Assembly: GCA_963575745.1 (NCBI GenBank)
Contig: CAUYUJ010000001.1
Span: 2,852,001 to 2,916,000, forward strand
Direction: 5' to 3'
DNA from: Prorocentrum cordatum
Lineage: Eukaryota
Length of the DNA: 64,000 nt
Position numbers and translations under genes: made by a program. Below are positions 1 to 64,000 of this stretch, piece after piece. Numbering within the stretch: position 1 is the stretch's first letter; each line of letters opens with the position of its first letter. The notes below the pieces were generated by a model. That model worked only from the letters and a program-made list of their open reading frames with translations. It ran no database searches and was not told the DNA's origin.

Positions 1-855
1 GATCTCGTCGTCGTCGTCATCCTCATACGGCTCGGGCGGGTCGGGCACGTACTCCTGCACGAAGGCCTTCACCGCCGGCAGCGACTGCGATGCGGGTTGC
101 ACTCTCTGCTCGGCCACGTCCATCTGCAGCAGCGCCGCACGGATCGAGGCCGCGTCCTTCTTGCCCTGGGCCAACGTGCGCAGGTTCACCTTTTTCTGCG
201 CACTGAGGTTGGCTCCTTCCTCAAGGTATCTAGCTTTCACTTTATCTGGTAAAGGAAGTCCGTGAACTTCAGCATCTGACAGCTGCTGGTCACGGCGCAG
301 CACGTAGTCGGTGAGAGATTCCCCTCGCTTGATCATGTAGTCAAAGGGCGCGTGCGAGTGGGGCAGGCGTTCCCTGTCGCCAGGGCGTTCGCCGTTCAGG
401 ATCGCCAAGTGCTCGAGCGCCTTCTGGACTCCGTCGGGCTGCATCAGCGAGGAGGCCAGCGGCTTGAACTTCCATTGCAGCTCTACCGGTAGCGATTCCA
501 CCAGCCGAGGAGCCTGTGACTCCGGAAGGTGCCAGGTGCGTCTTGACCAGGCCGTCACGTTCAGGCGATAGAACTCGAGCTGCTCCATGCCCAGCCAGGT
601 TGGCGGGGGGCCGAAGTCGCGCGAGCGGGGAGCTACTACCTCCCAACTCTCTGCAGAGTGCCAGTCAGAGTCTCGCCGCGCGCCGTCGTCTCGACCTCGC
701 CACCACTCGTCACGAGCACCACGGCCGCCAGAGCCCCAGCCCCGGCGCCAGCCCTGCTCGCTCCAGCCGGTCTCCGACCAGTTGTCGTCCGCGTCGGGCC
801 AGGCTGCTGGCTCTGCGTCGTCCTGGTCGTCTGTCTGGATCTCCGCGTCCGGCAT
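1..855 (-). CDS. Gag-like N-terminal part of an LTR (Ty1/copia-like) retrotransposon polyprotein; open to the left window edge
   Basis: Hand translation: ATG at 855 and 285 codons with no stop to position 1 (MPDAEIQ...FGPPPTWLGMEQLEFYRLNVTAWSRRT...APRLVESLP...DGVQKALEHL...FDYMIKRGESLTDYVLRRDQQLSDAEVHGLPLPDKVKARYLEEGANLS...SIRAALLQMD...DDDDEI). It is missing from the ORF track because the stop lies outside the window. The PPxW...W and RGESLxDY motif pattern resembles copia-type Gag; a PBS-like site lies upstream. Confidence 0.75.
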   Translation of the reverse strand, partial: MPDAEIQTDDQDDAEPAAWPDADDNWSETGWSEQGWRRGWGSGGRGARDEWWRGRDDGARRDSDWHSAESWEVVAPRSRDFGPPPTWLGMEQLEFYRLNVTAWSRRTWHLPESQAPRLVESLPVELQWKFKPLASSLMQPDGVQKALEHLAILNGERPGDRERLPHSHAPFDYMIKRGESLTDYVLRRDQQLSDAEVHGLPLPDKVKARYLEEGANLSAQKKVNLRTLAQGKKDAASIRAALLQMDVAEQRVQPASQSLPAVKAFVQEYVPDPPEPYEDDDDDEI

Positions 856-960
856 GGGCCGGTGCAGTGTCGGTCTGTGGGCGGTGGAGCCTCCTTCTCC
901 TCAGTCGGTCGCCTGGCGGCTCCTCCCGTCCTCGTCGAACGCCACGCGGTCCACGAACCA

Positions 961-1160
961 GCTCCCCTTACCACTGTCACAGGGTCGGGGGCCTATCGGG
1001 ACACGAGGGCTGTGAGAGGGACGGGAGGAGCTCTCTTTCAGTACGCCGTATGAGTCTCCGGGGACTCGCACCCTAAGCCTAAGCGGCTATAAGACAGTGA
1101 GGACATAGAGGGAGAGCGAGAGGGAGCGAAGAGAGACCCCCCAGGGGACAAACGGGGACA
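961..1160 (-). mobile_element. Putative 5' LTR and primer-binding site of the LTR retrotransposon
   Basis: Minus strand reads ...CCCTGTGACA-G-TGGTAAGGGGAGC: LTR-like CA end at 975-976, a 1-nt spacer, then a TGG-starting PBS at 961-973, about 105 nt upstream of the gag ATG. The outer LTR end is uncertain; TGTC candidates lie near 1096, 1105, 1150 and 1160. Confidence 0.55.
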
Positions 1161-1900
1161 GACCCAAGAGACCTCCAAGATGCCCAAGATGGCCTCTAAG
1201 ACGGCCCTGGAGCACCCCAGGAGGGCCCCAAGTCGGCCCAGGCAGGCCCCCAAGACGGCTTCCGACGGCGTCAGACGGGCCGGGAGCCCACCAAGATGGC
1301 AGGAAGGCCAGAGAAGGCTAAAATCATTGATTTCCCACGAGTTTTTGAAGGATTGTGGCATTTGTTTTTTGTTCAGCCTTCCGACGGCCCGAGAGGGCCC
1401 AAGAGCCCAAAAGATCGCCCAAGAGGTCTCCATTATGGCCCCAGCCCAAGACGGCCCCAAGAGGCCCCCAAGACGGCCAAGAGGCCTCCAAGACGGCCAA
1501 AATGGCCTCCAAGACGGCCATGGAGCACCCCGAGAGGGCCGCAAGACGGGCCAGAGAGGCCTCCAGACGGCTTCCGACTACGTCAAACGGGCCAGAAGCC
1601 CACCAAAACAACCAAAGATGACCCCCGCGAAGCCCACAAAGGTCCAAGAAGCTCCCAGGAAGCTCCCAAGAGGCCCCAAGAGTGTCCCCAGAGGCTCCCG
1701 AGATGCCCCTCACCTCCTCCTCCGCCTCCTCTTGATTTTCCCCGCCATCCTCCCCCAAGTGTTCCCCGAAGGGTTTCCACAACGGTTGGGGGAACAGATG
1801 GCCCGATACTTTGGCAGAGCTTTTGCCACACCGCTCGGCCACATGGGCGATTCTAGAAGGCGGGGGGCGGCGGTGATTCGCCGTGGGCGTCTTCGGTGAA
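1161..1900 (+). mobile_element. CCAAGA-rich non-autonomous interspersed element, 3' part (left end apparently lost to the LTR insertion)
   Basis: Degenerate GGCCCCAAGA/CCTCCAAGA units. The tail 1755-1900 (GTGTTCCCCGAAGGG...GGCGGCGGTGATTCGCCGTGGGCGTCTTCGGTGAA) closely matches 30525-30671. Confidence 0.65.
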
Positions 1901-2989
1901 GCCAAAAACAAAGCCACGAACAGCGAAGCACAATCGAAACCATGTCCACAAGGCAGGCGGCATGGCAGAGCGGACAGCTACGAACTGCCAAGCGGCATGC
2001 AAGTCAGACCAGATGAATGTGGAAACGCCAGGGCCTAGCCGAGCTTGGCCAACTGAATGCAAATAGGGCAAACGTAATCCGCCCAGCACGCCACATAAAT
2101 TTCCTGACAGTTTGAAGGCAACTTTTGGGTAACATGCAAGCCCACGGAACCTGAAGTCTTTCAGGAGACACACATGCTAGTCTCAAAAGCTGGCCAATAG
2201 CACATTCAGCTCAATCAACGGGGATACTTGAGAAACAATGGCGAAACACTGGTTCCATAAAGTGCCAAGAGGGGGGCAGTCCTGAAGAAATTGGGAAAGG
2301 TGATGCTAGTACTACTGTACCTGTGCTGCGCAATTGAAGACGTGGCACTAGCGTCTGCACCATGCAAACCACTGCCCGCACCCCTGCTGCAACCGCTTCC
2401 ACTAGCACTGCTACCTCCAACGCCACTACAAACACACCTGACACGACCAACACCACTACCACTGGCACTGCGCAGCCCCCCGCCCCCCCCCCTCCAACAG
2501 AGAATGCCGAGCGCAAGACGGCGGCAATGGGGGGAGGCAAACGCGGGAACATTGCTGCCGACGTGCGAAAGTGCCGGTCCGACGGGGCCGGGTAGGCGCC
2601 CAAATCCGGAGAGGTGTCCCAGGGGGGGGAGCCCAACGGGGGCAAAGAGAGAGCCCACGGCGGAAGTGGCGATCTGGGGTCGACGCTTCCGCCCTGCTCC
2701 TCCCCACCCCGCCCCCCCTTGCCTTCGCCCTCGTCCTCTTCCTCCTCGTCCGTCTCGTTCCCTTGTGTTAGCCAGCTTGGACCTCAAACAGTGTTTCTAG
2801 CAATACACGTTGTGCCATCCATGCGTGGTGCAATCTACGCTGTAATATTTGCTGTGCAACAACAGCGATGCGAACGATGAGGTGCAACAAACGGTGGGCA
2901 ATCAGGTTGAACAACATACCTATACGACCATCCTTCGGGTGATAAGGAGGATGTGGGGGGGGGAGAGAGGGGGAACCAACATCTGACTC

Positions 2990-3970
2990 AATCGATCTCA
3001 CTATCGATCTCACTCAACGGGACACCGCGGGACACCACGGGATACTTGACGATCTCACTATCGATGTTCACTATCGATCTCCATTTTTGGGACACCACGG
3101 GACACCACGGGCCACCACGGGACACCACGGGACACCTCTCGATCTCACTATAGGTCTCACTATCGATCTCCCTATCGATCTCACTCAACGGGACACCATA
3201 GGACACCACAGGACACCACGGGACACCACATCGATCTCAGCATCGATCTCAGTATCGATCTCACTATCGATCTCACTCAACGGGACACCACGGGACACCA
3301 CGGGACACCAATCGATCTCACTATCGATCTCACTATCGATCTCACTTTTTGGGACACCACTGGACACCACGGGACACCTCGGGGCACCGCATCGACCTCA
3401 ATATCAATCTCACAATCGAACTCACTATCGACCTCGCTCAACGGGACACCACGGGATACCACGGGACACTATGGGACACCTGTCGATCTCACTATCGGTC
3501 TCACTATCGATCTCATTTTTTGGGACACCACGGGATACTTCGGGGCACCACATCGACCTCAATATCGATCTCAGTATTGATACCAATATTGATTTTACTA
3601 TCGGTCTTACTATCGATCTCACTTAAAGGGACACCACGGGACATCACGGGACACCACGGAACACCGCGGGACACCGCGAGCCACCGCCGGACGGACGGAC
3701 GGACGGACGGGCGGGGGAGAACTATTTGCCTTGACTTCGCCCTAGCAACGGCGGACACCACGAAACACCACGGGACACCGCGGGACACCGCGAGCGACCG
3801 TCGGACGGGCGGGCGGGGGAGAATCACTTGTCTTGACTTCGCCCTAGCAACGGCAGACACCACGGAACACCACGGGACACCACGGGACACCGCGGGACAC
3901 CGCGGGCCACCGCCGACGGGCGGGAGGGGGATAATCACTTGTCTTGACTTCGCCTTAGCAACGGCGGGTT
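2990..3970 (+). repeat. Composite minisatellite: alternating blocks of 12-mer ATCGATCTCACT and 10-mer GGGACACCAC, then three ~110-120 bp units containing TTGACTTCGCCCTAGCAACGGC
   Basis: Units read directly. Related ATCGATC[CT]CACT 12-mers recur at 27205-27350. Confidence 0.85.
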
Positions 3971-5574
3971 TATTCCTCTCGCGCGCCCACGCAGCTTCCG
4001 CTCGCCCGCACCCACGACACGAACGAAACGATTCTCTGGTTGGGGGTTTCCGTTCCACTGCGATCTCACCCCCAACCTCCGACGTGGTACACGATGTGAG
4101 GTGCAATTGATGCTGCGCACTATATGGTGCACCATCTATGTTGCGCACTCTCGTACAATCTATGTTGTACACTCTAAGTGGTGCGACCCATGTGGTGCAA
4201 TCTACGTGGAGCAATCAATGTGTCGCAATCGTAGTTTGACCTGTACACGTTGTGCAATCCTAGTGGTGTAATGTTTGTGATGTGCGCAATTTACGTGATG
4301 CAATCTATGTTGTGCAAGATCAGCTGTACAATCTACGTGGTGCAAGCAATGTCGCACAATCGATGGTGCGAAAGACATGGAGCAAACGCAGCTGTGTACT
4401 CTACGTAGTGGAACATATCGCGAACGATCACAAAGCGCGCCGCAAGCGCGAACAATACATCGCGCCATCTATGATGTAGTACATGTGTGGCACTTTCTGC
4501 TGTGAATTCTGCGTGGTGCAATATACGTAATGCAACCGACGAAGTGCATTAAAAGTTTTTGCAGTTGATGTGGTGCAATCTGTGCAATGCAATATATGTT
4601 TTGCAATATATGATGTGGTGCCCCCCTGTGCTGTGCACGTAGAATATGCTCGTAGTGAGTTGTCCACTCCACTGCTCGCGCAATTACCCCACCCACCCAC
4701 CAGCAACTTGGTTTGCAAGACCCATGCCGCGGCGATTGCGATGAGTGCTTGGAATTGGTTGGTGCATCTCTGCGGCCGCGCAGCGGCCAGCTAGCTTGGC
4801 GCGACCGACGCGGCCGCTGTGGCGCTGACCGCTGGGCACTTCCCTTGGGGAACTTCAGTGCGAGCCGGCGACTCGGGCGGGCGCGGTATCATGACAGCGT
4901 CGACAAAGGTAGACGCGATGATGATGGCAACGATGATGGTGACCATGATGACAACGACGACGGCAAGGCCAGTGGCGGCGCCGATGCTGATCGCTCCGAC
5001 GACGAAAAGGCGTCCTCGCGTCGGTGATGAAAATGTTGGATGGAGTTAGAGATATGCGCGCGGCCGACGCGAGAGAGTGGTCCGCACGGTATACTTTGAC
5101 ACGGATCCTGCCCCCCCCAACACGCGCGCAAGGGCGTTCGAATGATTCCGACGTGCGGCGCGAAGAACCCGTTTGACAGAATTCAGCGTAAATGCTGAAC
5201 AACCCGTGGCTTTCTGCAGAACTCGCAGGGGCACGAGCGCAAACGTGTTTGAAGACTGACGTTGTAAAACCGTGTGGGTGTTAAATGTTTTCGGAGCGCT
5301 CGCGTCTGACATCCATGCGAAACGCAAGGTGTTTAAATCCATTCATCATGCGCGCGCGACGAAGCGCGCACATGTCGCCCCGTTTCCTTTGCAACGGATT
5401 CTTGCGACAGCACGCCCGCGCAGAGGTTCGAACGGTTCAGACGCGCGCGCGCGAGAGGCCTGTTTGGCAGCAGGTCGTGGACAGGTTGGAACCAAGTGGT
5501 TTTCTTAGGAATTCGCAAGCGCCAGAGCGCAAGCTGTTTGGAAAAATCGCGTTGCGAAACCAAATGGTTTAAGA

Positions 5575-6391
5575 ATCCGCCGGCCCCCTTGTGGGGCCAC
5601 CAGGCTGTAGGACCGTGATTCGCAGTTTCCTGTACCAGATGTAGTTTGTAGTTTCCAGTGTTACAGTTCTGCTTCTTGCTGGTTACTGTAACTAGTTGAC
5701 TTCTTGCTGGTTACTGTAACTAGTTGATTGACCGCGCGAGGGGGGGGGAGGCCCAAACAAGACTTTTAGCCTCCCCTGGGCGCGTTGTCTGAATTGCTGG
5801 GTGGGCTCGAAATCGACACCCCTCACGCAGATCCGCGGGGTCAGGGTCCAAAAACACATGGGATTTGCCACATTTCTGAAATTCGGTGCCACCCCTCACG
5901 CAGATCCGCGGGGTCAGGGTCCAAAAACACAGGGATTTGCCACATTTCTGAAATTCGGTGCCACCCCTCACGCAGATCCGCGGGGTCAGGGTCCAAAAAC
6001 ACAGGGGATTTGCCACATTTCTGAAATTCGGTGCCACCCCTCACGCAGATCCGCGGGGTCAGGGTCCAAAAACACAGGGGATTTGCCACATTTCTGAAAT
6101 TCGAACCCATCACGCACATCCATCGCAAGGCGTGGTAACCCAAACTGCGAGAACTCCCTCGGCCCTTTCATCGCAAGGTGTGGTAACCAAGCCCTTAAAC
6201 CATACACGTCTTACCAATCGCCAGGTGTGGTAACCCCTCTTGTGATCAGTTGGTTTTGCTGATTGCGACTCGGCTTCGCATGAAGTTTCGATACTGCTTC
6301 ACGACAGCGCCAAGGCCTCATGACTTAGCTCTTCCATGGCCCATTCTCCGAGAGAGGGGGCCGGCGGCAGGGGGCGAAGCCCTTACGGATA
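5575..6391 (+). mobile_element. Non-autonomous element with asymmetric terminal inverted repeats and a 3' GAA-loop hairpin (Helentron/HINE-like architecture)
   Basis: Left end AT-CCGCCGGCCCC (5575-5587) with hairpin GGCCCC-TTGT-GGGGCC. Right end GGGGCCGGCGG (6357-6367, perfect 11-bp inverse), then GGGC-GAA-GCCC (6372-6382), then TTACGGAT. It interrupts a family B copy. Confidence 0.65.
5818..6103 (+). repeat. 72-73 bp tandem repeat, ~4 near-identical copies
   Basis: Unit CCTCACGCAGATCCGCGGGGTCAGGGTCCAAAAACACAGGGATTTGCCACATTTCTGAAATTCGGTGCCACC, starting at 5821, 5894, 5966 and 6039. Confidence 0.95.
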
Positions 6392-6999
6392 TTGTCGGGG
6401 CATTCGTTTTTGACATCGTTGCCAAACATGTAGTTTTGAGGAGTTTCGGCATGCGCGCGCGACGACGCGCGCGTGCGCGTCTCGCCCTAATGTTGGCAAG
6501 GGATTGTTGCAAACTGATGATGCGTTTTGCGAAAGGCGACGGTGGGGCGGCACAGGCCTGCCAAGGATGGTGCGAGTTCATCTTTAGGGTAGGCCGCGGG
6601 GCAGGATCGCACGTGAACTGCAATAATAAAGAAGCCCGTCAAGTCCGGAGGGGGGTCGATCGTAAATGCTATTTTACAGCGGAGAAAAGATGCAATGCAA
6701 TATGCATATACTATGCACTTAAATGTGTATATATATATGTATACATATATATATATGTATATAGATAATCCCCAAACAGCGTTTGCACCACTTCAGAATG
6801 CTTAATTGCGCTAGCCATCCCAAGGGGATTGCCGCCCGCCGCCGCGTGCGCCACCCGTCGCCGCCCGTCGCCGTCGCCGCCTGTCGGGTCGATCGCCGCC
6901 CGTCGCCGCCCGCGCCGCCCGTCGCCGTCGCCGCCCGTCGGGGCGATCGACGGCCTTAGCCGTTCGCGCCGCCCGTCGCCGCCCGTTGTTTCTGCAAAC

Positions 7000-8094
7000 T
7001 TTTAAACAACGAAGATCCACCACCCACCCGCCGGGCATTATCGGCCCACCTTTCTCGCGTTGCAATTTGCATCTGGTTCTGCCCCATCGTCCATCCTGAA
7101 TATGAACTCGGATCAACCCAGTCAGGCCGGCATCGCCCCCCCGCCATATGCTGCAACAATCTTATGCGCGCGCACTCGTTCATCAAAAACCGTAACTTGC
7201 CAACAACCCCTTGCAAATAATGGGGCGAAGTGCGAACGCGTCGTCGCGCGCGCATCCCAAAATATGTCTCAATACTGGTTTTGGGAAAAATGTCAAAATC
7301 GAATGCCAAAAACAGCATTTTAAAAATGGTTTCGCGACACGAATATCCACGAATGCTTAAGCACACCATGTATTTTGTCAACATTCTCATAACATGCTAC
7401 CAGACGGGCTTTGCGCGCGCATGTCGAAATCGTTCGCACGCCTTTGCGCGCGCTCTGGGGTGGCACGATCCGTGTCGAATCAAACTATGCGGACCACTCT
7501 CGCGCGTCTGCCGCGCGCGCATGTCGAATTTTTCCCAAAGCCTTCATCGCCGACGCGAGGACGCCGTCATCGTCACCGGCGTGGTCAGCATCGGCGCCGT
7601 CATTGGCTGCCTCGTCGCCGCTGTCAGCATCGCCACCAGCATCGCTACTATCATCGTGTCGACCGTCGTCGGCGTTGCCATGATACCGCGCCCGCCCAAG
7701 TCGCCGACTCGCACTGAAGTGCCCACGCTGCGCGCGCGAGCATGCGCGGGCTTGCGCGGCCGCAGGCATGCACCAGCCAACGCCAAGCACCCATCGCAAT
7801 CGCTTCCGCGTGGGTTTTGCAAACCTAGTTGCGGGTGGGCGGGTGGGGTGATTGCGCGAGCAGTGTACTTGACAACTTCAACTTCGGCAGCGGACTTGCG
7901 CCGCATAGACTGCATTACATCATACATCGCATACATTGCACACGTACACCGATTGCCCCGCACGCATTGCACTACATAGGTTGTACCGCATACACTCTCC
8001 TTTCTAAAAGATTAATAGATTCTACCCCCCTTCAACCCCCTCCCCCCCCGGACTTATCGGTTCCCCCTGGGATAGTATGATTTCATACATATAT

Positions 8095-8139
<45 letters not shown>

Positions 8140-8998
8140 GCACACTCGTCCATCCTAAATATGAAATCGTACCATCCCAGCCAAACCGGGTTCCCCCCCG
8201 GGCTTCCCTTTTAAAAAGCACTATGCGGTGACATTTGTTGCTCTAACATAAACACTTTTTCGCGAATCCCCTGCAACAAATGGGACGAAGTGCACACGCG
8301 CGCGTCGTCGCGCGCGCATGCCGAAATCCTTCAAAAACCTTCGGTTCCGGAGAGATTTCAAAATTGAATTTCCAAAAAACATACACAAACACAGGGTTTC
8401 GCAACATTGATTTGCTAAAGCAGCTTACGCGCGAGCTCTTGCGAAATCTTGAGAAAACCATGGGTTTTTCAAGACTTTCACAAAATGCTACCAAACGGGC
8501 TTCGCGCGCGCATGTCGAAATCTGTCGAACGCCCTTGCGCGTGTGACGTCGCGAGAATCCTCTGCAACAAATGGGACGAAGTGCAGACGCGCGCGAAGTC
8601 CCGCGCATATGCCGAAATCCTTCAAAAACCTTCGGTGTTGGAAAGATTCCAAAATCGTGTGTCCAAAAAATCTACAAAAACTTAAGGTTTCGCAACACGG
8701 GTGTTCAACAAAAGCGTGCGCGCGCCCTCCTCCCTCGTCGTCGTCGTCGCCGTCGTCGTCTTCTGTCTTTCCTCGTCGTCGTCGTCGTCTTGGCGTCGTC
8801 GTCGCTTCCGTCGTCGTTGTCGCCGTGGTCGTCCTTCCTCCCTCGTCGTCTTCGTCGGCGTCTCGTCGTTGTCCCTCCTATTTCGTCGTCGTCGTCGTCG
8901 TCGTCGTGGTCATCACTCCTCCCTCGTCGTTATCCTCCTTCCTCGTCGTCGTCGTCGTCCGTCGTCGGCGTCTCGTCGTCGTCCCTCCTATTCCGTCG

Positions 8999-9045
<47 letters not shown>

Positions 9046-10730
9046 TTCCCTCCTCCGTCGTCGTTGTCGTCGTCGGCGTCGCCGACCTTCCTCCTTCTTC
9101 GTCGTTCGCGTCGTCGCCGTCTTCCCTCCTCTATCGTCGTTGTCGTCGTTGTCGCCGTCGTCGTCCTCCCTCCTCCCTCGTCGTCGTCTTCGTTGGCGAC
9201 GTCGTCGTCGTCGTGTTCGTCGTCGTCGTCTTCGTCGACGTCGACGTCGGCGGTGTCGTCGTAGTCGGTGTCTGCGGCGCCGTCGTCGTCGTTGTCGCTG
9301 TCGTCGTCGGTGTCGTGGCCAAGTGCCATGTGGTACCTACCGTCACGGTCTTGTCTTAAGAAGTCTTGCGACCAAGTTGCGGGTGGGAGGGTGGAATGTT
9401 TGCACGAGCCGTAGAGAGGACAGCTTCAAAACGGTCAAAATGAATTGCACCACGTAGATCGCACCACGTAGATCGCATTACACGGGTTGCATCGCATACA
9501 ATGCCCCACATAGATTGCACCGCGTAGATTGCACCACGTAGATTGCACCGCATACATGGCGACGCGTTCGTGCGAATTCTTAAGGAAACGGTATGTTTTT
9601 CAACGTATTCATGGGGTTCTGCCAAACGGGCCTCTGGCGCCGAGCGCTGGCATCATCCGCGTGCCCTTGCGCGCGTGCTGGGGGGAGGGGTACGATCACT
9701 GCCAACAAAAAAAAGCACGCGGGCCGCTTTCGCGCGTCGGCCGCGCGCGCGCGTCGAATTTTTTTCAACGCCGTCATCGCCGACGCGAGGGTGCCGCCAT
9801 CGTCGCCTGCGCGATCAGCATCGGCGCCCACGCTGGCCGCGCCTTCGTCGATGCGAGCATCGTCGCCAACATCGCCGCTGCCTTGTCGAGCCCGCCCACG
9901 ACGCCGACTCGCAACGAGGTGCCAGCTGGGATGCGCGCGGCGGCCAGCACCGCCGCAGCCGTGTCGGCCGCGTCAAACTAGCTGGCGACTGCGCGCGCGC
10001 GTTAGGGTTGGCGCGGCCGCAGGCATGCACCAGCCAACGCCAAGCATGCATCGCAATCACCACCGCATGGGTTTTGCAAACCAAATTGCGGGTGGGTGGG
10101 TGGGATGTTTGCCAGAGCGCGGGTTGCGTCAACTCATGGGTGGACATTAGTTGCACCGCATAGACTGCATGACGCAGGTTGCAGCGCATGCGTTGCAACG
10201 CGTAGATTGCACCGCATATCTTGCATTGCAAAAATTGTCGCCGCCCTTGGGTTGCACCGCGTAGATTGCCTGACATAGCTTGCACCGCATGCGTAGCACG
10301 ACGTAAGCTGCGCCGCATACAATTGTTCACATAGATTGCGCCGCATACAATGCCCCACGTAGATTATCAGGATCATCGGTGCCCCTTTTTTCTGGCGCAA
10401 ATTAAAACATGGTTCTGCCCCGTCGTCCATCCTAAATCGGAATCCGTACCCTCCCAAGGAAAACCGGCATCGACTTCCCCTGTCGTCCTCTGAATATTCA
10501 TTCGAAAAACTATGCACGCGCACTCGTTCATCAATAGTCGCCAGTTTCAGTTTGCAAGATACCCCAAACAAACGAATGTGACGGAGTGCGCGCGCGAGCG
10601 TCGCCGCGCGCGCATGCCGTCATCCTTCAACGCGCGCGGTTCCGCGAGAGTTTCAAAACCGAGTGCCCAAACAAACGTAACACATATATGTCTATTTACA
10701 TATATGCACACACGCATATATATATATACA

Positions 10731-10761
<31 letters not shown>

Positions 10762-13700
10762 AAAAAAAATATATATATATATATGGCTGCGAAGCAAGGT
10801 TTTTCAAATAATCAGCAACAACAGAAAAACAACTAAAAACAAACAAACAAACTGGCTCTCGCGCCCTTGCGAATACTGGCAACAAAACATGTTTTCACAT
10901 TTTCATCAAATGCTACCAGACGGGGCTGCGCGCGCGTCGAAATCGCTCGGGCGCCCTTGCGCGAGTGTTGTCGCGATAACCCTTTGCAAAGAAAAAACGG
11001 CCGCGGAAAAAAAAAAAAAACTTCGCGCGCGCCGTTGCGCGCGCGCGTGCCGAGATCCGTCAAATACCTTAGGTTTCGCATGGGGTTCAAACCGAGTGTC
11101 GCGGAACCATATCAGAACACATGGTTTCTCAACGTCAGCTTTCCAAAAAAGCTCGCGCTCGCGCCCTTGCAGATTCTTATGAAAACCATCGGCTTTCAAC
11201 ATTGCCATTGAACTCTGCCAAGCGGGCCTGTCGCGCCGCGAGGCGGAATCATTCGCGCGCCCTTGCGCGCGCGCGCAGGGGTGGTGGGGGGGCGGGGGGG
11301 CGCGCCAAATAATGCCACGCGGGCCACTCTCGCGCGTCGGCCGCGCAAGCAATCGAATCCTTCCAGAACCTTCGTCGCCGACGCGAGGGCGCCGTCGTCG
11401 CGGTCGGCGCGATCAGCGTCGGCGCCGTGGCCGGCCGCGCCGTCGTCGCTGCCGACGCCGTCGCCAGCGTCGCTATTATCGGCCTCGTGTCTAACGTTGT
11501 CGACGTTGCCATGATATCGAATTCGCGCCGGTCGCGCCAGACTAGCCGGCCGCTGCGCGCGCGAGCATGCGCGGGCTAACGCGGCAGCAGAGACGCACAT
11601 GCCAACGCCGAGCGCCCGTCGCAATCGCTCCGCATGGGTTTGGCGAGCCAAATTGCGGGTGGGCGGGTGGGATGCTCGCGCGGGCAATCGAGCCGACAAC
11701 TTCAAGTTCGGCAGGGTGAATTGCACCGCGTAGAATGCATTGCATAGGTTGCATCGCACACAGTCTCCTCTCTAAAAGAAAAAAGACCCCCCCCCCGGAG
11801 TGAACGGGCCACCTTTCCGCATTTTCAATTTACGTGTGATTCTGCCCCATCGTCCATCTTAACTGCGAATTCATGCTATCCCAGCCACACCCGCATCGCG
11901 CCCCCCCCCCCCTCCGCCATCCTGTGCAAAAAGATGCGCGCGCACTCGTTTATCCAACATCATTGTTTTCCTCATTAGCCCCTTGCAACAAACGGGGCGA
12001 AGTCACGCGCGCGCGTCGTCGCGCGCACATGCCGAAATCCTTCAAAACCGTCGGTTTCGGAAAGATGTCAGACTCGAGTTTCAAAAAAAAAACATTCAAA
12101 ACCACACGGTTTCGCAACGCTGGTTTTCAAAAAAAGCCTACCCGCGCGCTCTTGCGAAATCTCACGAAAACCATTGGATTTTCAAGATTTCAAACAAAAT
12201 GCGACCAAACGGGCATCGCGCGCGTAGAAATCCACCCTAGCGCGCGTGTCGTCGCGAGAATCCTCTACAACAAATTGAACAAAGCGCAGTCGCGCGCGTC
12301 GTCGCGCGCGCGCCGAAATCCTTCAGGAACCTTCGGTTTTGGAAGGATTTCGAAATCGCGCGCCCCCAAAAAAACACATACACACAAAATCAAACAGTTT
12401 CGCTACGCGGGTGTTCAACAAAAGCGCGCGATCTTGCGTCGTCGTCGTCGTCGCCGTCCTCCCTTCTCCCTCGTCGTCGTCGTCGCCGTCGTCGTCCGCT
12501 TTCTTCCCTCGTCGTCGTCGTCGTCGTCGCCTTAGCGTCGTCGTCGTTTCCGTCGTCGTTGTCGCCGTGGTCGTCCTTCCTCCCTCGTGGTCTTCGTCGG
12601 CGTTTCGTCGTTGTCCCTTCTATTTCGTCGCCGTCGCCGTCGTCGTCGTCGTCGTCTTCCCTCCTCCCTAGTCGTTGCCGTCGTCGCCGTCGCCCCTCCT
12701 CCCTCGTCGTCGTCGTCGACGTCTTCGTCGTCGTCGTCTTCGTCGTCGCCGCCGTCGTCGTCGTCGCCGTCGTCGTCGGCGGCGTCGTCGTCGTCGTCGG
12801 CGTTGTTATCGTCGTCGTCGTCAACGTCGGCGTTGTCGTAGTCGTCGTCGTCGGTGTTGTCGTCGTCGTCGCTGTTGTCGTCGTCGAAGTCGCTGGTGAC
12901 TCGCCCGCAACGCCTGCCGCTGTCAACGTTGTCATGGTACCGCGCCCGCCCAAGTCGCCGACTCGCAATGAAGTGCCCGCTGCTATGTGCCCAATGATCA
13001 GCGCCGCCACGGCCGCGTCGGCCGCGCCAGACCAGTTGGCCGCTGCGCGCGCGCGCTCGGGTTGGCGCGGCCGCAGCCGAAGCAGCTGTCATCATCGTCA
13101 CCAGCGCCGCTACTACCATCATCGCGGTTACCGTCGTCGACGTTGCCACGGTACCGCGCCCGCCCAAGTCGCCGACTCGCACTAAAGTGCCCACTGGGAT
13201 GCGCCGAGTGGCCGCGGGCTAGCTGCGAGCGGTCAGCGCCACCGCGGCCGCGCCGGTCAGGCCTGACCAGCTGGCCGCTGTGCGCGCGAGCATGCGCGGC
13301 CGCGTCGGCAGCGCCAAACTAGCTGGCCGCTGCGCGCGCGAGCGCGCGCGGGCTACCGCGGCAGCAGAGATGCACCAGCCAATGCGAAGCACCCAGCGCA
13401 ATCGCTCCGCATGGGCTTGGCAAGCCAAGTTGCGGGCGGGCGGGTGGGATGACCGCGCAAGCAGTGGAGCCGACATCTTCGCATTCGACGAAGTGATTGC
13501 ACCGCATAGAGTGCACCGCATGTGTTGCATTACGTAGGATACATCGCACGCATAGCAGCACACATATTCTCCTTTCTAAAGAGATATAGACCCCCCCCTC
13601 CCCCGGAGTTCTCACTCCCCCCGCGTCCTATGTAAATCACATATGATTATGACCACATGTCCATCCAAAATATGAAAGCACAATGTCCCAGGCCAGCCAG

Positions 13701-14780
13701 GTTCCCCCCCCTGAGGTTCCCTTGTGAAGAAACACTATGCGGTGATATGTTTGGTTCCAACATATCACTTTATTTCACGAATCCCTTGCAAGGAAACAGA
13801 ATAGGAGGAACAACGAAAAAAAAATGACGAAGTGCACACGCGCGCGTCGTCGCGCGCGCATGCCGAAATCCGTAAAAAAACCTCGGTATCGGAAGGATTT
13901 CGCAACTGAGTTCCAAAAGAAATCATACAAAAACACCGGGGTTCGCAGCATTGGTTTGCGAAAGCAGCTTGCGCGCGAGCTCTTGCGAAATCTTGAGAAA
14001 ACCATGGGGTTTTCAATATTTTCACAACATGCTACCAAACGGGCTTCGCGCGCGCATGTCGAAATCTATCGAACGCCCTTGCGCGTGTGCCGTCGCGAGA
14101 GTCCTCTGCAACAAATGGGACGAAGTGCAGACGCGCGCGTCGTCGCGGGCGTATGCCGAAGTCCTTCAAAACCCATGGGTTTCGGAAGAATTTTTAAATC
14201 GTGTGTCAAAAAAAAATACAAAAGCACACAGTTTCGCAAAACTGCTTTTCAACAGAAGCGTGCGCGCACGCTCTTGCGTCGTCGTCGTCGTCGTGGTCGT
14301 CGCCGTCCTCCCTCCTCCCGCGTCGTCGTCGTCGTCGTCGCCTACGTCGTCCTCTGTCTTTCCTCGTGTTCGTCGTCGTCGTCCTCTTTGGCGTCGTGGT
14401 CGTTTCCGTCGTCGTTGTCGCCGTGGTCGTCCTTCCTCCTCCTCCTCCCTCGTCGTCGTCGTCGTGCGTCGTCGGCGTCTCGTCGTCGTCCTTCCTATTT
14501 CCTCGCCGTCGTAGTCGTCATCGTCGTTGTCGTCGTCGTCGTCTTCCCTCCTCCCTCGTCGTTGTCGTCGACGGCGTCGCCGTCCTTCATTCTTCTTCGT
14601 CGTTCGCGTCGTCGTCGTCGTCCCTCCTCCCTCGTCGTTGTCGTCGTTGTCGTCGTTGTCGCCGTCGTCGTCTTCCGTCCTCCCTCGTCGTCGTCGTCGT
14701 CGTCGTCTTCGTCGTCGTCGTCGTCGGCGTCGGCGTCGTCGTCTTCGTCCTCGTCGACGTCGGCGTCGTCGTCGTCGAGG

Positions 14781-14816
<36 letters not shown>

Positions 14817-16460
14817 GCGTCGTTGACGTCGTCGTCGTCGGTGTCGTCGATGTCGTCGTCGTCGTCGTCACCGTCGTCGTCCTTGTCATCGTCGTCGTCG
14901 TCGTCGGCGTCGGCGTCGGCGTCGGCGTCGTTGGTGTCGTCGTCGTCGTCGTCGTTGTCGGCGTCGTCGAAGTCGTTGGAGACGTCGTCGGTGTCGTCGC
15001 AATCGTTGCGGGCTCGCACGGCCACAAAGATGTACCAGCCAACACCCAGCATCATCGCAATTGTTCCCGCATGGGTTTTGCAAACCACGTTGCGGGTGGG
15101 TGGGTGGGGCGATTGCGCGAGCAGTGGAATCGATCACTTCAAGTTCGGCAAGTGAATTGCACAGCATAGACTGCATCACATAGGCTGCAGCGATACATTG
15201 CACCACATACGTCGTGCCGCATGTATTGCCTCACGCGGGTTGCGTCGCAGGGGGGTGGGGGGTCGCATGCGTCGCATGCGACCCCCCACCCCCCTGGGAT
15301 TGTCGGCCCCCTTTTCGCATTGCAATGTTCACGCGATTCTGCCCCATCGCCCATCCTAAAAATGAGCGCACAACATCCCGGCCAGGCCAGCGTCGTCCCC
15401 TCCCCGCTATCATCTGCAAAAGACACTGCGCGCACACTCGTTTACCAAACAATCACACGTTTCCAACCATCATTTGCATGAAGCTGCACGGAATGCCAGC
15501 GCGCACGTCGTCGCGCGCGCATGCCGAAATTCTTCAAACACCTATAGTTTCGCAAAGATTTCAAAACCGAGTGCTCAAACAGCCTGTAAAAAACACGGCT
15601 TCGCATCACGAGTTCACACCCTAAGTAAGACCAAGAAGCGGGCGCTTGCAAATAGTAGCAAAAACCAAAAGGTTTTTCAACATTCCCATCAACCGCGACG
15701 CGCGTGTCGAAATCGTTCGAGCGCCCTTGCGGGCGTGCAGGGGTGGCACGATCTGTGTCAAATGATACCACGGGGGCCACGCTGGCGCGTCTGCCGCGCG
15801 CGCATTTCGAACTCCTCCCCAAACTTTCATCACCGAAGCGAAACTGCCGTCACCGTCGTCGGCGTGATCGGCATCGGCACCATTACTGGCTGCCTCGTCG
15901 TCGCTGTCAGCATCGTCGCCAGCATCGCTACTACCATCATCGCGTCTACCGTTGTCGACGTTGCCATGATACCGCGCCCGCCCAAGTCGCCGACCCGCTC
16001 TGAAATGCCCGCTGAAATCTGCTGAACGGTCAACGCCGCCGCACTCGCATCGGTCGCGCCAAACTAGCTGGCAGCTGCGCGCGCGAGCATGCGCGGGCTA
16101 GCGCGGCCGCAAAGACCCACCACCCAACACACACGCGGGTTTTGCAAACCAAGTTGCGGGTGGGTGGGTGGGCGGATTGCGCGAGCAATGGGGTTGACAA
16201 CGTCAAGTTGGCAAATGAATAACACCGTATAGATTGCTCCGCGTACATTGCATTACGTCGGTTACATAACATACATTGCACCACATAAATAGCACCGCGT
16301 AGACTGCACCACACAGGTTGCATTGCATACTTTATAATCCGTAGTGCACCGCATATTGCTGTTGCATCGCGTACGTGGTGCCACATAAAGTGCACCGCTG
16401 AGATTGCCTCTCATATGTTGCATCGTGCACACGGCACCACATATATTGCACCGCGAAGCC
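7000..16460 (+). repeat. Tandem array of diverged ~0.7-1.8 kb macro-repeat units (family B) with embedded (GTC)n tracts
   Basis: The anchor TTGCGGG[TC]GGG recurs at ~7829, 9377, 10086, 11654, 13430, 15090 and 16154. CGCGCCCGCCCAAGTCGCCGACTCGC, CGCGCGCATGCCGAAATCC and GATTGCACCGCATA motifs recur in the same order. (GTC)n expansions lie at ~8730-9320, 12435-12900 and 14275-15000. Confidence 0.85.
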
Positions 16461-16507
16461 TGCAATAAACTGCTGTTTAGGGGTCAGCGCTGACTAACAT
16501 ACATACG

Positions 16508-16565
<58 letters not shown>

Positions 16566-16869
16566 TACATGTGCGTAGATGTATCTATATGTGTGTCTGT
16601 GCGTACGTTGTGCAATATATGTGGTGCAAGATATGTGGTCATGCAACCGATGTGGTGCAATCCATAGTATGCAGAATACGTTGTGCCATCTATTATGCGG
16701 CGACGGGCGGCGACGAAGCGGCGACGGCCCAGTTCCTTAGAGGAGAAATAAGAACCCTACGTGCACATTTTGGCGAAACATCACTCTTCCCTGTCGCACT
16801 TCGAAACGTGTCGGTCGGTACGGCGGGCTGGGCGCTTCGCCTGAGAATTCCTCGCCATTCATGATCCTA

Positions 16870-17325
16870 CAGCTTAGAACCCGCGCAATTTTCAAAAATT
16901 TGCTCTCGTTTTGACGCCGCGCGCAATCGTGTTAAATGTTTGCAGAAGATTCGCGGGTGGCGGGCGGTTCGTCTACAAAATTGGGTTTCTCGCCTGAGTG
17001 CCGCGCGCATTCGTCTCTCAAGTTTGCAAGAGCTTCCCGGCAGGAGACGGGGTCGTTCTCAAAATGTGGGCCCGACTTAGCGCCGTGAGCATTCGTCGTC
17101 AATGTTTGAAGGTATTTCACGGATGTAGGGCGGGTTGTTTTCAAAACGCGGTTCTCGGTTTAGCGCCGCGCGCAATCGTCTTACATATTTACAAGAGCTT
17201 CACGGATGGAGGTCACTTCCTTTCCAAAATGGAGTTTTCGCCTGAACGCCGCGCCCATTCGTCTTACAAGTTTGCAAGAGTTTCACGGATGGGAAGCGGA
17301 TGGTTTTCAACATGTGGCTCTCTCT

Positions 17326-17368
<43 letters not shown>

Positions 17369-18050
17369 CCTATTTTGTGTGTTTCTCTCTCTCTCTATTG
17401 TTTTTTTTTTTTTTTTTTGTTTTTTTGTTATTTTTCTCTCTCTCTCTCTCTCTCTATATATAAATATCCTCTCTGTCTCTCTGTCTCTCTGTCTCTCTCT
17501 CTCTCTTTCTCTCTTTCGCGCCGCGCACATTCGTCTTACTTTGGAGGGGCTTCATTGATGGAGGGCGGTTCGTTTTCAAAATGTGGCGGCCTTCCCAGCG
17601 CAACGCGCATTCCAGTTGAATGGTTGCAAGAATTTCACAAGTGGAGGGCGTGTCGTTCTCAAAATCTGATTTTCGCCTGAGCGCCTCAAAAAATCGTTAC
17701 AAAAAATCACCAGAGTTTCACTGATGGATGCCGGTTCTTGTTCAAAACGTGGCTCTCGACCTAGCGCCGCGCGCAGTCGTCTTGAACGGTTATAACAATG
17801 TTTCACGGATTCTTGCGGTTGACGTCCAAGGAATGGTGTTCCAGCACGTTCCAGGGCCGTCAGGACGCAACAGTGAAGTTGTTTCGTGGCGTTTAAGTTC
17901 AGGGGGTGATGTTTTGGCACGAGCACGGTTGAGGACTCTCGAACGTGAGTCTTCCACTGGGGCACTTCCAGCAACGAAAACAAATTCTTGAAGGGGCCTA
18001 TGAATAGGGAGCTCGGAGGTGGGGTCTGTTGCAACATCGTTCTTGTCTCT
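16870..18050 (+). repeat. Interspersed repeat family C, copy 1 (~80-bp degenerate sub-repeats)
   Basis: Repeated GCGCCGCGCRCATTCGTC...TTCACGGATGGAGGGCGG...TTCAAAA units ending in CTTCCA...GGGCACTTCC...TTGCAACATCGTT; homologous to 24860-25700. Interrupted by (CT)n/polyT at 17330-17520. Confidence 0.75.
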
Positions 18051-19144
18051 TGGGTTTGCACTGGTCCGCCTCGTCCTCCTCCTCCGCCCCAGCCCCGTGC
18101 CAAACTTCGGCCTCCGCCTACACATTTCCTCTTCCGCGTCCTCATCCTTCTCCCCCTCTCATCCGCCGCCTTCTTCCCCCTCCTCGTACACTCCTCTCTC
18201 TCTATCTCTCTCTTTCTCTCTGGAGGAGGAGGAGGAGGAGGAGGAGGAGGAGGAGGAGGAGGAGGAGGAGGAGGAGGGAGGAGGTGGGAGGAGGAAGAGG
18301 AGGAGGAAGAGGTCTCTCTCTCTCTCTTTCTCTCTCTCCCCCACCCCCCCTCCTCACCCTCCTCCGCAAGCTGCCCCTGGCTCCCCCGCCACCGTCCTCC
18401 TCCGCCCCCGCACCTCCTCGCCCGTGGTCTGCCCCCTGGACCTGCCCCCTGCGCTCAGGTCGGGCCTGTCCCCCTACAGGGGAACTTGCGGCGACTAAAA
18501 TCAAAATAATCAAAAAAGACCCCCCAAATGGGCAAACGTAGTCAAAACATCGTCCCCGTATTTTTTGTGGGCTACGTTTGAATATTCCTCCTGTATGGGG
18601 GACATGACAGGCCCGACGTAACCCTACGGAGCCTCGCTCCGCCCCCCCGCCCCGCCCCCTGGCTTCGCCCCCCCCACCCCCCCCCAGTGGATCCCCCTCC
18701 GGGTGGGAGAGCCGGGGCGGCACGCAGGCACGGGAGGGCCCACCCCGCCCCCGTGGGGGAGAGAGGAGGCGCAGGAGCAAGTGAAGCAGGGGGCGGAAGA
18801 GATGGGAGGAGAGGCAGGAGCACGGAGGAGGGAGGAGCGAGGGGAGGAGCGAGGGAGGAGAGGGAGGAGGGAGGACCGAGGGAACAGGGAGGACGAGGAG
18901 GAGGAGGAGGAGGAAAAGGAGGAGGAGGAGGAGGAGGAGGGAGAGGCGGGGGGAGAAATAGGGAGACGACAGCGGGGCGAAGGTTCGGGAGAAAAACCGA
19001 TAGAACAGGGGCACTGAGATTACGAACGTGCGATCGAGAACAAGTATGAACATGATAATGGTGGGGGAAGGCGGAACGATACAGATGAAGAAAAGGAAAG
19101 CAGGATGAGGAGGCCGAGCAGAGTGAAAGGAAGGCCAACAGGAA

Positions 19145-19282
19145 AATGATGATCATGCTGACGATACTGGTAAGGAGAACATGATGAACATGGTGAAGAC
19201 GATGATGATGAGGAGGATACTGATGATGGTGATGATGATGATGGTGCAGGTGATGCTGGTGATGATGGTGATGATGGTGGTA

Positions 19283-19335
<53 letters not shown>

Positions 19336-19396
19336 AAGGATGAGGATGATGCTGATGATGGTGCTGCTGATGATGATGTTGATGATGATGTTGATG
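19145..19396. repeat. (GAT)n microsatellite, left flank of the DIRS-type element
   Basis: Read directly. Confidence 0.9.
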
Positions 19397-19619
19397 TGGG
19401 GAGCTGCGAGCGCCAGACGATATTATTTGTGCGAGGGGGCGAGGGGGCACCGAGGCCATCCAGCATGCAAGACACAAAATCGTCTAAAGAGCGCGAAGAA
19501 AGAAGCCAGGCAATACTACTTGTGCGAGGAAGCGAGTTCTCACCGAGGTCATCCAACATGCAGAACACACAACCGTATTTTAACACGAATTCACACATTG
19601 GTTGAGTCTGGCCACCGCG

Positions 19620-20350
19620 GCGAGGCTGCGAACCCGAGCGAGGAGCGCGCCCGCGCTCTCAGCCGCCACGAGCCGAGGGATCAAGCGTGCTTGTGCTCTG
19701 TGGGCTGTCGATATGAGGACAGCCGAGGGGTGCCGGACTAAATTTCCCAGTCCTATCGCACAATCCGCGGCTGACGCTGCAGACCTCAGGAAGCTCGTGC
19801 AGATCTTTGACACGCCAACCCACGGGGCGCCGAATCGAACGCCACCTCGGAGAAAGACAGGCGGAGGAGACGGGCAGGGCAATGAGGGGATGGTCCCAAA
19901 GAGCGCTGCTTGCAGGGTGCTCTAGGACATCAGGAGTCAGAGCCAGAAGACATTTGCTTACCTCGGCGATAGCCACTTGCGCGCGTGCGCCGACGCATGC
20001 ACTAGGACCTGGCAGCCCGCAGGGCCGAACCGACGACCTAGCAGGAGGCCCGGCGAAGACGGGCCTGCAAACGAGCCCAGGTCGACGCCGGGCACTGGCA
20101 ACGCACGAACGGCGGACCCAGCCGTGGACGACGAGATCGGCGCCAGGGGCGCCCGGGTCGTCAGAGGGCCCGCGGCTTGAGTCCAGGACGACTGCCCCGA
20201 TGCACAAGCGGCGGGGCGCAGCGTCGACGCGGCAGGGGACAGATGCGGACAACAATAACATGAAACGCGGGGCAGCCAGGCCACGACATATGGCGCCGCG
20301 AAGAAGACGGCCCAGCCGAGGCGCCGGCTGCCGCTTCGCTCGGGAACCCG
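19620..20350 (-). pseudogene. C5-cytosine DNA methyltransferase-like domain remnant carried by the retrotransposon
   Basis: Motifs in C5-MTase order: VPERSGSRRLGWAV (motif I, ELFSGxG-like), GWVRRSCVASARRRPG...GPPARS...GLPG (motif IV region), LEHPASSALWDHP (motif VI, ENP-like), RFGAPW (motif VIII region). Frameshifted. Confidence 0.55.
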
Positions 20351-20379
20351 CGCCCCATTGCCGTTCGCAACGGTGGGCG

Positions 20380-21260
20380 CCCGCGACTGCGCCCGAGGGC
20401 GAGCGTGTCCCTGCGACGCCACCGTCGAGATCACCCGGGCACCCCGCCCGTCGCCCGCCGCGCTCAACGCCGCGACCTGCTCGGGGAGGGAAGAGATGGG
20501 CAGTTGCATCCTGGGCCCAAGGGCGCAGAGGGCCGAGGCGCCGCCCCAGATGGCCCGCTTGACCATCGCCTCGCGGAAACTCAAGCGGATCAACGACGGC
20601 GGGAAGGTCCGCGGCGGATCCCCGGCGGATCCGAGTCGCTTCGAGTCCTGGGGGAGGGGCCGCAGGAACGAGTTGCGGGCGATCGCGCTCTCGTCCGCGG
20701 CCCCCGCTTGGCGAGGGCCGCCCGTCGAGGCATCGGGGGCGATCGTGCTCCAGCGATGGCAGACGTCGGTCGAGCCTGTCGCGGGCTCGATCAGGCCGCC
20801 CGCCCAGAAGCAGCGCGCCGCGCTCGGCTGCGGACGCGCGCCGAACGCCAGCCTCGCGGAAACCGCCTCGCCGATCTTCGCCTCGAGGACCAGCGCCCCG
20901 ACCAGCGCCGGCATCGCTGGCCTGGGCATCGGCCGTTTCCCCCGAAGAGGCACGGGGCGCGCCCACCCCCCGAAGGGCCGCGTCGCTCTTGACAGGGGCC
21001 TCGGACCCGCCAGCACGCGGGGCAGCCGCGCGCGCAGCGTCGCCATGGCCAGGCGGCCCGTCGCCGAGGCGAAGCCGCCCAGGCATGGATGGTCGAAGAA
21101 GGTCGGCAAGCGTGCGCCCAATGCGACGGCATTCTCGAACGACTGTCCCGTCCACGTGCACCAACGGTGGAACCTCCTCGCGCGGGCGCGGCAGGCTTGC
21201 GGCGCGCGGAGGACGGTCGCGGCAGACTCGGGCAGGCACGTCTCGCCCGCCAGAGGCTGC
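20380..21260 (-). pseudogene. Tyrosine recombinase remnant
   Basis: LSRATRPFGGWARPVP (LPRAxRALxGW-like), LAFGARPQPSAA (LRPxE-like box I), RQAGAADES (SKTG-like), ALCALG...ATAHL...RGVERGGRRAG (LRHGGA...RGRW-like box II). Catalytic residues are degenerate. Confidence 0.65.
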
Positions 21261-21319
21261 CCCGCGCCCGGGCGCGGTAGGCCGCGCTGCGCGCTCAGAG
21301 TCTGTTTGGCACTGGGCGC

Positions 21320-21990
21320 CCTCGTCGCCGCCCTCGGCCATCGCGCGAGGGCCCTGGGGCCTGTGGTGAGGATCAGCGCGGCGATGCGTCTCAAGAAATG
21401 ACGCAGGTGCTGCGAGCCCGATCGGCCTTTGCTGCAGTTGAGGGCCAGAGCCAAATTGTCAACGAGGAAAAGGCATCGATATCCGCAGTTACGAGCATTG
21501 CGAGCAGCATGCCGGACAGCAAAGCACAACGCCCCCCTTCATACTCCAGCATCATCAGACCGCGACGGCGATGACGGCTGGAATGAATGATGATCCCGTC
21601 CTTCGAATCGCGACGCAGCGAGAGCACCTCGAAGACGTCCGAGACGGAGTCGACGCCCCCGCCCCCATATAGCGCGGACGACGGCGACGGGCATCCAGCG
21701 GCATCATCTCGTCCGAGAGCACGGGGCTTCGAGAGCACGGGGCCTGGCGGCGACAGCCTCGGATACTCTGTATCTCCACTTCTCCGCGTGCCTACCCGCG
21801 GACGAGACGACGCGCGCGTCGAGTTTCCAACGCGCCACCCGCCCACGCGGCGAGGCGCCCAGCGCGTGGGGGCCGCCCAGCCACGGAGAATGAGCAGGCA
21901 ACCGCATGAGCGGCAACAGCGCGGCCACTGCAGAGCGCTCCTGCCGAACCGAGACCATAGCTTCATGGGCGCGGGTCCAGCCGCATGGAT
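21320..21990 (-). pseudogene. RNase H remnant (DIRS-type)
   Basis: SPWLGGPHALGASPRG (decayed DAS motif), and FAVRHAARNARNCGYRCLFLVDNLALALNCSKGRSGSQHLRHFLRRIAALILTTGPRALARW (DN...KGRS...W block). Confidence 0.75.
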
Positions 21991-22020
21991 AAAGCTATGC
22001 ACGCCATTGGATATCAACAG

Positions 22021-22142
<122 letters not shown>

Positions 22143-22149
22143 CAGGATC

Positions 22150-22875
22150 ATGGCCCAGTCGGCGTGGCCCACCGCGATGGCGACGGCGCCGCGAGAGGCC
22201 GAGCCGCGCGACGACGGGGCCTGGATGGCCTGCCGCAGCCTGCCCAGACGGCCGGCTCGCACGCGCAGCTCTTGCCCGAGAACTGGACGCCCGCGAAGAC
22301 GCTTCGGACCGCGCCCCGGCGAGGCTGTGGATGGGGAGGCCCCTCGCGGTGAGGAGCTCCGCCAATGCTCGAGCCGCGGGCGCCGACTGGGGCGCCGCGC
22401 AAAAGTTGCACGCGCAGCCCGCTGCCGCGACACATGACTTGGAGACGAGCGGCCTCGGAGCAACTCCATCGGCCAAGCGGCGAGCGGGCCCCGGGCCAGA
22501 GCCCGCCATGCCGCGCGCGAGGGCGGGCTGGCAGCAGAACAAAGCCCATCCCATCGGCATCGCGCACACCGCGGGCTGGAGAATGGCACGCTGGTCGACT
22601 GCGACGCCGTCCGCAGCCCTCAGGTCGACGAAGCGATTCGAGATGGACGGCGGACGGAAGTGCTCGTCGAGCCCGCTCGGCAGCGCCATGCGGTAAAAGG
22701 CGCGCTGTATATCGCACTGCGCCACGCGGGAGCTGTCCGTCGACTCTAGAAATGCACGCGCCAACGGCGTCGGCGGCGCGGTGGTCGGCGGGGGCTTGAA
22801 ATAGACGTTTGCAACACGAGTGACGAAGACCAGCCGTAAACCGCCAGACGACTTCTCGACAACAAGAATTTCCAA
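22150..22875 (-). pseudogene. Reverse transcriptase remnant (DIRS-type)
   Basis: VVEKSSGGLRLVFVTRVANVYF (KxxGxLRLxxDxRxxN), AQCDIQRAFYRMALP (DxxxAFY), AMPMGWALFCCQ (LPMG) and GCACNF at the YxDD/YVDN position, which is mutated. Confidence 0.8.
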
Positions 22876-22959
22876 AGGAAGATGAAAAGGGAGAGGGTAC
22901 TATGCGTCGTCGATCACGCGGCGCAGCAGCATACGCTTCGAGTGCGCCACGCCGCAGCG

Positions 22960-23830
22960 CCTCCAGCCATCCCGACCATGAAGACAACGCCCAGAGCAGC
23001 GCCCGAGGCCCCAGGACGGGCCAGCTGTCTCGCTGCAGCTCTGTCTGCTCCTTCGCGGCGTCGGCGAAGGAGCGGTCACGGCGGCCGCGAGCGTCTCGGA
23101 CGACGCCAAACACACGAGGGTCGCGCGCGCCTTGGTCGCCCCCAGGCTGCGCGGCGGGCCCCCTCGCCGGCGGCGGCGGCCCCAGCGCCAGGCCCGAGAG
23201 CAGCCGCCAGCACGTATCCAATGGAGATCCGGAGCGCGCGCGGGAGGGGCAGCGGCATCGGGCGCGGGGCGCTCCGCTCGGGGGCAGCGGCGCAGCCTGC
23301 TGGTCGAGGAACCTCAGCACGCCAGGAGCCATGCCCAGCTCGCTGCCCTCTCCCAGGTGCAGTCCGAAATGGCCCGCGGACAGAGCACCAGCACCAGAAG
23401 CGGCGGCCAAGCCGAGCGCGTCCCAGGCCTCCGCCGCTGTGGGGAGGCGGCGGAAGCGGTACACGCTGGCAACCGCCATTCCGTCGACTCGCACACCTTG
23501 GCCCGCCAGGCGGATCATCGCCCTCACGTTCGCGGGCGGCCCCTGGTACTCTGGGTACACATCTAAATCGAGCGTCATGGTATAGTGACCAAGTACATGG
23601 AGCCTCACGGCATAGGAATCACAAGGCAGAAAGGCGATGACTTCAGCGTCCAATCAGCGCCCTCTGCCTCGCAGCCCGTGCCTGCTCCGCCGCCACCCTC
23701 GCGATGTCCGACTCGAAGCTGTCGGGCGGAGCCCCTGCGGAGCTTCCAGACCCCACGGCCCAGTGAGCAGGACCCGCGCTCTTCCTCAGGCGCCACTTGC
23801 GCACCACGAAGAAGACTGAGAAAACGATGC
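22960..23830 (-). pseudogene. ORF1/Gag-like remnant of the DIRS-type element
   Basis: Segments TMTLDLDVYPEY, VYRFRRLPT and DPRVFGVVRDARGRRDRSFADAAKEQTELQRDSWPVLGPRALLW resemble ORF1 of such elements as I recall them. The junction to RT near 22900 appears deleted. Confidence 0.5.
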
Positions 23831-24069
23831 CCATGACGAGCTCCTCGCCGCTAGGACGGGAGCAGGTAAGGGGTGGACTGTCGAGCGAAGGCGAACACGT
23901 GCACACAGGACAAGGATCTCCGGCCACCCGCACTATTACTGCAGCCTGGAAGGACCGAAAGAGATAGGGGCAGGATGGCGTTGGCGAATGATTGCATTCT
24001 CTGGAAGACTTGAGCGAGGGAACGGGGGCGGTACACGCACAACCCACGAACGCCTCATGCAGAGCTTAA

Positions 24070-24117
24070 CGATGATGATGATGCTGATGCTGATGATGAT
24101 GATGATGATGATGATGC

Positions 24118-24170
<53 letters not shown>

Positions 24171-24178
24171 ATGATGAC
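24070..24178. repeat. (GAT)n microsatellite, right flank of the DIRS-type element
   Basis: Read directly; same strand polarity as 19145-19396. Confidence 0.9.
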
Positions 24179-24859
24179 GCGTTGGGGGAGCAGGAGGAGA
24201 AAGCAGGATGCATGAGCAGCAGGAGGGAACGATGGATGAGGAGAAGGGCGAGGAGAGCGAGTATCAAAACATGTTGGAGGGTTACCACGACGAGGAGAAA
24301 GGAACAACCAAGTATTAGAAATAATGATGGGGAACGGGACGGAGAGAGAGGATGAAGGTATCAACGCGCACGGCGGAGGAGGATGGGGGGAGGTGGAGGA
24401 GGAAAAGGCTGAGAATGATGAGGATGATGATGAACACAAATGAGTCGATGAGGAGAAGGGGGAGGAGGCAGAGGAGAAGGGAGGACGGGGAAGGAGTGGA
24501 AGGACGATGATAGGTGGAGGAGGAGGAGGAGGAGGAGGAGGAGAAGGGCGTGACCAAGACAGCATCCCAGAAGCCCGTGGCCCTCGCCGTGGTCTCCGCG
24601 TCGCCCCGGCAGACCCTGTGCACGTGGAGGATGGATGAAAACCGGAGGCCGCGCGCGACAAGTCCGGGGGGGGGGCCTGGAAAAGCAAATCGACTTGCTG
24701 CCTCGAGCCACGCGAGGGAGGGGAGACGGCGTCCTCCTCATCCTCCTTCCTCCTTCACCCGATCTTCTTATCACAAACTCCTCCTTGACGTACCCAGAGA
24801 CGTGTTGGCAGGGCGGGCCGAGCGTTTCGCCTGGGGCGTCCCCACCATTCATGACGGTT

Positions 24860-25700
24860 AATTGTAAATCTGAATCAGTTTCACGGGTGGAGGGCGGGTC
24901 TGCTTCGAAAAAAAGGCTCTCGCCTTAGCGCCGCGCACAGTCGTCTTCAGAGTACACAGTAGCTTCATGGTTGGATGGCGGGTGGTTGCTAAAATGTGCC
25001 TCTCGCCCCAGCGCCGCGCATATTCATTTGAAAAGCTTGCAGCGGTGTCGCGGATGGAGGGCGGGTGGGGTTGAAAGTGTGACTCTCGCCTCAGCGCCGC
25101 GCACATTCGTCTTAAAAGCGCGCAAGAACTTTACGGATGGAGCGAGGGGGGTCTCAAAGATCGACTCTCGCCCCAGCGCAGCGCACATTCATCTAACAAA
25201 CATTTGCTGCAATGTAACGGATGGAGGGCGGTACCTTTTCAAACTGTGCTCTCGCCTAAGCGACGCGCGCATTTCCCTTCACAGATTGCAGCAATCTCAC
25301 GGATTGAGGGCGGTACCTTTTCAAAATGCCGTTCTCGCCGTGGCGCGGCACACATTGATTTTTAGAGTGTAAAGCAGATCCACTGATGTGTATGGCTGCG
25401 GCTCAAGACTTGTGTTTTTGGCACGATGTAAGACTGTCAGGGCGCAACAGTTACATAGATCCGCGGTGCCGAAGTCCTGGATATGGCGTTCTGGCGCGAT
25501 CCAGGATCGTCAAGACGCTGCACAACGTGAATTCGCGGCGTTGACATCCTAAGGAGGGTGCCAGGTGCCCTGTGACGGTTCAGGACTTCCAAACAGATGT
25601 CTTCCAAAAGGGCACTTCCCTCTGTGAGCATGGCCCATTGTGGTGACCTGTGAAGAAGGAACTTGGAGGAAGGGTTTATTGCAACATCGTTGTTGAATAT
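24860..25700 (+). repeat. Interspersed repeat family C, copy 2
   Basis: Same ~80-bp sub-repeat and the same GGGCACTTCC...TTGCAACATCGTT tail as 16870-18050. Confidence 0.75.
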
Positions 25701-25914
25701 TCTGGCCTTCCTGCTCCATTTTCTCCCTCTTCCCACCTCCTCCTCCTCCTCCTCCTCCATCTCACCTCCTTCTTCCCTCTTCCCCCTCCGTTCCCGCTTG
25801 CGCTCCCGCACAGGGGAAAGGAAACAAGAAGGCAGAAGGAGGAGGAGGGAGGACGACTTGGAGGAGGGAGGGATACACAAATATGCTTGCACACAGAAAT
25901 ACATAACTACATAC

Positions 25915-26934
25915 ATCCTACCAGCCCTCTGGGCGCAGGTGGTCTAACGATGTCTCTCTTTCCTCTTCGACAAACCTGCTCAGGCTCGGGTGTTACTTAT
26001 GTGTTGGGAGGGCGGGTGGGAGTGAGCTAGACGGCTTGCGGGCGGGTGGGTAGCTTGACCCCTCCCCCTGCCCCCTCCCCTGGACCTGGACGGGGGGCTT
26101 CGCGAGCGGCCAGGGCGTCCAAGATAGCCTGAGATGGCTCCAAGAGAACCTCAGAGAGCCCAAGATGGCCTCCAGGATCGCCCAAGATAGCCCAACATGG
26201 CTCAAGATACATACCAACATGCCTCCAAGAGGCCCCGAGAGGGCCACGAGACAGTTCTAGGTGCTTTCGGCGACCCTGTAGGACCTCCCCGAGAAGCCAA
26301 AACCCTTCAAACACCATGAGAAAATCACTGATGTGTGCCTTCTCGCCTTCTCGCTTCCAATGCGTTTTTGTGGCGCCAAGGTGGCCTCAAGATGGCCCAA
26401 GAGAGCTCCAAGAAAGGCCCAAGAGGCCCCCCGCCCAAGATCGCCCCAAGAGGGCCCTAGCCGCAAGAAGCTATTCCGATGGCCCTGGAAGGGGGGGGGG
26501 GAAATCGAGGACCCCCCCTCCTTTGATCGATGAGCTCCAAGATGGCCCCGGGATGCGCTCCATAGCTCCGAAGAGGGCCCCAAGAGAGCTCCAAGAGGGC
26601 CCCAAGAACGCCCCATGAGGGCCCCAAGGCGCCCCCAAAGAGCCCCAAGAGGACCCCAAGCTCCCCCGAAGAGCCCCAAGAGGGCCCCAAGATGCCCCAA
26701 AAGAGCTGCAAGAGGACCCCAATATCCTCCAATACAGCCCCGTAGCTCCAAGAAGGCCCTGGGGATGGCCCGAAGAGGCCCTCCAAGGCCACCCCTTTGC
26801 TCCCTGAGATCTCTCTTGTTCACCCTGGTTGCCCGCTCTGTTTCACTATTTGTGTCTCTTCGTCCCTATTCCCGTCAGCTCTGATGGGCAGGGCTCCTAA
26901 ATTGGCTGGTGCGGACTCGCGACGCGTAAACAAT
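25915..26934 (+). mobile_element. CCAAGA-rich non-autonomous element with asymmetric termini and a 3' hairpin
   Basis: Left AT-CCTACCAGCCC with hairpin GCCC-TCT-GGGC. Right GGCTGGTGCGGA (26904-26915), CGC-GAC-GCG hairpin, TAAACAAT. ACATAC occurs on both flanks. Confidence 0.55.
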
Positions 26935-26977
26935 ACATACCTACAAACAAATCAATAGGTATACATATATATAGGGG

Positions 26978-27013
<36 letters not shown>

Positions 27014-27659
27014 AAAAATGTTTCTTCCCAAATATTGCTCTGCAGGGGCCGTAGCGGATATTGAAGGATTTGGCGAAAATGCCCAACCGATTTCGGTGGG
27101 TGGCCGGGTTCCCTGGTTCCCGGTTCTGAGTTTCCGGGTTCCTTGTAGTTGGTTCCAGGCCGATTTCGGTGGGCGGCGGGGTTCCCGGGATTCGGGGTTC
27201 CTGATTGATCTTTTCATCAATCGGTCTCACAATCCATCTTTCACTATCGATCCCACTATCGATCTCACCGAATCGATTTCAGAATCGGTCCCACGCGTCC
27301 TCACGATCGATCCCACTATTGATCTTACAATCGATGCCAATATCCGTATCACTAGTTGTCAAACCATCCGCTGATTGGGTTTTCCTCTTGGCTATATATA
27401 TATATGTACAATCAGAGAATACGACTTCCACGGGCACTACTGCATGTAGTCTGAACAATATACTTCAGGGAGGTCCCAGGAACCGATCCGCCCCCCCCCC
27501 CGAACAGAAAACTTCTGAGACCTCTCCAGGACCCTTCCACCCCCCCCGTCTGTGTAACCACTCCCCCACCCCCAGGAACCACCCTGCCAGGAACCACTCT
27601 CCCCTACCCCCTCCCCAACTCGCTGCTGGCAAACGACAGCGGTGTGACAACTGGGGCCA

Positions 27660-27995
27660 GAAGACGACGACTACGACGACGAGGAGCGACGAACGTGAAC
27701 GACAAATGACGACGACGAACGACGAAGGACGAACGACGACGACGGACAAATGACGACGGAAAATGGAGTACGGACTTCGGACTACGACGGACGACGACGT
27801 CCACGACGACGACGACGACGGAAGACGACGACGACGAACACGCCGACGACGCGAAGACGACGACACGACGACAACGAGGACGACGACGATGACGACAACA
27901 ACGGAACAACGACGACGACAACGACGGACGACGACGACGACGACACCGACGCGAAGATGAGGACACGATGAAAACGGCAACGACAGTGACGACGT
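27660..27995. repeat. Degenerate (GAC)n microsatellite
   Basis: Read directly. Confidence 0.85.
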
Positions 27996-28028
27996 CACAC
28001 GTAGAAATACACATACATGTATACGCGT

Positions 28029-28821
28029 ATCCGCCACCGTGCCCATGTGGCACAAAGCGGAACGTCCTCAGGTCTTTTGCCTAATTCACAGAGCATTCGT
28101 CCTCGCTGCTTAAAGATATTCAAGGAGCCCGATCCGAATTTCTCCAATACATCGGTTCCGATTAGCGGAGCGCCGCTCCGCCAGCTGGCCTCAAAACATG
28201 CGCGCCGATTGCCAGAATGCTGCGAATGGGACCAGCGGAGCGCCACTCCGCCAATCCGCCATATCGGAGCGCCGCTCCGCATTTGGGCCTCAACGCATGC
28301 GCGCCGATTCCTGGAGTGCACCGCAACATATTCGCAGAGCGCCGTTCCGCGAATTGGCCGCACAACATGCGATTCGCAGAATGCTCCGCGCCGGATTAGC
28401 GCAGCGCCGCTCCGCTAATTGGCCTCAAAGCATGAGAGCCGCTCCGCAAATTGGCATCAAAACATGCGCAGCAAACCCGCAATTCCCGGAGTGCTCCGCG
28501 TCGGATTCGCGGGATGCCGGTCGGCTAATTTGCATCAAAGCATGCGCGTCGACATTGCTTGCGTCGCAACTGCCTCCAAGAGTCCCCCGAGAGGCTCCCC
28601 ATGGTATCACATCAACGAGGCCTCGCCCTTGAGATGCCCCAAGAGGCCACCAACAGGCCCAAAAGAGTCCCCAAGAAGCTCCAAAACGGCTGCCAAGAGG
28701 CCTTCTCACTGCTCCCAAAAGGCCCCCGAGAGGCCTCCCACGAGATCCCAATCCAAACGAACATCCATCAGGCTTCGTACCCACAATCCAGGCATGGTGG
28801 GATAGGCCGAAAGCCATTCGA
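28029..28821 (+). mobile_element. Non-autonomous element with asymmetric termini, GCGCCGCTCCGC sub-repeats and a CCAAGA block
   Basis: Left AT-CCGCCACCGTGCC with hairpin GTGCC-CATGT-GGCAC. Right GGCATGGTGG (28791-28800) followed by GGC-CGAAA-GCC (28805-28815). Confidence 0.55.
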
Positions 28822-28964
28822 CCTGCTTGGCATGGGGACGGAAAACGTGTCTATTTTGTGAGGGCACGAGGTCGCTGGCTTAAAATCTTGGAGCCGTGTC
28901 AGGCTTCGGCACGACATACAAACATCTAACAATCAACCTTGCGAAAATCAATCAATGTTGCATA

Positions 28965-29560
28965 TACGGGCCTTCCTGGGGGTCCTTTTGGAGCTCTTCG
29001 GGCCCTGTTGGGCCGTCCGGGACCCTCTTTGGCTGTCTTGGCTGGCTTGAGCCGTCTTGGGGCCCTCTGGGGGCCCTCCTGGGTCCACTTGGGGGCCTCC
29101 TGGGACCCTCGTGGGGCTCTCTTGGGAACCTTGTGGGGCCCACAAAAGCCTTTCTTGGCACGTCTTGGGGCTCTCTGGCGCAGTCTTTCACGGCCACTTG
29201 GGCCGTCTTGGGGCGGTCTTGGGGCTGTCTTGGGGCGGTCGTGGGGGCCTCCTGGGCCGTTCTGGATGCTGTGAACACCAAAGAAGCGAATATGCTAAAA
29301 ATGCACGTTTTCCTTAGGCAATGGGGCGATGTTTGCCTCTTGGAGCTCCCTTTTGGGGGCCTCTTGGGGCGGGCTGTCTTAAAATCATATTGGGCCCTCT
29401 TGGAGCGCTCTTGGGCCGTCTCCGGGCCCTTTTGGACCTCTCCGACGCCGTCTCGGAAGTATATTGGGCGCTTTTGGGGCTGTCTTGGGCCGTTTTGGGT
29501 TCTCGTCGGCGCTCTTGGGGCTGACGTGGGCCGTCTTGGGCCGAAAATTGCCAACATTGG
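28965..29560 (-). repeat. CCAAGA-rich repeat in reverse orientation (TCTTGG units)
   Basis: TCTTGGGGCC/CTCTTGG units with the family's central AT-rich block inverted. Confidence 0.7.
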
Positions 29561-29655
29561 GGCCATTGGATTCGCGCCCCGTCTTGCCTACCCCCCACAC
29601 CCCCCTTGTTATTGCTCCCGACGAACGGATCGCGACGCTACGCGCGGTTTCCGTC

Positions 29656-30671
29656 ATCCGCCCCCCCCCTGTTGAGTTATCAAAGGGTGCCTGGCGTGCT
29701 AGATCCTACGGCTTGGTATCAGGTCTTCCCCAATAGAAAACCTTCTGGGGTTTCGGCGCGTGCCGCCAGACACCCAGAAAGCTTCATGCGAGGTGGTCGC
29801 AAAAGTTTTTGCTGCTTAAGATGGCTCTACAACGGCCCCAGAATGGCCTCCAATACGGCCAAGATGGCCCTGAAGTTCGCCCAAGATGGTCCAAGACTGC
29901 CCAAAAGGGTCGAATACGCCTCCAAATCCGAACAAGAAGCCTCACAGACGGCACCAGACGGCCCAAGCGTCCCCCAAGAGGCCTTGACGACGGCTCGAAA
30001 GGCCTCCAAGAGGTCCTCCAGGAGGGCCCGAAGAGGCCCAAATCATTGATTTCCAAATGGTTTTAAAGGATTTTGGCGTTTGCTTTTGTTCTGCCTTCCA
30101 GCGGCCCAAGACGGCCAAAGAGGCCCCCAATATCGCCCCCAAAGCGCACAGCCCCATAACGACCATAGTGGCCCCCAAGACGAGCCCCAAAAGGCCCCAG
30201 GACAGCCCATGAGGCCTCCGCGACGCCCAAGATGGCCTCCACGACGGCCCTGAAACACCCCCAAAAGGGCCCCAAGAGACCCCCAAGACGCCTTCAAACG
30301 GCATTTTGTGGGCCAAGAGTGCCCTAAGACCGCAAAAAAAGGCTCCCGTGAAGTCCCCAACGGCATCCAAGATGCCCAGGTAGGCCTCCAAGAGACCTCC
30401 AAGAGGCCCCAGCAAGCTCACAGGAGGCCTCAAGAGTGCCCCAAGCGGCTCCCAAGAGGTCTCCTCCCCCTCCTCCTCCTTGTTCCTCCCTCTCCTCATC
30501 CTCCTCAAGCCTCCTCTTTTTCCCCAACGTGTTCCCCGAAGGGTCTCCGCAACGGCTGGGGGGAACGCATGGTCCAACAGCGTGCCCAAACTTTGCCCAA
30601 AGGTTTCGCCACATAGGCGTGTCCTGAAAGGCAGGGGGCGGCAGTGATTCGCCGTAGGCGTCTTCGATGAA
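29656..30671 (+). mobile_element. CCAAGA-rich non-autonomous element with asymmetric termini and a 3' GTA-loop hairpin
   Basis: Left AT-CCGCCCCCCCCCCTG. Right AGGGGGCGGCAG (30633-30644), CGCC-GTA-GGCG (30650-30660), TCTTCGAT. The tail is homologous to 1755-1900. Confidence 0.6.
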
Positions 30672-30852
30672 AAATACGTATCGCGAAAAAGAGAAGGACA
30701 GAGAGTGAGAGAAGAGAGAGACCAAGAGAGAAATAAGAGAGAGAAAGAGAGAAAGAGAGAAAGAGAGAGAGGCACAAAAAACAAGAGACAGAGGGATATA
30801 TATATATAGAGAGAGAGAGGGGGGAACACATAATAAATAGAGAGAGATGATA

Positions 30853-30900
<48 letters not shown>

Positions 30901-31099
30901 GAGGGGGGGCGTTCAAGTGGTCCACGAGCACGGCCCAAAGCATTTGTGAGGAAATCCGCGCGCTCGGAGCAGATTCAATCAATGGGGCCTGCTCCCCGTG
31001 CTCAGCGCAATCTCTCATCGAATTCCCTGCGTGCGACTACCAGTCTACAGCCCGTGTGATGTCTTCACAGGCTCGGAAGTAAATCTCCCAACGCCACGC

Positions 31100-32400
31100 C
31101 AAGGCCCCAGCAACACCCGAATGGCAAATGACAGCTTCCGCGCTGAACCCCGTCCACATCAGCGGGCGCGCGGCCCAAACGCTCCCCCCCCATCAAATGC
31201 TAATCAGGCTTCAGCCTGAAGCAAGGGGGCCTCTGGGACCATCTACTCCTTTAAAGAGAATATGTGGAGCCTGGTTTTCCCGGAGAGCGTCCTCACCATC
31301 CGTTGGGCTAGCCCCAACAGCGAAGCATCACAGAAAGCTTGCACGTCTGGGTAGCATCCGCCATGCGGTCTCAACGCGCACTGGGGTGTGGCATTTCTTG
31401 TGCACTGAACGGTTCACTAACACGCGTCGCGGTGAGCGTGTACAGACCGAAAGGAGGGGACGGTGTCATGAATACCCATTGTGGTCCACATGTAGCACGA
31501 CTGCGCCACAAAATGGCGGAAGGCATGGGTGTAGACATTTCCCCACACGCCTTGGGTCGACATGGGTGTGCGTGGCGGCGTTCGGAGAAAACCCTTCCGA
31601 GGCCGATCAGGCTCGGAAACATGTCTCCGAACGCCACACCGAGGCCCCAATTGCACCCAAGAGACAAATGACGGCTTCGGCGCCCAACCCCGTCCGCATC
31701 AGCTGGCGCGCGGCCCAAACGCCCACCACATACAATTTTAAGCGGGCTTCCGCCTGCGAGGGGGGGAGGCCCTGGGGTGATTCAATCCTTACATGAGGAC
31801 TGTGCCAATGAGAACGGATGGAGCCTGGTTTGGGCGACTGTGCCAGGGGCGTTTTCAAAATCTGTTTGACTCCTGGTTTGGCCCAACCTGGCCTGGCCTG
31901 GTGTGGCCCCCGTGTTGACCTGGTCTGGGCCCGGTTTCGCCTGCGACATCCTCAATAATTGCTCTGTTTGGCATGGTGTGGCCTGGTCAGGACCCGGTTT
32001 CGCCTGAGACGTCCTCGGAATGTGCCTGGTTTCGCCCTGGTTGAGCCTGGTTTCACAACTTCCTTGGTGAGGCCAGCGCCAAAAAAAACTGCGCGAGGCT
32101 CTCGCAGCGAATCATCAGCGAATGTCTGCACGGTTGGGTAATACCCGTGGTGGTCGCCATACGGTCTCAACATGCAGTAGGGTGTGCCACGTTCTCTTCG
32201 ACATTGAACGATAAATCAACACATGGTGGGCGTGAACAGACCGAAAGGATGGCACGGTGTTATGAATGCCCGCTGTGGTCCACATGTAACGCGCCTGCGC
32301 TACAAAATGGCGGGCGGCATGGGTGTAGACATTTCCCAACACGCTGTGGGTCGACATGGGCGTGCGTGGCGGCGTTCGGAGAAAACCCTTCCGAGGCTGT
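31100..32400 (+). repeat. Local diverged duplication (A-B-A'-x-B')
   Basis: 31110-31290 matches 31650-31830 (CAAATGAC.GCTTC.GCGC..AACCCCGTCC.CATCAGC). 31340-31610 matches 32130-32400 (CAAAATGGCGG..GGCATGGGTGTAGACATTTCCC...GGCGGCGTTCGGAGAAAACCCTTCCGAGGC). Confidence 0.8.
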
Positions 32401-33859
32401 ATATCGATGGACCCCAATGTTCTTACACCCTAGACTGGGATCACGTGTCTGCCCCCGCGTGAAGAAATCTGTTGACAAAAACAGCGGCCTTCACGATGAC
32501 AGCGCCTGCTGTGATCCCCAAACACCATATGGACTGACACGGGGGCCGTGGAAAATCCGCGCACGCCCTCATGTTCGACGGAGGGGCGAGGGGCCGAAGG
32601 CGGGGATGGGAAGGGGGCACACGAGTTAAGGGAGGGGGTCCGCCCAATATACTCTGGAAACTATATCTTCGTCTCCCCCTTCTCCTCCGCCACGTCCTTG
32701 TGTCCATCCCCATCTTCATCCTCTCGAAACTGCGGGCTGCAGGGCCGATGCACCGCTGATTTTCGCCACGCTCTGGCCTCCGACGGATCGTGCAAGCTTC
32801 GATCAGCATGCCTTATGTACACGGGCCTGCCTTACAAAGTTGCGCCAGGCGGCAGGGGGCACGGAACTGCCTCACAAGTCAGCGCGCTGGCCGCGAAGAG
32901 CGTCCCAGCGCGCTCAAAAAGTAACAGCGGCGGCCCCCTCTGGCTGGAACGCCAAGTGCCCAGCGTGCGTTCCTGCCCGGACCACCACCCATGTCCCTGT
33001 CTCCCCTCCCTTCCTCGTCGTCGTCCTCCTCCTCCTCCTCCTCCTCCTCTTCCTCTACCACCCTCCCCCTCAATCCTCGCTCTCCTCGCGCTCCCTTCTC
33101 CCTCATCCTCCCGCAGCGTCGGCGCGGCAGGGCTATGCTGCAGGCCAGCGCCATCGACGCGCCCGACGCCTCCCCCCCCACCGTGCCCCCCTTACTCTGG
33201 CTCCACAAACATGCGATGTCTTGATTGTTTCCATACGGGGTCACCAGACATCCCGACCCTATCCCCAGGCCGATTTTTAACCGCGAGTCGTTTTTGGACA
33301 GTCCCAGGACCCAGCGAGGGCCCCTGGGGGCCGAAAACTACCAAGAACCTCTCGTTGTGATTTCGCCACGACGCGAGCATGCCTGAGTCACGCCGCGCCG
33401 CCCTTCCGATGTGCCCACGATGGCAGCGAAGGCTCCCGCAGCCGGCCTCCCTCGTCCGCGGAGCGACGAGCTCCACAGAGCGTTGGGCCGAGGCACGAGC
33501 TGCTGAGAGCACGTGCGCTGATGCTCTGCCGGGGTGGCCGGGCATCGGGGCACGCGGCCATCCTCGGCTGGCGACTGCTGTGTGCGAAGCTCCCCAAATC
33601 TTCGACGATGCGATTTTTTCCAATCTGGGCGTTTCTCCTCGATTTCGGCCTCCGGGGCCGGTTGCGGGGCCACATGGCCAGCAGGAACGGATGCGGGGCG
33701 AAACACTTGCGCCTGGAGAGGGGTCGGGACCCTGTGGTGCCGCTCGGCCTCCGAGGATCCTCACATTCGGACGGATCTTTTGGGGCAGCTCGGCCTCCGA
33801 GGGGTCGGACCTTTCGGGGTCGGGTCGTTGCATTGGAGCGGCTCGGCCTCTGAGGGTCC

Positions 33860-35330
33860 TTACTGCTGGGCGGCGGCACGTGCGCCACACAGCATCACGA
33901 GCGTAGCAGTGCGTGACTTTCCCAAGTGGCTCGTGACTGCGACTACCATATGCGTGCCGATAAGTGGCACGGCCAGTTCCACGCATGACTTAGGGACTCC
34001 CAGTACTGCGCGCCTCCGACGCGGAAGGTCTCTCTGCCTCGGACATCGGGCAGCGGTCTCGGGCAACGGCCACGTTCAAAGCGGGCGTGAGCACTTCCCA
34101 TGGCATCCATTTTCGCCACGCTGATTCAGCTGTCAATCTTCGAATTGCCAAGCCATGAGACTTGTAACAACGGTCGCTCGGCTCCCCTCGTGTTCTGCGC
34201 CTCAGAGGTCGCACCAGCCTAAGCCAAAGAGCGTACGCCCTGAGTCCAACTCAGAGATATATGCTCCTTCTTCTCCGCCTCCGTCTCCTTGTCCTCCGAC
34301 TGTCGCAGGGTGGGGGGGGGAGCGATCTACAAGCTAATCAAAAATGTGACATCCCAGCGTCCTTCCGCTGCGCACGTAGCAATGCTCCATGCCTTCTGTG
34401 CAGGAGCCTCGCGTAGCGACGGCAACCAGCCATGCAAAATCAGGAGACCTCGCGGCGGGCGGCCCGATAGGACGCCAGCTGCTGCGCCGCGTTCAGGGAG
34501 GAGGCCCGCCGGGACGTCCCCGACGCCCCTCAGACTGTGGGCGAATGACGCTCGCTCGATCGCTCGTGCCGTAGGCTGTGGCAGCCCATGGGTGCGCACG
34601 CTGGCAGATCAATTATGCCTGGCCGCATGGCGCACTCTTCGGCGCCACCTTGAGGCGTCGCTCGCTTCATCCTGAAACGAACAACTGTCACAGGTAAGTC
34701 GGGTTGCACCAGGTAGCACACCGCCCATCGCTTCTTTCTTGAGCGCCCCGACTCGCCAGCCAGCGAGTTGAGGGCGAGCGGCAAATCGCCATCAATTCGC
34801 TGGCTGGCGAAGCGGCCAAGCACGCCCTCGCATGTCGCCGAGGGACGTCTAAGGATGAGGCGCTGTTCGACGATGCCGCTGCGGAGACTAGGCGCGGGCT
34901 GCCAAACCCTGTGCGCGTGCTGGCGGAGGGTCATGTCCCTGAGGTGGAGTGGGTCCACCAGCAGCCGCGCCCGCGAGACCAGTGAGTCGTATTGGCGTGT
35001 GCCGACAGGCGCTCGATGTGCGCGCAGTGCCTGCGCGGCTTCAAGACCCGGAGCGCAAGCATTGCCTCCAAGTGCGGGCGGCAGGCGCCCCAGAGCTGGA
35101 GCGGACCTCGAGATGTTGCCAGCCTACACGTTCTGTGGGGCACGATCATCGGCCACGCGGGGCATCGCCCGAGCAGGGCGATGTCCTGGTGGACTGCGTC
35201 CAGCTTGCGCAGCATGCGCGGCCCCAGCCTCGAAGGCTGAGCTCAGACTTGCTCAGCGAGGCGCGGTATAGGGCGGAACGAATTCTAGAGCAGTGGGCCA
35301 TTATGAGCCTGGGATTTCTCACTCACGAAA
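33860..35330 (+). pseudogene. Possible highly decayed LINE (non-LTR) RT-thumb to C-terminal Cys/His region
   Basis: Fragments STHDLGTPSTARLRR (RDLG-like), GGPIGRQLLRR (GPxGA-like) and WRVP..RC/SMCAQC...LHVLWGT (Cys/His-rich C-terminus) lie in different frames with many stops. This is motif resemblance only. Confidence 0.3.
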
Positions 35331-36479
35331 GCGAGAACACGTGGGAGTAAACGACATTCGTTAGCTGGCACCGTTCGCGTCTACTAGAGGAAGGCAAACT
35401 GTGTCCTCCTCATTTTCTTTGCCTTCTCCCCCATCATCCTTCCTCATTCCCTGGCCCACTCTTCCTCTTCATCATTCCCCGCAATCCACGTCGCCAACAT
35501 CATGCCCCTTGGTCTCCTCGCTCTCCTTCTCCTCCTCCTGCTCCTCTTGATCCTCCTCCTCCTCCTCCTCCTCCTCCTCCTCTTGCTCCAGCTCCCCCCC
35601 CCCTCTCGTGCTTGTAATCCTCCTCCTGATCCTCCTTCTCCTCATCATCCCTCTGCTCCGCTCCTCGATTCCTCATGATCCCCATCGCCAAGCTGTCCCA
35701 CGACACTCTGGCGGCGAGCAATCAGGACCAGGGTGAAGGGTGGCGGGGCGGGATTCTCACAACCCAAAAATTGAACGACTCGAAAATATCAGCAATTACC
35801 AAACATCGAAAGACTCGGAAATATTCGAGCCAAAGATGTTCTGCGATGGCCCCTGGGCCATTAAGATACGATCCGGCATGAACAGAACCTGCCATCGGGA
35901 AATGGGCGAGAGCTCTTTCTTGCCTGCCCCCCCCCCCCGCTTCTCCACCCAGGCAGTGCCAGCGGGGTCATCACCAGGACGGGTCGCCATCTCCTCCTTG
36001 GGGACCCCTCTCCCCCAGAACCACCCAGAGCGCTCAAAGACGCACGAGCCTCGACCCCCCCCGCCCCTCCTCGAAATTGGACCCTCAAGACAGGAAAAGG
36101 CGACCCGACGAGTGGTGCCCCCACTCTGGGCACTGACTGACCGCAGGTTCCCCAAAGGACCGCCGGGAAGCTCAGATCCGGACTACAGATGGCACGCCCG
36201 AGGAGGCGTCAAGTATTACAAGGGCGCGCAGTGCAGCAGCGTCTGCAGAGGCCCGACCATGTAGTGGAAGAGGCGAAGGCGGGACAGACGCGATTGTGAC
36301 GATGGCGGCAACGACTAGGGACTACGACTGGTACTACGACTACGGATACGTCTGCGACTGCGACTACGACGACAAAAACGACGACGACGACGACGACTGC
36401 GACTACTATTACTACTGGGGTCAAGCCTCACCTTCGTGTCTCCTCAGAATGAACAGGTAAGGGTTCGGGTAAGGAAAGG

Positions 36480-37260
36480 GTTCGGATCTCGGGACACAAT
36501 ATAATTCGAAGCCAATAGGAGTACAATCGAATCCGGATACAATAGGTATACAAGAGATTTCGAATACTATCGGAATGCTGAACAATTCGAACACAGTAGG
36601 GAAACAATATAATCCAAATACAACAGGGATGCAAAACAATTTAACTACCCGAGGCATACAATAGAACTCGATACACCAGGCATTCACGAGAATTCGATTA
36701 CGATAGGAAGACAATGCAATCCGAAAACAATAAGTCTACAACCTATTTCATAGGCAATCGGAGTGAAATCAAACCGACAATCTTAGGAATTGACTAAGAA
36801 GCCGGATGCGATGGGACTACTGTATAATCCGAAGACACCAGGAACAACATAGAATTCGGAGACGTTCTAGGAATACGATAAAGTCCGACTACAATAGGAA
36901 TATACCAGACTTCGAAATACAATGGGAGAACACTAGAATTCGAATGCAATGGGAATACAACACACATCAAATACATTTGGAACGCAAGACAATCCTGATA
37001 CGATCGGTTTATAATAGAATTCGAAAGCAACAGGGGCACACTAGAATCCGAATGCAATAAGGATACACTGTAATCTGAATGCAACAGGAAGGCCATACAA
37101 TCCGAATTTCTTTCGGCTGTAAAAGGAATTCACTAGAATCCGAATACAATAAGAATGCAGCAACACCATAATACAATAGCAATACACTAGATTTTGTTTT
37201 ACAGAAAAAACTATATAGAAATACGCTAGAACTCGAACGCGCTAGGAATAAAACATAATT
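36480..37260 (+). repeat. AT-rich degenerate ~20-bp minisatellite (AATCCGAATACAATAGG-like)
   Basis: Recurrent AATTCGAA/AATCCGAA...ACAATAGG units. Confidence 0.65.
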
Positions 37261-37589
37261 CGTAGGCGGCACGAAAGTGAATTGTGAAACTGCCCTTTTC
37301 CTGTGTTTCCTGATCAAGGGCCTAATTCTCTTGCCGAATCATGAATGCTGCACGAAGGTGAGGTGTGGTGAACCCTACTCGAAGGCGGGGTGTGAAACTC
37401 AAGTTTTCCTGAACCCTCCTAAATGGATCCAATATTCCCCAATCAGAGCTTGCATCTGTAGGGGTCCTAGCGAATTCATATGGTTAGGTTAGGTTTGTCG
37501 CAAATTTTCGCTGCACGCCTGAGTGCCCAGGTGCCAGGGTGCCCCGGTGCCCGGGTGCCTGGGCGTGCCCTGGGGTGCCCGGAGCTGCC

Positions 37590-37725
37590 CTATAGCCCTA
37601 AGCCCTACAGCCCTACAGCCCCATAGCCCAACAGCTCAATAGCCCTATACCCCTACAACTCTATAGCCCTATAGCTCTATAGCCCTATAGCTCAATAGCC
37701 CTATAGCCCCCTAACCCTATGGCCC
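37590..37725 (+). repeat. 8-bp CTATAGCC minisatellite preceded by GTGCCC units
   Basis: Read directly. Confidence 0.8.
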
Positions 37726-37849
37726 TGATTGGAGCTTTTCTCCCGTATCATTTGCGCTGTACGATCTAGCGTGCACGAAGGTGTGGTGTGGCCAGGCACG
37801 AAGACCACGTGTGACCCTACCACTGTTATTACATTACTCTTACGACGAC

Positions 37850-37956
37850 CACTGCTCCTACTACTACTACTACTACTACTGCTACTACTACAAACTACGA
37901 CTACGACTACGAAAACGACTACGACGACGACTACGACTACGACCACGACGACGACG

Positions 37957-37988
<32 letters not shown>

Positions 37989-38107
37989 CACTACCACTAC
38001 TACTAATAATACCAATACTACTATTACTACTGCTACTACTACAACTACTACTACTACTACTTCTTCTTCTTCTACGACTACTACGACTACTACGACTACT
38101 ACGACTG

Positions 38108-38140
<33 letters not shown>

Positions 38141-38445
38141 CTACTACTACTACTACTACTACTATTACTACTACTACTACTACTACTACTACTACGACTA
38201 CTACGACTACTACGACTACTACCACTACTACTACTACTATTACGACTACTGCTGCTACTCCTGCTACTACTACGGCCACTACCACCACCACCAGCGTCCC
38301 ATGCTGCATCCGCTGCCGCAGGGTAGTCGCAGTGGTAGCCGTAGTCGGAGGAGTAATAGTCGCATTGGAAATGCGAATCGTGACATTAGTAGTAACGATG
38401 GTAGTAGTAGTGGTAGCAGTGGTCGCAATAGTAGTAGTAGTAGTA

Positions 38446-38481
<36 letters not shown>

Positions 38482-38583
38482 ATAATAGTAATGGCATTTG
38501 TACTAGCCGTCGTCGTAGTAGTAGTAGTAGTAGTAGTAGTAGTACTATTCGTAGTGGTAGTAATAATTTTGATAGCAGTGGCC

Positions 38584-38615
<32 letters not shown>

Positions 38616-38640
38616 TGTAGTAGTAGTCGTAGTAGTAGTA
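37850..38640. repeat. Head-to-head (TAC)n (37850-38292) and (GTA)n (38323-38640) microsatellites
   Basis: Read directly; ~30-bp GC-rich spacer between them. Confidence 0.9.
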
Positions 38641-40844
38641 CACTCAAAACTTATGCCAAGAAATCTTCCAATAAGAAATTGAGACCCAGCTTCGCTGAAT
38701 GTCTTCGCCCCCTTGCGAGAGCCAGCTTTGAAGCGTGCAATTTCTTAGCGCAGCGCGACGCCACTGTGGGTGGTTCCGATGAAGATTGTGCCGGTGATTG
38801 TGCCGATTGCGGCGTCGGGGGCTCTGCAGCAAACAACATACAGGAACACGTCAAGATCTGGTGAGGATCTGGGTGGTGATCTGGGGGAATATCCGGGGGA
38901 ACAGCCAAAGCAAAATCCGGGAGGCGATCTATGGAAATCTGTAAGAAGATCTGGGGGAAGATGTGGAGGAACATCTTGAGAAATATCTACAGGAACATAT
39001 GGAGGGAGATCTGGGGGAGTATTTGCATGAACGCACGGGGAACAAGCTAGAGGAAGATCTGGAGGAAGATCTGGAGGAAAATCTGGAGGAAGATCTGGAG
39101 GAAAATTTGGAGGAAGATCTGGAAGAACATCTGGATGAAGATCTGGAGGAAGATCAGGAGGAAGATCTGGAGGAAGATCTGGAGGAAGATCTCGAGGAAA
39201 ATCTGGAAGAAGATCTGGAGGAAAATCTGGAGGAAGATCTGGAGGAGAATCTGGAGGGAGATCTGGAGGAAGATCTGGAGGAAGATCTGGAGGAAGATCT
39301 GGAGGAAGATCTGGAGGAAGATCTGGAGGAGAATCTGGAGGAAGATCTGGAGGAAGAGTTCTAAAGGAAAATCTGGAGGAGAATCTGGAGGAAGATCTGG
39401 AGGAAGATCTGGAGGAGAATCTGGAGGAAGATCTGGAGGAAGATCTGGAGGAAGATCTGGAGGAAGATTTGGAAGAAGATCTGGAGGAAGATCTGGAGGA
39501 AGATCTGGAGGAAGATCTGGAGGAAGATCTGGAGGAAAATCTGGAGGAAGATCTGGAGGAAGATGTGGAGGAAGATCTGGACGAAGATCTGGAGGAAGAT
39601 CTGGAGGAAGATCTGGAGGAAGAGCTCTGGAGGAAGATCTGGAGGAAGATTTGGAGGAAGATCTGGAGGAAGATCTGGAGGAAGATCTGGACGAAGATCC
39701 GGAGGAAGATCTGGAGGAAGATGGGAGTGGATATGGGAGAAGATCTGAAACGACGATCTGGGAAAGATGTTTAGGAAGATCTGGGTGAATATCTGGGTGA
39801 ATATCTGGGAGGAAGATCTGGAGGGAAGAACTGGTGTAAATCTGGGAAGAAGATCTGGAAGAAGATATGATGGTTATGCTGGTGGCTCTGTTGGTGGTTG
39901 CGCTGGTCTCTGTGCTGTCGGTCGTGCTGCTCGTTTTGATGGTGGTTTCGCTGGTGACGATTTTGCTGGTGATGGCGCTGCTAGTTGCGACAGTGGTTGC
40001 GCTCGTGGTGGTGGTGGTTTCGATGGTATTTCTGCCACTCGTTTTGCTGGACGTCTCCCAGGAAACATCTGGAGGAAGATCTGGGAGAAGATCTAGAAGA
40101 GAGATCTGAGAGAGAATCTGGGGGAAGATCTGGTGAAAGAGGGAACAGCTGCGTGGCGAACCGGAGGAAGATCTGGAGGAAGATCTGGAGGAAGATCTGG
40201 GGGAAGATCTGGAGGAAGATGTGGGGGAAGATCTGGAGGAAGATCTGGAGGAAGATCTGGAGGAAGATCTGGAGGAAGATCTTGAGGAAGATCTGGAGGA
40301 GAATCTTGGGGAAGATCTGGAGGAAGATCTGGAGGAAAATCTGGAGGAGAATATGGAGGAAGATCAAGAGGAAGATCTGGAGGAAGATCTGGAGGAAGAT
40401 CTGGAGGAAAATCTGGAGGAAGATCTGGTGCAAGATCTGGGGGAAGATCCACGGGAAGATCTGGGAGAAGATCTGGAGGAAGATCAGGGGAAAGATCTAG
40501 GGGAAGATCTCTATGAAGATCTGGGGGAGATCTAAGGAGGGACTGATTTGGGCGAGGATCTGAAGGGAGATCTGGGCGGAGATCTCGGAGAGGATTTGGG
40601 CGAAGATCTGGGGGAAACTCTCGGAGAGAATACAGAAGAAGATCGGGAAGAATATCTGAGGGAAGATCCAGAGGAAGATCTTGACGAAGATCTGGAAGAA
40701 GATCCCGAGGATCTGGAGGAAGATCAGTAAGAAGATGCCGGCGTTAAGAAACTGAGCCACCTTTTGGGAATTCGTTTTCGAATTCTTAAAAAAAAATTGA
40801 GACCCAGTTTGGCGGGAGGGAGTTTCTTAACAGAAGATATGAGT

Positions 40845-40845
<1 letters not shown>
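38641..40845. mobile_element. Non-autonomous TIR element with CACTCA...TGAGTG termini, carrying a 12-bp satellite, inserted in (TAG)n
   Basis: Left CACTCAAAACTTATGCCAAGAAA versus right reverse complement CACTCATATCTTCTGTTAAGAAA. Flanks TAGTA|...|TAGTA. AAATTGAGACCCAG occurs near both ends, together with subterminal TAAGAAA/TTTCTTA inverted motifs. Confidence 0.65.
38853..40728 (+). repeat. 12-bp minisatellite (GGAGGAAGATCT)n
   Basis: Read directly; source of the EEDL/RKIW/GGRS ORFs. Confidence 0.95.
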
Positions 40846-41308
<463 letters not shown>

Positions 41309-44300
41309 CAGGGCTCGACCTAAACAGTGTTTTCTGTTCACGTTTCGTTTTCGTTTAAAAACGAAGTTTGAGCGAAAACGCCGGCCGGCGTCGCACGGGC
41401 CGTTCTGGAACAAAACAGCGGGTGAACAAAACAGCGGCCCCCGAGCAGCCGAAAACGAAACGCATAACAGAACGGTGGCACGGCCGCGGGCCACCAACAA
41501 AACGGAAAAAACTAAACGAGCGAGCGCCAAGGAACAACGACGACGACGACGAGTCAAGTGAAGGTTTAAGCTTCGAGAGCGCGAATAACAATTTAGGCGG
41601 AGATCTAGATAAAGATTTAATCCGCGAGGGAGCGAGTGACGATTTAGGTGGAGATCCCAGCACAACCCCCCAGCACACACTCGCACAGCACGACCCCCAG
41701 CAGAACCCCCCTCCGCACAACCCCCCTCCGCAAAATCCCCCAGCACACACCCCCAGCACTACCCCCAACACAAACCTCCAGCGCAATCACCCAGCACAAA
41801 CCCCAAGCACAACCCTCCCCCCCAGCACAACTCCTCAGCACAACCCCCCAAGCAGACCCCCCCCAGCAACCCCCCCTCCCCCTCCCAGCACGATCCCCCA
41901 GCGCAACCCCCCAGCACAACCCCCCAGCACAACCCCCTGGCACAACCCCCTGGCACAACCCCCCGGCACACCCCCCCCCCAGCACAACCCCCCAGCACAA
42001 CCTCTCAGCACAACCCCCCAGCACAATCCCCCAGCACAACCCCCAGCACAACCCTCCAGCACAACTCCCAGCACAACCCCTGGCACAACCCCCAAGCACA
42101 TCCCCCCGCACAACCCCCAGCACAACCCCCCCGCACAACCCCCGGCACACACCCCCAGCACATCCCCCCAGCACAACCCCCCTGCACAACCTGTCAGCAC
42201 AACCAGGGCCAATCTAAGAATCTGGAGGTTGTGCTGGAGGTTGTGCTGGAGGTTGCGCTGGAGGTTGTGATGGAGGTAGTGCTGGAGGTTGTGATGGAGG
42301 TTGTGCTGGAGGTTGTGCTGGAGGTTGTGCTGAAGGTTGTGCTGGAGGTTGTGCTGGAGGTTGTGATGGAGGTTGTGCTGGAGGTTGTGCTGGAGGTTGT
42401 GCTGGAGATTGTGATGGAAGTTGTGCTGGAGGTTGTGCTGGAGGTTGTGCTGGAGGTTGTGCTGGAGGTTGTGCTGGAGGTGTGATTGTGCTGGAGGTTG
42501 TGCTGGAGGTTGTGCTGGCGGTTGCTGGAGGTTGTGCTGGAGGTTGTGCGGGAGGTTGTGCTAGAGGTTGTGCTGGAGGTTGTGCTGGAGGTTGTGCTGG
42601 AGGTTGTGCTGGAGGTTGTGCTGGAGGTTGTGCTGGAGGTTGTGCTGGAGGCTGTGATGGAGGTTGTGCTGGAGGTTGTGCTGGAGGTTGTGTTGGAGGT
42701 TGTGCTGGAGGTTGTGATGGAGGTTGTGCTCGGGGTGGTGCTGGAGGATGTGCTGGAGGTTGTGCTGGAGGTTGTGCTGGAGGTTGTGCGGGAGGTTGTG
42801 CTGGAGGTTGTGCTGGAGGTTGTGCTGGAGAGTGTTACTGTGCAGGAGGTTGTGCTGGAGGTTGTGCTGGAGATCGTGCTGGAGATTGTGCAAGAGGTTG
42901 TGCGGGAGGTTGTGATGGAGGTTGTGCTGGCGGTTGTGCTGGAGGTTGTGCTGGTATATGTGCTGGAGGTTGCAGTGGAGGTTGTGCTGGAGGTTGTGCT
43001 GGAGGTTGTGATGGAAGTTTTGCTGGAGGTTGTGCGGGAGGCTGTGCTGGAGGTTGTGCTGTAGGTTGTGCTCGAGGTTGTGCTGCAGGCCATGCTGGAA
43101 GTCGTGCTGGAGGTTGTGCTGGAGATTGTGATGAAGGTTCTGCTGGAGGTTGTGCTGGAGGATGTGGGGGAGGTTGTGCTGGAGGTTGTGCGAGAGGTTG
43201 GGCTGGAGGTTGTGCTGGAGGTTGTGCTGGAGGTTGTGCTGGAGGTGGGTTGGAGGTTGTGCGGGAGGTTGTGCTGGAGGTTGTGCTGGAGGTTGTGCTG
43301 GAGGTTGTGCTGGAGGTTGTGCTGGAGGCTGTGATGGAGGTTGTGCTGGAGGTTGTGCTGGAGGTTGTGTTGGAGGTTGTGCTGGAGGTTGTGCTGGAGG
43401 CTGTGCTGGTGGTTGTGCGGGAGGTTGTGCTGGAGGTTGTGCTGGAGGTTGTGCTGGTGGTTGTGCGGGGGGTTGTGCTGGAGGCTGTGCTGGAGGTTGT
43501 GCTGGAGGTTGTGCTGGAGGCTGTGCTGGAGGTTGTGCTGGAGGTTGTGCTGAAGGTTGTGCTGGAGGTTGTGCTGGAGGGTGTGCTGGAGATCGTGCTG
43601 GAGATTGTGCAAGAGGTTGTGCGGGAGGTTGTGATGGAGGTTGTGCTGGAGGTTGTGCTGGAGGTTGTGCTGGAGGTTGTGCTGGAGGTTGTGATTGTGC
43701 TGGAGGTTGTGCGGGAGGTTGTGCTGGAGTGGGGGGGGTTGTGCTGGGGAATGTCGTGCTGGGCTGGGGAGGGTTGCGCCGGGGAGGGTTGTGCTTGGGG
43801 GTTGTGCTGGAGAGTTGTTCTGGGGAGAGTTGTGTTGGGGGGTTGTGCTGGGGAGTGTTGTGCTGGGCTGGGGAGGGTTTGCGCTGGGGAAGGGTTGTGC
43901 TGGGGGTTGTGCTGGGGGGCTGGGTGGCTGTGCTGGGGGGTTGTGCATTGTGCTGTGGGGGTTGTGCTGGAGGTTTGTGCTGGGGAGGGTTGTGCTGAGG
44001 AGGGTCGTGCTGGGGGGTTGTGCTGGATGGTTGTGCTGGGGGTTGTGATTGGGGGCTGCGCTGAGGGGTTGTGCAGGCTCGTGCTGGGGGGTGGTGCTTG
44101 CGGGGGGGGGGGTTGTGCTGGGAGGTTGTGCTGGGGAGGGTTGTGCTGGGGGGGTCGCGCTGGGGGGTTGTGCTGGGGAGTTGTGCTGGGGGCTGTGCTG
44201 GGGGTTTGTGCTGGGGGTTGTGCTGGGGGGTTGTGCTGGGGGGTTGTGCTGGGGGGTTGTGCTGGGGGGTTGTGGGGGGGGGTGGTGCTGGAGGGTTGTG

Positions 44301-44746
44301 CTGGGGATGGTTGTGCTGGGGGGTTGTGCTAGGGAGGGTTGTGCTGGGGGGCCGTGCTGGGGGGCCGTGCTGGGGGGTTTTCAGGGCTGTGCTGGGGGGT
44401 TGTACTGGGGGGTTGTGCTGGGGGTTTGTGCTGAGGGGGGCTGGTGCCTCGGGATTGCGCAGGGTGGTGGTGCTGGGGGGGTGGCCCCCCAGCAAAACAA
44501 AACGCCAAAAAAACAAGCGGCGCCTGCCCACGAGAAAACATAACGCCCAACAAAACGTGCGGCGCGCGCCTGTGCCAGAACAGAACGACCAACAAGACGG
44601 CAGCCCGGTGGCCAGAACGAATGGGCGCGACGGCCGGCGTTCAGAGCATGTGAAAACGTGTTTTGAAACGCGTTCACAACGAAAACCACAATTAAAACGG
44701 AAACAGATGGGAAAAAGTAGGAAAACTCCGTTTAGGTCGAGCCCTG
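41309..44746. mobile_element. hAT-like non-autonomous element (3.4 kb) with perfect 17-bp TIRs and an internal inverted 12-13 bp satellite
   Basis: CAGGGCTCGACCTAAAC at 41309-41325 and GTTTAGGTCGAGCCCTG at 44730-44746. AGTAGTAG on both sides, with a phase shift consistent with an 8-bp TSD. Interior: (CAGCACAACCCCC)n 41657-42205, (GGAGGTTGTGCT)n 42222-43730, (GGGGGTTGTGCT)n 43730-44480. Confidence 0.85.
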
Positions 44747-44756
44747 AGTAGTAGTG

Positions 44757-44813
<57 letters not shown>

Positions 44814-44814
44814 A

Positions 44815-44856
<42 letters not shown>

Positions 44857-45141
44857 AGGTAGTAGTAGTAGTAGCAGTAGTAGTAGTAGTGAGAGTAGTA
44901 GTAATGGTAGGAATAGTAGTCTGAGTACTAGTAGCAGTAGTCGTAGTAGTAGCAGTAGTAAGAGTAGTAGTAGTTGTAGCACCCATAGTAGTTCGAGTAG
45001 TAGTAACAATAAGGGCAATCATAATACTCAAGCGAACAATATGTATAAACGTAAGCCGTAAGAGTATCCATAGTCGCAGTAGTAGTCGTAGTGGTAGTAG
45101 TAGTAGTAGTAGCAGTAGTAGAATAGTAGTCGTAGTAGTAA

Positions 45142-45179
<38 letters not shown>

Positions 45180-45209
45180 AAAGTAGTAGTAGTAGTAGTA
45201 GTCGTAGTC

Positions 45210-45255
<46 letters not shown>

Positions 45256-45284
45256 TGGTAGTGGTAGTAGTGGTAGTAGTAGTC

Positions 45285-45321
<37 letters not shown>

Positions 45322-45377
45322 CAGTAGTAATAAAAAGCACTAGCAGTCGTAGTGGTAGTAGTAGTAGCAGTAGTAGC

Positions 45378-45412
<35 letters not shown>

Positions 45413-45479
45413 TAGAAATAGTAGCAGTAGTAGTAGTAGTAGTAGTAGTCGTAGTAGTAGTAGTAGTAGTAGTGCTAGC

Positions 45480-45516
<37 letters not shown>
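44747..45516. repeat. (TAG)n microsatellite, degenerate
   Basis: Read directly. Confidence 0.9.
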
Positions 45517-47156
45517 CCCAACGGTGCGTTAGGGGACCCCCGCAAATCATCCACTTTTGCTTTGACCGATGCCGCAAGGATTTAAACGAAGAAGTTCGTT
45601 CATATGTTGATGTAGATGTTGACCCTGTCTTGTTGCAATAACGTTTGCAATCGAACACGTCGCAATCAAAACAATAAGAAGCCAACACACTGAAAAACAA
45701 TAAGGAAAGCTCACAATCAAAAACAATAAGAAATCAACGCAATCAAAAACAATAAGAAACAAACACAATCAAAAACAATAAGGAAAGCACACAATCAAAA
45801 ACAATGAGAAACCTTCACAATCAAAAACAATAAGAAATCAACGCAATCAAAAGCAATAAGAGAACCATACAATCAAAAACAATAAGAAAACCTTACAATG
45901 GAAATCAATAACAAAAAAGACAATGAAAAACAATAAGAAAACGACTTGGGACCACGATCCCTGTGAATGTTCCAAATAATCAAAAAAAATCAAGAAAATC
46001 AAATAAAACCTGTGAGGGTTCCAAAAAATCCAAAAATCAATGGTTTTCGGGTCTTCGAACTCCCTCCGGCCCCCTCCCAGCCCGTCCCAGGCAGCCTGGA
46101 GACCCGAAAACCATTGATTTTTAGATTTTTTGGAACCCTCACAGGTTTTATTAGATTTTTTTGGGGGGGATTTTTTGGAACCCTCACAGGGATCGTGATT
46201 CCAAGACGTTTTCTTATTGTTTTTCATTGTCTTTTTTGTTATTGTTTTCCTTTGTCAGGTTTTCTTATCGTTTTTGATTGTATGGTTCTCTTATTGCTTT
46301 TGATTGTGTTGATTCCTTAGTGCTTTTGATTGTGTTGATTTCTTCTTGTTTTTGATTGTGAGGGTTTCTTATTGAATTAAAAACAATAAGAAAACGTCCT
46401 GGGACCACGATCCCTGTGAGGGTTCAAAAAAATCAAAAAAAAAAATCCCCCCAAAAAAATCCAATAAAACCTGTGAGTGTTCCAAAAAATCCAAAAATCA
46501 ATGGTTTTCGGGTCTTCGAACTCCCTCCGGCCCCCTCCCAGCCCGTCCCAGGCAGCCTGGAGACCCGAAAACCATTGATTTTTGGTTTTTTTTCTGGAAC
46601 CCTCACAGGTTTTATTTGATTTTTTTGGGATTTTTTGGGATGTTTTGGAACCCTCACAGGGATCGTGATTCCAAGACGTTTTCTTATTGTTTTTCATTGT
46701 CTTTTTTGTTATTGTTTTCCTTTGTAAGGTTTTCTTATCGTTTTTGATTGTATGGTTCTCTTATTGCTTTTGATTGTGTTGATTTCTTATTGCTTTTGAT
46801 TGTGTTGATTTCTTATTGTTTTTGATTGTGAGGGTTTCTTATTGTTTTCCATTGTAAGGTTTTCTTATTGCTTTCCATTGTAATGTTTTCTTATTGTTTT
46901 CGTTTGTACGGTTTTCTTATTGTTGTTAATTGTAATATGTTCTTATTGTTTTTGATTGTATGGTGTTCTTATTGTTTTTGGTTGTGTTGGTTTGCGCCCG
47001 TCGGGAATGCGGGCTCTTTTCAGCTGGCGAGATAGTCGGGGCCCGCCAGTGACAGTTCTGCGCTAGAACACTTCTATGTCGTTGTATGGCATCGCCGTTT
47101 TGCGTCATATGATGTCATATCGATTCGCGGGGGTCCCCTAACGCAACGATGCCAAG
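45517..47156. mobile_element. Non-autonomous TIR/foldback element flanked by TA, with an AT-rich satellite and two internal hairpin modules
   Basis: Left TGCGTTAGGGGACCCCCGCAAATC versus right GATTCGCGGGGGTCCCCTAACGCA (47122-47145). The outermost bases differ (CCCAACGG vs ACGATGCCAAG). (AATCAAAAACAATAAGAA)n lies at 45660-45940 and its inverse at 46210-46375 and 46680-46990. Confidence 0.75.
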
Positions 47157-47159
47157 TAA

Positions 47160-47206
<47 letters not shown>

Positions 47207-47770
47207 ATGGTAGTAATTATAATAATACCAAAAGTAGCACAAGCAAGCAGTAATAACAGTAAGAATACTGGAATCAAAAGTACGAGTCATCGTAGTAGTA
47301 ACAATCGTACAAGTAAAAGTCGAAACCACAGCCGTAGTAATGGCAGTCGTAGGTGTAATGACAAAACTACTCATGACACTAGTGATGACAAGACTGATAA
47401 TAAGAGTTGTACCAGTAGTCGTAATAGTAGCGGTCGTTACAATAGTCGCAAACTAGTAGTGGTAGTGATAGTAGTAGCAGTAGTAGTAACATTAACAATA
47501 GTAGTAAAAAATAAAAAAGTAGCAGTAGTAGTAGTAGTAGTAGTAGTAGTAGCAGTAATAGAAACAACTAGTGGTACAAAAAAATAGTATGGGTGGTAGT
47601 AGTAGCCGCAGTTGTAGCAGCATAAGTAGCAGCAACAGAAGTAGTAGCAGGAGCGGTAGTAGTACTAGTAGTAGTAGTAGTAATAATCGTCGTCGTAGTA
47701 TTAATGGTAGCACACGTAGTAGGAGTGCAGTATAGTAATAGTAGGGGTAGAAATAGTAGTAGTAGTAGTC

Positions 47771-47806
<36 letters not shown>

Positions 47807-47894
47807 ATGGTAGTAGTAGTAGGAGTAGTGGTAGTAGTAGTAGTCGTAGTGGTAGTAGTAGTAGTAGTAGTAGTAGTCGTCGTAGAAATAGTAA

Positions 47895-47927
<33 letters not shown>

Positions 47928-47944
47928 ATGTAGTAGTAGTAGTT

Positions 47945-47977
<33 letters not shown>

Positions 47978-47980
47978 CTT
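47157..47980. repeat. (TAG)n microsatellite, degenerate
   Basis: Read directly. Confidence 0.85.
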
Positions 47981-48126
47981 CGTAGGAATACTACTCGTGG
48001 CACTGGGGGTGTAGTAGCAATTTGCAGTATTACGAATACTGGTCGTAGGAGCAATACAGATAGAGAGACTTGGAGGGCGATGCAGACAGAGAGACAGAGA
48101 GAGAGAGAGAGAGAGAAAAAAAAATA

Positions 48127-49041
48127 AATGTGATTCCTATCGGTTCATATTGTTTCCGGTCGATCCGTGCAGATTCCGATAGGTTCCTGTCGATTCCTAC
48201 TGGTTCCGACCGACCCCGATGAATTCCGATTGATTCCGAGCTATTTCGAACGATTCCTAATGTTATTGGTTTCTGATTTCGATTGGTTTCTATGAATTCT
48301 TCTTGATCCCGCATGATTCCTATAATCCTGTTGGCTCCCACTGATCCCTATTGATTCCAATTGAAGGAGGGCGGGAAATAGGGGTTGAGGAGGAGGGGCC
48401 CTCTCCTTCGCGGGAAATTGCTTTTTTTTTGAAAGGCAAGGTCACGCTCCTTACTTGTTTCCCGTTTGATCCGGTTGGTTTTTCAATGCCAATCATCACT
48501 GTCCTTAGTGCTGGACGACGAAACCTGTGACACCACCCAAAACAACAACGACAGCAACAACAAGTAAGCAAACACCATCACAAAAACCTGTACGCCGCCA
48601 AAACAACAAAACCATATATGGTAATGCCACAGGTCCCCCTCCCGCTTCGGATCCCGCAAACAATTAATTGCTGCTGCTTGGTAGTACCACAAGTTCTTTA
48701 TGTTGTTGCTGTGACTTGATCTATGACGTGATGCTGCCACCGGTTTCGTGGCCCAAAATCGGGGAGACGTAAGACCCGGGTACGGGGGACTCGGAAATCC
48801 CCGACGAGGTCGTCAAAAAAATGACGAGGCCGAGCCTGCATTTTGACGAGGCCTCCCGCTGCAGACATCCCACAAAACTCCTCCTCGTCAAAATCCGAGT
48901 CGCGGCCGTCAAAAAACGATGGCGAACCCGAGTCCTGGCAAACCCGGGTCTTACGCTCCCCCGACAAAATTGAAGGGACCTGCCATTGAAAAACAATTTG
49001 ATCCCAACGGGGAACAAATAATCAAGATTACCCTCTCAAAA

Positions 49042-49074
<33 letters not shown>

Positions 49075-49323
49075 TCGCGCGAAAGGCCCCTCCTCCTCCA
49101 CCCCTATCCCCCGCCCTTCCTCTGCAACCAATGGAAATCAACCGGTAACAGTCGGAACCAATAGGAGCCAGTAGGAATCAATAGGGATCAATGCGAATCA
49201 GTGGGAAACGCTGGGAGTTACTAGGAATCGATGGGAAACACCTGGGATCAACAAGAAACACTACACCCCCACGGAATCATCAGGAATAAATGGGCACCGG
49301 ACAAAACAAAAGGAATCCACATT
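48127..49323. mobile_element. Foldback element with ~350-bp imperfect inverted arms and a nested internal palindrome
   Basis: Arm 48127-48490 (GATTCC units; GGGCGGGAAATAGGGGTTGAGGAGGAGGGGCC; polyT) is mirrored by 48980-49323 (polyA; GGCCCCTCCTCCTCCACCCCTATCCCCGCCC; GGAATC units). Confidence 0.7.
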
Positions 49324-49569
49324 CGTGTTGTCACGCGGGGGCGATTGATTTCTGATTGGTCGTTTGATTTGTATGGCGCTCTCAATGTGTTCTACTGTAC
49401 GGTTTTAAAATTGTTTACAAGCTTGTGGAATCAATTCCGCTTCCTGTTATATAGTGTGTGGCGTTCTGAGTGGATCTAACTGTCTGGTCTTCGTTTGCTG
49501 TACAATGTGATGATTAATTGTGTTTCCAATTGTAAAGTTCAGTGCGTGTAGTAATGTCGGCCGCAATAT

Positions 49570-49578
49570 CACTGTCTC

Positions 49579-49613
<35 letters not shown>

Positions 49614-49693
49614 TTCGCTCTTTCTCTCTCTCTCCCCTCTCTCTCTCTCTCCCATCCTATTGCTCTTGTTTGTTCGTTGTTCTCTCTCTTTCC

Positions 49694-49729
<36 letters not shown>

Positions 49730-49905
49730 TCGTATTGTCTTTATCTCTTTTTCTCTCACCATCCTAAAATGAGTCTCTCCGTCCTCTCTCGCAAGCGCTC
49801 TCTCTCTCTCTTTCTCTCTTTCTCTCCCCGCCCCCATTCATTATCGGTGTGTGTATTGTGTTTTTGTTTGGGTGTTCTCTCTCTCTCTCTCTGTCTCTTT
49901 CTCCT
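49570..49905. repeat. (CT)n-rich tract
   Basis: Read directly. Confidence 0.9.
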
Positions 49906-50084
49906 CCCTACCCGCCCCCCTCGAATCTCAATATTCGTCCCTTTACCATAACCAAACCGTGCCCTTGCAGTACTGCTGCCACTACTGCTGCTGCGGCTAC
50001 TGGTATTGCTCCAATGCGCCATGCTGCGATGACGACTGCCGCGGAACGGAATCAAATGTCCGACACTCGAATACAACAACATCA

Positions 50085-50127
50085 AAAACTACTTCTACGA
50101 CTACGACTACTACTATTACTACCAGTG

Positions 50128-50198
<71 letters not shown>

Positions 50199-50204
50199 AC
50201 GACG

Positions 50205-50236
<32 letters not shown>

Positions 50237-50596
50237 AACTACTACTACTACTACTACTACTACGACTACGACGACTACTACTACTACTACTACTACTATT
50301 ACTACTACTACTACTACGACTACTCATATTATTACTACTACGACTACTGCTACTACTACTACTACTACTACGACTACTGATCACACTGGTAACCGATCGC
50401 GATTATGGCTACGACTACTACTACTACTACTACTACTACTACTGCTACTGCTACTGCAACTGCTACTACTACTACTACTACTACTACTACTGCTACTACT
50501 ACTACTACGACTACGACTACGACCGCCTCTACTACGTTACTACCACTACTACTACTACTACCACCACTACTACTACTACCACTACTACTACTACTG

Positions 50597-50644
<48 letters not shown>

Positions 50645-50668
50645 ATACTACTACGGCTACTACTACGG

Positions 50669-50721
<53 letters not shown>

Positions 50722-50771
50722 GCGACTACCACTACTAGTACTACTACTACTACTACTAGTAGTAGTAGTAG

Positions 50772-50808
<37 letters not shown>

Positions 50809-50837
50809 GCTGCTACTACTACTAGTTACTGCTACTG

Positions 50838-50898
<61 letters not shown>

Positions 50899-50905
50899 GG
50901 CTACG

Positions 50906-50961
<56 letters not shown>

Positions 50962-51016
50962 GACTACTACGACTACTACGACTACTACGACTACGACTAC
51001 GACCACTACTACTACG

Positions 51017-51057
<41 letters not shown>

Positions 51058-51172
51058 CACTACTACTACCACTACCACTACCACTACCACTACCACTACC
51101 ACTACCACTACCACTACCACTACCACTACCACTACCACTACTAGTACTACGGCCACCACTACCACTAATACT
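50085..51172. repeat. (TAC)n microsatellite
   Basis: Read directly. Confidence 0.95.
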
Positions 51173-52524
51173 ACACGTCCGCCACCGTGCCTTCGGGCAA
51201 GGAGCAGGCGTGTCCGCAGGTCCTTCGAAGTCGAATCAAAAAAATCCTAAGGGGATCGGACCCCAAACTCTCAAGTTTCCTGTGTTGCGGGGTGCGGTTC
51301 GTCGAATGACCTGGGGGCCCTAGAGGGCCCTCCGGCAGGCTAAGCGGGCCCCAAAAGGCCCCCAAGACGGTCCGAGAGGGCCCCGCGTCGCCGAACGATC
51401 GGTCCAAGACGCCCAAGATGGCTTCCTGACGACCTAGGAGGCCTCCACCAAGACACCCCAGAATGCAAGAGGCCTCCCGAGAGGAGGAGGGGGATGAGGA
51501 CGACGACGATGACGAACAACTCGACGACGACGCCAAAGGCGCAGGCGGATCAGGAGCAGCAGCACGCGCGCACACTCTGAGGAGCCACCTTGGTTCAAAA
51601 ATAATGCTTGGGGATATTGGGCTCTGGGTATAACTTTTTGACACACGCACACATGATTCCAGGTTCGGTCGTTCCTTTGGTTTTTGCTATCGGAACACCG
51701 TCGTTGTCTCAAAATAGTGCTGCCGCTGCAACATTGACCTCATTTAGGGTCAGCGCGATCCTCCCGTCGTTCAGAATGACGATCTCGCCGCAGCACGGGC
51801 CACTTTTCTGGATCCGAGTCCTTCTTCATCGTTGACGCCCCCCTCCTTTCCCCTCCCCCGCCTTCCCCTGGTCCTCGTGCTGCTCCCGCTCCTTCCACTC
51901 GAATTCCCGCTGCTGCTGCTGTTCGTCCTCGTCCTTCTTCTCGCCGTGCCCCTCCTCCTCCCTCATTCTCTTTTTCTTTCGCCTGCTCATCCTCCTGTTC
52001 ATTCGCCATCTCCTCCTCATCCTCCCCCTCCCTCCTCCCATGTGCTCATCTCCTTTTGGATTGCGCAAAACACGGTGAGTCCGTTTGGGAGTTCAGGGCC
52101 CGCTGTAACACGCGTCCGCAGATAGAGAAAAAGCCAGCCCAGTGGAAGGCATGGGTGGGTGGGATGTCAGATATGGCGCGAGCGCACCTGGCGTGCCCCT
52201 CCCCCCTCTCCCCCTTCTCATGCTCCTCCTCCTCCTCCTCCTCCTTCGACGACGGCGACGACGACGACGACTGGACGAGGGGCTGGGCGGGGCAGACCAG
52301 AGTGGCGCCAAGGCTGCGCGGCGATCCAACAGACCTAACAGCTGGGTCGCGCGCTCCGCGGCCCGTTCTTGCGCCGCTCGCAGCGGAGGAGGAGCAGGAA
52401 GGCAAAAAATGGCTCTCCGGGAAAACTGTTGGTTCCCGGGGAGATCGGTTGGTTCTCCGGGTGAACGTGACATCATGCCGAGTTGGTTCTCCTGATGAGA
52501 CCATTGCAGGTTTTCTACCCCCCC

Positions 52525-53300
52525 AAAACACAAAAAAGAACGCCAACACCCAAACACCACGCACCACACCCCAAACACCACGCACCAAACCCCAACCCCA
52601 ATTCCCAAACCCCAATTCCCAAACCCCAATTCCCAAACACCAAATCCCAAACCCCAAACACCCAACCCCAAACGCCAAACACCAAACCCCAAACACCAAA
52701 CCACAACCACCAACTCCACGCCCCAGGCACCAAACCCAAACACCAAATCCCAAACACCAAGAAACAACACCCGAAAACTAATCCCGAAACTCCCACCACC
52801 ACGCCCCAAACACCAAACCCACACACCACACCACAACACCAATTCCACTAACACCAAACCACAAACACCAAACCGTAGACCCCAAACCCCAAACACCAAA
52901 CCCTCAACACCAAAATGCCAAAATCCAAACCAAAAGCACCAAACCCCAATTCCAAACACCAAGCCCCAAACACCAAACCGCAAAGCACCAAACACCAAAC
53001 ACTAAACCCCAAAAACCAAATCCCAAACACCACGCCCCAAACACCCCAAACACCAAATCCCAAATACCGTGAACAAACCGAACACTAAACCCCAAACTCC
53101 AACCACCACGCCCTAAACACCAGACCCAAACACCACACCCCAACACCAATTCAACTACACTAGCCCTTAAACGCCAAGCACCAAACACCAAGCATCAAAC
53201 ACCAAACCCAAAACACAACACCCCACACAACAAACCCGACACACCAAACCCCAAACACCAAACACTACGCCCCCCAAACCAAACCCCAAACAAATTACGC
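52525..53300 (+). repeat. Degenerate 7-bp (CCAAACA/CCAAACC)n satellite; resumes at 55860-55942
   Basis: Read directly. Confidence 0.85.
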
Positions 53301-53424
53301 CACCGAAGAACCCCACATACTTAATTAAAATCTGATGTGCTTGCTTAGGTTTTAATATATGCGCAATCCTGCGTTCTGAGCCCTCGTCGCGAATGTTTCC
53401 CTATGTGCCATCCAACGCCATATC

Positions 53425-55478
53425 GCTTGCCACGCTTTGCGAGCCCGCAACGGATAGGGAGACCACCCCAGCGCACCCCCTGTCGTGTCGAGGAAGTGCC
53501 ACGCCTGCCACGCTTTGCGAGCCCGCAACGGGCACGGATACCACCCCCAGCGCACTCCCTGTGGTGTCGAGGAAGTACCACGCCTGCCACGCTTTGCGAG
53601 CCCGCAGCGGATAGGGAAACCACCCCCAACGCCCCCCCCCCCCCCTTGTGGTGTCGAGGAAGTGCCACGCCTGCCACGCTTTGCGGGCCCGCAACGGATA
53701 AAGATACCACCCCCAGCGCACCCCCTTGTGGTGTCGATGAAATGCAACGCCTGCCACGCTTTGCGAGCCCGTCAAGGATAGGGAGACCAACCCCAGCGCG
53801 TCCCCTGTGGTGCCGGGGAAGTGCCACGCCTTCCCCGCTTTGCGAGCTCGCAGCGGATAAGGAGACCATCCCCAGCGCACCCCCTGTGGTGTCGAGGAGA
53901 TGCCACGCCTGCCACGCGTTGCGAGCCCGCCACGGATAGGGAGACCACCACCAGCGCAATCCCTGCGTTGCCGAGGAAATGCCACGCCTGCCACGCTGTG
54001 CGAGCCCGCAACGGATAGGGAGACCACCCCCAACGCGCCCCCTGTGGTGTCGAGGAAGTGCCACGCCTGCCACGCTTTGCGGGCCCGAAACGGATAGCGT
54101 CCCCACCCACAGCTCCCCCCCAGCGGTGTCGAAGAAGTGCCACGCCTGCCACGCTTTGCGAGCCCGCGACGGATAGCGTCCCCACCCACAGCTCCCCCCC
54201 CTGTGGTGTCGAGGAAGTGCCACGCCTGCCACGCTTTGCGAGCACGAAACGGATAGCGTCCCCACCCACAGCTCCTCCCCCCTGTGTTGTCGAGGAAGTG
54301 CCACGCCTGCCACGCTTTGCGAGCCCGAAACGGATAGCGTCCCCACCCACAGCTCCCCCCCTGTGGTGTCGAGGAAGTGCCACGCCTTCCTCGCGTTGCG
54401 AGCCCGAAACGGATAGCGTCCCCACCCACAGCTCCCCCCCTGTGGTGTCGAGGAAGTGCCACGCCTGCCACGCTTTGCGAGCCCGAAACGGATAGCGTCC
54501 CCACCCACAGCTCCCCCCCTGTGGTGTCGAGGAAGTGCCACGCCTGCCACGCTTTGCGAGCCCGAAACGGATAGCGTCCCCACCCACAGCTCCCCCCCTG
54601 TGGTGTCGAGGAAGTGCCACGCCTGCCACGCTTTGCGAGCCCGAAACGGATAGCGTCCCCACCCACAGCTCCCCCCCTGTGGTGTCGAGGAAGTGCCACG
54701 CCTGCCACGCTTTGCGAGCCCGAAACGGATAGCGTCCCCACCCACAGCTCCCCCCCTGTGGTGTCGAGGAAGTGCCACGCCTGCCACGCTTTGCGAGCCC
54801 GAAACGGATAGCGTCCCCACCCACAGCTCCCCCCCTGTGGTGTCGAGGAAGTGCCACGCCTGCCACGCTTTGCGAGCCCGAAACGGATAGCGTCCCACCC
54901 ACAGCGTGGTGTCGAGCCGCCTGCCACGCTTTGCGAGCCCGAAACGGATAGCGTCCCCACCCACAGCTCCCCCCTGTGGTGTCGAGGAGTGCCACGCGTG
55001 CCACGCTTTGCGAGCCCGAAACGGATAGCGTCCCCACCCACAGCTCCCCCCCTGTGGTGTCGAGGAAGTGCCACGCCTGCCACGCTTTGCGAGCCCGAAA
55101 CGGATAGCGTCCCCACCCACAGCTCCCCCCCTGTGGTGTCGAGGAAGTGCCACGCCTGCCACGCTTTGCGAGCCCGAAACGGATAGCGTCCCCACCCACA
55201 GCTCCCCCCCTGTGGTGTCGAGGAAGTGCCACGCCTGCCACGCTTTGCGAGCCCGAAACGGATAGCGTCCCCACCCACAGCTCCCCCCCTGTGGTGTCGA
55301 GGAAGTGCCACGCCTGCCACGCTTTGCGAGCCCGAAACGGATAGCGTCCCCACCCACAGCTCCCCCCCTGTGGTGTCGAGGAAGTGCCACGCCTGCCACG
55401 CTTTGCGAGCCCGGAACGGATAGCGTCCCCACCCACAGCTCCCCCCCTGTGGTGTCGAGGAAGTGCCACGCCTGCAAC
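53425..55478 (+). repeat. 79-bp tandem satellite, ~26 copies
   Basis: Unit GAGGAAGTGCCACGCCTGCCACGCTTTGCGAGCCCGAAACGGATAGCGTCCCCACCCACAGCTCCCCCCCTGTGGTGTC. The ORF track shows identical 65-aa ORFs every 79 bp. Confidence 0.95.
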
Positions 55479-55519
55479 GCCCTGGGCCCCCAGTGGTACC
55501 GTGAAAATGCAGTGCCTGC

Positions 55520-55760
55520 CACAGCTCGGCTCAGCTCAGCTTGGCACGCTCTGCGAGCGTGTCAAGCTGAGCTGAGCCGAGCTGTGCTGTGCTGAGCCGT
55601 GCTGGGCTGTGCTGAGCTGTGCTGAGCTGAGCCGAGCTGTGCTGAGCTGAGCTGAGCTGTGCTGCGCTGTGCTGTGTGCTGAGCTGAGCTGACCTGCGTG
55701 CTGTGCTGAGCTGAGCTGTGCTGTGCTGTGCTGTGATGTGCTGTGCTGTGCTGTGCTGTA
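55520..55760 (+). repeat. 5-bp (GCTGA/GCTGT)n satellite
   Basis: Read directly. Confidence 0.9.
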
Positions 55761-55944
55761 CGAAGAGTGAGGTGTGTGTGTGTGTGTGTGAGAGTGTCGC
55801 GGGTGCAGCGCGGCAGGGAAGAAAACCAGAACCCCACGAAGCATGTGGGGAAAAAACGTCAAACACCAACCCCCAAACACCAACGCGAAAACTCCAAACC
55901 CGAAAACACGAAACCCCAAACACCAACCCCCAATAACCAAACAC

Positions 55945-55957
55945 GACTACGATTACT

Positions 55958-55998
<41 letters not shown>

Positions 55999-56210
55999 AA
56001 ATACAACAACTACTACTACTACTACTACTACTACTACAATTACTACCGCTACTACTACGACTACTACGGCGACCACTGCTACTACTACTACTACTACTAC
56101 TACCACTACTACGACTACTACTACTACTACTACTACTACTACGACTCCTACTACTACTACGACTACGACTGCTATTAGTACCACTACTACTCCTACTACT
56201 ACTACTACTA

Positions 56211-56242
<32 letters not shown>

Positions 56243-56245
56243 ACG

Positions 56246-56276
<31 letters not shown>

Positions 56277-56312
56277 TGGCGGTTACTATCTAATACTACT
56301 ACTACTACTACG

Positions 56313-56349
<37 letters not shown>

Positions 56350-56554
56350 CTACTACTGCTACTACAACTACTACTACTACTGCTGCTACTACGTCTACTA
56401 CGACCACTACTGCTACTACTACTACTACTACAACAACTACTACTACTACTACTACTACTACTACGGCCACAGCTATTACGACGACGACTACTACTACTAC
56501 TACTACTACTACGACGAGGGCTATGACAACCACTACTACTACGACTACTACGGA

Positions 56555-56613
<59 letters not shown>

Positions 56614-56672
56614 TGACTACTACTACTACTACGACTTACTACTTACTACTTACTACTACCCCTACTACTACT

Positions 56673-56721
<49 letters not shown>

Positions 56722-56885
56722 TTACTACTACTACTACCAATACTTCAGCTACTGCTACTATTCCTGCTGCTGCTGCCGCTGTTGTTGCTACTAACGCTAC
56801 CACCACTACAATGATCGTTACTCGTGCCAGCACGATTGCTACCACGACTGTTAGTACTACTCCTCCTACTGCTACTACTCCCACG

Positions 56886-56917
<32 letters not shown>

Positions 56918-57044
56918 TACCACTGCTACTACTACTGCTACTACTACCACGATTACTGCCACCGCTGCAAGTGCTATCGCTATGACGGCTACTTCGACTG
57001 CCAATATTATTATTACTACTACCACTACTCGTGCTGTTGATACG

Positions 57045-57082
<38 letters not shown>

Positions 57083-58216
57083 CACTACTACTACTACCGC
57101 TTCTGCACCTACTTCTTCTTCACCCACTATTACGTTTACCAACCGTGAAATTACTACGGCTACTGCGACTACTATGACGACTACTGCTACTACTACTACG
57201 ACTACGACTACGACTACTACTACTACTACGACTACGTTTACGACTACCGCGACGACGGCGCCGACGAGAACATCTACGTTGTGCATACGTTGCGTGTACG
57301 CACGCTCATACGTTTCGCATGGGTGTCGTTCCTCTTCCGTGTTCTGTGCGTATCCGACGTTTCGCGAACGTGGTGTGGGCGTTTTGGTTACGCGTTTTGT
57401 TTACGTGTCGCATGATTGGTATATGCACGTCGTATACTTGCCGTGCGTGTTGTGAACACGTGGCGTATATGGTTGGTTCATGGTGTCTATGTTTCCGTAC
57501 AGGTTTGTATGCGTATCATAAATGTTCTGCGCCTGTTGCACATCCGTGCCGTAGAAGTTGCGTATGTGTTGTGCAGACAAGTCGATACACGCCTTGTACA
57601 TGTTCACACATGGTGTGTATAGTTTTGTGCACGCGCCCAGTATGTTTCGCATTTGTACCATATGCTTTTTGTGTATGCGACGCATTTGTTTCGCGGGTGT
57701 GCCGTGCCATGACTATAACTGCTACCGCAATTACCACGAGCACCTCTACCACGACCAAGGCCACCACTACTTCGATTACTGTTTCGACTGGTGCCAAAAC
57801 TACGTCTACGGCTACTTCTGTTCGTTGTTCCAACAAGTATTACTCGTTTTCCCACCACCACCGCTACTCTACTACTACGACGACTTCACATACTTCTACT
57901 CATACCCCCACGCCTGCCACAACTACCCGTCATATTACTACTACGGCTACTGCTACTACTGTACACAGTGCTTCTCGCGCGAATACTAGCAAGACCAAAA
58001 CCACCACTGTTACGACTACTGCTACTACTGCTATCCTCGCTGCCACTACTACTACTACTACCACTACTACTGCTACTACTACTACTACTACTACTACGAC
58101 TGCTACTACTACGACTACTACTACTACTACTGCTACTACTGCTTCGACTACTACTACTACTACTACTACTATTACTACTACTACGTCTACTGCCACTACG
58201 ACTGCTACTATGATGG

Positions 58217-58284
<68 letters not shown>

Positions 58285-58427
58285 ACTACTAAAACTACAA
58301 AAACTAACACCACGATGCCGATCATCTTATCTAATCCTACCACCACTACGGCTGCAACTGCGACTGCGACTACCACCACCATTACTACTCCTACTATACC
58401 TTGTACTACTACTACTACTACTACTGA

Positions 58428-58466
<39 letters not shown>

Positions 58467-58493
58467 GACTACTACTACTACTAGCATTACGAA

Positions 58494-58535
<42 letters not shown>

Positions 58536-58613
58536 GACCGCTACTACTACAACTAGTACTATGACGACGGCCACTACTACTTCTACCGCCACCACCACCA
58601 CCACGACTAGTAA

Positions 58614-58646
<33 letters not shown>

Positions 58647-58653
58647 CAACACC

Positions 58654-58706
<53 letters not shown>

Positions 58707-58709
58707 TAT

Positions 58710-58741
<32 letters not shown>

Positions 58742-58793
58742 AGAATAATAATACTACCACTGCTATTACTACTACTCCTACTAGCACTACTAT

Positions 58794-58830
<37 letters not shown>

Positions 58831-59159
58831 GCTACTACTACTACTACTACTACTGCTGCAACTACTACTATCAGTACTACTACCAATGAGACTACTGATA
58901 CGACTCGTAGTATTACTACTACTACTACTACTGCTACTACTATCCACTACTGCTACTACGACCCTTACGATCAGTACTACTACTTCTGGTACTACTACTA
59001 TCACTACTACTACTACTACTACTACTGCTACTACTACTACTGCTGCTACTGGTACTACTACGACTACGACGACCAGTACTGCTACTACTGGAACTACTAC
59101 TACTACTACTGCTACTGCTACTACTACTACTTCTTCTCCTCCTAATGCTACTGCTGCTG

Positions 59160-59190
<31 letters not shown>

Positions 59191-59290
59191 GAGTGCTACT
59201 ACTACTACTACTACTACTATTACTACTACTACGACTCAGACGATCAATACTACTGCTAGTAGCGCTTCTTCTACGACTGCTACTCTTGCT
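55945..59290. repeat. Long degenerate (TAC)n tract with a GT-rich insert at ~57270-57710
   Basis: Read directly. Confidence 0.9.
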
Positions 59291-59719
59291 GGGACTATTA
59301 CAACGGCTGGTGTGTCACATCTACAAAGATTACAACGGAGAGGTGGTTCTCTGGGTAGCCGAGGCTGGAGTGGTGCGAAATCCTGGGCCACGTCTTAAAG
59401 GAATAGTAATCTAGGCTTGCGAAACTGAAGATCAACGGAATTCTGAAGATCCTTGATCGGGTCTCACCTAGAGAACTAACCCTCCTGCGAGAACCGTCAG
59501 AAACCCACTCGGATCCAAAAGCCTACACGGTGAACCAGTCGTTCTCCTGGGGCATCAACCCTTTTCCAGGAAAGCAACCCCCTGCGGGTCAAGAGGAGGG
59601 GGGAGGTGGGCGAAGAAAGGAGTGAGGGAATTCGAATCGGGGATCGACTATAGAATTGATTTGCCCCAAGCAATACACGGAAGATAAGTGGAAGTATATA
59701 CAAGCATTCTTCGTATAGG

Positions 59720-60873
59720 ACGTCAGATATGACGCGAGCGCACCTGGCTTGCCCTGCCCCCTCCCCTGGACGTGGACGGGGCTGGTCGCGAGGTGTCGGA
59801 GCGTCTAAAACGGCCTCGGCGAGGAAGCCAAAACCATTAGTCTTACTGGGGTTTTGGCCCCATGTTGGCCTCTTGGGGGGGCGACCCTAATTAAAGCTCC
59901 CCTCTTGTTTGATCGGTGTCCTCCAAGATTGCCAAAAAGTGATCCCAAGGTTCCCAAGGGCGCTCCAAGAGCGCCCCAAGAGGTGTCCAGGAGGCCCCAA
60001 GAGACCCCCAGGATGCCCCCAAGAGGCTCCCACGAGACCCCCAAGAGGGCCCAAGAGGCACCCAAGACGCCCCAAGAGGCCTCAGCGAGAATGCCAAAAT
60101 CATTGAATTTTCTGCGGTGTTGACCACATATTGGCCTCCTGGGGAGGTGAAGGACTCATTAAGCTGGCTGCAAGAGCTCCTGGGAGAGCCCAAGATGACC
60201 TCCAGGATGGCTCAAGATATCCCAAGACGCCTCAAGATGGCCCCCAAGATGCTCCAAGAGGCCCAAGACCTCTCCATGTGGCCAAAGAGCTCCCCCAAGA
60301 GCCCCCGAATATGATAACATCTCTCCAACACCTTGGGGAACTTGGTGTTTTATGTTTTCTCGCCGCTTCCGATGGCCATCCGAGGCCTCAAGACGGCCCC
60401 AAGAGCGCCCAAGAGCGTTCCAAGAGTGCCCCAAGAGCGCCCCAAGAGGCGACTTTTGGGTCTCCCGAGGGGCAACGCTAATTAAAGCTCCCCTCTTGTT
60501 TGATCGATGTCCTCCAAGATGGCCCCAAGAGTGCTCCCAAGGCTCCTCAGAGCACCTCAAGAGGGCCCCAAGAGGCGCCCAGGAGGCCCCAAGCGGCGCC
60601 CAAGAGGCCTCCAAGAGACTCCCACGAGACCCCCAACAGGCCAGAAGAATCTTCCCGAGACGCTCCAAGAGGCCCCCGGGACTGCCAAGAGGCTCCCAAG
60701 ACGCAAGAGAGGCCCAAGAGAGCCCCAAAACGGCCCCAAGAGCGCCCAAGAGTGGCCCACGAGCGCTCCACGAGGGACCCTTCATCTGTGTGCTGTCCAC
60801 TTCCCTGATCGAGGCAAGTCCTCTGGGCATCGTCTCTGGATAGGCTGGTGGGGTTACGCGGAGCGTCTAGAAT
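59720..60873 (+). mobile_element. CCAAGA-rich non-autonomous element, 3' end with a GGA-loop hairpin
   Basis: The head CCCTGCCCCCTCCCCTGGAC.TGGACGGGG matches ~26065-26096, and GTCAGATATG.CGCGAGCGCACCTGGC matches ~52166-52192. Right end GGCTGGTGGGG (60843-60853), ACGC-GGA-GCGT (60856-60866), CTAGAAT. Confidence 0.6.
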
Positions 60874-61369
60874 TGGTCTGCATTGCTCAGAACTGCTCTT
60901 ACTTCTCTTGAGGAAGAAAGCAGACCCGTAATTGGCGGCTGCGCTGGGCTCACGTCTTCCAATACCAAGGGCCCCCGAACTTCTCGACACCATTTCTGGT
61001 AACGGTTTCTCGTCGCGGGTCGTCAGTGCTCTGGGGCCCGAACAAAAGACAACTTCTCTTGTCGCGATGCCTGGAGATTTGGGGCTCCCCCGCTCCAATA
61101 TCCAAACCCCCGGGCCCATCCTGGAGCGCGTTCCGGCCAGGATTCCGAGGCGAATCCGCCCGTAGCTACGAGGCCCCCCTCCCCGAAAAGCAAGGCCCAA
61201 ACAGGAGGACGACCTGAAATGGGTATGGAAAAATTGGGTACGATGACGAACAAGAAATGTTGTACAAAACCAACAGAGGCCGCTGTTGGGCAAGCGGCCC
61301 CCTGCCTCAAATGTGCGAAGCCCGCGACGACACCGACAGCGAGCACTGCCCGAAATGAGTAGGAACTGC

Positions 61370-61690
61370 TGTCAATTTTCGTCCCCATTCTTTCCCAACC
61401 AATTCCGATCGTGCCGAGAAAAAGGTCTCTGGTCGTGGCCGGTCTGATCGAATGCAGGCGCTCCCGCGCCCCTCACGCTCCAGCCGGCCACCGCTTGTTG
61501 GGACAGCCACGGCCGCGAGCACCACCAGAGAGCGCCTGCACGCTCAGCAGCGACAGGGAACTCTGTCAGACGGCCACCTGCACAGCTGCCCCTCTGTCCA
61601 CTCCCTACTCTCCACCCAAGTGCGTCCCCCAGCGGAGCTGCAAGGCAGGCCCTCATTTCGTAGCGTGAGCGCCACCGATCCAGCATCATA
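61370..61690 (-). pseudogene. Possible decayed 3' fragment of a LINE ORF (Cys/Trp-rich C-terminal motif)
   Basis: AAERAGALWWCSRPWLSQQAVAGWSVRGAGAP loosely resembles GxLxWCxxC...LxxxCxGxP C-terminal motifs; weak. Confidence 0.25.
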
Positions 61691-61694
61691 CGTA

Positions 61695-61964
61695 GATGTA
61701 TATGTATATGTGTATGTGTATGTGTATGTGTATATATGTATGTGTATGTGTATGTATATGTATAGGTATAGGCATATGTGCATGCATGTATGTATGCATG
61801 CATGCATGCATGCATGCATGCATGTATCTATGTATGTATGTATGTATGTATGCATGTATGTATGTATGTATGTATGTATGTATGTATGTGTGTATGGATG
61901 TATGTATGTATGTATGTATGTATGTATGTATGTATGTGTGTGTGTATGTATGTATGTATGTGTG

Positions 61965-62030
<66 letters not shown>

Positions 62031-62100
62031 TGTATGTATGTATGTATGTATGTATGTATGTATGTATATATGTATGTATGCATATATACATACATACATA
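61695..62100. repeat. (TATG)n/(CATG)n tetranucleotide microsatellite
   Basis: Read directly. Confidence 0.95.
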
Positions 62101-62900
62101 CTAGTGTGGCGCGTGGATTAAATCCACGGAGTTGAAGGGATACGTGTGTGGCAGTGTGTTCTGGGGTGTGCGACGCAGTGAGCGACCACCGTAGATCTCG
62201 CGATATTGTTCGAATGGCGTTTCCTTGCCGCGGGCGACTTCGTAGGAAACCCTTTTGAAACTCCTGGGGGAGCTCCAAAGGCCCTCTGGGGCCTTGTAGG
62301 ACGCTTGTCGGGCCGTTTTGGCGCCGTCGTGGGCCATTTTGGACGCCTCTTGGGCTGTCTTGGGTCCATATTGGGCCGTATTGGGCCCCACCGCGGCCCC
62401 TCCTAGGGTCCTCTTGGGCCGTCTTGGGAGCCTAGCCTCGTGGACCGTCCTGGGGTCGTCATGAGCCATCAGCGGGCCTTCTTGGGAGGTTTTTGGATGG
62501 TCGTGGGACGATTTTGGAAGCCTCCGGGGCTGTCGCGGGACGACCCAAAAGGCAAATGTTGCTGACATCGTCAGTTTTCCGCATGGAATGTGGTGTTTTT
62601 TGCTGGATGGGTCGCTCTCGGGGGTCTGCTGGGGCCTTCTCTGCGGTCCCATGGGGCCCTCTTGGAGCCGTGGTGGCCGTCAGAGGGGGCAGCCTGGGCC
62701 GCCCGAGGGCCGCCTTGGATAGTCTGGGGGCCCCATGGGCCGCGTGGGGGCTCTTCGAGAAGAGTTCTGGCGCTCTTTGGGGGCTCGCGGGGGGCCTTCG
62801 GGTGCCCTTTTTCGGGCCCCCTGGGGAGCTCGGGGAACTGGGGGTCCACGCAAACCCGCCAAGGTTCTAACCGATTTACTTGAATGACTCGATATCATGT
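62101..62900 (-). mobile_element. Non-autonomous Helitron with a canonical 3' end; 5' end uncertain
   Basis: Minus strand reads CGTGGATT-T-AATCCACG (hairpin, 62112-62128), 7 nt, CTAG (62101-62104), then T. The body is a reverse-oriented CCAAGA-rich repeat. Confidence 0.65.
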
Positions 62901-62924
62901 GTTTATAGATATGTGTGTGTCTAT

Positions 62925-62973
<49 letters not shown>

Positions 62974-63300
62974 CGGGTGAAACACACACTGCCCTCAGCG
63001 GAGCGGCAGCACACCAGCGCAAAAACGTCCCGAGCACGTCGAATACATGTGCGGAGCGTCGCTTCTCATAGGCGAATCACGGCGGCACGTGCGGCACGAG
63101 GCGTGCCAGAAAGCCGATGAGTAGGAAGAGATGGAGGGGATATAAGAAGCCAAGAAGCTCAGGAGGAGGGGGAGCTGGAGGGGAAAACTGATCGACCAAC
63201 CACCACACACCCCTGCCTCACAGCATGTTGTCAATCTCGACACGCTAGCCGAGAGCTTGACGGTACATCGTCACGTTGATGAGGGCATTGGCTCAGCCGC

Positions 63301-63999
63301 CTAATTCGATGGCCCAATCCTCGGATTCCGCAACATCTGAAGACTGACCGGGGCGCATCTGATCGGGGACCCAATGGACGGCCGACGCTTGCTGGGGAAG
63401 CTTTGGCTGCTGGCCGCTGCGGTTGTCTCGGTGGCGGTGGATCTGACAGATGCCGCATCGTCAGCGGGACTGCGCACTGCCTCGATAAGAATGTCCGAGC
63501 TCTCGCGCAGGTGCCAGAGCTCATTGGACAAGACCCCCTCCAGGGTGAAGACCTTCAGCGCGTCGATGCAGACGGTCACCGTGCTCCCCACCGTCTGCTG
63601 CGTGACGCCCATCGGGCAGAGCCTCTGGACTGCCTGGCGCACCACTGCCAAGACGAGCGGCGCCTCCATGGCCCGGCGCGCAGCCCCGCCCTTCACAGCA
63701 GGGCGGGGGCGTAGCAGACCAGGAGGGCCGGCCCCGCGGGGCTTCTCCCTGACCCAGGCGGGCGCGCCCTCGAACTGCTGGCGGAGCCCTGTCAGCGCCG
63801 GCCCCCCCGCGGGGATGTCGCGCTCCTCGGGGTCCGTGGCCTGCAGCGCGGACAGGCAGTCGGCCTCGAGGCACTGGGTCATGAGGGCCAGGCGCAACGC
63901 CGCCAGGTCGCACCCTGTCGCGACGCTGTGCGTCTGGAGGCCAGACGCCGACCAGCGGTTCTGCAAGTATTCCTCAACGACTTTCGCCTCGGACTTTGC
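63301..63999 (-). CDS. C-terminal part or exon of an unidentified protein; open to the right window edge
   Basis: The frame is open from 63999 (AKSEAKVVEEYLQNRW...) to the stop at 63301. It is non-repetitive with GC-rich third positions (LRLALMTQCLEADCLSALQ...VTVCIDALKVFTLEGVLSNELWHLRE). No family recognised. Confidence 0.45.
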   Translation of the reverse strand, partial: AKSEAKVVEEYLQNRWSASGLQTHSVATGCDLAALRLALMTQCLEADCLSALQATDPEERDIPAGGPALTGLRQQFEGAPAWVREKPRGAGPPGLLRPRPAVKGGAARRAMEAPLVLAVVRQAVQRLCPMGVTQQTVGSTVTVCIDALKVFTLEGVLSNELWHLRESSDILIEAVRSPADDAASVRSTATETTAAASSQSFPSKRRPSIGSPIRCAPVSLQMLRNPRIGPSN

Positions 64000-64000
64000 G

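What the first reader, a model, noticed from the sequence alone, without database searches (positions are those of the whole stretch)
5575..6391. Element family with asymmetric TIRs and GNA mini-hairpins whose joined ends would form an origin-like stem-loop (type example)
Seen: the left end is AT+CCGCCGGCCCC plus a hairpin. The right end is the exact inverse GGGGCCGGCGG, 4 nt, GGGC-GAA-GCCC, then TTACGG-AT. The same grammar with different sequences appears at 25915-26934, 28029-28821 and 29656-30671, with orphan right ends at 1862-1900 and 60843-60873 and an orphan left end at 51178-51200. The left and right ATIRs co-vary within each element. Inference: circularising at the shared AT pairs the two ATIRs into a stem whose loop holds a GNA-triloop hairpin and the junction, resembling a HUH-endonuclease rolling-circle origin. 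This is Helentron/Helitron2-like but may be a distinct dinoflagellate ssDNA transposition system. No autonomous partner is in this window.
Basis: partly seen in the sequence, partly recalled or inferred. Interest (0 to 1): 0.7.

Follow-up and report, generated by a model that had tools for sequence, protein, structure and literature searches.

The report
Non-autonomous Helitron2-type rolling-circle transposons

Summary
The type example is real. E1 (5576-6389, + strand) is an ~813-bp insertion into a dispersed ~220-bp repeat. Uninterrupted paralogs bracket it within a few bases.

E1 structure:
- It starts T-CC with a 13-nt inverted repeat (5577-5589). The partner (6355-6367) lies 22 nt inside the 3' end.
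- A 6-bp 5' hairpin overlaps the left repeat.
- A GGGC-GAA-GCCC hairpin plus a 7-nt tail ends the element.
- No target duplication longer than 2 nt is seen.

E2, E3 and E4 and three one-ended copies follow the same layout less perfectly. Contigs from other sequencing runs and a metagenome contig share homology that starts or stops at the predicted ends.

This layout matches the published definition of Helitron2/HLE2 termini, including central tandem repeats as in HINE/DINE-1. A Helitron2-like RepHel element is already reported from the dinoflagellate Symbiodinium microadriaticum.

Not shown:
- No Rep/helicase is in the window (0 of 292 ORFs).
- No genome was available.
- The host taxon is untested.
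- A|T versus T|T targeting is unresolved.

Generic grammar scans and folding energies were not above chance. The support comes from copy boundaries.

Verdict: new member of a known kind, with modest interest.

The parts
5576..6389 (+). E1, a complete non-autonomous element (814 nt counting the 5' T)
   Evidence: In 7 colinear paralogs of the surrounding ~220-bp repeat, flank homology stops at 5560-5570 and resumes at 6397-6435. The spacing fits removal of 5577-6389 within -4 to +7 nt.
5577..5589 (+). E1 5' asymmetric terminal inverted repeat (CCGCCGGCCCCCT)
   Evidence: It is the exact 13-nt reverse complement of 6355-6367. P is about 0.0009 against random placements.
5582..5598 (+). E1 5' hairpin (6-bp stem, 5-nt loop) overlapping the 5' repeat
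   Evidence: It is the MFE and centroid structure in the DNA fold. The z-score is only -1.3.
5817..6103 (+). E1 internal tandem repeat, 73 bp x 3.9 copies, 99% matches
   Evidence: Tandem Repeats Finder and self-BLAST.
6355..6367 (+). E1 3' subterminal inverted repeat, ending 22 nt before the 3' end
6372..6382 (+). E1 3' mini-hairpin GGGC-GAA-GCCC
   Evidence: Read directly from the sequence. It is not the MFE structure of the isolated end. It does form in the joined-end fold.
6383..6389 (+). E1 7-nt 3' tail TTACGGA, followed by flank T6390
25916..26933 (+). E2, a complete element. 5' repeat 25917-25926; 3' repeat 26904-26914; hairpin CGC-GAC-GCG 26918-26926; tail 26927-26933; T26934.
   Evidence: Eight of the nine listed contig pieces over this end, from 4 other runs, begin at 25915 or 25916, and those with upstream sequence differ there. 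Metagenome loci L001 and L002 share the end from A-T-CC onward. The right end is homologous to 60843-60872, and homology stops after the T.
28030..28821 (+). E3, a degenerate element. 5' repeat 28031-28043; 3' repeat 28791-28803 (9 of 13); hairpin GGC-CGAAA-GCC 28805-28815; tail 28816-28821; next base is C.
   Evidence: The left end is identical over 14 nt to 51178-51191, with unlike upstream flanks. L002 carries a right end of the same layout whose repeat is the perfect 13-nt complement of this left repeat.
29657..30667 (+). E4, a complete element. 5' repeat 29658-29665; 3' repeat 30634-30641; hairpin CGCC-GTA-GGCG 30650-30660; tail 30661-30667; T30668.
   Evidence: Six listed contig pieces from other runs end at 30664-30668 and then run on unlike the window. 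Homology with 1790-1897 ends at T-GAA. The left end has no independent support other than an E4-like left end in L002.
1140..1896 (+). 5'-truncated E4-family copy. Right end 1863-1896 with hairpin CGCC-GTG-GGCG; T1897.
   Evidence: BLAST 30398-30671 against 1643-1900 gives 75% over 277 nt; alignment. No left end was found upstream. The 1140 start is approximate.
59750..60872 (+). E2-family copy without a recognisable left end. Right end 60843-60872 with hairpin CGC-GGA-GCG; T60873.
   Evidence: Colinear BLAST matches to E2; alignment. The 59750 start is approximate.
51178..51470 (+). E3-family left end (T51178, repeat 51179-51191, hairpin TGCC-TTCG-GGCA) followed by CCAAGA-type satellite. No right end was found.
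27487..27499 (+). Possible additional E4-like left end (A|TCCGCCCCCCCCC)
   Evidence: 13-nt match to E4's left end; sequence. No partner end was identified, so this is weak.
8270..8490 (-). Example of a paralogous empty site for E1 (others at 7200-7420, 13800-14030, 11900-12130, 12200-12420, 8500-8720, 10950-11170)

Best explanation
These are non-autonomous rolling-circle transposons of the Helitron2/Helentron group (HLE2; comparable to HINE/DINE-1). There are four families in this window.

Each element carries only the cis signals:
- a 5' terminus T-CC whose first 8-13 nt form the left asymmetric terminal inverted repeat and also the 5' arm of a local hairpin;
- a variable interior, largely tandem repeats;
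- the complementary repeat placed 18-26 nt inside the 3' end;
- a short G+C hairpin, ancestrally with a GNA triloop;
- a 6-7-nt tail ending in A.

Inferred mechanism. A RepHel transposase (HUH nuclease fused to a Pif1-like helicase) encoded elsewhere nicks at the 5' T and unwinds 5' to 3'. It recognises the 3' hairpin, possibly helped by pairing of the two repeats. It cleaves after the tail and joins the ends into a single-stranded circle. That circle inserts between A/T-rich target bases (A|T or T|T) without a target duplication.

Shown here: the anatomy, that E1 is an insertion with asymmetric ends and no duplication longer than 2 nt, and that copies elsewhere share only the termini.

Inferred: the enzyme, the circle and the cleavage points.
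For: 1. Real insertion. Paralogs of the host repeat run across the E1 site. The 3' repeat lies 22 nt inside the insertion, so the asymmetry is real.

2. Boundaries in independent copies.
- For the E2 left end, 8 of the 9 listed contig pieces from 4 runs start at 25915/25916.
- For the E4 right end, 6 listed pieces stop at 30664-30668.
- Pairwise alignments inside the window start or stop at the T.
- Metagenome loci share E2's end from A-T-CC onward.

3. L002 carries an E3-family right end. Its repeat is the perfect 13-nt complement of the E3/51178 left repeat. It is followed by GCC-GCA-GGC, a 7-nt tail and T.

4. Each feature matches the published Helitron2 definition: repeats of 8-15 bp; the 5' repeat 0-2 bp from the end and forming a hairpin; the 3' repeat 20-30 bp from the end, upstream of a hairpin; a 5' T (PMC3627910). 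The features also match HLE2/HINE descriptions, including central tandem repeats (PMC4067079; PMC11417382).

5. GAA-loop terminal hairpins occur in Fusarium FoHeli1/2.

6. Internal tandem repeats are present.

7. Flank bases: the base before the 5' T is A in 7 of 8 left ends. The last element base is A in 6 of 8 right ends, and the next base is T in 7 of 8.

8. One contig in run X4 shows an E4-type right end running through a single T directly into an E1-like left end (table 7).
Against: - No Rep/helicase in the window (0 of 292 ORFs of 110 aa or more), and no genome to search. The defining enzyme is therefore not linked to these ends.
- Generic grammar scans do not exceed shuffles.
- Hairpin energies of the isolated ends are mostly no better than shuffles (z from -0.9 to +0.2 for 6 of 7 right ends).
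- Cognate against non-cognate end pairing is distinct only for E1.
- E3's own repeats are poor (9 of 13; longest exact run 5), and its end is not followed by T.
- E4's left end and E3's right end have no independent boundary support in the window.
- The 5' flank is A rather than the T expected if the first T belongs to the element. That fits A|T (the Helitron1 habit) as well as T|T.
Confidence: 0.8

Rival explanations
1. A separate single-strand transposition system. It would share the end grammar but be mobilised by a different HUH enzyme (for example a Y1 TnpA-like or viral Rep-like protein), not by a Helitron RepHel.
For: - No RepHel could be linked to the ends.
- The A before the 5' T in 7 of 8 ends, and the A-T at the 3' junction, differ from the textbook T|T site.
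- The joined E1 ends fold into an origin-like stem-loop.
Against: - All structural features are already part of the Helitron2 definition.
- HLE2 target sites are known to vary: T|T, TTTT|T/C and TNAT|A.
- A Helitron2-like RepHel exists in a dinoflagellate.
- No alternative enzyme was seen.
Confidence: 0.07
2. Ordinary cut-and-paste MITEs, with terminal inverted repeats and target duplications mobilised by a DDE transposase.
For: Size of 0.8-1 kb, no coding capacity, and short inverted repeats near the ends.
Against: - For E1 the 3' repeat is 22 nt internal to the insertion boundary defined by paralogs.
- No flanking direct repeat longer than 2 nt at E1, E3 or E4. The TACATAC repeat around E2 lies in a CATA-type microsatellite and is offset by one base.
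- The constant hairpin-plus-tail module has no role in DDE elements (established knowledge).
Confidence: 0.04
3. Not mobile units at all. The motifs would be chance inverted repeats and hairpins in a very repeat-rich, G+C-rich region, and the shared segments would be satellite or segmental duplicates.
For: - Loose versions of the grammar are common by chance.
- Folding energies are unremarkable.
- The window is full of satellites.
- There is weak A/T-rich similarity just upstream of E2-family ends.
Against: - Paralogous empty sites for E1.
- A 13-nt exact repeat placed at those independently defined boundaries (P about 0.0009).
- Ends shared with unlike flanks in other runs and in metagenome contigs.
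- The upstream similarity is within the null range.
Confidence: 0.05

Closest known systems
[quoted passage not shown]
   Same: - Short asymmetric terminal inverted repeats (8-15 bp).
- The 5' repeat lies within 0-2 bp of the end and forms a 5' hairpin.
- The 3' repeat lies about 20-30 bp from the 3' end, just upstream of a hairpin.
- The 5' base is T.
- Non-autonomous derivatives of about 0.65 kb exist.
- 5'-truncated copies are over-represented.
- Pairing of the two repeats is proposed to mark termination.
   Different: - The Chlamydomonas families insert after TTTT. Here the 5' flank is A in 7 of 8 ends.
- No RepHel could be tied to these ends.
- The termini share no sequence with the published examples as far as I could see. 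No sequence comparison was possible.
Helentron-associated interspersed elements (HINE, DINE-1; Thomas et al. 2014, PMC4067079, passages). Also Helentron-derived satellite carriers in the Pacific oyster (PMC7492417; search listing and abstract start only).
   Same: - 12-15-bp subterminal inverted repeats.
- A short inverted repeat next to the 5' one.
- A 3' stem-loop.
- Central micro-satellite or tandem repeats that can make up half of the element.
- No coding capacity and no target duplication.
   Different: - Helentrons insert in TT and carry runs of T at their boundaries. Here there is a single T at each junction, with an A before the 5' T.
- The partner's AP-endonuclease domain cannot be assessed.
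Fusarium oxysporum FoHeli1/FoHeli2 (Chellapan et al. 2016, PMC5148889, passages)
   Same: - Asymmetric repeats with the 3' copy 20-40 bp from the end.
- Hairpins at both termini.
- GAA triloops in terminal hairpins.
- A 5' TC start.
- A target ending in AT on the 5' side (TNAT|A).
- Joined ends detected, which suggests a circle.
   Different: - FoHeli elements are 5-kb autonomous elements in fungi.
- Their GAA hairpin is at the 5' end. Here the GNA hairpin is at the 3' end.
Helitron2-like element of Symbiodinium microadriaticum (Heringer and Kuhn 2021, PMC8788227, passages)
   Same: If the window is dinoflagellate, this is the obvious candidate lineage for the autonomous partner. It encodes a RepHel without an endonuclease domain and is described as having a Helitron2-like structure.
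   Different: I saw no sequence of its termini, and I did not open the paper's figures or supplements. The host of this window is unverified. No link was tested.
Canonical Helitrons (Helitron1/HLE1; described)
   Same: - A 5' TC start.
- A 3' hairpin near the end.
- No target duplication.
- The flanks here (A before, T after) would fit the A|T target.
   Different: - There is no 3' CTRR (0 of 8 ends).
- Inverted repeats and a 5' hairpin are present, and Helitron1 lacks both.
- The hairpin sits 6-7 nt from the end, not about 11 nt.

Membership tests
Helitron2/Helentron (HLE2) | Short asymmetric terminal inverted repeats: the 5' copy 0-2 nt from the end, the 3' copy about 20-30 nt from the 3' end | tested here: met
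   - E1: 13 of 13, with the 5' copy 1 nt from the T start and the 3' copy ending 22 nt before the end.
- E4: 8 of 8, ending 26 nt before the end.
- E2: 9 of 11 with a gap, ending 19 nt before the end.
- E3: only 9 of 13, but L002's E3-family right end is a perfect 13-nt complement.
Helitron2/Helentron (HLE2) | 5' hairpin that uses part or all of the 5' repeat | tested here: met
   - E1: 6-bp stem.
- E3: 5-bp inner and 5-bp outer stem (z = -2.7).
- E2: 4-bp stem.
- 51178 copy: 4-bp stem.
- E4's fold uses only the last Cs of the repeat.
- Energies are not above shuffles for E1, E2 and the 51178 copy.
Helitron2/Helentron (HLE2) | Stem-loop between the 3' repeat and the 3' end | tested here: met
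   6 of 6 window right ends, and the L002 end, have a GC stem of 3 bp or more with a 3-5-nt loop ending 6-8 nt before the end. The base rate is 3.6% of positions. The test is partly circular, and the isolated-end folds are not significant.
Helitron2/Helentron (HLE2) | Insertion without target-site duplication | tested here: met
   E1 against 7 colinear paralogous empty sites shows no duplication longer than 2 nt, at a resolution of a few nt.
Helitron2/Helentron (HLE2) | Target T|T (Helentron) or T|T/C (Helitron2); TNAT|A in FoHeli | tested here: inconclusive
   All 8 left junctions read (A/G)-T-CC, and 7 of 8 right junctions read N-T. This fits T|T if the first T belongs to the host, or A|T if it belongs to the element. 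The paralogs are too diverged to decide.
Helitron2/Helentron (HLE2) | Autonomous relatives with the same termini encoding Rep (HUH) plus a Pif1-like helicase | not testable with these tools
   No genome is held. None of the 292 window ORFs of 110 aa or more hits such a family. The metagenome loci are only 1.4 and 2.2 kb.
Helitron2/Helentron (HLE2) | Joined ends or a circular intermediate | tested here: inconclusive
   One Logan contig (run X4) reads from an E4-type right end through a single T into an E1-like left end. This could be a tandem insertion or a junction. Only 30 letters were seen.
HINE/DINE-1-type non-autonomous derivative | No coding capacity, with central tandem or micro-satellite repeats between conserved termini | tested here: met
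   - TRF finds 73 bp x 3.9 copies in E1 and 32 bp x 4.6 copies in E2.
- E3 and E4 have internal repeats in self-BLAST.
- Copies share mainly their termini.
Canonical Helitron (HLE1) | 3' CTRR terminus and absence of terminal inverted repeats | tested here: not met
   The tails end GGA, CAA, CGA, CGA, CGG, GAA, GGA and CCA. None is CTRR. Inverted repeats are present.
TIR transposon / MITE | Inverted repeats at both extreme termini, flanked by a fixed-length target duplication | tested here: not met
   The 3' repeat is 18-26 nt internal, and no consistent duplication is seen.

The most novel reading that the evidence does not exclude
These are the non-autonomous partners of the deep-branching dinoflagellate Helitron2-like lineage. 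They combine HLE2 ends with a Helitron1-like A|T target (element T-CC...A). That would make them a structural intermediate between the two Helitron groups. Their cargo would be what spreads CCAAGA-type satellite arrays through the genome.
Probability: 0.2. Interest if true: 0.5.

Novelty: new member of a known kind. Interest (0 to 1): 0.3.

Why it matters
Standard Helitron finders look for TC...CTRR and miss HLE2 elements. Families like these therefore probably sit unannotated in protist genomes.

Defined termini give a handle for three things:
- masking these repeats;
- dating insertions;
- finding the RepHel partner.

The elements also illustrate how tandem-repeat arrays can be carried around by rolling-circle elements, as described in oysters and flies. 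If the A|T target were confirmed, it would add a data point on how target choice varies within HLE2. None of this changes the current picture of Helitron biology.

Tried and rejected
- Earlier findings of this scan: three look-ups, nothing returned.
- Generic pattern scans for the grammar: not above shuffles. I dropped them as evidence.
- Global alignment with cheap gap extension to find the E1 breakpoints: it gave spurious matches inside the element. I replaced it with separate local alignments of the flanks. In that call, 2 of the 9 paralogs (15460-15680 and 10480-10720) gave non-colinear or very weak left matches and were left out of the spacing comparison.
- Sequencing runs: only small shares (0.10 or less of the sampled words), all kept as contigs, with no RNA holder listed.
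- Laid contigs showed no joint skipping a whole element, so no orthologous empty site was obtained. Parts without cover are not interpreted.
- Viral contig scan with the E4 right-end core: 0 hits.
- Rfam on the whole window: 0 matches.
- Host identification:
  - A gag-like ORF (1-900, minus strand) gave one unnamed ENA homolog.
  - The atlas gave look-alikes with no informative taxa.
I scanned the ORFs instead.
- Search for a right end of the 51178 copy, a left end for the 1-1900 and 59.7-60.9 kb copies, and ends for the inverted satellite block at 28900-29560: none found.
- Literature: 'Helentron' or 'asymmetric terminal inverted repeats' (75 papers), 'Helitron' with 'dinoflagellate' (34), and 'Helitron' with 'Symbiodinium' (14). 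Only PMC8788227 describes a dinoflagellate Helitron2-like element. I found no description of non-autonomous families of this kind in dinoflagellates in these searches. Subscription papers and Repbase are not covered.

Full report
**What is there**

The window is G+C-rich and packed with satellites.

A5575-T5576 is followed by CCGCCGGCCCCCT. That stretch is the exact 13-nt reverse complement of 6355-6367, two bases longer than reported. The left repeat also forms the 5' arm of a local 6-bp hairpin (5582-5587 with 5593-5598). After the right repeat come 4 nt, the mini-hairpin GGGC-GAA-GCCC (6372-6382), the tail TTACGGA (6383-6389) and T6390.

**Is E1 an insertion?**

Yes. E1 sits in one copy of a dispersed ~220-bp repeat with the core GCATGCGCGCGCGACGACGCGCGCGTG. 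I aligned E1's two flanks separately to 9 other copies.
- The left matches ended at 5541-5576 and the right matches began at 6392-6435.
- None ran into the element, although the queries included 64 and 70 nt of it (multiple alignment).
- In 7 colinear paralogs, the distance between the two matches fits removal of 5577-6389 within -4 to +7 nt.
- The other 2 paralogs gave non-colinear or very weak left matches and were set aside.

The insertion is therefore about 813 bp. The 5' repeat is at its very start, and the 3' repeat ends 22 nt before its end. No flanking duplication longer than 2 nt is visible. The asymmetry is real.

**The other copies**

| Copy | Coordinates | Repeat match | 3' hairpin | Tail | Next base |
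|---|---|---|---|---|---|
| E2 | 25916-26933 | 9 of 11 with a gap | CGC-GAC-GCG | 7 nt | T |
| E3 | 28030-28821 | 9 of 13 | GGC-CGAAA-GCC | 6 nt | C |
| E4 | 29657-30667 | 8 of 8 | CGCC-GTA-GGCG | 7 nt | T30668 |

The orphan ends are homologs of these.
- 1790-1897 aligns with E4's last ~110 nt, and identity stops at T-GAA.
- 60799-60873 aligns with E2's last ~75 nt and diverges after the T.
- 51178-51191 equals E3's first 14 nt. Only 3 of the 20 upstream positions are identical.
- A further possible left end lies at 27487.
- All ends are on the + strand.

**Evidence from outside the window**

No genome is held. I laid Logan contigs of four coded runs on 25500-31000.
- Nine listed contig pieces cover E2's left end. 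Eight begin at 25915 or 25916. Those with upstream sequence differ there.
- Six pieces cover E4's right end and stop at 30664-30668, then run on unlike the window.
- One contig in run X4 continues from an E4-type right end through a single T into an E1-like left end.

A metagenome scan with 23 nt of E2's left end gave two loci. L002 carries three ends within 650 bp.
- An E2-type left end, preceded by A.
- An E4-like left end, A|TCCGCCCC.
- An E3-family right end. Its repeat is the perfect 13-nt complement of the E3/51178 left repeat. It is followed by 5 nt, GCC-GCA-GGC, a 7-nt tail and T.

**Junction bases over all ends seen**
- The base before the 5' T is A in 7 of 8 left ends.
- The last element base is A in 6 of 8 right ends.
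- The next base is T in 7 of 8 right ends.

**Chance**

The grammar written loosely is common.
- A 10-mer with one mismatch plus any small hairpin gave about 4000 hits on one strand (timed out).
- A strict version gave 5 hits against 4.1 in shuffles.
- An intermediate version gave 58 against 24.3, mostly repeats.

Folding energies of isolated ends are mostly no better than shuffles. The joined-end fold prefers the cognate partner clearly only for E1 (-21.3 against -8.0 to -14.1 kcal/mol).

Once boundaries are fixed, the longest exact inverted match (first 16 against last 50 nt) can be compared with 20,000 random placements.

| Element | Longest exact match | P |
|---|---|---|
| E1 | 13 | about 0.0009 |
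| E4 | 8 | 0.017-0.03 |
| E2 | 7 | 0.04-0.07 |
| E3 | 5 | not significant |

A GC-only hairpin ending 6-8 nt before the end is present at 6 of 6 ends, against a 3.6% base rate. That test is partly circular, because the ends were chosen with the grammar in mind.

GNA loops occur in E1, E4, the 60843 end and L002, so each of the four families has at least one. The real support comes from the empty sites and the copy boundaries, not from motif statistics.

**What it is**

The layout matches the published definition of Helitron2 (Bao and Jurka 2013, PMC3627910, passages read).
- Repeats of 8-15 bp.
- The 5' copy 0-2 bp from the end, forming a 5' hairpin.
- The 3' copy 20-30 bp from the end, upstream of a hairpin.
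- A 5' T.
- Compensatory changes.
- A proposal that pairing of the two repeats marks the end of replication.

Other published descriptions fit as well.
- Helentron-associated HINE/DINE-1 elements add central tandem repeats (PMC4067079).
- HLE2 is summarised in the same way in PMC11417382 and PMC13085455.
- Fusarium FoHeli1/2 have GAA-loop terminal hairpins, a TNAT|A target and joined-end amplicons (PMC5148889).
- A Helitron2-like RepHel element is reported from Symbiodinium microadriaticum (PMC8788227).

The elements here carry tandem repeats and no Rep or helicase. All 292 ORFs of 110 aa or more were scanned against Pfam, and every hit was below its family cut-off except one short-domain match (DUF4816, a domain of unknown function) in the 12-mer satellite array near 39.2 kb; none was a Rep or helicase family.

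**Mechanism**

The mechanism is inferred. A RepHel supplied in trans would nick at the 5' T and unwind the strand. It would recognise the 3' hairpin and tail, join the ends into a single-stranded circle, and insert it at an A/T site without duplication.

**Open points**
- The transposase has not been found.
- The choice between A|T and T|T targeting is undecided.
- The host taxon is unnamed.
- E4's left boundary and E3's right boundary lack independent support.

**Verdict**

Non-autonomous Helitron2-type elements, a new member of a known kind. Confidence 0.8, interest 0.3.

Noticed in passing
window 5300-15700: A dispersed repeat family of about 220 bp with the core GCATGCGCGCGCGACGACGCGCGCGTG. 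There are at least 10 copies, mostly in the opposite orientation to the copy that E1 interrupts.
   Followed up: partly
window 1-900, minus strand: An open frame of 300 aa (P0001) that looks like a retroelement gag. The atlas look-alike is a Retrotrans_gag cluster at score 0.90, Pfam gave no hit, and there is one unnamed ENA homolog at 50% identity.
   Followed up: partly
window 38933-40736, 42222-44433, 53424-55480, 50088-51174, 55946-57235, 58011-59236: Very long micro- and minisatellite arrays: 12-mers x150 and x181, a 79-mer x26, and ACT/TAC trinucleotide arrays. They create long spurious open frames.
   Followed up: no
window 28900-29560, minus strand: A block of the same CCAAGA...GGCCC-type satellite that fills E2-E4, but inverted and lying between E3 and E4. 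It has no recognisable Helitron2-type ends.
   Followed up: partly
L002 1532-886 (minus strand of the metagenome contig): Three element ends of three different families lie within 650 bp: an E3-type right end, an E4-like left end 40 nt further on, and an E2-type left end. This suggests clustered or nested insertion, as in window 25.9-30.7 kb.
   Followed up: partly
window 25890-25915; L002 912-887; Logan loose end before 25915: Weak A/T-rich similarity (a CATAA motif) just upstream of E2-family left ends at three loci. It is within the null range of flank comparisons, but it could reflect an extended target preference.
   Followed up: partly
window, all element ends: All eight recognisable ends (E1-E4, 1863-1896, 60843-60872, 51178, 27487) are on the + strand.
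   Followed up: no
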